A DNA stretch of 32,000 nucleotides, taken from contig JAFGBS010000027.1 of assembly GCA_016933055.1 (NCBI GenBank), forward strand, positions 60,001 to 92,000. The letters run 5' to 3'. The DNA is from Promethearchaeota archaeon (GTDB lineage Archaea; Asgardarchaeota; Lokiarchaeia; Sigyniarchaeales; Promethearchaeaceae). The notes under the pieces were generated by a model. The model was not told where the DNA came from. It saw only the letters and a list, made by a program, of their open reading frames with translations, and did no database searches. Positions 1 through 32,000 of this stretch are shown here, one piece after another. How positions within the stretch are numbered: the stretch's first letter is position 1; each line of letters begins with the position of its first letter. The translations under genes were made by a program, and so were the position numbers.

Positions 1-20
1 ATTAAGAAAGGAAAAATTAA

Positions 21-1046
21 TTAAATTTGTTTTTCTTGAGCACCTTTTCTAAAATTCATCGACAACAAAATACTTCCATAAGTCACTAATCCAATCCCTA
101 CTGCTATGCCTAAAATCATAATCGAAGGGATTAAGATTCCCATTACAAAAAGACCTATTCCAACACCAATTTGACCTAAACCTCCAATTAAAGAAATTAA
201 CTTGAATTTTCGTGAAATAGGGACATCAATATGGATAATTCTACCAGTAGATCCATCAATGAATGCTTGGTACTTCTTCTTATTATAAGTAAAATCAATT
301 TCATACACGGGAAATTGAATGTAAAATACATCTCGTTCTTCAACCCTGTCGTCCCGGTCTGTAATCGTGTGAACTTCCTTTCTCATCTCTGACATTTGCC
401 TGTTCATAACAGCTAAACGCATCGTTCTTTTTGCTTCCTCAGAAGAATAATTCGAATCAATGATCTCACCACCCAATTCCTTTACATGTGTAATATCAAA
501 ATATTCCTTACCCGTGGTAGGAACCACATAATTCTTAAGATAGTTAGGGGTAGATTTCAACCCTAAGAGTGGAATTTGATACTCGCGCAAAACATTACCT
601 GACTCCTCTCGTTGATAATAAGATACTGCCTCAAACCACCCCGGTCTATCAAAAGCGGGTCGATGGAAATTAGGCCAGTTATCTATTCCTCTATAATCGC
701 TGGAAGCATTATATTCTCCTACCCAAATCGGATAAAATTTCAGAACTCGTTTTGTAATTGTTGCCGTGTTTTCAAAATCCTGAGGTGCCCCTGGTATTTT
801 CTTAACCCAATCTTCCATTATTGATTGTGCTTCACTTGCCGTATAATTCGATCGAACAATGTAATGATCATTAAATATAAAGTTCTTCTTCGTTTCTTCG
901 GGTAGTTCTTCTCCAGTAATGCTAGTACCATCTGGTCCTACCATCAGGGAAACTTGAATTGCTGTACCACAGAATTCACAGGTGTGAATCGGTGTAATTG
1001 GGACGTCTAAATTCGCAGCACAATTCGGACACACTATTTCTACCAT
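21..1046 (-). CDS. Zinc-ribbon, C-terminally membrane-anchored protein of SPFH-associated operons
   Basis: N-terminal CPNC-x13-CEFCG ribbon; FYPIW and FPVY..DGSTG motifs shared with the upstream paralogue; two C-terminal hydrophobic helices; AAGGAG SD; 4 nt gap to the upstream gene. Confidence 0.75.
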   Translation of the reverse strand: MVEIVCPNCAANLDVPITPIHTCEFCGTAIQVSLMVGPDGTSITGEELPEETKKNFIFNDHYIVRSNYTASEAQSIMEDWVKKIPGAPQDFENTATITKRVLKFYPIWVGEYNASSDYRGIDNWPNFHRPAFDRPGWFEAVSYYQREESGNVLREYQIPLLGLKSTPNYLKNYVVPTTGKEYFDITHVKELGGEIIDSNYSSEEAKRTMRLAVMNRQMSEMRKEVHTITDRDDRVEERDVFYIQFPVYEIDFTYNKKKYQAFIDGSTGRIIHIDVPISRKFKLISLIGGLGQIGVGIGLFVMGILIPSIMILGIAVGIGLVTYGSILLSMNFRKGAQEKQI

Positions 1047-1050
1047 TTTA

Positions 1051-2124
1051 TTATACTCCTTGCATCCTTATCATTAACCGTTTAGCCTTCCGATTCTCTT
1101 TCGTACTTGATTTTTCTAATTGCATTTTGAAAGCTAAACGAATCGGGATAGCTGTTAAACCTACCCCGACGATTGCAACAATCATCATAATTATTCCCCA
1201 TACTTCAGTCTCTTCAACAGCTGCGAATGCAAAACCAAAATTCCCTAAAACTGCCCCTGCTAAAAGGACAGCTAATGCAATTGCATAATTAATAATCCTT
1301 TTTTTGCGGGAAATTGGAATTTCTCCTTTCACCACCGTCCCCGAGTCTCCAGCGATTGAAACCTTATAATATTTATCGTTGAAGCTGTAACGGCAGATCC
1401 ATAAAGGAGCATGAACATATAATGGATCTTTAACGGTGATTTTGGAGTCGCATCGGACCAATCGGTTCAAACCCGAACTAGCTTGTGCCCGATTCTGATT
1501 TTCAACAGCACCATAGGTATTCATTTTAGCTTCATGCTCTTCTACCTCAGCATTAATGAACTCGCAGTTATCTTTCTTCACAAGATCAAAATCAAAATCA
1601 ATAAGATTATCCAATGATAAAGAATGCACAAATTCATAGAAACCATAAAACGCTGCATGCTTTCTGGCTATAACACTATTGCGCCCAGATCGATTGAACT
1701 CACTTTCAATTGGGCGCCAGACGGGGACTTGATACGCTTCTTGATAGGTTTCGGTCCTTGTATTCCCATTAGAATCTCTGACTGTTCTTGTGCGGGTTCG
1801 ATATCGAGTGACACTTCCTTGTTGTACGCCATAGAAATTCGTGTAAGAATCAAAAGGTACCATCCAAAAAGGTAAATACACAGCTTTCGTTTCTTCAATT
1901 CTGACCAATTTCATATCTACTTTGTGTTTACGTAAAAATTCTTCCACATTTGACCGTACTTCTAAATGAGTTTTGGTAGGAATCATCTTATGGCCGCTTA
2001 CTTTCTTGAAATCAACATTGAAAGCCTCACCACACCATTCACATTGTTGCACAACATCTTCTGGATTCAACTTAATAACAGCACCGCAATTAGGACATTC
2101 TTTTGTTAATTTTCGTTCGGTCAG
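1051..2124 (-). CDS. Zinc-ribbon, membrane-anchored paralogue; probable true start is CTG at 2124 (357 aa), not TTG at 2070
   Basis: The frame is open upstream of 2070 and reads (L/M)TERKLTKECPNCGAVIKLNPEDVVQQCEWCG, completing the CxxC..CxxC ribbon. GGTGA SD lies 6 nt before the CTG; in-frame TGA three codons further up. YLPFW motif, RT-rich hairpin segment, two C-terminal TM helices. Confidence 0.7.
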   Translation of the reverse strand: MTERKLTKECPNCGAVIKLNPEDVVQQCEWCGEAFNVDFKKVSGHKMIPTKTHLEVRSNVEEFLRKHKVDMKLVRIEETKAVYLPFWMVPFDSYTNFYGVQQGSVTRYRTRTRTVRDSNGNTRTETYQEAYQVPVWRPIESEFNRSGRNSVIARKHAAFYGFYEFVHSLSLDNLIDFDFDLVKKDNCEFINAEVEEHEAKMNTYGAVENQNRAQASSGLNRLVRCDSKITVKDPLYVHAPLWICRYSFNDKYYKVSIAGDSGTVVKGEIPISRKKRIINYAIALAVLLAGAVLGNFGFAFAAVEETEVWGIIMMIVAIVGVGLTAIPIRLAFKMQLEKSSTKENRKAKRLMIRMQGV

Positions 2125-2177
2125 AATACATCACCAAATAAGATTAAAATAAAAAAATTAGAGAATTATGTTTGTAT

Positions 2178-3305
2178 TTATACTTTCGTGCCACATTTCT
2201 CACAGAAACGTTGTCCGGGTTCTAATGGATCGCCGCATTTATAACATTTGAGGGGACCAACAGGATGACCACACATTTCACAGAATTTTTGACCTGGGTC
2301 TAATGGATCGCCACATTTTTTACAGACATCAACTGATGCAGCAGCCCCACATTTTTCACAGAATTTTTGACCTGGATCTAGCGGATCGCCACAATTTTTG
2401 CATGTTCCTCCCTCTCCCGTCGGTTTAGGCACAGGTGGTGCTACTGGTTCTTTCCCGCAGTTAGAGCAAAATTTTACTCCAGCTTTGTTCTGGGTTCCAC
2501 AATGTACGCATGTCATGTAATCTCCTCCTGCGGTAGCAATCCCTTCAGTCTTTAATCCACCCGTCATCACAAAAGCAGTCCCGGCTCCACCGGTTGACTT
2601 TCCAATCTCTTTTGCGACATCTTTTTGGGTTTCGGATGCGAGTACCGTCCCAGCTCCAACCCCTCCAGTTTGCATATAGAAAAGTCTGTCTCGGTATTTC
2701 TCTTCTGTATCAATTTTAACAAACTTCACATCGTCTAATTCTAAACCGATTTTCTCAAAGGCGTTTTTTAATTCCTCGGTTACCTCTGCAGACGTTTTTT
2801 TAAGTTCTCCATAGACTTGGCGAAGTGTATGACCCGAGAGCAGAGTCATCACATTTTCATTGAAGTAACCCCGAATGTAATTATTCACTGCTTCTGTTGT
2901 GAAAATATTATTATTGCCACAAATCTCGGTCACAAACAATCTTGGGTCGATAACCTTGAACCAGTACTGCCCGTGGTACATTAATGGGGCTAATTCCTGT
3001 GTTTGGGTTCTACCACCAAATTTTCCATCAAATTTACTTTTGCTAACAAAAATAACTTCCGCTTGAAAGATATCACCTACAAAGAGTTTAATTACTCTGC
3101 CTAAAAGGGGAAGATCCATTGTTTTAAACATCTTTCTTCCAGGTGGCAACAAATCAAGTGCTTTTCCATCTTTGTAGAAAATTGCCCACTGATTCTCAGC
3201 GACAATCGCAAAACTACCCCAACGAAGCCTATCATCAGGATATCTATAGACAATATCGCCAGGTTTGGCGTTGTCCCATTCTACTACTTGAGCTCCTAAT
3301 ACCAT
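2178..3305 (-). CDS. SPFH (band 7-like, YdjI-type) domain protein with four C-terminal zinc ribbons (double zinc ribbon repeats)
   Basis: IVAENQWAIFYKDGK..LPPGR N-terminus and FQAEVIFVS/GQYWFKVIDP motifs typical of soluble SPFH proteins; four CxxCG-x8-FCxxCG units; AGGTGA SD; no TM helix. Confidence 0.85.
   Translation of the reverse strand: MVLGAQVVEWDNAKPGDIVYRYPDDRLRWGSFAIVAENQWAIFYKDGKALDLLPPGRKMFKTMDLPLLGRVIKLFVGDIFQAEVIFVSKSKFDGKFGGRTQTQELAPLMYHGQYWFKVIDPRLFVTEICGNNNIFTTEAVNNYIRGYFNENVMTLLSGHTLRQVYGELKKTSAEVTEELKNAFEKIGLELDDVKFVKIDTEEKYRDRLFYMQTGGVGAGTVLASETQKDVAKEIGKSTGGAGTAFVMTGGLKTEGIATAGGDYMTCVHCGTQNKAGVKFCSNCGKEPVAPPVPKPTGEGGTCKNCGDPLDPGQKFCEKCGAAASVDVCKKCGDPLDPGQKFCEMCGHPVGPLKCYKCGDPLEPGQRFCEKCGTKV
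2191..2402 (-). repeat. Three coding near-direct repeats, each encoding CxxCGDPL(D/E)PGQ(K/R)FCExCG
   Basis: Recurring DNA blocks (ggatcgcc, cacagaatttttgacctgg) with about 75-78 nt period, inside the SPFH ORF. Confidence 0.85.
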
Positions 3306-3454
3306 AATCTCACCTATTTTAACTTTTGACTAATTTTATTTATTTAAAATAAAAACTTTTAATGGTTTGATGATAGTATAGGCAAAAAGCTCCTAAATTG
3401 TTTAGTCTTCCGTTTCATTTTACATTAGTTAAAACTCAACACTATTCCAAGTTT

Positions 3455-4969
3455 TTATTTTTTAACCTTTTTTTTCACAAGCAAATAGATCGAGAAAGAA
3501 AGCGTGGGAGTTAATATAATTATCAAGATCCAAGAAACCTCATAATAAATTACTTTCATACTCCAGAACGGTTTCGTTAGAGGACCCATCAAGTGAAGGT
3601 TGTTCGTTTTTATTAAATCCACTCCTAAGCACCATAATTGGCTAAATCTTGATACTGAATCTACAGTCCATACCATTACTTCAATTCCGGCCAGATCATA
3701 ACTTTTAAATTGTTCATTGGTTAATCCGTGATGGGTATTAACCAGTTCGCTACCCATGCTAATTAATTGATCTACGGGGAATGCATTAGTGACATAGGTC
3801 ATGTTAAGGGAAAGTGCCTGAGATGAACCAATTAAGATGTTTTTACCCAGACCGGAATTATTCAACTGAGTTAAGAGTATGTTTTCATAGGAAGAATAAT
3901 AAGGATGCCCCGAGGGAGGTCCTTTGGAATCGATATCTAATAATAAATAATTATCCCGAGTAAAATTGATAATTTCTGCGAGTGTTGGGATTTTTTCGCC
4001 CCGGTAAGATTCCGCAGTGGTTTTTGAGATATATCCCTCTGAAATAGTGTTGAATGGATCGCAATCCACAAACCAAGAACCCGCATCTAATTGTTGTAAT
4101 TCTGAATAATTAAAACTGGTGATTGGCTCGTTGAATCTATCAGGAAATACGGTTCCAACATCAGTTGTTCTTCGTAAAGTCGAATCGTGCATCAAAACAA
4201 TTATGCCGTCGTAACTAATCGTCAAATCAACTTCTATTCCAACTGCACCAAAAATTACTGCTTGTTCGGCTGCTGCCATTGTATTTTCTGGTGCTAAATG
4301 TGATGCCCCGCGATGTGCCATAAGTAAGGGTTTAGGAGGAATTTCACCTTGAACTACCGTAGAGGGAACTAAAAAAAATGGGGAAATAAACGGAAAAATA
4401 CAAATTACCGCAATTACAATGGTTCCGAATACAAAACCCGCTTTCTTCCACGATTTAGTACCCTCATTTTTCACTCTTAACAATTGTCTAGCAAATTTTC
4501 TGTATAATAGGGGGGATATAGAACTAATTCCGATAATCAATATTAACCAAATAATGGGACTTAGATATTCTAATTGTGTTCTAACGATAAATATTTCCGA
4601 TCCTGCTTCTGAAATTAATAGATTTAGCGCAAAATCCCAAACCGCTAAAAAGATGAAAGGCAATATCTTATTAATAATAGAGGTTTTTGTATGACCACTT
4701 TTTGCCAGTTTAATGGTATGAAAAATCACAAGGAATAGACTATGAGCAAAATTAAGAAATATCAATGTTAATATGATTGCTAACCAATTAAATCGAACAC
4801 CAATCATTCCAATAAGGAATTCGTTAATATCATACCAAAGCGGGTTCATTAGTAATACAATCGTAGTAACAACTAGCATATTAAGAAAATAAAGGATGAA
4901 AAATCCATACCAGATTTTTCCCCAAACGATGCCTTTGTTTTTCATTTGATTTTTCACCATCATTCTCAC
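3455..4969 (-). CDS. Membrane glycerophosphodiester phosphodiesterase with 5 N-terminal TM + GDPD domain + 1 C-terminal TM (GDE2/3/6-like)
   Basis: AHRG, APENT, EVD and MHD catalytic motifs; six hydrophobic helices arranged 5+1; sequons NYS, NNS, NMT in the catalytic domain. Confidence 0.9.
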   Translation of the reverse strand: MRMMVKNQMKNKGIVWGKIWYGFFILYFLNMLVVTTIVLLMNPLWYDINEFLIGMIGVRFNWLAIILTLIFLNFAHSLFLVIFHTIKLAKSGHTKTSIINKILPFIFLAVWDFALNLLISEAGSEIFIVRTQLEYLSPIIWLILIIGISSISPLLYRKFARQLLRVKNEGTKSWKKAGFVFGTIVIAVICIFPFISPFFLVPSTVVQGEIPPKPLLMAHRGASHLAPENTMAAAEQAVIFGAVGIEVDLTISYDGIIVLMHDSTLRRTTDVGTVFPDRFNEPITSFNYSELQQLDAGSWFVDCDPFNTISEGYISKTTAESYRGEKIPTLAEIINFTRDNYLLLDIDSKGPPSGHPYYSSYENILLTQLNNSGLGKNILIGSSQALSLNMTYVTNAFPVDQLISMGSELVNTHHGLTNEQFKSYDLAGIEVMVWTVDSVSRFSQLWCLGVDLIKTNNLHLMGPLTKPFWSMKVIYYEVSWILIIILTPTLSFSIYLLVKKKVKK

Positions 4970-4984
4970 GGATTTTATTTCTTT

Positions 4985-6640
4985 TTAATCATTGATATCA
5001 GTTTTTCCCTCGCGGAGTAATCGGTGTAGCACCTTTCCAACAGCAGATTTCGGCATTTCTTGAATAAATTGTATACTACGGGGGTATTTATATGCTGCAA
5101 CGCGATCTTTCATCCAATCAATAATCTGTTGCTCTGTGACCTTTCCCTTGTATTCATCTTTAAGTACCACGTAGGCTTTAAGATTTTCTCCAACCTCTGG
5201 GTCAGGAATACCGATCACAGCGCAATCTAATATGGCGGGATGCTCGTACATATAAGCTTCTATCTCAGCAGGATAAACTGAATGACCTTTATATTTAATG
5301 AGATTCTTAATCCGTGATTTTATACTTAGATAACCCTCTTCATCCACAACGCCTACATCTCCCGTATAAAGCCATCCATTTCTCAAACATGCTGCAGTTT
5401 CTTTTGTTTTCTTATAATATCCTTTCATCACTTGTGGTCCTTTTACACAAATTTCTCCTTCCTCGCCAATTCCAAGTAATCTTTCCCCCGTTTCAAGATC
5501 CACTATTTTACATTGAGTATTCGGGAAAGGGAATCCGACAGTGCCTGCTTTAGGTTTCCCAAATCGTGATAACGGGACTGCATGTGTGACGGGACTGGCC
5601 TCTGTTAGTCCGTATCCCTCTCTTAAGACAGCACCTGTTAATTTCTCGAATTTATCTTGTACTTCAGCTGGTAATGCTCCTGCACCACATAAGCAGAATT
5701 TAATAGATGACATGTCATGGTCTTCAATTCCGGGGTAATTATTCAAATTATTATACAGTGCGGACACCCCAGGAAATATCGTTATTTTGTTATGCACAAT
5801 AGTTTCTAATAATTCATCGGTGTCCCGAGGATTTGAAACCATTACTAGGTTTGCTCCAATTAAGATCCCAAAATTCATGCAGACAGTTTGAGCATAAATA
5901 TGATATAATGGGAGTGCTACTAATATTATTTCACCACCTTCAACTGCTTCCGGAAACCAAGCTCGGCATTGGTATGCATTCGCCACAAGGTTATAATGAG
6001 TTAACATAGCGCCCTTTGGTAAACCTGTAGTGCCACCTGTATATTGTAGATTTGCTGTATCAGTGGGATCCATATCTACTTTTGGGGGATTTGGCTCTGT
6101 GGTATGAATTAAATCTTCTAAATAGAGAAATTTGCCATCTGGAGACACCAAATCCTCTTTTTCAGGTTCGTTGGAGAACCACGGGGTTAAAGAACTTTGA
6201 ACAACAGTCTTAACATTTTCTGGTATGGCACCTTCTGCTATCTGGTCGAACGCGTCCCACATAATAAAAATTGTTGCTTCACTATCTCGTAATTGATACT
6301 CAATCTCCAGTTTCTTAAATAAGGGGCTTAATAGTGTAACTTTTCCACCAGCCCTGATAACCGCGTAATAACACACAATACACGGGGGCACATTAGTAAA
6401 ATGTAGTGCAACAGTTTCACCTTTTTTTAAACCTAAATTATGCAATGCTGCTGCTGCTCGATCGACCAATTCATCGAGTTTCCTATAAGTTAGCTGTACT
6501 CCAAAATAGCTGATAGCCACACTATCAGGGAATTTATGTGCTGCATTTCTCAACATCTGGTCAATTGGAATTTCAGGAATATCCATATTACGGGGGACAT
6601 CACCAGGCCATAATTTCATGAAAACTTCTTCAAAAGACAT
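4985..6640 (-). CDS. fadD: Long-chain fatty acid--CoA ligase (ANL superfamily)
   Basis: YTGGTTGLPKG P-loop, EGYGLTEA, LYTGD and C-terminal PKSAVGKV motifs; substrate specificity is not established. Confidence 0.85.
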   Translation of the reverse strand: MSFEEVFMKLWPGDVPRNMDIPEIPIDQMLRNAAHKFPDSVAISYFGVQLTYRKLDELVDRAAAALHNLGLKKGETVALHFTNVPPCIVCYYAVIRAGGKVTLLSPLFKKLEIEYQLRDSEATIFIMWDAFDQIAEGAIPENVKTVVQSSLTPWFSNEPEKEDLVSPDGKFLYLEDLIHTTEPNPPKVDMDPTDTANLQYTGGTTGLPKGAMLTHYNLVANAYQCRAWFPEAVEGGEIILVALPLYHIYAQTVCMNFGILIGANLVMVSNPRDTDELLETIVHNKITIFPGVSALYNNLNNYPGIEDHDMSSIKFCLCGAGALPAEVQDKFEKLTGAVLREGYGLTEASPVTHAVPLSRFGKPKAGTVGFPFPNTQCKIVDLETGERLLGIGEEGEICVKGPQVMKGYYKKTKETAACLRNGWLYTGDVGVVDEEGYLSIKSRIKNLIKYKGHSVYPAEIEAYMYEHPAILDCAVIGIPDPEVGENLKAYVVLKDEYKGKVTEQQIIDWMKDRVAAYKYPRSIQFIQEMPKSAVGKVLHRLLREGKTDIND

Positions 6641-6787
6641 AATTCTAATTTCAGTGTTCGAGCTTTATAATAATTTTCCCAAGTGGGTGGGATTGATTCC
6701 GCATTTCTCGAAACATAATTGAAAATCCTTTTTATGTGGGAAGAAAAACACTACACATATCTTTTTGAGAGGATTTGTGAACAAAAA

Positions 6788-8293
6788 ATGAGTGAACAAG
6801 AAGTATTTGATTTGATAGTTATTGGTTCGGGTCCAGGTGGATATCACGCTGCATTGCGAGCAGCACAATATGGAGCTAAAGTTGCGATTATAGAGAAAAG
6901 ATCTGGAGAGCTAGGTGGTACATGCAGCAATTGGGGTTGTATTCCAACTAAAGCACTAGTTGCTTCTGCAAATATGCTAGAAGAACTTCATGAGAAAGCG
7001 GAGGATTTTGGTATCACTGTCGGGAACGTAGAATTTAATTTTATGAAAGCGGTAGAGCGTAAAAATAAAGTCGTAACCGAATTACGAGAAGGAATTGAAG
7101 GGTTATTGAATATCCGCAAAATTCCGATCCATTACGGATTCGGAAAATTAGAAGGAGGAAGCATTGCGGAAGAATTTACCGTCAGCGTTGCACCCGAACA
7201 AGGAGAAAAGATCTTTTTGAAAGGGAAACGCGTTATTATAGCTACGGGCTCGACACCAGCACTTATACCGGCATTTAATATCGATCACAATAAGATTTTA
7301 ACCAGTGATGATATCTTAAATCCTGATTTTAAAATCTTACCTAAATCCCTTTTAATCATTGGTGCTGGTGTAATTGGGTGTGAATTTGGGAATATTTTCC
7401 GACGATTCGGGGTCGATGTAACTATGCTTGAATATTTACCAACCATGATTGCGACTGAGGAACGTCTTGTAATTAAGGAACTTCAGAAAAAGTTTGATGA
7501 GATAGGAATCAAACTACATGTGAAACAAAATGTATTAAAAGTGGAAAATACTGAAACTGGTGTAAAAGCAACTACATGTGATGCGTCAATTCCGCGTGAT
7601 CAAGTCGATTCCGCTGAGAAATTTACTTATGAAGCTGAATTATGCTTAGTCTCTATAGGAAGGGCTAAAGAATCAGTAGGAATTGGGTTGGAGGAATTAG
7701 GTGGTAAGATAGAACGAAATTCAATTGTTGTGAATGAAAAAACCCGTGAAACTGATGTTGTGGGAGTGTATGCAATTGGTGATGTCACAGCAGGCCCGAT
7801 GCTAGCTCATAAAGCAAGTTACGATGGGGATGTAGCGGTTGCAAATGCACTTTCCAGCATAGGGGGATTTGATGTTCATCCACGTGAAGCAGATTATAGT
7901 GTTCTGCCTGCAACCATATTTACAAATCCCGAAATTGGGTCAGTCGGAATTCGGGAAAAAGATGCTAAAGATATTGCAAAAGATAAAGGATCGAAAATTT
8001 ATACTGGTCGATTTTATTATGCCAGTTTAGGCAAGGCTAAATGTATGAATACTGAAGAAGGTTTTATGATGATCATAGCAGATGCAGATAGTGATAAAAT
8101 TCTTGGAGCTAGTTGTATTGGCCATGGAGCCCCAGAATTGATAGCTACTGTATCCATTGCGATGGATCATGGTATCACTGCAACTGAATTAGGGCATAGT
8201 ATCTATTCGCATCCCACAATTTCGGAAATGGTTTTGGAGACTGCAGAAGACGTTCATGGAATGGCGATACATAAAGCGGGTCGACGACGTTAA
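6788..8293 (+). CDS. lpdA: Dihydrolipoamide dehydrogenase (start revised from 6719 to ATG 6788)
   Basis: GSGPGG FAD-binding motif directly after MSEQEVFD; GGTCSNWGCIPTK redox disulfide; GAGVIG NAD motif; C-terminal HPTISE. Confidence 0.9.
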   Translation: MSEQEVFDLIVIGSGPGGYHAALRAAQYGAKVAIIEKRSGELGGTCSNWGCIPTKALVASANMLEELHEKAEDFGITVGNVEFNFMKAVERKNKVVTELREGIEGLLNIRKIPIHYGFGKLEGGSIAEEFTVSVAPEQGEKIFLKGKRVIIATGSTPALIPAFNIDHNKILTSDDILNPDFKILPKSLLIIGAGVIGCEFGNIFRRFGVDVTMLEYLPTMIATEERLVIKELQKKFDEIGIKLHVKQNVLKVENTETGVKATTCDASIPRDQVDSAEKFTYEAELCLVSIGRAKESVGIGLEELGGKIERNSIVVNEKTRETDVVGVYAIGDVTAGPMLAHKASYDGDVAVANALSSIGGFDVHPREADYSVLPATIFTNPEIGSVGIREKDAKDIAKDKGSKIYTGRFYYASLGKAKCMNTEEGFMMIIADADSDKILGASCIGHGAPELIATVSIAMDHGITATELGHSIYSHPTISEMVLETAEDVHGMAIHKAGRRR

Positions 8294-8299
8294 ATCATC

Positions 8300-8308
8300 T
8301 TTTTTTTT
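8300..8308 (+). terminator. Probable archaeal oligo-T terminator of lpdA
   Basis: Run of 9 T starting 7 nt after the stop codon. Confidence 0.5.
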
Positions 8309-8397
8309 ATTCATCTTTTAAGGTACATGGTGTTTATCACGAAACCTATTCCTTAAGTTTTAATTCAGATATTTGATAATTTAGCTTAGAGAAAAAA

Positions 8398-8829
8398 ATG
8401 GAACGTGATGATTCACCCGAAATTCCTCAAACCAAGGAAGAGATCAGAGATTTTCTAGGAATTAAACCGGGTTTTATATTGCATTTACTTGGAATAGGAT
8501 GGATTATTGGGCCATTATTGGTATTAATCATCTATGATTATACAGGATTATCATTCTATTCTTATTTTTCTATGACTCTAATGGGTATATGTGGTATTTT
8601 TTGTTTAATAATGATGATTTCCACTCTAAAAGTTCTAATTTCCTTCATGAAAGAGATCATAATAATAGCAAAATTACCTGAACAAGAACGTAAAACAAGA
8701 TCTCAACAGATTATCGCTACTAAGAGAACTCAATGGATCTCTGATTCCTTATTTCCGACTATCTTAGGATGGATAATTGCCATTATCGGTTTAATCATAA
8801 TTCTTCTTGAATACTATGCTATAATATGA
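8398..8829 (+). CDS. Hypothetical membrane protein (about 3 TM)
   Basis: 143 aa ORF with three hydrophobic stretches; no recognisable motif. Confidence 0.6.
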   Translation: MERDDSPEIPQTKEEIRDFLGIKPGFILHLLGIGWIIGPLLVLIIYDYTGLSFYSYFSMTLMGICGIFCLIMMISTLKVLISFMKEIIIIAKLPEQERKTRSQQIIATKRTQWISDSLFPTILGWIIAIIGLIIILLEYYAII

Positions 8830-8944
8830 TAAAGTATCGATTTCACATCAATTTACGAATATTCCCCTATTTATTTAGGACAATGGATCCTTAAATTCTC
8901 ATAAGGTATTCTTTGAAATATATAACCTGATGGGATGAATATAG

Positions 8945-9736
8945 ATGAACAAAATAGTCAAATTCTTCTTGTGGGGTATTTTTATATGGTGGATAGTCAC
9001 CTTTATGATATTTATTTTCATAAGTGACATCCCAGAGTTAGCGATGGAGCTTCGCTCAAGTGATAAATATATCCCAGCAATTTTTTATGTCGTAATGAGT
9101 ATATTTGCATTTTTTATGATGACTCGGATGATCAAAAAAGCTCGAGAGCAAAAGAAAGTCATGTCTGAAATCCTTTTCGGATTCTTCTTACTTTCGGCTG
9201 TGAGTGGTTTCATCCAAGGATTTTTCGGAATTTTGCAGTTCACCGTTAGTGTCTTACAAAATTTTTGGACAAGTTCTACTTATTTTTTCGTCACAGGAAG
9301 TACTTTCATGTTAGGGTTTTTCGTCATCGAGTTGTTCTTTAAAGGTCTTAACACAAAGAAAAATAAGGTTGCTCTAATCACAATCGGTATTGTTATCTTA
9401 ATATCCAATCTGGGAATCTCTCTTAACATACTAACAGATTTGGGTGATATATATTTATATGTCCCTATTGTATTATTGTTGATAAGCACTCTGGGATTAT
9501 ATGGGGCACTAATTTACCAATCTTTCAAAATAAGCAGATTTTTAGACCCCTCTCCCGAGAAATCATCTTTAATATACATCGGATTAAGCGGATTTTTCTT
9601 AATCATTGGATTTATACTGGTAATTGTGTATTCTTTCACTGATTTGAACATAATTCGCATTACTAATGCTATAATATTCATGATTGGATATTTCTTACTT
9701 TATTGGGGATTTACATTACCATCAAGAAAAACATAA
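8945..9736 (+). CDS. Hypothetical polytopic membrane protein (7-8 TM)
   Basis: Eight hydrophobic segments with short basic loops; no catalytic motif recognised. Confidence 0.7.
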   Translation: MNKIVKFFLWGIFIWWIVTFMIFIFISDIPELAMELRSSDKYIPAIFYVVMSIFAFFMMTRMIKKAREQKKVMSEILFGFFLLSAVSGFIQGFFGILQFTVSVLQNFWTSSTYFFVTGSTFMLGFFVIELFFKGLNTKKNKVALITIGIVILISNLGISLNILTDLGDIYLYVPIVLLLISTLGLYGALIYQSFKISRFLDPSPEKSSLIYIGLSGFFLIIGFILVIVYSFTDLNIIRITNAIIFMIGYFLLYWGFTLPSRKT

Positions 9737-9906
9737 TAATAATAAAATCAATAATTGGGTTCCAAATAGTAATATATGACTAAAAATCTACTTTTTCTTT
9801 TTATTTATTTTTCTCATCTTATTGTTTTATAGATTTTTTATTAGGAAACGGGATTCCTTTGAAATTACCATAATTATTTTATAGTGGAATCAAGACACTA
9901 TGGATT

Positions 9907-11682
9907 ATGATCCGAACGAATATAGATGAAAGGAACCCTTGGTTTAATGCAAAATATTGGCCCCCTCACATGCCCAAACAACTCGAATTTGATGAAACCA
10001 AAACGTTATATGATGCATTTGTTGAATCTGCGGAGAAATATAGTGATGAAGATGCATTCTGGTTTTTAGATTCTTGGATGACGTATGGAGAAATGCATCA
10101 AGCGATTGATAATTTCGCAGCTGGGTTGAATGCATTAGGAATGAATAAAGGGGATGTATTTGGAATTTTATTACCTAATTGTTATCAATTCATTATTGCT
10201 TATTATGCATGCTTGAAAATCGGCGTAATAACGACCCCAATGAACCCGACATATAAACCTGGAGAAATTTTACATCAACTTAAAATGACAAAAGTCAAAG
10301 CACTGATCATCTTAGATTCTTTAAATGAAGGATTACTGCAGCCCGTTCGTGAAAAATATCCTTTGAAGTTCGTTATATCTACAGGAATCTTGGATTTCGC
10401 AAAATTTTCTCCAATCAAAAAAATTCTAGCCAAACTACTAAAAAAAGTACCCACTGGAAAGGTTCCAAATTCGATTAAGATCCATCAAGTATTAAACCTT
10501 GGAAAAAAAAGCCCCGTGGAAAAAGCTCAATTAGATCCTTTAAACGACGTTGCAACCTACTTAATGACGGGAGGAACCACTGGAATTCCCAAAGCCGCAG
10601 TTCTCACTCATTCTAATATTTATACTAACGCGAAACAATGTTCGTGGTGGGTTTTATTTCAAAAAGAAGAAGATGGAGAGTTTCTCAAAATCACTCCGAA
10701 AACAGGAATGGTAGGTGTGTTACCATTTTTCCACTCCTTCGGAATGACGGTCGTAATGAATGCTGCTATCATTAGTGGGGGATCAATAATTATGTTCCCT
10801 CGACCTCCTCCCACTGAGGAACTATTGGGAACTCTTCATGATATACCATTAGATTCTTTCATGTATCCTGGTGCTGAGGTCCTTTTCCAGAGAATCGCCG
10901 ATTTACCCCAAGAAATTATAGATAAATATGATCTAAGGGGTAAACTTACAATGTGCCTAAGCGGTGCAGGCCCATTACATGAATATGTCAGACAACCTTT
11001 TGAAGCTAAAACGGGCGGAAAAATTGTAGAGGGATACGGTCTAACGGAGACAAGCCCTGTCCTTAGTGCGGGGAACTTTTATGGGGAATATCGATGCGTG
11101 GAAACCATTGGATTGCCATTTCCAGGGGTGGATTGGAAAATCTTTCCTTCTGAAGACTTCAATACTGGACCTATTGAAGGATTCGGAGAAGAATATACAG
11201 GTGAAATTTGCGCTTCGGGTCCTCAAATCATGAAAGAATACTTGGATAGACCTGAAGAAACTGCTGACACCATTAAAGAATGGAAGGGCAAATACTGGTT
11301 ACGTACCGGGGACATTGGATTTATGGATGAGTTTGGTCGCATGGTTATTCGGGATCGTAAAAAACAGCTGATTAAAATGCGTGGATATTCTATTTATCCG
11401 AAAGAGGTGGAGACACTGGTTGGAAATCATCCTGACGTGCTGGAGGTGGCAGTAGCGGGTCTACCCGATAAAGAAACTGGAGAACTGGTAAAGGCTTGGG
11501 TAAAGGTAAAAGTGGGTAGCAATCTAACACCAGACGCATTACGGGATTGGTGTAAGGAAAATATGACCCATTACAAGGTTCCTAAGTTAATTGAATTTAG
11601 AGATGAAATTCCAAAGAACATAATTGGGAAAGTACAGAGAAGATTACTTCAAGAACAAGATCCTCTTTATCAAAATGAATAA
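9907..11682 (+). CDS. fadD: Long-chain fatty acid--CoA ligase (second paralogue)
   Basis: MTGGTTGIPKA, EGYGLTET, LRTGDIG and PKNIIGKV motifs. Confidence 0.85.
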   Translation: MIRTNIDERNPWFNAKYWPPHMPKQLEFDETKTLYDAFVESAEKYSDEDAFWFLDSWMTYGEMHQAIDNFAAGLNALGMNKGDVFGILLPNCYQFIIAYYACLKIGVITTPMNPTYKPGEILHQLKMTKVKALIILDSLNEGLLQPVREKYPLKFVISTGILDFAKFSPIKKILAKLLKKVPTGKVPNSIKIHQVLNLGKKSPVEKAQLDPLNDVATYLMTGGTTGIPKAAVLTHSNIYTNAKQCSWWVLFQKEEDGEFLKITPKTGMVGVLPFFHSFGMTVVMNAAIISGGSIIMFPRPPPTEELLGTLHDIPLDSFMYPGAEVLFQRIADLPQEIIDKYDLRGKLTMCLSGAGPLHEYVRQPFEAKTGGKIVEGYGLTETSPVLSAGNFYGEYRCVETIGLPFPGVDWKIFPSEDFNTGPIEGFGEEYTGEICASGPQIMKEYLDRPEETADTIKEWKGKYWLRTGDIGFMDEFGRMVIRDRKKQLIKMRGYSIYPKEVETLVGNHPDVLEVAVAGLPDKETGELVKAWVKVKVGSNLTPDALRDWCKENMTHYKVPKLIEFRDEIPKNIIGKVQRRLLQEQDPLYQNE

Positions 11683-11709
11683 AACAATCCCCTTTTTGCC
11701 TTTCTTGAT

Positions 11710-12327
11710 TTTTATTTACCCTTTCCCACACTGGTAGGTTAAAATCGGGAATTTGAATCTCTTTTACAATATCAACAACTTTTCGTAGAAATGTACATTA
11801 CATTCAATTTCGGTTTCCAAGTACACAGGGATATATCTTAGTAATTCATCAATCATGGATTTTACTAATGTAATTCCAACGACTTGCCTTTGGTAATTTG
11901 GATGAACTCCGATAACATAGAGTTAGAGATAAGGGTTTTCAATACGTGAATGTCTATCTCTTTCAAGAATTTCAAATACATGTGATATTTTTTGTCCAAT
12001 TTATCAACCCAAACGAATAGTGGGAATTATTGAACCACTTAAAATAATTCTCCACTAAGAAATATGGGTAAAAGGATTTCCTAACCACGCTGCAAAACGC
12101 TCTAAGTCAGATGAATGTGCATATGTTTTTCCATAATGTAAAGAATATTTAATTGGTACTCCAAATACCATAGAAACTTTTCAGATTCATCCTCTGATAC
12201 CTTAGACCAGATAATGTCATCCCAAAATGCTTCCCCTAATATATTAAATGCCCTTACAAAATCTTGGGGTGACATTTAATATAAATTTTCAAAATTTGGA
12301 AGAATGGTGGACTTTTTCATTTTTCAT
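11710..12327 (-). pseudogene. Decayed tandem paralogue of the adjacent GNAT acetyltransferase (absent from the ORF track)
   Basis: Manual translation gives ILGEAFWDDIIW, VFGVPIKYSLHYGKTYA, WRIILSG, VIGVHP, IPVYLETE..NVHFYE and NLPVW, colinear with 12432-13058. It is broken by TAA (12276-78), TAG, TGA-TAA, a further TAA and about three frameshifts; AAGGAG SD retained. Confidence 0.85.
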
Positions 12328-12431
12328 TTTTGGTATTTCTCCTTCTTTGAAAATCTGAGAAAAATTCCATTTTGTATTTTTTATATTATAGTGTACTCAA
12401 TACTGCTTTACTAAGCGTAAAAACGAATTTC

Positions 12432-13058
12432 TTACTTATTATGATACACCATAACATATACAGGCAAATTTACTAGAGGAACATGTATTTTTTTCGAGAT
12501 CTTAAATCCAAATCTTTCATAGAATCGAACATTTTTTTCAGTTTCAGTTTCTAAATAAACTGGAATATCAGAATCTAGCTGATCAAGCATTAATTTCAAT
12601 AATTTCGATCCTATTCCTTCTCCCTGTTTTTCTGGGTGAACACCTAATGCAAACAAGTATAGGAAAGGAATCTGTTTGAAATTTTTTCTGTGTTTATCAA
12701 CTCGATTATACACTTTGAATATATTACTGATGATCTTCCATTTCAACTGCATTACAGGTTTTATTGCGCCGCTATATAAGAGTCGCCACAAAGTTACATT
12801 AGTATAAGGTGAGGTTAACCAACATGCTATACCATCCATATTGGCAGTTAGAGCATAAGCTTTACCAAATTTTAATGTATATTTTAAAGATATGCCAAAA
12901 ACTGTCCGAAATTTGTTAAACTGATTGTGTAATATTCGTTTCCATATTGGATCTACTTTAAAAGCTTCTCCAAGCACTTTAGATGCCTTAGTGTAATCTT
13001 TCTCAGTCAATTTGTAAAGATCAGATAGATTTGGTATTTCAAACGTTCTATTTTTCAT
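12432..13058 (-). CDS. GNAT-family N-acetyltransferase
   Basis: LGVHPEKQGEGIG acetyl-CoA motif A and YLETE..NVRFYERFGF motif B. Confidence 0.85.
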   Translation of the reverse strand: MKNRTFEIPNLSDLYKLTEKDYTKASKVLGEAFKVDPIWKRILHNQFNKFRTVFGISLKYTLKFGKAYALTANMDGIACWLTSPYTNVTLWRLLYSGAIKPVMQLKWKIISNIFKVYNRVDKHRKNFKQIPFLYLFALGVHPEKQGEGIGSKLLKLMLDQLDSDIPVYLETETEKNVRFYERFGFKISKKIHVPLVNLPVYVMVYHNK

Positions 13059-13213
13059 TCTAGTAATACAAATTCAAATAGCATTAAAACCAAAGGAAAT
13101 CGAAAAAATCAAACTCATAGGATCAGGAAGGAATTGCTAATGCTACCATTTATAACTTCTTCAAAGAATCTTTACATTGAATTGATACAAGAAAATTGGG
13201 TGGCAGAATAATT

Positions 13214-14683
13214 ATGGTTATAAAATCTGGTCTTGAATATCGACAAAGTCTCAAACAGAGAAAACGAATGAATATTTATTTCATGGGGGAGAAAATCAAC
13301 GACCCTCTATCTCATCCGATTATGAAAGCGGCAGTAAACTCAATAGCATTAACTTATGATTTAGCGTGTGATCCTGAATATAAACATGTGATGACAACTA
13401 AATCGGCAATAACTGGTGAAAAAATCAATAGATTTTGTCATATCCATCAAAGTACAGAGGATTTGATCAAAAAAGTAGAAATGCTAAGAATTTTAGGTCA
13501 AAAAACGGGCACTTGCTTCCAAAGATGTGTTGGCATGGATGCTATGAATGCAGTTTATATAACCACCTTTGAAATCGATGAAAAATATGGCACAGATTAT
13601 CATAAAAGATTCCAAAAATACGTCATACAAGCAGAAGAAAATGACTGGACCATCGATGGCTGTATGACAGATCCAAAAGGAGATAGAAGCAAGAGACCAT
13701 CAGAACAAAAAGATCTGGATCTCTACGTCCATGTAGTAAAACGAATTGATGATGGGGTAGTAATTCGGGGAGCTAAAGCTCATCAAACAGGAGCAATTAA
13801 TAGTCATGAGCATTTAATAATGCCAACCTTAACAATGAGGAAAGAAGACAAAGATTATACAATTTGTTGTGCGGTTCCTGCAGATGATCCAAAAATTATT
13901 TATATCTATGGAAGACAAGCGAGCGATCTACGACGATTAGATGACAGTGAATCTGGAGATATTGATTGTGGGAACCCCGAATTTGGAGGTCAAGAAGCAC
14001 TTGTGATATTTGATGATGTGTTTGTTCCCAGAGAACGTATTTTTATGAATGGAGAAACAGATTTCTGTGGACGGTTAGTGGAAACCTTCGCGGCATATCA
14101 CCGTCAATCGTATGGTGGATGTAAGGTTGGTGTTGGAGATATATTAATTGGTGCTGCAGCAACAATCTCAGAATACAACGGAACCAAAAATGCCTCTCAT
14201 ATCCGAGATAAAATTACCGAAATGGTGCATCTCAATGAAACACTATATTCTTGTGGGATTGCATGTTCATCATGTGGACAGAAAACCTCATCGGGGAACT
14301 ATCTAGTAGATATTCTGCTTGCAAATGTATGCAAGCAGAATGTTACTAGATTTCCATTTGATATAGCTCGGTTACTCCACGACATAGCGGGTGGTATTTT
14401 TGTTACGATGCCGAGTGCAAAAGATTTATCGAATCCCGAAACAGCGAAATGGGTAAAAAAATATCTCTCTGGAGTAGAAGGGATTGAAACTAAAGACCGA
14501 ATGAAAATGATGCGATTGATTGAAAACCTAGTTTTAGGTAGAGCTGCAGTGGGGTACTTAACAGAATCAATGCATGGCGCTGGATCCCCCCAAGCTCAAA
14601 AAATCATGATCCAACGACTGGTAGATATTGAGCTAAAAAAACGATATGCTAAAACCCTGGCTCATATAAAGGATGAATCTTAA
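13214..14683 (+). CDS. abfD: 4-hydroxybutyryl-CoA dehydratase / vinylacetyl-CoA isomerase (start revised to ATG 13214)
   Basis: CFQRCVGMD and HRQSYGGC provide the 3 Cys + 1 His [4Fe-4S] ligands; MTDPKGDRS, GAKAHQTG and HGAGSP motifs. Confidence 0.9.
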   Translation: MVIKSGLEYRQSLKQRKRMNIYFMGEKINDPLSHPIMKAAVNSIALTYDLACDPEYKHVMTTKSAITGEKINRFCHIHQSTEDLIKKVEMLRILGQKTGTCFQRCVGMDAMNAVYITTFEIDEKYGTDYHKRFQKYVIQAEENDWTIDGCMTDPKGDRSKRPSEQKDLDLYVHVVKRIDDGVVIRGAKAHQTGAINSHEHLIMPTLTMRKEDKDYTICCAVPADDPKIIYIYGRQASDLRRLDDSESGDIDCGNPEFGGQEALVIFDDVFVPRERIFMNGETDFCGRLVETFAAYHRQSYGGCKVGVGDILIGAAATISEYNGTKNASHIRDKITEMVHLNETLYSCGIACSSCGQKTSSGNYLVDILLANVCKQNVTRFPFDIARLLHDIAGGIFVTMPSAKDLSNPETAKWVKKYLSGVEGIETKDRMKMMRLIENLVLGRAAVGYLTESMHGAGSPQAQKIMIQRLVDIELKKRYAKTLAHIKDES

Positions 14684-14694
14684 TAACAGATTTC

Positions 14695-15123
14695 TTATTT
14701 TTTTTTTGAACACGTCTCACAAATTTTGTAAACGTCTAGGTTTTGTCCTAGGATATCATTATCTAATTCTGATTTCAAATTCAAGAAGAATTCTTCTACT
14801 ACTTCAGATTCATAATCGGATATACTGTTACATTTTGGGCATATAATATTAACATGGATGTTTTGGTTCGGATCATATCTTGAAGGAGTAGTATTAAGAT
14901 TTAATTCCGAAATTAATCCCATTTCCTTTAATAAAGCTATTGTTTTATAGACTGTGGCTCGACTTATCGTTTTATATTTTTTTTTTATATTTGAATAAAT
15001 TTTTTCTGCACTTGGATGATCTGTACTTTTTAAAACATAATTGCAAATTCCTAATCTCTGAGGTGTAACTTTAAATCCGCGAGAGTGGAAGAGTTTTATT
15101 AATTTTTCATCATTTATATCCAA
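14695..15123 (-). CDS. perR: Fur-family metalloregulator, probably PerR-like
   Basis: TPQR..I, HPSA, SRATVY HTH motifs, CxxC..CxxC zinc site; divergent from catalase; TTG start. Confidence 0.75.
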   Translation of the reverse strand: MDINDEKLIKLFHSRGFKVTPQRLGICNYVLKSTDHPSAEKIYSNIKKKYKTISRATVYKTIALLKEMGLISELNLNTTPSRYDPNQNIHVNIICPKCNSISDYESEVVEEFFLNLKSELDNDILGQNLDVYKICETCSKKK

Positions 15124-15165
15124 GTTTTTCTAACCTTCTTCTTTAATATTCCCAATATTCGTTTT

Positions 15166-15179
15166 TATTTAAATTTCGT
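15166..15179 (-). promoter_or_regulatory. BRE-TATA promoter of the Fur/PerR gene
   Basis: Minus strand reads ACGAAA-TTTAAATA, matching the archaeal BRE+TATA consensus about 43 nt upstream of the start. Confidence 0.6.
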
Positions 15180-15187
15180 AGTATTAT

Positions 15188-15201
15188 AGGAATGTTTATA
15201 T
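15188..15201 (+). promoter_or_regulatory. Probable BRE-TATA of catalase
   Basis: AGGAATG-TTTATAT about 60 nt upstream of the ATG. Confidence 0.45.
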
Positions 15202-15202
15202 G

Positions 15203-15226
15203 AATGATTATCAATTAATAATCATT
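15203..15226. promoter_or_regulatory. Fur/Per-box-like inverted-repeat operator
   Basis: AATGATTAT-CAATTA-ATAATCATT has perfect 9-bp arms and resembles the Fur box GATAATGATAATCATTATC; it lies directly downstream of the catalase TATA box. Confidence 0.65.
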
Positions 15227-15260
15227 ACTCTTTGATAACAAATCGCAAGAGGAATATGCA

Positions 15261-16715
15261 ATGAAAAGTGAAAATAAAAGAAAGAAAGAAAAGACTTTAA
15301 CTACCCATGCAGGTCGACCGATTGCGGATAATCAGAATTCATTAACTGCTGGTCCACGAGGTCCACTATTAGCTCAAGACTTCCAACTTTTTGAAAAACT
15401 AGCTCATTTTAATAGAGAACGAATCCCAGAACGCATTGTGCATGCAAAAGGTGCTGGTGGATTTGGGACATTCACTGTTACTAATGATATCACGAAATAT
15501 ACTAAAGCTAAAGTCTTTTCAGAAATAGGTAAAAAAACTAGCATCGTTGCAAGATTTTCTACGGTAGCGGGAGAAAAAGGATCTGCCGATACAGTTAGAG
15601 ATGTTCGCGGATTTGCAGTGAAATTTTATACTGAAGACGGAAATTGGGATATGGTAGGAAATAATACACCTGTATTTTTTGTTCGAGATCCCTTTAAATT
15701 TATGGATTTCATCCATTCACAAAAACGGGAACCAGATACAAATTTACGGTCTGATACAATGCAATGGGACTTTTGGTCTCTTAGTCCTGAAACATTACAT
15801 CAAGTAACCATTCTCTTTTCCGATCGGGGTATTCCATATGGATTTACCCATATGAATGGATATAGCAGTCATACCTACAGTTTTATAAACGATAAGGATG
15901 AACGCTTTTGGGTGAAATTTCATTTCAAAACTATGCAGGGAATAAAAAATTTCAAGCAAGCGGAAGCAGATGAAATTGCTGGGACAAATCCTGACTGGGC
16001 AACTCAAGATTTATTTAATCGAATTGAAGAAGCAGAATTTCCAAAATGGAAAGTTCACGTGCAAATAATGCCGGAAATGGAGGCTGAAGAATATGAATGG
16101 AATCCTTTTGACTTAACCAAAGTTTGGCCCCATAAAGACTACCCATTAATCGAAGTAGGGATTATGGAATTGAATAAGAATCCATCCAATTATTTTGCAG
16201 ATATTGAGCAAGCAGCTTTTGCACCTGCGAACGTGGTTCCTGGAATAAGTTTCTCTCCAGATAAAATGCTTCAAGCTCGGATTTTTGCTTATACTGATGC
16301 CCATCGATATCGTTTAGGTGTAAATTATGAGATCTTACCCGTGAATCGACCAAAAGTAGAAGTACACAGTTATAATCGAGACGGTTTCATGCGACATGAT
16401 GGCAATTACGGAAATACAGTTAATTATGAACCAAACAGTTTCGGAGGACCAAAGGAAAATCCCGAATTTAAAGAACCTCCATTAAAGATTTCTGGTGATG
16501 CAGATAGATATGGACAACCAATTGTGGATGCAGACTTCATTCAACCGGGAAATTTATATCGGTTGATGCCTTCAGAGGAGCAAAAAAGATTAATAGAAAA
16601 CATTGTTAGGAGCTTAAAGAAAGCACCAATCGAAATTCAGAAGCGTATGATTACTCTTTTCAGCAAAGCAGACATAAATTACGGACAAGGTGTAGCTAAA
16701 GGATTAGGATTGTAA
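15261..16715 (+). CDS. katA: Monofunctional small-subunit heme catalase
   Basis: [15 protein letters not shown] (distal His), VGNNTPVFF and [14 protein letters not shown] (proximal Tyr). Confidence 0.95.
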
Positions 16716-17177
16716 ATCATTTTTAAAATATTTTTAATTTTTTCCATTTTTATTTTCTTTTTCACATCTCTACTCAGTTCTACACTATTTCAAAACAGTC
16801 TTAAAGAAAATTATGCAATTAGTAAAATGAAAGTGGAATCTCATATTAGTGATTAATAGTTCTATATACATTCTCGTGGAATTATAAATGAAAATAATAA
16901 TCAATTTAAAGTATTAGGTTGTTAAACTGGTTGTGTCCTCTGGTATCGAAAGAATTATTAACTAAAAAAATCGGTACGAATAGCGGAATTTAATTTTAAG
17001 TAGTAAAATTCTATTCCGTGATACCCAAAAATTTCACATTCGGTGAATAGGGGGTATATAGTAAGAAGTTCTGTCAATTTGGTGTAAAGTTAGATTCATG
17101 AATAAACCTCATGCTTCTACTATGTATTCGACATTTGGGGTAGTTACTCGTGCTATCTTCCCGCACCAAGGACCGAC

Positions 17178-17317
17178 CTATTCTACATCTATACGGGCAT
17201 TAAATGGGCTTAAACTCGTAAATTGATTCTATTTTACGAATTTGACGTTTTTTTATGATAGTATCATGTTAAAGGACTTCAATCTTTAATGGATAGACCC
17301 GTATAGATGTTGATTAG
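17178..17317. repeat. 140-nt intergenic element bounded by 20-bp imperfect inverted repeats, with internal hairpins
   Basis: ACATCTATACGGG (17185-97) pairs perfectly with CCCGTATAGATGT (17298-310), extending to 18/20. CATTAAA/TTTAATG stacks inside across a 6-nt bulge; inner palindromes TCGTAAA..TTTACGA and ATGATAGTATCAT. Confidence 0.6.
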
Positions 17318-17320
17318 AAG

Positions 17321-17330
17321 AAAAAAAAAA
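17321..17330 (-). terminator. Probable oligo-T terminator for the 18915-17349 gene pair
   Basis: Ten T on the minus strand, 18 nt after the stop at 17349. Confidence 0.5.
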
Positions 17331-17348
17331 TAAATCAGTTTTTCGTTT

Positions 17349-18035
17349 TTAATTTGGTTTTTTTAGTTTGGACAGGGCAAATACAAGAATTCCAACAGCT
17401 ACAAGCAATAATCCTAATCCAATTTGGATTGCTTCTATCATCCCGTAGCTCATATAAAGGTCTGCAGCAGCCATTATATGACTTGGTCCTACAATTAAGG
17501 ATTGGATCGCAATTACAACTCCTGGGAAGAATAGTACTGCTGCTGTAATGTTTGCTCTTTTTTTCACACGTCTGACATTTGCAATATTCGATGATTTAAA
17601 TGTTGGGTAGAATATTGCTAACATTATAACTACAATTCCCCAAAGAATCGTTCTCATGTAACTTGGAGTACTTCCTCCATTAATGTAAAGAAGGAACCAT
17701 GGAACAAATCCTGAAATGACACCCAGAAAGGATGTAAACAGTGATAATCCCCAAAATGCTTTCCATCGAGCGAATAGTGCAACAATACATAGGATTCCTA
17801 AGATACTTGCGACCCATGTAGCAATATTTGCAATTATGTAGTAAAGATTGTACTGAGTTATCACTTGATATAGTTTGTAGGAGGATAATTCAAGTATTTC
17901 TCCCTCTTCCACAATAAGAATTCGTTCAGGGTGATAAGCAGGACACATTGCCCCGTACGCTGACATCAATCCAATTAATACCGCTAATATTAAAACAATA
18001 GCGAGTGTTACTTTTTTTCCAACTCCATTTGCCAT
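17349..18035 (-). CDS. Hypothetical membrane protein (about 6 TM)
   Basis: 228 aa with six hydrophobic helices; 73 nt downstream of a co-oriented membrane gene. Confidence 0.7.
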   Translation of the reverse strand: MANGVGKKVTLAIVLILAVLIGLMSAYGAMCPAYHPERILIVEEGEILELSSYKLYQVITQYNLYYIIANIATWVASILGILCIVALFARWKAFWGLSLFTSFLGVISGFVPWFLLYINGGSTPSYMRTILWGIVVIMLAIFYPTFKSSNIANVRRVKKRANITAAVLFFPGVVIAIQSLIVGPSHIMAAADLYMSYGMIEAIQIGLGLLLVAVGILVFALSKLKKPN

Positions 18036-18108
18036 ATTTATCGACTTCCGTTTTTTTGTTTAGTTTTTTATGAAAATATGTAATTTTATACCACTTAATC
18101 AAGTGGCA

Positions 18109-18915
18109 TTACTCTCGTGGTAAATTCTCAGGTTTTACGATTTTATCCCATAAGTATGGAATAACGACTATAAGTAAAATGATTAGAGACATCGCAGGGG
18201 CTGCCAAATACATGCTAAATTCACCTTTTTCTATCGTAGTTATTATTCCCATAGGAATACCGACACCCATCTCTAATATAGTTGCACACATAGCCAGAAT
18301 GCGAACCCATTTTTTTGGTGATAGCATAACCCCGATAGTAATTAAAGCAAAGCATATTCCAGCACTCCAATGTAAGGGATTTGCAATTATGTAGAACAAT
18401 TCTCCCTTCATCCAAAATATGTTTAAACTCGCTGTTCCGTTAATAACTGACATTACAAGCGCCATCCCGGTCATTAAACCCAATATGATCCTTCCAAAGT
18501 TCTTCTTTCCTACCAAAAAGTTTAGTAGTAAGTAAATTAATGCATTCGGTAGGAAGATTAAGGCATAATAGGGTGTCATACCGGTATCCATCGCCGGAAT
18601 AATCGGCCAGAATGAGAACTGTAGCGCAAATACATTTGCAATCATCGAAATCTTGTATGCATAACTTCTTTCTGTGACGAATCCATATAAACCAAATATA
18701 TACAGGAATCCCCCTACAAAACCCAAACTAGCCCATATCGGAAGCAAATACTTTATAATTTTCCAGTTTGTACGAAGTGGATATTGAGCAAGCTGAGCGG
18801 CAATCATAGCATCATACTGGGTGAAAAAAATGACTGCATTAAGACCAATCCCCAAAAATGCACCAATTATGGCAAGCGTAAATCCAAACCATCTATTTTT
18901 ATAATTTTGTTCCAT
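18109..18915 (-). CDS. Uncharacterised 8-TM membrane protein, paralogue of 28387-29214
   Basis: Shares GF(V/I)GG, NV.(A/S)L..SFWP.IP.M, IFLPN, LGL..GMA....IN..AS and FSM...AP..S with the 28387 ORF. Confidence 0.75.
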   Translation of the reverse strand: MEQNYKNRWFGFTLAIIGAFLGIGLNAVIFFTQYDAMIAAQLAQYPLRTNWKIIKYLLPIWASLGFVGGFLYIFGLYGFVTERSYAYKISMIANVFALQFSFWPIIPAMDTGMTPYYALIFLPNALIYLLLNFLVGKKNFGRIILGLMTGMALVMSVINGTASLNIFWMKGELFYIIANPLHWSAGICFALITIGVMLSPKKWVRILAMCATILEMGVGIPMGIITTIEKGEFSMYLAAPAMSLIILLIVVIPYLWDKIVKPENLPRE

Positions 18916-18997
18916 GTTCTGTTCACATCTATTATTTCACTTAGAACCATAAATCGTTCATAAGTCAAACTAAGTGGCTTATAAATGATCCGTTAAG

Positions 18998-19020
18998 ATT
19001 TATCATAAATTTTGATAAAT
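18998..19020. promoter_or_regulatory. Operator-like palindrome between divergent operons
   Basis: ATTTATCA-N7-TGATAAAT, perfect 8-bp arms (short AT-rich palindromes can arise by chance). Confidence 0.35.
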
Positions 19021-19146
19021 ACTTTACATATAAAGCCATATTTAAGTCTATCATCTTCTATCGGTTGAGAAAAACTGAGAAAAGACGGAATATTGCTAAA
19101 TTTACTTTACAAGTGCGATATTTTCAAAAAAATAATGAAAATTACC

Positions 19147-19154
19147 TTTATATA
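19147..19154 (+). promoter_or_regulatory. Probable TATA box of the nine-gene operon
   Basis: TTTATATA preceded by purine-rich AATGAAAA, about 60 nt before ATG 19214. Confidence 0.45.
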
Positions 19155-19213
19155 TGCATCTGATAAACCAGTTATTAATATTAATCAAAAATTGTTAGAT
19201 TAAGGCAAAAATT

Positions 19214-19867
19214 ATGCGAAACAAAAACGTGAAATATTTGTGGTTGATGGCCTTTGGATTGATGTTGATTTTTAATCTTTCTACTCAAATGGGATCAACA
19301 CATAGTCCAAAATTCATTGACTTGAAATATTACTTTAATGATGGTGTATTAAGTGTGTATTATACTCACGGAGTTAGCAATACTAGTTACCATTACGTTG
19401 ATCTGGTTGAATTTAAATTTTTTAACTTAACGGATGAATGGATGAATACGGGAAATGATGGAGAACCATGGACAGAAGAGGATAAAATCGAACAACCTGA
19501 TGTAACGGATGAAGACATAATTCTTATAGCTAATTTCAATGTAACTTACGACAAACAAGAAGACGATAGTCTGGATACTCAAGATACGCAGATTTTTCAT
19601 CATAACTACACGATTGCAGATTATAATGCGAGTTTAGAAATCCAATACTGGACTTATATTCGTGTTACAGCTCATTGTAATCTTGGTGGAAGTTTCACTA
19701 ATGATATCATAGCAGGTCACCTTTGGTGGGATGAACCACATTCTTTCTTGGAGGCATTAGTGCCCACTGCAATTTGCACTCTAGTTGTTCTCGCCCCCAT
19801 CATTATTTGGGCAATTATTGGCAAACAAAAAGAAAAACGAAAGAACAATCAGGAGGTTCAAGAATGA
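19214..19867 (+). CDS. Extracytoplasmic, membrane-anchored metal-binding protein with superoxide-reductase/desulfoferrodoxin-like His3Cys motif
   Basis: Signal-like N-terminus; H30-S-P, T-H52..H60-YV and H154-C155-NLGG parallel the SOR motifs KHVP, HP..EH.I and CNLHG; five N-x-S/T sequons; C-terminal TM with basic tail. Confidence 0.55.
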   Translation: MRNKNVKYLWLMAFGLMLIFNLSTQMGSTHSPKFIDLKYYFNDGVLSVYYTHGVSNTSYHYVDLVEFKFFNLTDEWMNTGNDGEPWTEEDKIEQPDVTDEDIILIANFNVTYDKQEDDSLDTQDTQIFHHNYTIADYNASLEIQYWTYIRVTAHCNLGGSFTNDIIAGHLWWDEPHSFLEALVPTAICTLVVLAPIIIWAIIGKQKEKRKNNQEVQE

Positions 19868-21336
19868 CCGCAATAGAACGAGAAATTAAGAAAATTCAAG
19901 AACCTGCAATGATTACACAAACTTTTGACGAGAAAAAGAAACATAGGTATAACAAAATCCATGTTTCTATCATTGTGTTTATTGGCATTCAAGTTTTGTT
20001 TCTGATCACGTTTTCCGAGCCATTTTCTCTATTTTGGGGGAACCATCCACTATTTAACATTTATAATGATGATATAATTAATCGATCCGCTCGGATTGTT
20101 ATGATTTATCACTCCTTGGCTAATCCTTTCGTTGTGGCAAACACTTTCTGGATTATGGAGTATTTTGATGTCAGAGAAAGATTTATCCCATGGTTGAAAT
20201 GGAGTTTAATCCCCGGTGCATATCTTTCTGGGTTATGTGGATTAATTTTTGCCTATACGCGTTTGAGAATTTTCCATGAATTATTTTATATCGGATTGGG
20301 CTTGATTTTCTTAGGTGGATGCATTTTTATCGTTGCAGCATTTCCGATCGCTGGAAAATTCCCCGATCCTAAGAAAGTGCCAAAGGATTCACTTCTTCAT
20401 GGATGGAGTTTAGAAAATTACTCCCTTGTGATTCTAGCAATTTGTGTTTTAGTATCCACTGTTTATGCTGGATTAGCTGCAATTGAGAATTTTACAGGAA
20501 CTATTACCGGATTGATGCGCGAAACTGATGCCTTTTTAGCTGAAGAAGTTGTAAAGATCTTACATCACGATTGGGTGGAAAAATTCGTCGTTTCTCATCT
20601 TCACATCCAATTATCTCTGAGTTCTGCCATGGTTGTAATGATAGGTTATCGCACAGCCCGAGTTAAAGGGATAGCATATAAGATCATCCTTTGGGCAAAT
20701 CCAGTAGGGGTATTGGTAATTTCATACGGGGCTTGGGTACTCAATCATTACATGATCTGGGCTGGTGCAGGTATTTTAATTCTCAATACGACTTGGATGG
20801 CGATACAAGGTTGGATAAACATCGCTAAAGATCATTATCAGACAAAAGGAATAGATATTAAAAGTTTGCGAGTTAGGAAGCGAATTTTGGGAATATTCAA
20901 AGATTCTGTGAAGTTCGCATTGTATTTTATCTATTTATATGCTCAAATTGTTGTTACAATCTGTGGAATCATCGTGGGTTTACAGACAAGAGAAGTCTAC
21001 CGAACACACGAGTATGTACAAGTCGAATACGACTTTAACGTGGGTCACTGGCATTTATTAGCAGTTTTGATTGCAACTTTACTCTTATTAACCGCCATTG
21101 ATCACTTCAGACATACTAAAGGTGTATTAAGAGATTTAGCTGGGTGGTTCTTAGGGATTGGGGGGTTCATTGCCTTCTCAGGTGCCAATTGGTACATGAT
21201 GCGGGATCCCGCCGTAAATAAATTTCCTTCCATGTATACAACATTTGTAGGAGTTTGGATCTTAACTCTAGGTTTTCTATTCGGCATCCTGACAATTATC
21301 ATAAACTATCGGAAAAACAGGAGGAATGAGAAATAA
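19864..21336 (+). CDS. 12-TM heme-copper oxidase/NO-reductase subunit I-like protein with non-canonical active site (490 aa; start revised to ATG 19864)
   Basis: GGAGGT SD and ATGA overlap with the upstream stop; 12 hydrophobic helices; H83 (TM2), H245-L-H247-I-Q249 (TM6), Y288 and N294-H295 (end of TM7), G-H395-W-H397 (TM10); co-operonic with heme O synthase. Confidence 0.6.
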   Translation: MTAIEREIKKIQEPAMITQTFDEKKKHRYNKIHVSIIVFIGIQVLFLITFSEPFSLFWGNHPLFNIYNDDIINRSARIVMIYHSLANPFVVANTFWIMEYFDVRERFIPWLKWSLIPGAYLSGLCGLIFAYTRLRIFHELFYIGLGLIFLGGCIFIVAAFPIAGKFPDPKKVPKDSLLHGWSLENYSLVILAICVLVSTVYAGLAAIENFTGTITGLMRETDAFLAEEVVKILHHDWVEKFVVSHLHIQLSLSSAMVVMIGYRTARVKGIAYKIILWANPVGVLVISYGAWVLNHYMIWAGAGILILNTTWMAIQGWINIAKDHYQTKGIDIKSLRVRKRILGIFKDSVKFALYFIYLYAQIVVTICGIIVGLQTREVYRTHEYVQVEYDFNVGHWHLLAVLIATLLLLTAIDHFRHTKGVLRDLAGWFLGIGGFIAFSGANWYMMRDPAVNKFPSMYTTFVGVWILTLGFLFGILTIIINYRKNRRNEK

Positions 21337-22136
21337 TGGCAACCTGGGTTGAAATGGGTGATTTATCTAAGATGCATCTAATCCTAACATGTATATTTAT
21401 GATAGGGTTATTCATACTCATACTTTTAATCGATTATTTCAAGTTTCAGAAGAAGAAAGGGCTGATATGGACCTTTATTGGCATTCTGATTGTCATAGGC
21501 GGGACAGTTTTAGGATTAAGTCTTGTTGAACCCATAATTCTACTTATAGCTGCAGAGGCGACAACACGATTAGTAATAATTGTATTAGGAATCTGCACGG
21601 CTTTTATAATGATAATCTCGTTCCTTACTATCATCATCTTAGAAAATATCCAAGGTATCCCAACGAAAAAGACTGTATATTCTATTCTGTTCACAGCCAT
21701 TGCTTTGATGGGAGTAATATTTATAGTAACAGTTGTTCTGGTTACATGGTTTTTGCCTCCCACAAGTGAAAACCTCCATTTAGGTTCTATCATTGGATTA
21801 CCCGCATTATTCATGCTTTCGGTTGGAACAATTGTGGTAATTTTTGACGAACCGAAGTTAGTAATATATCATGGTCTAACTGCAGGTGGTTCATGGATAT
21901 TGACATTTATGAATGTAATATCTCTATTTTCATTGACTCTGGAACAAATGAATTCCTATTCAGGATGGATCCACGCTACTCATATTCTTTTTGGCGGTAT
22001 CGGTCTGATTAGCGGATTTCTAAGTGCTTTGTTTGGAATTTCGGGTCAGCGAAAGTATGCAAAATTAACCGGATACGTTACATTGGGTTGTTGGTGGACA
22101 GCGTATTTCATCAGCCAATTCATAGTGGGTATTTGA
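21336..22136 (+). CDS. 8-TM His-containing membrane protein; C-terminal four helices resemble DUF420 (CtaM)/cytochrome b561
   Basis: TAATG overlap with the upstream gene; H148, H179 and H213/H216 at the starts of successive helices; final helix RKYAKLT..VTLGCWW. Confidence 0.4.
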   Translation: MATWVEMGDLSKMHLILTCIFMIGLFILILLIDYFKFQKKKGLIWTFIGILIVIGGTVLGLSLVEPIILLIAAEATTRLVIIVLGICTAFIMIISFLTIIILENIQGIPTKKTVYSILFTAIALMGVIFIVTVVLVTWFLPPTSENLHLGSIIGLPALFMLSVGTIVVIFDEPKLVIYHGLTAGGSWILTFMNVISLFSLTLEQMNSYSGWIHATHILFGGIGLISGFLSALFGISGQRKYAKLTGYVTLGCWWTAYFISQFIVGI

Positions 22137-22145
22137 GGAGGATTG

Positions 22146-23606
22146 ATGCAAATGACGAAAGAATGTATAACAAAAAAAATAGAAAAGCTCACAGCTGAAT
22201 TAGGTGAAGTGGTATCTCCTTTACATGTGACTACTGATCCCTATGAAATTGAAGCGGCCACTGGGGATTTATCAATTCTACCTAAGTATCATTATAAATT
22301 TAAAGAAGAACATATTGCCACGCATGTTGTTCGACCGAAAGATACAGAAGAACTTGCTAAAGTTATGAAGATCTGTAAGAACTATGATCAAAATGTGACA
22401 GTAAGGGCAGCTGGAACTTCGTGTTATTCCTCCAGTACCCCAACAAAAGGTGGGGTAGTAATCGATGTCCGTCGTATGAATAAAATCCATGAAATTGATG
22501 AGGAGAAGAAGATCGTTAAATGCGGTGCAGGAATTTCTTGGATTCGGCTCATTAGCTCGCTTCGGGCTAAAGGTTTAGCTCCTAAATGCTATCCTACCAG
22601 CTATAAATCCTCGTGTTTATCTGGATTCGTTCTCACCAGCGGTAAAGCGGGAATTGGGACCGTAAAATACGGACCTATGTTCGATGCATTAATCGCAATC
22701 AAACTGGTTAAACCGGATGGTTCTATAGTTAGAATTACAAAAACCAGAGGTGGAGAAATCACTTTAAACGATGTAGTGGGATCTTTTGGAATATTAGGTG
22801 CAGTTGCAGAAGTAGAAATGAAAGTTACTACCCTAAAACCTTCAATGGAATTTGCTGGATATGGATTTAACACGATGCCAGAAGCAATGGAATTCTACAA
22901 TGCTGCTAAAAATAATCCCGTAGATAAGCCATTTTTCCTTTCACTTAGTGATCACAAATTCGAAGAACTGTCTCATGTAACAATTCCTGCTCGGGATTTC
23001 TTTGTCTATGTCGTGTTCTATGATGAGCTTGAAAAAACCGGAAAAGCCATCGCAAATTTGACAGAAAAAGCAAAGAACTCAAACGGATTAGCAATTGATC
23101 ACTGGTATTTGGAGGAAAAATGGCGGGATATTGCAGAAACAGAACTGAATCTCGGTCGTCTGTGTAATAATCCAATTTTCCAAGAATATTGGATTGCTGA
23201 TGAACGAATTCCCCAATTTTATGAAACATATGCACCCATAGTAAAGGATGATAAATATCGAAATGCTTTTTATATGATTGCAGGAGCGAATGGAAAAAGC
23301 CGAATCAAGTTATTTGGGTTGTCTGATATTGAGAATTCCTTGGAATTCTTCGGAATTAAAGCGAACTTCAATTTGATGGCTCAAAAATCCTATAAAATGG
23401 GTGATGGGATTTACACCGTGGGTGTTGTAAACACATTCTACCAACTTCTATTCAATATGGAGCGCGTAAAATACATGCGAAAATTGAAAAATTCGGTGGA
23501 TCCAGATGACCGCATTAACTCGTATCGTATCACAAAAACAAAAATGCGCTTGTGGCGTGTAAAACTACTTTTCTTTATAGGAAAATTGCTATATAGGTGG
23601 GCATAA
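22146..23606 (+). CDS. FAD-binding oxidoreductase (FAD_binding_4, GlcD/D-lactate dehydrogenase-like)
   Basis: VVRP...EEL..V, RAAGTS, GGVVIDVRRMNKI, GAGI, YPTS and KYG..D....KLV.PDG motifs; C-terminal DPDDRIN; GAGGAGG SD (start 22146 or 22152). Confidence 0.85.
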   Translation: MQMTKECITKKIEKLTAELGEVVSPLHVTTDPYEIEAATGDLSILPKYHYKFKEEHIATHVVRPKDTEELAKVMKICKNYDQNVTVRAAGTSCYSSSTPTKGGVVIDVRRMNKIHEIDEEKKIVKCGAGISWIRLISSLRAKGLAPKCYPTSYKSSCLSGFVLTSGKAGIGTVKYGPMFDALIAIKLVKPDGSIVRITKTRGGEITLNDVVGSFGILGAVAEVEMKVTTLKPSMEFAGYGFNTMPEAMEFYNAAKNNPVDKPFFLSLSDHKFEELSHVTIPARDFFVYVVFYDELEKTGKAIANLTEKAKNSNGLAIDHWYLEEKWRDIAETELNLGRLCNNPIFQEYWIADERIPQFYETYAPIVKDDKYRNAFYMIAGANGKSRIKLFGLSDIENSLEFFGIKANFNLMAQKSYKMGDGIYTVGVVNTFYQLLFNMERVKYMRKLKNSVDPDDRINSYRITKTKMRLWRVKLLFFIGKLLYRWA

Positions 23607-23622
23607 TGACGGGGATGATAAA

Positions 23623-24987
23623 ATGACAGAAAAAAAATCAAAAAACGTAATTACAACGGGTCCTCCCGCTGCAGGTATATATTCACCCAATCAACAAAAT
23701 TTGATAAGACCTATTACAACAGAAGATGTGACGCAAGATTATTTACGCTGTGTCAATTGCGGGTATTGTCGAGATGTTTGTAGGGTATATAATATTACAT
23801 TCTCAGAAAGGGATTATGCTGGTGGACGTAACAGAGTTCTCAAGTCCTTAGCAAAGAAAGAAGTTCTATTTAATCCGTTAACCATTCAAGACTTAGTCTT
23901 TAAATGCATGTTGTGTGGTGCATGTAGAGAAGTATGTCCGGTAGGTATAGATACTCTTCATGTATTTCGCTCATTCCGCGTGCGGGCAGTAAATGCAGGA
24001 GTAATCCCCGAGAAGCTAGCTAAAGTTCGGGACTCTATTATAGAATTTGCCAATCCCTTTATGGAGGAGGGTACGCATCGTCACGATTGGTGTCAAGGGA
24101 ATGCTTGTAATGAGGGATATGTAGCATGGGAGAAAGGAGTAGAATTATATCGCAAGATCGAATCAGGAGAACTCAAACCGAAAGATGTTGATCCAAATTT
24201 AGTTGCGTACTTTATTGGTTGTACAAGCGCTTACAGAAACAATGAACTCTCAAGTGCAACATGTCGTGTATTAGATGCAATGGGGGTGAACTTCATTGTA
24301 ATTCCTGAAGAGAAGTGTTGTGGCTCAGTTCTATTTAGAACAGGCGTGGATGATGTAGCGACCAAACTGATGAAGTACAACATTGATTTAATACGTAAGG
24401 TTGGAATTAAGGAAGTGATCTTTTCTTGCGCGGGATGTTTCTCGACATTTTCAAACGAGTATGTGGAATATACTAACAACAATTTGGGATTTAAGCTCTC
24501 TCATGTAACTCAATTCATACCTAGATTCGCAAAAGAACACAACTTTTACTTTAAGTATAATCTTCGCCCAAAAGAGGATCCTCTTATTATTACCTTCCAT
24601 GATCCATGCCATCTGGCGAGATATACCAATGTTTATGAAGAACCAAGAGAGTTAATTAGCATGATAGAAGGTATTCGGCTTGTAGAAATGCAATATATTA
24701 AAAAAATGAATCACTGTTGCGGAGCTGGTGGGGGAGTTCGAGCTCTATACGGTGACATAGCAACTAATATCGCAGATTCTCGATTAGATGAAACAGTAGA
24801 ATGTTGGGACCAAATCAATGAAGACAGATTACTCGAAGCCGTTGAAACAAAAGCAGAATCCTTAGTATCAGCTTGCGTTTTCTGCAAGAATAACCTAAGT
24901 AATGCTGCCTCGCAATTTAAACCAGATTTACCAGTTCATGATATTCTACAAATACTTGAGAACTGTAAAGTCGTACGTATAGCATAG
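23623..24987 (+). CDS. Fe-S protein with two [4Fe-4S] motifs and two CCG domains (GlcF/HdrD/GlpC-like)
   Basis: CVNCGYCRDVC, CMLCGACREVCP, CCGS/SCAGC and HDPCH/CCGAGGG/ACVFC motifs. Confidence 0.9.
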   Translation: MTEKKSKNVITTGPPAAGIYSPNQQNLIRPITTEDVTQDYLRCVNCGYCRDVCRVYNITFSERDYAGGRNRVLKSLAKKEVLFNPLTIQDLVFKCMLCGACREVCPVGIDTLHVFRSFRVRAVNAGVIPEKLAKVRDSIIEFANPFMEEGTHRHDWCQGNACNEGYVAWEKGVELYRKIESGELKPKDVDPNLVAYFIGCTSAYRNNELSSATCRVLDAMGVNFIVIPEEKCCGSVLFRTGVDDVATKLMKYNIDLIRKVGIKEVIFSCAGCFSTFSNEYVEYTNNNLGFKLSHVTQFIPRFAKEHNFYFKYNLRPKEDPLIITFHDPCHLARYTNVYEEPRELISMIEGIRLVEMQYIKKMNHCCGAGGGVRALYGDIATNIADSRLDETVECWDQINEDRLLEAVETKAESLVSACVFCKNNLSNAASQFKPDLPVHDILQILENCKVVRIA

Positions 24988-25002
24988 AAATAGGAAAATG
25001 CA

Positions 25003-25884
25003 ATGAGTTTCAAAAAACTGCTAATTGACTACCACGAGTTGATCAAGTCAAAACAAACTCTCTTACTACTGGCAACATGCATCTTTGCATATTTAATGAC
25101 GGTTGTTCCAATGGAAGGGCGTTTTGATTGGTTGGAATTAATTCTATTGTCTTTTTCCACATTCATAGCGATCTCAGGAGCAACTATATTGAATATGTAT
25201 ATCGATCGGGATATTGATGCGAAAATGGAACGAACTAAAAACCGCCCATTACCAAGTGGAGAGATGAATCCCAATTTCGCTCTAATTAATGGTATCATTT
25301 TCACGGTGTTGGGATTAGCTTTAACGATATTTCTATGGAATTGGATAACATGCATGGTGATCTTCGTGGGATTTTTTGTTGATTTCGTCATATATAGTAT
25401 TTGGTTGAAACGAAAAACAAAATATAGTATTCTTTTTGGGGGGATTGCAGGAGGATTACCCGCCGTTGCAGGAAGAGTTCAAGCTATCGGTAATATCGAC
25501 TTGATTGCAATTCTTTTAATGTTTTTCATAGTAACTTGGATCCCTGTGCATATATTAACTCTTTCGTTAATACCGCAAAATCTGGAGGGATATAAAAATG
25601 CGGGTGTTCCTATGTGGCCAGTTGTAAGTTCTGAACAACAGACGATGAGGGTTATAGCTGGAAGTGCACTTGTAAATGCGGTTATTATGGGGGTAACTGC
25701 AATTTTGATGCAAATTCATTGGATTGTTGGAATAATTATTGGAGCTTGTTGTGCTATTATGATTATTCTAGTATTGATGAATTTAATCAAACCTACTCAA
25801 AAACTCACATTTACGATATTTAAATTTGCTTCAGCATTTATGTTATTAGGATTTGTATTGTTATATATTGGAGCGGTAGTATAA
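25003..25884 (+). CDS. ctaB: Protoheme IX farnesyltransferase (heme O synthase)
   Basis: NMYIDRDIDAKMERTKNRPLPSG, WLKRKT...I..GG.AG..P and W.P.H motifs are diagnostic of CyoE/CtaB within the UbiA family. Confidence 0.9.
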   Translation: MSFKKLLIDYHELIKSKQTLLLLATCIFAYLMTVVPMEGRFDWLELILLSFSTFIAISGATILNMYIDRDIDAKMERTKNRPLPSGEMNPNFALINGIIFTVLGLALTIFLWNWITCMVIFVGFFVDFVIYSIWLKRKTKYSILFGGIAGGLPAVAGRVQAIGNIDLIAILLMFFIVTWIPVHILTLSLIPQNLEGYKNAGVPMWPVVSSEQQTMRVIAGSALVNAVIMGVTAILMQIHWIVGIIIGACCAIMIILVLMNLIKPTQKLTFTIFKFASAFMLLGFVLLYIGAVV

Positions 25885-25918
25885 GAACAAAAAGGAAAAG
25901 AAAATGGAGGAATAAACA

Positions 25919-26659
25919 ATGGTAGAAAACTTGGAAGAAATCCACAAAACGACAACAATTATCAGTACACGGGTAAATTTCTCCGTACCAAAAAAAAGAT
26001 GGCTTGCGACCTATAGCATGAAATATCCTCAATTGCAATTCGAAATCCTTTCTTTATTATCTATCTCGAAAGATCAAGGGAATTGTTTACTCCATATCAA
26101 AGGATCGAAGGTAATTTCATTTTTCAAAGAATTCAGCAAAGAATATGATCCAAAAAAATATCAGTTAATTCTTGAGGAAAAAGGAGAGTTGTTAATGAAC
26201 ATTATTTTTGACTCTCCTTGGGTCATTTGGTCAATAGTAGAACCTCAAGTCATTATTTTATATCCAATTGAAATCCAGAATGGAAAAATCACTATTGAGT
26301 TGATTGCCCCAATTCGGAAAATTGAAGAAATATTTCGAAAACCGAAATGGTCAAAACTAAACTTAAAATTTACTGTAGCTAAGAAATACTGCGGAGCCCC
26401 TAGTTTGAATAAACATCAAAAAAATATTCTGGATAAGGCCGTGGAATATGGTTTGTTCGACATTCCTCGAGTTAACTCCCTAACAGATGCGGTTAAGATG
26501 TTGGAGAATGAAACGGGGAAAAAAATTTCAGTTTCTGCATTATCTGAAAATATCAGAAGAATTACCAAAAAATTAGCAGAATGCTATATTAATTGCCGCG
26601 ATACGAATGAAGTAGAATTAGATCTTTTATTAGAACTGAATAAAATCGAAAAAGGATGA
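25919..26659 (+). CDS. HTH_10 (bacterio-opsin activator-type) transcription regulator
   Basis: C-terminal L..HQ..IL..A...G.FD.PR...L....ISVSALSENIRR...KL. Confidence 0.8.
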   Translation: MVENLEEIHKTTTIISTRVNFSVPKKRWLATYSMKYPQLQFEILSLLSISKDQGNCLLHIKGSKVISFFKEFSKEYDPKKYQLILEEKGELLMNIIFDSPWVIWSIVEPQVIILYPIEIQNGKITIELIAPIRKIEEIFRKPKWSKLNLKFTVAKKYCGAPSLNKHQKNILDKAVEYGLFDIPRVNSLTDAVKMLENETGKKISVSALSENIRRITKKLAECYINCRDTNEVELDLLLELNKIEKG

Positions 26660-27483
26660 ATATTATGGTTTTAAACGTATTTCCAGAAAATTTGGCATGG
26701 CTTTGGGATATTATAGCTATGATTATTGCCACAGTCACGTTATTGTTGGTTGTAAAAATAAACGGTAAAATTGAAAAAAGTGGAAAACTTCCTTCATTTA
26801 TTACACGGAAGATCATACATATCGTCGTAGCACCAATCTTTCTGTTAACATGGTTCCTTTATACTTGCACAACAGTAAGCCGATATATTGCAATGATCGT
26901 CCCGTTTCTTTTTATTGTCCAGTTTATTGCAATCGGAACAGGTTTTTTGAAAGATGATGATTCGGTTAGGTCCATGTCGAGAACTGGAGACCCAAAAGAA
27001 TTGTTACAAGGGACTCTATACTACTCAATTATAATCCTACTTGTTACAGTAGTTTGGTTTTATGTTCCCGCATCCGCATTGAATTATGCTACATTAAAAG
27101 GAAATCCTACTGCATTCGTAATAATCGGCTGTTTGGCAGGAGGGGATGGTCTTGCTGACATCTTTGGTCGTATATATGGAAAAAAGAAATTTGGAATCGG
27201 TGGGGCTAAAAAATCGTTTGCTGGAGCAGTTGGCATGTTTTTTGGCTCTTTCATATTCAGCATCGGACTGATAGCTATATTCTCGATTGAAGTAGGGAAT
27301 TTTGAAGTAGTGACTTTGATGCTTCCAGTATTTATTATTTCAGTGGTAGCAACCATCGTAGAGTTTTTCTCCCCCCCAAAGATCGATAACATAACAATAC
27401 CTGTTGCTGTAATCATCGTCATTGTGTTATTGTTCTACTTAACCCCTTTATGGCCTTTTGATTTGATAACGATTATAGCCTAA
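26656..27483 (+). CDS. CTP-dependent prenyl-alcohol kinase (phytol/farnesol kinase, VTE5/FOLK-like)
   Basis: TRKIIH, SMSRTGDPKELLQGTLYY, GGDGLADIFGR.YG, KSFAG and DNITIP motifs; ATGA overlap with the regulator. Confidence 0.8.
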   Translation: MNIMVLNVFPENLAWLWDIIAMIIATVTLLLVVKINGKIEKSGKLPSFITRKIIHIVVAPIFLLTWFLYTCTTVSRYIAMIVPFLFIVQFIAIGTGFLKDDDSVRSMSRTGDPKELLQGTLYYSIIILLVTVVWFYVPASALNYATLKGNPTAFVIIGCLAGGDGLADIFGRIYGKKKFGIGGAKKSFAGAVGMFFGSFIFSIGLIAIFSIEVGNFEVVTLMLPVFIISVVATIVEFFSPPKIDNITIPVAVIIVIVLLFYLTPLWPFDLITIIA

Positions 27484-27511
27484 ATAAATAAAACGATGAG
27501 AACTTGAGGAA

Positions 27512-28333
27512 ATGAAACGAAAATTAACTATTATAAAACTTGGTGGATCCCTTCTTACCGATAAATCTGTACCATACACCGCAAAAACCGACACTATCTC
27601 CTCTGTTGGTAAAGAATTGAAGGAGTGTTTAGAGTCAGGACTAATCGAAGATTTGATTATAATCCATGGAGTCGGTTCCTTTGGACATATCCCAGTTCTT
27701 AAACATAAATTACATCTTGGATTACAAAATGAAGAACAGTTAATTGCGATGTCCCGAACTCAACACGAAATTAATCAATTTCGTTTGAAATTGACTGAAA
27801 TTTTTATAGAAAATGGGCTACCAGTTAATTTGTTGCATGCTTCCTCATTTTGTGTTAGTAAGAAAATGAAGATCTCTGAAAATTTCACAAATTCGGTTAA
27901 AGGATATATGTCTATTGGGATGATCCCTCTAATTGGAGGAGATATGTTATATGATTCAAAGATGGGATTCAGTGTAGGAAGTGGAGATCAATTTATGGTA
28001 TTATTTGCAAAGAAATTTTCTGCAGATAATTTGATTTTTGTTTCCGATGTCGATGGAGTATTTACATCAGATCCTAAAAACAATCCCAATGCTCAAATTC
28101 TTTCCTCTATTAAAATTAAAGATTTAGGAGAACTAATTAAAAAAACCGTTAGTTCCCCGTTAAATGACGTTAGCGGAGCAATGAAAGGGAAATTAAGAGC
28201 AATATACTCTCTTAAAAGCGAGATCAATAATGGCAAAAATGTGTGTCTATTATCAATGAATACCTATGGAAAATTAAAATCACTACTGTCTGCTGTACAA
28301 CCTTCACCATCTCATACCAGATTTGTTAAATGA
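27512..28333 (+). CDS. ipk: Isopentenyl phosphate kinase family protein (amino-acid kinase fold)
   Basis: IIKLGGSLLTDK, HGVGSFGH (IPK catalytic His), SGD, SDVDGVF..DP and DVSGAMKGK. Confidence 0.85.
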   Translation: MKRKLTIIKLGGSLLTDKSVPYTAKTDTISSVGKELKECLESGLIEDLIIIHGVGSFGHIPVLKHKLHLGLQNEEQLIAMSRTQHEINQFRLKLTEIFIENGLPVNLLHASSFCVSKKMKISENFTNSVKGYMSIGMIPLIGGDMLYDSKMGFSVGSGDQFMVLFAKKFSADNLIFVSDVDGVFTSDPKNNPNAQILSSIKIKDLGELIKKTVSSPLNDVSGAMKGKLRAIYSLKSEINNGKNVCLLSMNTYGKLKSLLSAVQPSPSHTRFVK

Positions 28334-28386
28334 TTCTATAATAAAAAAAATATTTGAAATTTATTCAGTTTTTTCTTCTAGAGCTT

Positions 28387-29214
28387 TCATCGTGGTTCAG
28401 TAAATCTATTCCAAAGACCGGGAAAGAGTGGTACGATCATGGTTACTGTACTGATTACTGGTGCAATAATAAACATGGAGAATGCTGATTCTACATGGAA
28501 GAAGAACATTGAATAAATAGCCAACGGAAAACCTCCCGTGATTGCTAAAACTGCACCAATTAATCCAGCTACGCGAATCAATTCTTTTTTATTACTCACG
28601 AATAACCCAATCACGAATGTTCCAAAAGCCAGTGAAGCAAGCATATTGATCACTAACACTAACATAAACATTTGAGCAACGATTATGTTATTTGGATCAT
28701 AATGATTCATTAATCGGGTTGTTGAAGCAATTGCGTTTATAAAATTGAGTATGAATGCCATTCCTCCAAATAGACCTAAAAGTATTTTCTTCCATGATTC
28801 CTTCCCCATAACTCGTAGTAGAATAAAATAAAAGATCAGATTAGGTAAGAAAATTCCAAACCATGGTCCTGGAGCCAAAATTCCTGCTTCCATGATAGGA
28901 ATATTTGGCCAGAAACTAGCTTTCAAAGAAATAACGTTCCCCAAAATTGCGAAAGTATAAGCCCATTTTGTCTTTTGAAAGAAGCCAATAGCTGCTATTA
29001 TAAATAATAAACCTCCGATAAATCCAAAATTCGCAAACATGGGGAAGTAGATCGGAACTGAAACTGCACATTCTTGCCCAACATCGATCTCATGCTCAAG
29101 TATGGGTCCCATGTAAAGAAAATTCAACAAAAAATGACCCAAAACACCTCCAATTCCCATTATAAGGGATAGTAATCCCCAAAACCCTGTATTTTTTCTG
29201 TTTTCAATTTCCAA
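28387..29214 (-). CDS. Uncharacterised 8-TM membrane protein, paralogue of 18109-18915
   Basis: Same motif set (GFIGG, SFWPNIPIM, IFLPN, GMA..NFINA.AS); TTG start. Confidence 0.75.
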   Translation of the reverse strand: MEIENRKNTGFWGLLSLIMGIGGVLGHFLLNFLYMGPILEHEIDVGQECAVSVPIYFPMFANFGFIGGLLFIIAAIGFFQKTKWAYTFAILGNVISLKASFWPNIPIMEAGILAPGPWFGIFLPNLIFYFILLRVMGKESWKKILLGLFGGMAFILNFINAIASTTRLMNHYDPNNIIVAQMFMLVLVINMLASLAFGTFVIGLFVSNKKELIRVAGLIGAVLAITGGFPLAIYSMFFFHVESAFSMFIIAPVISTVTMIVPLFPGLWNRFTEPR

Positions 29215-29475
29215 TTTAAAAACCTTTGTTCATAAATATATTATTTCTAGAATAAGGTTCGATGAGGAAATATATAAAAATATCTCTCTCTTTTTCGAAT
29301 TTGGGGTGAAATTTCATATAGATCTAACAACTATCTTTCATAGTTCGGGCTTTATCCCTAAAGGTGTCTCGAATTTTTTTCAGTTCGTTTTTGCACTACT
29401 GGTATAAGAAAAAAATCTAAATTCCCAATATATTATCAACCAGTTTTTTTAATTTTGGTAATAATACACTTTCAT

Positions 29476-30339
29476 ATGAGTATAAGAAAAGTGGGTGCAA
29501 TATTACGAAAACGCCCGACTCTGGAAGGTGCTGGTGTTCGACTCAATCGAATTTTTGGATTCAGTCAAAAAAATATTTTTGACCCCTTTTTGCTACTTGA
29601 TGATTTTTCAGGGGAAAATCCTGAAGACTACATAAAAGGCTTTCCTTGGCATCCACATAGGGGTATTGAAACTATTACATATATTATTTCGGGGAATGTA
29701 GAGCATCAAGATTCTTTAGGTAGTAAAGGCAATATACGTGACAACGAAATTCAATGGATGACTGCGGGAAGTGGGATTCTACATCAAGAAATGCCTTTAA
29801 ATGCGGGTAAACCCTTACAAGGATTCCAACTTTGGGCGAACTTACCCAAATCATATAAGATGATGGACCCTCGATACCGTGACGTTACAACAGACCAAAT
29901 TACATGTGAAAAAATATCAAAAGGAGTAACAGTGAAAGTTATTGCGGGAGAGGTTAATGGAATTCGAGGTCCTGTGCAAGATGTTGTAATAAAACCGATT
30001 TATTTCGATGTTAGTATGGAACCAAATTCCGAATTTAAATTCGAAATTCCACTAGAAAATACCGCAATCGTGTATATATTTGAGGGCAAGGCACAATTTG
30101 GAGAAGAATATAAGAAGGTAGAATCAGGGAATCTAGTTGAGTTGATTACGGGAGATTTTGTACAGATTAAAACTGGTGATACTAAAGCTCGAATGTTGTT
30201 CATCAGTGGGAAACCTATTAAAGAAACAATAGCCTGGTATGGTCCTATAGTAATGAATACACAAGAAGAACTAGAAGCGGCTTTCAAAGAATTTAGAAAT
30301 GGAACATTCGTCAAGAAAAAAGGTAAACAGGTTCTTTAA
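29476..30339 (+). CDS. Pirin family protein (start revised to ATG 29476)
   Basis: EGAGV, DPFLLLD, FPWHPHRGIETITY, WMTAGSGILHQE and YGPIVMNT. Confidence 0.92.
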   Translation: MSIRKVGAILRKRPTLEGAGVRLNRIFGFSQKNIFDPFLLLDDFSGENPEDYIKGFPWHPHRGIETITYIISGNVEHQDSLGSKGNIRDNEIQWMTAGSGILHQEMPLNAGKPLQGFQLWANLPKSYKMMDPRYRDVTTDQITCEKISKGVTVKVIAGEVNGIRGPVQDVVIKPIYFDVSMEPNSEFKFEIPLENTAIVYIFEGKAQFGEEYKKVESGNLVELITGDFVQIKTGDTKARMLFISGKPIKETIAWYGPIVMNTQEELEAAFKEFRNGTFVKKKGKQVL

Positions 30340-30378
30340 ACCAAACAAGATGACTATGAAATTATTCAAAAAAACCCG

Positions 30379-30636
30379 TCATAAATCAAAATCTCGACCT
30401 TTTCCCTTCCTACTATCTCCAACAGAGAAAAATATCCAATCATCCAGAAACCAGAAAAAAAACTCTCGCAAATAAGCAAAATTGATAAAAATTGCACCAA
30501 ATATTAGTTGGATAGGAGTAAATAAGGACATATCGGTTGGAGTTCTGATATTTACATTCAATTAAACCACAAGCGATGTATTCATACTTAAACCTTACAT
30601 TCCCCGTATGAAATCGAGTGAAATAAAGCCTTTCAT
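30379..30636 (-). pseudogene. Possible decayed 5' fragment of a DUF1624/HGSNAT-like membrane protein
   Basis: In-frame upstream extension of the 60-aa ORF reads MKGFISLDFIRGM*GLSMNTSLVV*, resembling the family's N-terminal SLDxxRG motif; TAA at 30595-97 and 30562-64. Confidence 0.35.
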
Positions 30637-30759
30637 ATGATTATGATATACTCCATAACAGTCTATCAAGTTTTACTCCAATATTCTAATAGATATTTAG
30701 ATAATATACACATAACCAAAAAGTCCATAAAATGCCCCTTTCTATAGTTATTTATCAGT

Positions 30760-31308
30760 ATGAGCTCCAATCCCGAATTTCATCTAGCGACTAAAAATCA
30801 ATTACAACATATTAAAGATGGACTCAATAAAATTTCCCCCCAAATTTGGTCATGTTTAGGTGATGAATCAATCAATATTTATGTCCGATACAATAAATTT
30901 GCGGAAATATATTTAGTTCCCACTCAAATGGAACGTAAATTACGCCTAATCCGAGATTTAAAGTGTATCAAGCATACGGGATTATATTTTGGATTTTTAA
31001 AGGGGATTGAATTTCTCTTAAGTCTTGAAGGTGCGGAATTTATTCTAAATACATGCAAGAAAAAGAAAAATATCCCAATAGCTGTCATTACTGTGTCCGA
31101 AGATGCTTCAAAATCATTTCTTTATGGAAATTCACTGAAACCTGAGCAATTTATTCATAGTCCCAACTCTTTAAATCGAAAAGATGTATTTTTCGTTTTT
31201 AATCCTCATAATCGATTTATCGGTATCGGATATATTTATAAACGACAAGATCAAACAGAACTGAGAAATTTAGTAGACTATGGATATTATATAAGGAGGG
31301 GATTTTGA
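30760..31308 (+). CDS. nip7: Nip7-like ribosome biogenesis protein (PUA domain)
   Basis: GLYFG..K..F.LSLEG, FLYG and N..DYGYYIRRG motifs; abuts a Nop2-type gene. Confidence 0.75.
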   Translation: MSSNPEFHLATKNQLQHIKDGLNKISPQIWSCLGDESINIYVRYNKFAEIYLVPTQMERKLRLIRDLKCIKHTGLYFGFLKGIEFLLSLEGAEFILNTCKKKKNIPIAVITVSEDASKSFLYGNSLKPEQFIHSPNSLNRKDVFFVFNPHNRFIGIGYIYKRQDQTELRNLVDYGYYIRRGF

Positions 31309-32000
31309 GTGGAATTTCAATTTAAGGTGTTTGATCCTAGTATTTCAAATACCGCTGATAAAATAGCCACTCACTTTGGATATCGCCCATATATGGTTGA
31401 ACGTTATATTTCCATGTTTGGAATAGACGAAACGCGCGAGTATCTTTTAGCAAATGAGGAATTATCCCCTTTTACTATCAGAGTAAATACCCTCAAAACT
31501 GAGCCCAATTCATTAATCGCATCATTAAAGTCAAAGGGATATACCTTTTCTCAAAATAATATAATTCCAAATGCTTATTCTATTGATTTAAATGAAGAAA
31601 TGATGTCTTTAATCCCGGATGAGTCTCATAATTCAAATGAACACGTATCTTCCCCTCAAGGATATGAGCGCGATACCAAAACACTTAAGCAGTTGGATTG
31701 GGGGCGCCCCTCTTATTTAGATGATGATTATGAAGGAAATTTAGAAAAGAAGCAAAGAAAAAAAAGTTTTAATCATTTACGGGGAAAACACACTGCTACG
31801 CTTGGTTCTACACATGAATATCTGATGGGGGAATACTATATACAAGATCTTGCTTCTATGTTTCCTGCTTTTTATCTCAATCCCCAGAAAACCGATTTTG
31901 TTATTGATATGTGTGCAGCACCTGGAGGAAAAACCACATATCTTGCCCAATTAATGAGTAATCAAGGGAATATATTCGCTCTGGAGAAAGATAAGAAGCG
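31309..32000 (+). CDS. RsmB/Nop2-family RNA m5C methyltransferase, truncated by the window end
   Basis: GTG start after AAGGAGG; open to the window end; IRVNTLK, LGST.EY..G.YYIQD.ASM and VIDMCAAPGGKTT motifs. Confidence 0.9.
   Translation, partial: MEFQFKVFDPSISNTADKIATHFGYRPYMVERYISMFGIDETREYLLANEELSPFTIRVNTLKTEPNSLIASLKSKGYTFSQNNIIPNAYSIDLNEEMMSLIPDESHNSNEHVSSPQGYERDTKTLKQLDWGRPSYLDDDYEGNLEKKQRKKSFNHLRGKHTATLGSTHEYLMGEYYIQDLASMFPAFYLNPQKTDFVIDMCAAPGGKTTYLAQLMSNQGNIFALEKDKK

What the first reader, a model, noticed from the sequence alone, without database searches (positions are those of the whole stretch)
3455..4969. Archaeal glycerophosphodiesterase resembling animal six-TM GDE2/GDE3/GDE6: candidate eukaryotic signature protein
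The protein has 5 N-terminal TM helices, a sequon-bearing GDPD domain and 1 C-terminal TM, the layout of GDPD5/GDPD2/GDPD4. It also carries segments I recall from GDE2 rather than from bacterial GlpQ/UgpQ: PKP.L..HRGA..LAPE, LMHD.TLRRTT.V...FP, AG.WF...DPF.T.S, PP..HPY.SS, FS.LWC.GV and P.W.M....Y...W. Mammalian GDE2/GDE3 release GPI-anchored proteins from the cell surface (established). An Asgard member would push this ectoenzyme family back before eukaryotes and hints at shedding of lipid-anchored surface proteins or ecto-lipid processing (inference).
Basis: partly seen in the sequence, partly recalled or inferred. Interest (0 to 1): 0.8.

Follow-up and report, generated by a model that had tools for sequence, protein, structure and literature searches.

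The report
Asgard six-helix membrane glycerophosphodiesterase, GDE2-like
This Lokiarchaeia-type (Asgard) gene encodes a membrane enzyme with the same six-helix layout and fold as animal GDE2/GDE3/GDE6, but bacteria carry it too, so it is not a clean archaea-to-eukaryote signature protein and its substrate is unknown.

Summary
Window 3455-4969 (-) is one ORF of 504 aa, more likely 496 aa from the ATG at 4945. It has five N-terminal TM helices, an intact GDPD domain and one C-terminal TM helix, and it is predicted N-in/C-in with the catalytic domain outside.

It is a full-length homologue of animal GDPD5/GDPD2/GDPD4:
- An exhaustive HMMER search hits animal proteins end to end (E 1e-48 to 1e-35).
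- The AlphaFold model (pLDDT 96.5) superposes on human, mouse and chicken GDPD5/4/2 over 489-501 residues (TM-score 0.76-0.85). Soluble UgpQ/GlpQ reach only 0.39.
- It is not the Bacillota PF10110-type membrane GDPD.

The evolutionary reading is only partly supported:
- The family is patchy in Asgard (63 of 400 genomes).
- It also exists, with the same architecture, in a bacterial clade whose named members are Anaerolineae.
- Among eukaryotes I saw it only in animals and Archamoebae.
- A rooted ML tree puts eukaryotes with the bacteria and Asgard as sister. An Asgard+eukaryote clade is not rejected (AU p 0.16).

Nothing supports GPI-anchor shedding. The host genome shows no inositol-phosphate synthase or C13 transamidase, and gene context is not conserved.

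Verdict: a new prokaryotic member of a known enzyme kind, of moderate interest.

The parts
3455..4969 (-). Longest ORF of the six-TM glycerophosphodiesterase (504 aa from GTG; stop included)
   Evidence: 100% match to a 496-aa database record
4943..4945 (-). More likely start codon (ATG, residue 9 of the long ORF), giving 496 aa
   Evidence: Record and Atlas entry start here; read directly
4954..4958 (-). GGTGA Shine-Dalgarno-like motif, 8 nt upstream of the ATG at 4945
   Evidence: Read directly from the sequence; inference
4364..4918 (-). N-terminal five-helix transmembrane domain (residues about 18-202). The conserved WxDIN and LExxSP motifs lie in the predicted outer loops.
   Evidence: Hydropathy and charge; AF2 helices; alignment
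3575..4336 (-). GDPD catalytic TIM-barrel ectodomain (residues about 212-465). H219, R220, E228, E246, D248, H261 and D262 are intact. Sequons at N287, N335, N370 and N389.
   Evidence: Pfam PF03009 E 8e-28; residue conservation; sequons
3479..3556 (-). C-terminal sixth TM helix (residues about 472-497), followed by a KKKVKK cytoplasmic tail

Best explanation
The gene encodes a six-transmembrane ecto-glycerophosphodiesterase of the GDE2/GDE3/GDE6 (GDPD5/2/4) architectural family.

Shown by computation: a five-helix membrane domain and a sixth C-terminal helix hold a metal-dependent GDPD TIM barrel with a complete catalytic set. The barrel lies on the predicted outer face of the cytoplasmic membrane. 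The whole protein superposes on animal GDPD5/4/2.

Inferred: it is an active phosphodiesterase that cleaves a glycerophosphodiester bond at the membrane surface. The substrate is either a head group of a membrane-embedded or lyso-lipid presented by the TM domain, or extracellular glycerophosphodiesters from decaying biomass. I think the role in this archaeon is more likely lipid or head-group scavenging or envelope lipid turnover than GPI-anchor shedding. In Asgard the ectodomain is probably N-glycosylated.

Evolution: it belongs to an Asgard-specific clade of a family that is patchily spread over Asgard archaea, some Anaerolineae-type bacteria, animals and Archamoebae. The data cannot say whether eukaryotes got it from Asgard ancestors or by horizontal transfer.
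For: Identity and architecture:
- Pfam GDPD at E 8e-28 and no other family.
- Six TM segments with alternating positive-inside loops.
- The same TM spacing in animal proteins.
- A full-length alignment with shared motifs.

Homology:
- An exhaustive search of 1.84 billion cluster representatives gave 128 hits below 1e-30. Named ones include nemertean, priapulid, crinoid and snail GDPD5-like proteins and fish GDPD2. They are matched end to end at 26-30% identity.
- JGI's own annotation of several Asgard homologues is 'glycerophosphoinositol inositolphosphodiesterase'.

Fold:
- The AF2 model has pLDDT 96.5 and pTM 0.92.
- The Foldseek top 8 in Swiss-Prot are GDPD5, GDPD4 and GDPD2 of human, mouse, chicken and macaque. 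They align over 489-501 residues at TM-score 0.76-0.85. The next hit, E. coli UgpQ, scores 0.39.
- No six-TM GDE is solved in the PDB.

Catalysis: H219, R220, E228, E246, D248, H261 and D262 are kept in 71 of 71 Asgard members. Human GDE2 H233A, which by my reading is the HRG histidine, is catalytically dead (PMC7033719).

Outside orientation: loop charge bias. Sequons are enriched about 1.9-fold in Asgard ectodomains and depleted in bacterial ones. N335 is kept in 53 of 71 Asgard members.

Family tree: the six-TM family is monophyletic against soluble GDPDs at 100/100. The window protein sits in a 37-row Asgard clade at 89/88.
Against: - No biochemical data exist for any prokaryotic member, so the substrate and the cleavage side (PLC-like or PLD-like) are unknown.
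- Archaeal lipids are built on sn-glycerol-1-phosphate, while characterised GDPDs bind sn-glycerol-3-phosphate (own knowledge). Self-lipids may therefore be poor substrates.
- Gene neighbourhood is not conserved among Asgard loci. The upstream acyl-CoA synthetase is kept only in the same genus. Context therefore gives no functional support.
- Topology is predicted, not measured.
- The TM domain gave only generic helical-bundle matches (Z up to 9.7). Its proposed role in presenting lipid is pure inference.
Confidence: 0.85

Rival explanations
1. Eukaryotic signature protein by descent. The six-TM GDE was present in the Asgard ancestor of eukaryotes and passed vertically to LECA. Animals and Archamoebae retained it, most eukaryotes lost it, and the bacterial clade acquired it secondarily.
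For: - Full-length homology between the Asgard and animal proteins.
- Asgard members are diverse and deep-branching.
- Some positions are shared by Asgard and animals but not bacteria, such as C447 in the 'WC' motif, W469, Y76 and L80.
- The Asgard+eukaryote clade is not rejected (AU p 0.158).
Against: - The ML tree groups eukaryotes with the bacteria at 95/87.
- Seven signature columns and a 12-column insert are shared by bacteria and animals, against five columns shared by Asgard and animals.
- The family is in only 63 of 400 Asgard genomes and is missing from many families.
- Eukaryotic members seen were only Metazoa and Archamoebae.
- The root position differed between the quick and the careful tree.
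Confidence: 0.25
2. A horizontally mobile family. The six-TM GDE has moved between co-occurring anaerobes (Lokiarchaeia and other Asgard, Anaerolineae, Archamoebae) and into an animal ancestor. The Asgard copy then says little about eukaryogenesis.
For: - Patchy occurrence in every group: Asgard 63 of 400, and 4 of 151 genomes in the order of one bacterial carrier.
- None found in 201 genomes of the class of an unrelated Anaerolineales MAG.
- Eukaryotic members only in Metazoa and Archamoebae.
- Relations among bacteria, animals, Pelomyxa and Mastigamoeba are an unresolved polytomy.
- Neighbouring genes differ from lineage to lineage.
Against: - Each of the three big groups is largely coherent in the tree, so transfers, if any, were few and old.
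- No mobile-element genes were seen next to the gene in the loci examined.
Confidence: 0.5
3. GPI-type sheddase. As for mammalian GDE2/GDE3, the archaeal enzyme cleaves inositol-phospholipid anchors and releases lipid-anchored surface proteins.
For: - Same architecture and fold as the GPI-cleaving GDE2/GDE3 (PMC7033719 and PMC5576486, listed).
- Inositol-1-phosphate synthase is found in 374 of 400 Asgard genomes, and archaetidylinositol is common in Archaea (PMC9385802).
- In Lokiarchaeum ossiferum the next gene encodes a secreted protein with a weak Peptidase_C13 match at E 8e-6.
Against: - The host genome (91% complete) and its genus-mate show no inositol-1-phosphate synthase with either Pfam model, and the host shows no C13 peptidase.
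- No conserved partner genes.
- Protein GPI-anchoring has not been demonstrated in Asgard archaea (own knowledge).
Confidence: 0.1
4. An ordinary prokaryotic membrane-tethered GDPD, where the helices serve only as an anchor and the resemblance to GDE2/3/6 is convergent.
For: Membrane-bound GDPDs are common in bacteria, for example the PF10110 GPDPase_memb + GDPD proteins of Bacillota.
Against: - No PF10110 match. Those proteins superpose only at TM-score about 0.51.
- HMMER aligns the TM region itself with the animal proteins, for example residues 19-487 with 47-513.
- Motifs are conserved in the outer loops and at TM6.
- The six-TM clade has 100/100 support.
Confidence: 0.03

Closest known systems
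Animal GDE2 (GDPD5), GDE3 (GDPD2) and GDE6 (GDPD4), the six-transmembrane ecto-glycerophosphodiesterases
   Same: Five TM helices, a GDPD ectodomain and one TM helix, with both tails predicted inside. The catalytic residues are the same. Family-specific motifs are shared (DP[FY].T, HP.Y, FS..WC.G, P.W...W). Predicted structures superpose over about 490-500 residues at TM-score 0.76-0.85 and 21-26% identity (architecture from PMC7033719).
   Different: It lacks the long cysteine-rich N-terminal and C-terminal tails that carry the animal trafficking signals. It sits in a separate Asgard clade, not inside the eukaryotic one. The host membrane is archaeal, and the substrate is unknown. The N335 sequon is Asgard-specific.
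Bacterial six-TM GDE clade (metagenomic; named members Brevefilum sp. and Anaerolineales, Chloroflexota)
   Same: Same six-TM + GDPD architecture and catalytic set, at 28-34% identity to the window protein.
   Different: The bacterial proteins are longer (about 550-640 aa, with C-terminal extensions). They have L or V in place of the 'WC' cysteine and their ectodomains are depleted in sequons. They often sit next to a PfkB kinase and sugar or inositol-type catabolic genes. In the ML tree they group with eukaryotes.
Soluble or periplasmic GDPDs (E. coli UgpQ and GlpQ, B. subtilis GlpQ, T. tengcongensis GDPD 2pz0)
   Same: GDPD TIM barrel with the HRG, E.D and HD motifs. Foldseek E 1e-15, about 265 residues aligned.
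   Different: They have no membrane domain and lack the family-specific inserts and the pre-TM6 motif. TM-score by query is only 0.39. The host genome has three such soluble GDPDs elsewhere.
PF10110 (GPDPase_memb) + GDPD membrane proteins of Bacillota
   Same: A polytopic membrane domain fused to a GDPD domain.
   Different: The membrane domain is a different family. The window protein has no PF10110 hit, and structural TM-score is only about 0.51, mostly from the GDPD domain.

Membership tests
GDE2/GDE3/GDE6-type six-TM glycerophosphodiesterases | GDPD catalytic domain with intact HRG / E.D / HD residues | tested here: met
   PF03009 at E 8e-28. H219, R220, E228, E246, D248, H261 and D262 are present and kept in 71 of 71 Asgard members.
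GDE2/GDE3/GDE6-type six-TM glycerophosphodiesterases | Five TM helices before and one TM helix after the GDPD domain | tested here: met
   Hydropathy, AF2 helices, and the same spacing as in named animal GDPD5/GDPD2.
GDE2/GDE3/GDE6-type six-TM glycerophosphodiesterases | Catalytic domain extracellular, N- and C-tails cytoplasmic | tested here: met
   By prediction only. Positive-inside loop charges in this protein and as a mean over 71 Asgard members. Sequon enrichment in Asgard ectodomains. Not measured experimentally.
GDE2/GDE3/GDE6-type six-TM glycerophosphodiesterases | Full-length sequence and fold similarity to GDPD5/2/4, above other GDPD classes | tested here: met
   End-to-end HMMER hits to animal GDPD5/GDPD2. 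Foldseek top 8 are GDPD5/4/2 at TM-score 0.76-0.85, against 0.39 for UgpQ. The clade has 100/100 support against soluble GDPDs.
GDE2/GDE3/GDE6-type six-TM glycerophosphodiesterases | Placement inside the eukaryotic GDE2/3/6 clade itself | tested here: not met
   It falls in a separate Asgard clade (89/88) that is sister to eukaryotes + bacteria. It is a member of the wider six-TM family, not of the metazoan subfamilies.
GDE2/GDE3/GDE6-type six-TM glycerophosphodiesterases | Activity on GPI anchors, glycerophosphoinositol or glycerophosphocholine | not testable with these tools
   Needs enzyme assays.
Eukaryotic signature protein (Asgard-to-eukaryote inheritance) | Present in Asgard archaea and in eukaryotes | tested here: met
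Eukaryotic signature protein (Asgard-to-eukaryote inheritance) | Absent or very rare in other prokaryotes | tested here: not met
   A bacterial six-TM clade gave at least 120 clusters (at 90% identity) below E 1e-130 to P0157. It lies on contigs with bacterial genes and in 4 of 151 genomes of one bacterial order.
Eukaryotic signature protein (Asgard-to-eukaryote inheritance) | Eukaryotic sequences branch with or within Asgard sequences | tested here: inconclusive
   The ML tree joins eukaryotes with bacteria at 95/87. The Asgard+eukaryote constraint costs 17.4 lnL units, p-AU 0.158.
Eukaryotic signature protein (Asgard-to-eukaryote inheritance) | Broad eukaryotic distribution consistent with presence in LECA | tested here: inconclusive
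   Only Metazoa and Archamoebae appeared among the named hits. Eukaryotic sampling by these tools is limited.
PF10110-type bacterial membrane GDPD | GPDPase_memb membrane domain | tested here: not met
   No PF10110 hit at E up to 0.1. Structural TM-score is about 0.51.

The most novel reading that the evidence does not exclude
The six-TM ecto-GDE was inherited by eukaryotes from their Asgard ancestor. In Asgard cells it already works on inositol- or glycerol-phospholipid-linked surface molecules, remodelling or shedding lipid-anchored envelope components. On this reading it would be a prokaryotic precursor of GPI-anchor shedding by GDE2/GDE3.
Probability: 0.08. Interest if true: 0.8.

Novelty: new member of a known kind. 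Interest (0 to 1): 0.5.

Why it matters
GDE2, GDE3 and GDE6 are studied only in vertebrates, in neuronal differentiation, ALS-linked degeneration and uPAR shedding. No structure of any six-TM GDE is in the PDB copy searched.

Compact, tail-less homologues of about 500 aa exist in Asgard archaea and in some bacteria. The cultured Promethearchaeum syntrophicum and Lokiarchaeum ossiferum both carry one. This has two consequences:
- It provides tractable proteins for structural and biochemical work on how the membrane domain presents lipid substrates to the GDPD barrel.
- It shows that the architecture is not an animal invention.

For eukaryogenesis it is a cautionary case. The protein looks like a eukaryotic signature protein from the Asgard side, but the bacterial clade and the patchy distribution make horizontal transfer at least as likely as descent. 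I found no paper in the searchable library that links Asgard archaea with GDPD or GDE proteins.

Tried and rejected
- Gene context as a functional clue. tblastn of the window's neighbours against 19 Asgard loci found none conserved. Pfam on neighbours in five loci gave unrelated genes: SDRs, CYTH, LacZ, DinB, an amidohydrolase, a sulfatase and NosD. The acyl-CoA synthetase-GDE adjacency is kept only in the same genus.
- Fold of the TM domain alone. The model has pLDDT 89.7. VIA-align against 48,161 PDB chains gave only generic helical-bundle matches, with Z at most 9.7 over residues 1-123. That is below the level that means anything for helical proteins, so no known membrane fold was identified.
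- First locus scan. The search for related loci with the mixed Asgard+animal alignment failed because it had no conserved stretch. I repeated it with Asgard sequences only. That scan is pattern-biased and missed the bacterial six-TM clade.
- Protist relatives. A search with Mastigamoeba P0241 returned only its own paralogues, so it does not inform eukaryotic breadth.
- AFDB cluster search. It listed no organisms, so it gave no taxonomic breadth.
- Class-level bacterial search. A search around an Anaerolineales MAG that carries only a soluble GDPD found no six-TM member in 201 genomes. A search around a true carrier found 4 of 151.
- Odd taxonomic labels. L002 ('Bathyarchaeia') and L013 ('Nanopelagicaceae bacterium') are not evidence for spread outside Asgard. 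Their flanking genes are 65% and 80% identical to those of Asgard loci L001 and L012. The L002 contig matches genome G091, which lies in the window's phylum.
Full report
THE OBSERVATION

Window 3455-4969 on the minus strand is a single ORF of 504 codons starting at a GTG. The matching database record and the ESM Atlas entry begin at residue 9 (496 aa). That ATG (4945-4943) is preceded at 8 nt by GGTGA (4958-4954). I take 3455-4945 as the more likely gene.

A Kyte-Doolittle scan finds six hydrophobic segments, at about 18-41, 60-83, 99-120, 136-156, 176-202 and 472-497. The loops alternate sharply in charge. K+R/D+E counts are 4/0, 1/2, 3/0, 1/3 and 7/1. The 269-residue domain has 15/29 and the KKKVKK tail has 5/0. 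By the positive-inside rule this gives an N-in, C-in protein with the domain outside. The same alternation is seen as a mean over 71 Asgard homologues.

Pfam finds only GDPD (PF03009, residues 219-457, E 8e-28). Three of them (HRG..PENT, HD..L.RTT, LDAGSWF) are general GDPD motifs also seen in soluble structures. The others are specific to the six-TM family.

Four N-x-S/T sequons lie in the ectodomain. Alone that is not beyond chance: the shuffle mean is 2.6, and 73 of 300 shuffles reach 4. Family-wide the picture is different. Asgard ectodomains carry 4.07 against 2.18 expected, and animal ones 4.68 against 2.32. Bacterial ones carry 0.75 against 1.74. N335 is kept in 53 of 71 Asgard members. 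This fits an exposed, N-glycosylated domain in Asgard.

WHAT IT IS

The word-indexed search returned 120 best hits. All those that carry a name are Asgard, apart from one 'Bathyarchaeia' label dealt with below. They include Promethearchaeum syntrophicum (45% identity) and Lokiarchaeum ossiferum (44%). JGI's annotation of several is 'glycerophosphoinositol inositolphosphodiesterase'.

The exhaustive HMMER search of 1.84 billion cluster representatives gave 128 hits below 1e-30. I looked up names for thirty of the listed hits. Among them are GDPD5-like proteins of a nemertean, a priapulid, a crinoid, a snail and two echinoderms, and fish GDPD2. All are matched from the first TM helix to the last at 26-30% identity. 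Their predicted TM helices are spaced as in the window protein. A 20-sequence alignment is collinear over the whole length.

An AlphaFold2 model built on 110 homologues has pLDDT 96.5 and pTM 0.92. In Swiss-Prot its eight best Foldseek matches are human, mouse, chicken and macaque GDPD5, GDPD4 and GDPD2. They align over 489-501 residues at TM-score 0.76-0.85. The ninth is E. coli UgpQ at 0.39, covering the domain only.

No six-TM GDE is solved. The best PDB matches are soluble GDPDs over about 265 residues. The common Bacillota membrane GDPDs use a different membrane domain (PF10110). The window protein does not hit that family, and those proteins superpose only at about 0.51.

The catalytic set (H219, R220, E228, E246, D248, H261, D262) is intact and invariant in the Asgard clade. 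Mutating the corresponding histidine kills human GDE2 (PMC7033719).

DISTRIBUTION

The host genome is 3.76 Mb and 91% complete. It belongs to the same family as the two closed genomes of 4.3 and 6.0 Mb that carry the P. syntrophicum-like and L. ossiferum-like copies. It has one six-TM copy plus three short soluble GDPDs.

Across 400 genomes of the phylum the family is present in 63, that is in 21 of 85 genera. It is concentrated in the window's class and in a few other families, and was not found in many others.

In the GTDB species scan, full-length matches were confined to Asgard records and two oddly labelled contigs. Both of those share flanking genes with Asgard loci at 65-80% identity.

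That scan was pattern-biased, and the exhaustive search revealed a further clade (P0149, P0157, P0162 and others). This clade has no member above 34% identity in any of the 400 Asgard genomes. Its contigs encode RuvB, QueA, Fpg, TetR and PTS components, so they are bacterial. At least 120 clusters (at 90% identity) score below 1e-130 to P0157. The few named ones are Brevefilum sp. and Anaerolineales, and the Atlas cluster is mostly Chloroflexota. The clade is patchy too. It is in 4 of 151 genomes of the order of one carrier. It is in none of 201 genomes of the class of another Anaerolineales MAG.

Eukaryotic members that I could name are animals and two Archamoebae. Pelomyxa schiedti has a protein annotated as GDPD2. 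Mastigamoeba balamuthi has at least four gene models, one with three tandem GDPD domains.

PHYLOGENY

I built a careful ML tree of the GDPD domain: 97 rows, 281 columns, LG+C20+F+G4 PMSF, with twelve soluble GDPDs as outgroup.

- The six-TM family is recovered at 100/100.
- It splits into an Asgard clade of 37 rows (89/88), which holds the window protein, and a second clade (95/77).
- The second clade holds one long unnamed sequence plus a 95/87 group of animals, Pelomyxa, Mastigamoeba and the bacteria. Relations inside that group are unresolved.

A quick LG+G4 tree had instead placed the outgroup inside Asgard diversity, so the root is not stable.

Forcing Asgard + eukaryotes into one clade costs 17.4 log-likelihood units and is not rejected (p-AU 0.158).

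Signature columns are balanced: 7 shared by bacteria and animals, 5 by Asgard and animals (including the 'WC' cysteine and W469), and 5 by Asgard and bacteria. One 12-column insert is shared by bacteria and animals.

The family therefore predates animals and exists in prokaryotes. The data do not show that eukaryotes got it from Asgard ancestors. The non-animal carriers (Lokiarchaeia, Anaerolineae, Archamoebae) are, to my knowledge, all anaerobes of sediments and digesters. That makes horizontal spread plausible.

FUNCTION

What is shown is an intact metal-dependent phosphodiesterase domain held at the predicted outer membrane face by a conserved six-helix scaffold. The most conserved scaffold positions lie in the outer loops (WxDIN, LExxSP) and just before TM6.

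What is inferred is that the scaffold positions the barrel over the outer leaflet. The enzyme would then cleave phosphodiester head groups of membrane or lyso-lipids, or extracellular glycerophosphodiesters.

Context gives little help. In this genome the gene follows an acyl-CoA synthetase by 15-39 bp and precedes an SPFH/zinc-ribbon module that has its own A/T-rich upstream region. The synthetase adjacency is kept only in the same genus. Other Asgard loci have unrelated neighbours. Bacterial members often precede a PfkB kinase and sit among sugar or inositol-type catabolic genes. That hints at a nutritional role there.

For GPI-type shedding I find no support:
- Inositol-1-phosphate synthase is in 374 of 400 Asgard genomes, but not in this genome or its genus-mate.
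- No C13 peptidase was found in this genome.
- The single C13-like neighbour in L. ossiferum is a weak hit.

I therefore favour lipid or head-group turnover or scavenging (about 0.5) over anchor shedding (about 0.1). The rest is open.

NOVELTY AND VERDICT

Searches of the paper library for Asgard or Lokiarchaea together with GDPD, GDE2 or glycerophosphodiester terms found nothing relevant. Automated annotations already name the proteins GDPD-family, and in JGI GDPD2-like.

An earlier first-reader note of this scan had remarked on the same architecture in another genome, lodged between SDR genes. The P. syntrophicum locus has that context.

This is a new prokaryotic member of a known enzyme kind. 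It is useful as a model for an unsolved, medically studied family, and it is an ambiguous rather than clean candidate signature protein. Interest 0.5.

Noticed in passing
window 21-3305 (-): An SPFH/Band-7 protein with four zinc ribbons (2178-3305), followed by two ORFs of about 340 aa with no Pfam hit. Another first-reader note already flags this module. The module was not found downstream of the GDE in the same-genus genome.
   Followed up: partly
window 4985-6640 (-) and 9907-11682 (+): Two AMP-binding acyl-CoA synthetase-type genes flank a pyridine-nucleotide-disulphide oxidoreductase at 6719-8293. The first ends 15 bp before the GDE ORF. Its C-terminal 151 residues are 83% identical in the genus-mate, while the GDE is only 65% identical.
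   Followed up: partly
window 15261-16715 (+): A full-length monofunctional haem catalase (Pfam Catalase, E 1e-196) in a Lokiarchaeia-type genome. This is notable for a lineage regarded as strictly anaerobic.
   Followed up: no
window 13196-14683 (+) and 22143-28333 (+): An HpaB-family protein (4-hydroxyphenylacetate hydroxylase / 4-hydroxybutyryl-CoA dehydratase type). Further on there is a co-directional run of FAD_binding_4, a CCG/4Fe-4S protein, a UbiA prenyltransferase, two ORFs without Pfam hits and an amino-acid-kinase-family protein. This may be a lipid or quinone-related cluster.
   Followed up: no
own genome G000 and genus-mate G131: Inositol-1-phosphate synthase (PF01658) is found in 374 of 400 Asgard genomes. 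It is not found in the window's genome (91% complete) or in its genus-mate (76% complete).
   Followed up: partly
L018:7877-9535 (+), Lokiarchaeum ossiferum: The gene after the GDE homologue encodes a 552-aa protein with PPC and Big domains and a weak Peptidase_C13 match (legumain / GPI-transamidase family; E 8e-6, 26 bits).
   Followed up: no
L089, L090, L096 (bacterial six-TM GDE loci): The bacterial homologues are followed by a PfkB kinase (L089, L096) and/or a C_GCAxxG_C_C protein (L089, L090). They sit near PTS, GH42, AP_endonuc_2, Dak, RpiB and GFO_IDH_MocA genes. This looks like a sugar or inositol catabolic setting.
   Followed up: no
L002 and L013: Contigs deposited as 'Candidatus Bathyarchaeia' and 'Nanopelagicaceae bacterium' carry Asgard-type six-TM GDEs. 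Their flanking genes are 65% and 80% identical to those of Asgard loci. The labels are probably binning or naming errors.
   Followed up: yes
P0122 (Mastigamoeba balamuthi gene model, 886 aa): It has three tandem GDPD domains in one model. Three further paralogues exist, two of them close by on the same scaffold. This is either a tandemly expanded family or merged gene models.
   Followed up: no

Follow-up and report, generated by a model that had tools for sequence, protein, structure and literature searches.

A predicted haem-copper oxidase-fold protein with a non-canonical, conserved histidine set, encoded near a haem O synthase gene in Asgard archaea

Introduction

The closest structural match of the membrane protein described here, P0001, is CcoN of the cbb3 haem-copper oxidases (HCO), represented by Pseudomonas stutzeri 3MK7 chain A, which aligns with its model over 392 residues at an rmsd of 3.5. 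Both are minimal cores of 12 transmembrane (TM) helices, of similar length and with a G-H-x-H motif in TM10, and Asgard members of the P0001 family share with CcoN a Tyr seven residues before the His at the TM7/8 junction. They differ in that P0001 has an identity of only ca. 11%, no match to Pfam COX1 or ccoN, lacks one His of the HH pair, harbors HxH in TM6 rather than a single His, possesses an extra His at the TM3/4 junction and is without the cytochrome c partners CcoO and CcoP. Furthermore, cbb3 enzymes use haem b, in contrast to the haem O link of the P0001 family. NorB of the nitric oxide reductases (NOR) (4XYD, 3O0R type) likewise resembles the family in its 12-TM core, the lack of a family-wide cross-linked Tyr and a stress-related or anaerobic context. 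However, the FeB site of NORs is built from three His and a Glu (TM6 H+4), whereas the P0001 family has two aligned His, and no NorC accompanies P0001. NORs have no link to haem O.

E. coli, like the present locus, encodes an HCO-fold protein, CyoB of cytochrome bo3, in one operon with a haem O synthase, CyoE. CyoB, the hhalign template for ligand mapping, is 12% identical to P0001 and, unlike the latter, contains all six canonical His and Tyr288, takes quinol as donor and is associated with subunits II–IV. Precedent for an altered HCO active site, as seen in P0001, is set by the gNOR, eNOR, sNOR and nNOR families, all of which lack the Tyr while gNOR also replaces one active-site His (PMC11214002). 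According to the same study (Murali et al., 2024, PMC11214002), the B-type oxidases are relatives of all four, and homologues of a CuA-type subunit II are retained in them. Unlike them, the P0001 family is missed by Pfam COX1 and has other partners.

Within the same phylum, the A-type HCOs of Heimdallarchaeia/Hodarchaeales also co-occur with haem O synthase and are discussed as aerotolerance devices (10.1101/2025.02.26.640444; 10.1101/2024.07.04.601786). These are canonical COX1 proteins with E-values of ~1e-130 to PF00115, unlike P0001. According to current accounts, Asgard terminal oxidases are confined to some Heimdallarchaeia, and Loki-/Thor-type archaea cannot reduce oxygen via a respiratory-type oxidase (10.1101/2025.02.26.640444; 10.1101/2024.07.04.601786). 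A literature search found no description of the P0001 family.

Gene and Membrane Topology

The window, which is the whole stretch of DNA analysed, comprises 32,000 nucleotides from a Promethearchaeota archaeon and includes the following gene.

19864..21336, + strand: P0001, predicted HCO-fold 12-TM protein, 490 aa (translation, AF2 model, HCO fold match, conservation)

Translation gives a frame open throughout its 490 residues, with many stops on the opposite strand. Its ATG and the stop codon of the preceding gene (19214–19867) overlap, and the next gene begins at 21336. No sequence match to P0001 was obtained from Pfam, NCBIfam or the PDB, Pfam and NCBIfam yielding noise only, and searches of the PDB sequences, whether with the single sequence or with a profile, retrieved no HCO chain. 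The open frame, 116 homologues and the confident fold led us to reject an artefact, either non-coding or in the wrong frame.

The AF2 model consists of 12 helices, all of them long, with helices 1–6 at residues 30–48, 74–100, 105–132, 135–159, 183–211 and 237–265 and helices 7–12 at 270–291, 295–327, 348–373, 382–415, 421–445 and 455–489. An earlier note on this DNA, made by reading the sequence, had proposed twelve helices with His in helices 2, 6 and 10, and this arrangement is seen in the model, with H83 located in helix 2, H245 and H247 in helix 6 and H395 and H397 in helix 10, while H138 lies at the start of helix 4 and H295 at the junction of helices 7 and 8. The strings SHLHIQ, NHYMIWAG, SYGAW and VGHWH are all found in the protein, and the spacings given in that note hold, H245 to H295 being 50 residues and Y288 lying six residues before N294. 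From the sequence and the AF2 helix limits, K/R-rich loops alternate in the manner of a 12-TM protein with its N-terminus inside. By this topology, all seven conserved His would lie in the third of the membrane nearest the outer face (P-side), where HCOs also have theirs.

Predicted Fold and Remote Homology

The AF2 model of P0001 has a pLDDT of 88.4 and a pTM of 0.88. HCO subunit I accounts for each of the top ten solved chains (Z 15.6–23.2, 384–419 residues aligned), with VIA-align giving Z 23.2 to CcoN (3mk7_A) and Z 22.2 to NorB (4xyd_A), while the best non-HCO chain reaches Z 11. Foldseek returns a probability of 1.0 against bo3, aa3, ba3, cbb3 and NOR, the top match being CyoB (6WTI_A, TM 0.57). 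The best AFDB cluster (TM 0.73) has a ‘COX1 profile domain’ in its annotation, and in an Atlas shape cluster of archaeal proteins, 13% of members carry Pfam COX1. Single arcs of the fold additionally resemble the haem-dependent styrene oxide isomerase and MAPEG proteins (Z 8.9–10.2). The HCO/NOR fold first suggested by eye is thus borne out by the structural comparison.

Profile comparison with canonical HCOs, a check put forward alongside that suggestion, points in the same direction. In global mode, hhalign matches the P0001 family to A-type HCOs with Prob 93.5 and E 3.6e-8 over 446 columns, and to a mixed A/C/qNOR-like profile with Prob 91.4 and E 1.1e-7; local mode is weaker (Prob 33–60), and TM9–12 alone reach Prob 91.6. 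Usable alignments came only from multi-family or A-type HCO profiles; with just one CcoN-like sequence as the target, or just three qNOR-like ones, Prob stayed below 1. Pfam COX1 (PF00115) does not match P0001 or 30 relatives even at E ≤ 10. The conclusion holds that P0001 has the predicted HCO/NOR subunit I fold, with a non-canonical yet conserved ligand set.

Two other assignments were rejected. NnrS (PF05940) and DUF2871, which the earlier note had listed as remote HCO homologues, match 0/31 family members at E ≤ 10, and membership of either was dismissed for want of a profile match. A canonical but fast-evolving COX1 was dismissed because the departures from the canonical ligands are kept in both domains.

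Conserved Residues and Canonical Ligand Positions

H83, H245, H247, H295, H395 and H397 are invariant in 54/54 Asgard homologues. A larger set of 203 homologues covers Asgard archaea, bacteria (Anaerolineae and others) and distant relatives, at 24–30% identity, and here H83, H138, H245, H247, H295, H395, H397, R77, R380, E227 and E388 are essentially invariant. Such a pattern of His is not due to chance. Y82 and W396 are also among the residues universal in the family. H138, R77, R380, E227 and E388, although universally conserved, had been overlooked by the first reading of the sequence.

The TM10 pair H395/H397 aligns robustly by hhalign with the HxH ligand pair of known enzymes (CyoB H419/H421, CcoN-like H340/H342), in agreement with its original designation as haem ligands, and is kept in 202/203 sequences, the single exception being gapped there. 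H83 had been read as the low-spin haem His. The canonical TM2 His position, however, falls on A76 in both profile alignments, with H83 located seven residues later, two helical turns off. On the other hand, H83 is invariant and sits six residues inside TM2, the canonical depth, and in the internal repeats of the P0001 family it matches H397; in canonical enzymes, the TM2 His likewise has the second His of TM10 as its counterpart. Based on membrane depth and internal-repeat transitivity, we favour H83 as the equivalent of the canonical TM2 His despite the alignment offset.

The distal site departs further from the canonical arrangement. Of N294 and H295, both formerly placed on the HH pair, H295 does align with the pair in hhalign, but as its first His, the second position being Tyr/Phe. 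In a possible alternative register, N294 and H295 together would occupy the canonical pair; the residues flanking H295 are N294 and Y296 in Asgard members, and Ala and a variable residue in bacteria. The CuB His of TM6 aligns with H245 against the mixed HCO profile, as previously proposed, but with H247 against A-type templates. The CuB/FeB His triad is consequently incomplete in P0001, with only H295 from the pair and H247 or H245 from TM6.

The Gln, Asn and Tyr that had been singled out as signature residues do not extend beyond Asgard archaea, in contrast to the His, which are kept throughout the 203 sequences. Position 249 is Gln in Asgard and Met in bacteria (motif HLHIQ vs. HLHIM), position 294 is Asn in Asgard and Ala in bacteria, and position 288 is Tyr in 96/110 and Trp in 10/110 Asgard sequences while being aliphatic (Leu/Ala/Ile) in 80/80 bacterial ones. 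Q249, N294 and Y288 are Asgard-specific and therefore cannot define the chemistry of the family. O2-reducing HCOs of the A, B and C families have a Tyr cross-linked to the TM6 His, placed at H+4 of TM6 or, in the C family, in TM7, and cNOR and qNOR have a Glu ligand and a Glu cluster in TM6 (HLWVE). In the P0001 family, no cross-linked Tyr conserved throughout was found, H+4 in TM6 being Gln249 or Ser251, nor was a NOR-type Glu at H+4 of TM6, the universal E227 and E388 being located elsewhere. With only two of the three CuB/FeB His, no conserved Tyr and no NOR Glu, analogy gives no basis for assuming either O2 or NO chemistry.

These features bear on two alternatives regarding the substrate. 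P0001 could belong to a new NOR family and reduce NO specifically instead of scavenging oxygen; this sub-case of an HCO-branch assignment predicts a different physiology, and we regard it as possible though rather unlikely. HCO families without the active-site Tyr have been argued not to be O2 reductases, and gNOR demonstrates that an active-site His is replaceable (Murali et al., 2024, PMC11214002); the P0001 family has no Tyr conserved throughout, and the cNOR protein NorB is among its best structural matches (Z 22.2). Against a dedicated NO reductase stand the absence of a NOR-type Glu cluster, with H+4 being Gln in Asgard and Met in bacteria, and the Tyr at the cbb3-type position, seven residues before H295, in the above majority of Asgard sequences. 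Alternatively, P0001 may be a haem O-binding, HCO-fold redox protein with a substrate that is neither O2 nor NO, such as peroxide, a sulfur or selenium compound or an organic substrate, or a transmembrane electron conduit without a small-molecule site. This is an unlikely alternative, consistent with the missing third CuB His, cross-linked Tyr and NOR Glu, with H138 and either H245 or H247 as additional universal His that suggest a different cofactor layout, and with the single-arc resemblance to haem-dependent styrene oxide isomerase and MAPEG proteins, but at odds with all characterised members of the fold, which reduce O2 or NO (PMC11214002).

Neighbouring Genes

P0001 is surrounded by co-directional genes, listed below in order.

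19214..19867, + strand: P0117, 217 aa, with an N-terminal anchor/signal, an Ig-like beta-sandwich ectodomain and a C-terminal TM
21336..22136, + strand: P0118, membrane protein, 266 aa (alignment of 18 homologues)
22143..23606, + strand: FAD-binding (FAD_binding_4, GlcD-like) dehydrogenase subunit, 487 aa (PF01565, E 3.9e-33)
23623..24987, + strand: protein with two [4Fe-4S] and a CCG domain (GlcF/HdrD/TfrB-like), 454 aa (PF02754 CCG, E 1e-29; Fer4_8)
25003..25884, + strand: haem O synthase-like UbiA prenyltransferase, 293 aa (TIGR01473 match)
25919-26659, + strand: HTH_10 regulator, co-directional and travelling with the cluster in Loki-order genomes
26656-27483, + strand: 275-aa protein of no recognised family, co-directional and travelling with the cluster in Loki-order genomes
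27512-28333, + strand: isopentenyl phosphate kinase (IPK NF040647, 173.6 bits, cut-off 120)

P0117 occupies the gene position of an oxidase subunit II, yet CuA and CxxCH motifs are absent from it. H30, H52, H60, H129, H176 and C188 are invariant in 12 sequences, and C155 nearly so. Its AF2 model (pLDDT 77) resembles generic Ig/FN3 folds best (Z ≤ 8.7) and also superoxide reductase (Z 7.1–7.2), with a match to a desulfoferrodoxin-domain model at E 1e-4. Using Pfam and NCBIfam, no cupredoxin/CuA subunit II or cytochrome c partner was recognised among the neighbours. P0118 adjoins the HCO-like gene in Loki-order loci and contains a C-terminal four-helix module, in which H148, H179, H213, H216, E172 and R239 are invariant among 18 homologues; matches to DUF420 are weak (2/18 members, E 0.038). 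We consider P0118 a candidate haem-b-type electron relay or assembly factor.

The two dehydrogenase genes are both conserved in the cluster. The FAD subunit scores 114 bits against TIGR00387 glcD, far under its cut-off, and the Fe-S/CCG protein 190.8 bits against TfrB, also under cut-off. The 275-aa protein and the isopentenyl phosphate kinase are found within a few kb in 8/10 Loki-order loci. Partners vary by lineage: bacterial loci harbor an FGE-sulfatase-like protein, sometimes fused, and Loki-order archaea the FAD/Fe-S dehydrogenase. Such lineage-dependent partners would also suit a substrate other than O2 or NO.

A catalase gene is situated 3 kb upstream, and the loci of relatives have a YgbA_NO-family or flavodiiron protein gene nearby, the former near the cluster in 6/10 Loki-order loci. 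Most bacterial loci have Crp/Fnr regulators upstream, of a type typical of O2- and NO-responsive operons. These regulators, along with neighbour genes that point to oxidative or nitrosative stress, argue against a substrate that is neither O2 nor NO. The YgbA_NO-family genes favour a specific NO reductase, but catalase and the flavodiiron protein would fit O2 just as well as NO, and neither nitrite reductase nor other denitrification genes were seen in the loci examined.

The Haem O Synthase Link

The prenyltransferase at 25003–25884 scores 204.8 bits (E 2e-60) against TIGR01473 cyoE_ctaB, just below the cut-off of 210.3, with the next-best model outside the haem O synthases at 53 bits. It is 31% identical to E. 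coli CyoE and is the only strong haem O synthase match in the genome. An orthologue beside a family member at a related locus (L001) reaches 214.3 bits, above the cut-off; the cut-off is passed in 39 of the 72 Asgard genomes that have any TIGR01473 match. The synthase adjoins the HCO-like gene in 12/12 short Asgard loci and in 75/80 bacterial loci, the other five ending at a contig edge soon after the gene. Across 400 Asgard genomes, it is present in 58 of 59 carriers of the P0001 family. In five COX1-less lineages, the genomes with the family and those with the synthase are identical sets, and a more divergent family member was found in 3/4 ‘synthase-only’ genomes examined.

In the host genome (91% complete), COX1, haem A synthase and cytochrome bd were not found, so no other known haem O user was found there; for COX1, this includes a whole-genome six-frame search at E ≤ 1. 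The copper chaperone SCO1 was not found. HemB and HemC were not found in the host genome, so haem would have to be imported; the genome does encode a haem catalase.

The association with the synthase raises the question of whether P0001 is an enzyme or a non-enzymatic handler of prenylated haem that works alongside the haem O synthase, be it in chaperoning, storage, export or sensing. The latter role appears improbable. It would explain why the synthase is the sole universally conserved partner and why no recognisable electron-entry subunit is universal, and haem traffic may matter in a host without tetrapyrrole synthesis genes. However, the known haem-handling proteins CcsBA, CcmC/F and CtaA have folds other than that of HCOs, while the kept TM10 HxH and the P-side Arg/Glu look like fixed cofactor sites. 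Moreover, the Loki-order operon holds a complete dehydrogenase module, whereas a chaperone needs no electron supply, and haem O would then lack a known end user in the Loki-order genomes.

Proposed Function

With moderate confidence, we place P0001 as the catalytic-type subunit of a deeply divergent, previously unannotated branch of the HCO superfamily, a haem O enzyme for reduction of O2 and/or NO. Computational support is provided by the predicted fold, the topology, the conserved residues, remote profile homology and genetic linkage to the synthase, with the dehydrogenase also linked in the Loki order; from these we infer that haems and a metal are bound, how electrons arrive and what the substrate is. 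P0001 would most likely hold two or more haems close to the outer face, with H395/H397 of TM10 and H83 of TM2 as ligands; at least one of these haems would be haem O supplied by the co-encoded synthase. Two canonical His, H295 with H247 or H245, would probably form a non-haem metal site or an altered distal site, with E227 or E388 perhaps assisting.

In the Loki order, the putative electron source is a cytoplasmic FAD and Fe-S/CCG dehydrogenase acting on a 2-hydroxyacid-type substrate, from which electrons may reach the haems of P0001 by way of P0118, the membrane protein with four His, and go on to a small oxidant, O2 and/or NO. Such a reduction would protect an otherwise oxygen-sensitive anaerobe, and the family probably scavenges O2 or NO.

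The arrangement of the His also invites a more far-reaching, and doubtful, proposal. Arcs 2 and 3 of the family are similar in sequence, each with HxH (TM6 and TM10) and a His at a helix junction (TM3/4 and TM7/8). The family might represent a near-symmetric, ancestral-like HCO scaffold and a self-contained, quinone-independent O2/NO system, with H138/H245 as a third haem/metal site in the pore which, in canonical oxidases, is occupied by aromatic residues. If so, ‘oxidase-free’ Asgard lineages would have an O2/NO-reducing system with its own synthase and, in the Loki order, a coupled dehydrogenase. The detectable internal repeat itself bears on the origin of the 12-helix scaffold.

For bioenergetics, placement of P0001 as a divergent haem O enzyme would add an HCO branch that curated models miss and whose ligands (seven His, two Arg and two Glu) differ from those of every oxidase or NO reductase described so far. 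The orphan haem O synthase genes of Anaerolineae and other anaerobes would then be accounted for as well.

Distribution

The P0001 family is present in 59/400 Asgard genomes, 44 of which are without canonical COX1, whereas canonical COX1 itself occurs in 24/400 genomes belonging to four genome families only. Archaea thought to be without terminal oxidases thus probably carry an unrecognised one, and an HCO-fold protein with its own synthase would alter the set of genes on which debates about aerotolerance and eukaryogenesis draw. Outside the archaea, the family extends to bacteria, namely Anaerolineae and others. In the family tree, the close Asgard group and the Anaerolineae group form separate, well-supported clusters, the tree being unrooted and the direction of transfer not readable from it. 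The cultured Prometheoarchaeum carries a family member (P0017), with DSAG12_01126 and its paralogue encoded in P. syntrophicum MK-D1, and the family is directly testable in this existing culture.

Gene, family and distribution

P0001, the haem-copper oxidase/oxidoreductase (HCO)-like protein, is encoded in an open frame of 490 codons across which the reverse strand is closed. Its ATG is overlapped by the stop of the upstream gene and the following gene begins right where it ends; it is the second gene in a co-directional run that reaches 28333. The genes considered here are as follows.

13196-14683, HpaB, a 4-hydroxyphenylacetate 3-hydroxylase-like flavin monooxygenase, just upstream of the cluster
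15261-16715, haem catalase, just upstream of the cluster
19214-19867, + strand, P0117, membrane-anchored Ig-like ectodomain, in the Loki-order cluster
19864-21336, + strand, P0001
21336-22136, + strand, P0118, with a C-terminal four-helix module (residues about 140-266) bearing four invariant His, in the Loki-order cluster
25003-25884, haem O synthase-like UbiA-family gene
26656-27483, gene for a 275-aa protein
27512-28333, isopentenyl phosphate kinase gene

No significant match to P0001 was returned by Pfam or NCBIfam, nor by PDB sequences in single-sequence or family-profile searches. A word-indexed search recovered 116 homologues with 37–81% identity, all annotated as hypothetical and, wherever an organism is named, all from Asgard archaea (Promethearchaeota/Loki, Thor, Heimdall and Hod), including DSAG12_01126 of the cultured Prometheoarchaeum syntrophicum. 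Further relatives, at 24–38% identity, were obtained through an exhaustive HMMER search of 1.8 billion representatives. One of these, P0202, led to 174 species-level genomes, mainly of Anaerolineae and other Chloroflexota; Bacillota (Symbiobacterium) and Calditrichia contribute a small number. Shape searches of the ESM Atlas also returned clusters from Thermoplasmatota and from Methanobacteriota, the latter with Pfam COX1 in 13% of its members. In the Chloroflexota genome G404, the stretch 4–10 kb upstream of the family member at locus L115 (C2:2691529-2697745) contains a 651-aa COX1-positive ORF together with two weak, stop-interrupted COX1-like fragments, so that several HCO-type genes are clustered there.

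No paper describing the family was found in the literature. The oxidases listed in recent Asgard papers are A-type and confined to Heimdallarchaeia, with oxygen reduction stated to be missing from other Asgard lineages (10.1101/2025.02.26.640444; 10.1101/2024.07.04.601786), and the HCO families presented in the most recent overview are akin to B-type oxidases, cNOR and qNOR (PMC11214002).

Predicted fold and internal symmetry

The AlphaFold2 model of P0001, built from a 54-sequence alignment, consists of twelve long helices (pLDDT 88.4, pTM 0.88). When it was scanned, independently of Foldseek, against 48,161 PDB representatives, the top ten chains were all HCO subunit I. CcoN (3MK7_A) gave Z 23.2 with 392 residues aligned at an rmsd of 3.5, followed by NorB of cNOR (4XYD_A) at Z 22.2, the A-type, ba3, caa3 and bo3 oxidases at Z 19–22, and qNOR at Z 15.6–16.4; the best chain after the ten HCO chains reached only Z 11 and covered a single four-helix arc. 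Foldseek gave the same answer against the PDB (probability 1.0, TM 0.45–0.57), and the best AlphaFold DB cluster (TM 0.73) is annotated with a 'cytochrome oxidase subunit I profile domain'. Absence of the HCO fold, named in the earlier note as a ground for refutation, is therefore not what the model shows.

The family alignment was also cut into three four-helix arcs, which were aligned pairwise with hhalign. TM5-8 matched TM9-12 with Prob 97.1 and E 7e-11 (P0001 residues 180-335 and 340-490), and TM1-4 matched TM9-12 with Prob 86.7; the same procedure gave 0.1–2% for arc 2 against arc 3 in canonical HCO profiles. Across the arcs, H83, H247 and H397 are equivalent, as are I81, H245 and H395, and H138 and H295. 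These equivalences suggest a site layout more symmetric than in known HCOs, and possibly a third cofactor site made up of H138 and H245, both to be taken as leads because the alignments are small.

Putative ligand positions and conserved residues

Canonical profiles were drawn from E. coli CyoB, Asgard A-type COX1, and one CcoN-like and three qNOR-like genes of bacterial carriers. Full-length hhalign of the family gave Prob 93.5 and E 3.6e-8 against the A-type profile in global mode (local Prob 59.9), and global Prob 91.4 and E 1.1e-7 against a mixed profile; TM9-12 alone reached Prob 91.6. H395 and H397 align with CyoB H419 and H421, the high-spin and low-spin haem ligands, in agreement with their earlier assignment as the TM10 haem ligands. 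H295 aligns with the first His of the CuB pair, with Tyr296 at the second position. For the TM6 CuB His, the earlier choice of H245 is shared by the mixed profile, whereas the A-type profile selects H247.

The low-spin haem role previously given to H83 met a mixed outcome. In both profiles the canonical TM2 His aligns with Ala76; H83 follows after seven residues and faces the same side of the helix. Two features speak against taking this alignment at face value: H83 lies six residues into the hydrophobic span, as does the canonical TM2 His, and in internal-repeat alignments H83 pairs with H397 in the family, while the His of canonical TM2 pairs with the second one of TM10. H83 is regarded as a probable equivalent of the canonical residue. 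Where the earlier note counted five of the six canonical His positions as present, these alignments support four, make H83 a probable fifth and indicate that one is absent.

Conservation was assessed over 203 sequences (110 Asgard, 80 bacterial, 13 distant). R77, Y82, H83, H245 and H395 to H397 are invariant, while H138 (at the TM3/4 junction), E227, H247, H295, R380 and E388 are present in all Asgard and bacterial sequences except one with a gap, with a few substitutions among the 13 distant ones. Three residues of the signature first proposed proved lineage-specific: position 249 is Gln in all 110 Asgard and Met in all 80 bacterial sequences, position 294 is Asn (101) or Asp (8) in Asgard and Ala in all 80 bacteria, and position 288 is Tyr (96) or Trp (10) in Asgard and aliphatic in bacteria. 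The His set of that signature is kept family-wide, although H138 had been missed. Family-wide, the alignment thus yields a signature of seven His, two Arg and two Glu, predicted to lie towards the outer face of the membrane.

Haem O synthase linkage and haem supply

The product of 25003-25884 scores 204.8 bits against the haem O synthase equivalog model (cut-off 210.3), compared with 53 bits for the best other prenyltransferase model; it shares 31% identity with CyoE and is the only strong haem O synthase match genome-wide. Among short Asgard loci, 12 of 12 have such a synthase gene next to the HCO-like gene, as do 18 of 20 longer ones and 75 of 80 bacterial loci; the remaining five bacterial loci stop at a contig edge soon after the HCO-like gene. 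Among 400 Asgard genomes, the family is found in 59, the synthase in 72 and canonical COX1 in 24; 58 of the 59 family carriers have the synthase and 44 are without COX1. In five COX1-less lineages the family-carrying and synthase-carrying genomes are the same sets, and a broader profile revealed a more divergent family member in three of four 'synthase-only' genomes tested. A few Asgard genomes (G289, G288, G397) have a synthase without COX1 or a detectable family member (broad profile for G289 and G397).

Since hardly any role of prenylated haems other than as HCO cofactors is known, this linkage is the strongest argument that P0001 would bind haem O. COX1, haem A synthase and cytochrome bd are all missing from the window's own genome, which is 91% complete, and no SCO1 was found in it. 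Six-frame searches of the same genome detected neither HemB (ALAD) nor HemC, despite the haem catalase and haem O synthase genes; the haem of this organism may come from import. In 8 of 10 Loki-order loci (L133-L138, L140, L142), the genes for the 275-aa protein and isopentenyl phosphate kinase (26656-28333 in the window) are no more than a few kb away from the cluster, adjoined in six Loki-order loci by a YgbA_NO-family gene; the pair may represent a route that supplies prenyl phosphate for farnesylating haem.

Lineage-specific partners

The Loki-order cluster also contains a FAD_binding_4 (GlcD-like) protein and a two-[4Fe-4S]/CCG (GlcF/HdrD/TfrB-like) protein. This dehydrogenase module is confined to the Loki order, more distant Asgard lineages keeping only the HCO-like gene and synthase pair. 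In a complete, single-contig Asgard genome of 4.3 Mb (G142), two HCO-like paralogues, 56% and 39% identical to P0001, occur at C1 633000-652500 (L139) and 2716500-2736000 (L140), with the accessory genes split between paralogues: a flavodiiron protein and the dehydrogenase module accompany one, and the other has the synthase, the HTH_10 regulator and the two genes downstream of it. In bacteria the partners of the HCO-like gene are a Crp/Fnr regulator, an FGE-sulfatase-like protein and the synthase. Fusions between the FGE domain and the HCO-like protein also occur, with the FGE-sulfatase-like part at the C-terminus in some Bacillota and Symbiobacterium genomes and in a 785-aa representative (L076, L100, P0141).

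In P0117-like proteins, H30 immediately follows the predicted signal/anchor segment (A-H-S-P); H52, H60, H129, H176 and C188 are invariant and C155 nearly so. The P0117 model is an Ig-like sandwich weakly resembling superoxide reductase/desulfoferrodoxin domains (Z about 7; AFDB E 1e-4), and may be a metal-binding ectodomain. The C-terminal module of P0118 is joined to different N-terminal parts in other Asgard lineages, and 2 of 18 members give weak DUF420 (CtaM-like) matches. HpaB-like and catalase enzymes use or detoxify oxygen species; the host is a presumed anaerobe.

Proposed function

Computation supports the predicted fold, topology, conserved residues, remote homology and synthase linkage. 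In the mechanism proposed, haems would be held by H395 and H397 with H83, with R77 and R380 as putative propionate partners, and a modified distal site would comprise H295 and one of H245 and H247, with E227 or E388 as a possible further member. The cytoplasmic FAD/Fe-S dehydrogenase would feed electrons, by way of P0118, into the HCO-like protein, which would reduce O2 and/or NO for protection. The lack of a conserved Tyr and of a third His argues against the canonical four-electron O2 mechanism, and the lack of the NOR Glu against the canonical NOR mechanism. A stress-scavenging role fits the nearby catalase, the YgbA_NO-family and flavodiiron genes of relatives, and the Crp/Fnr regulators.
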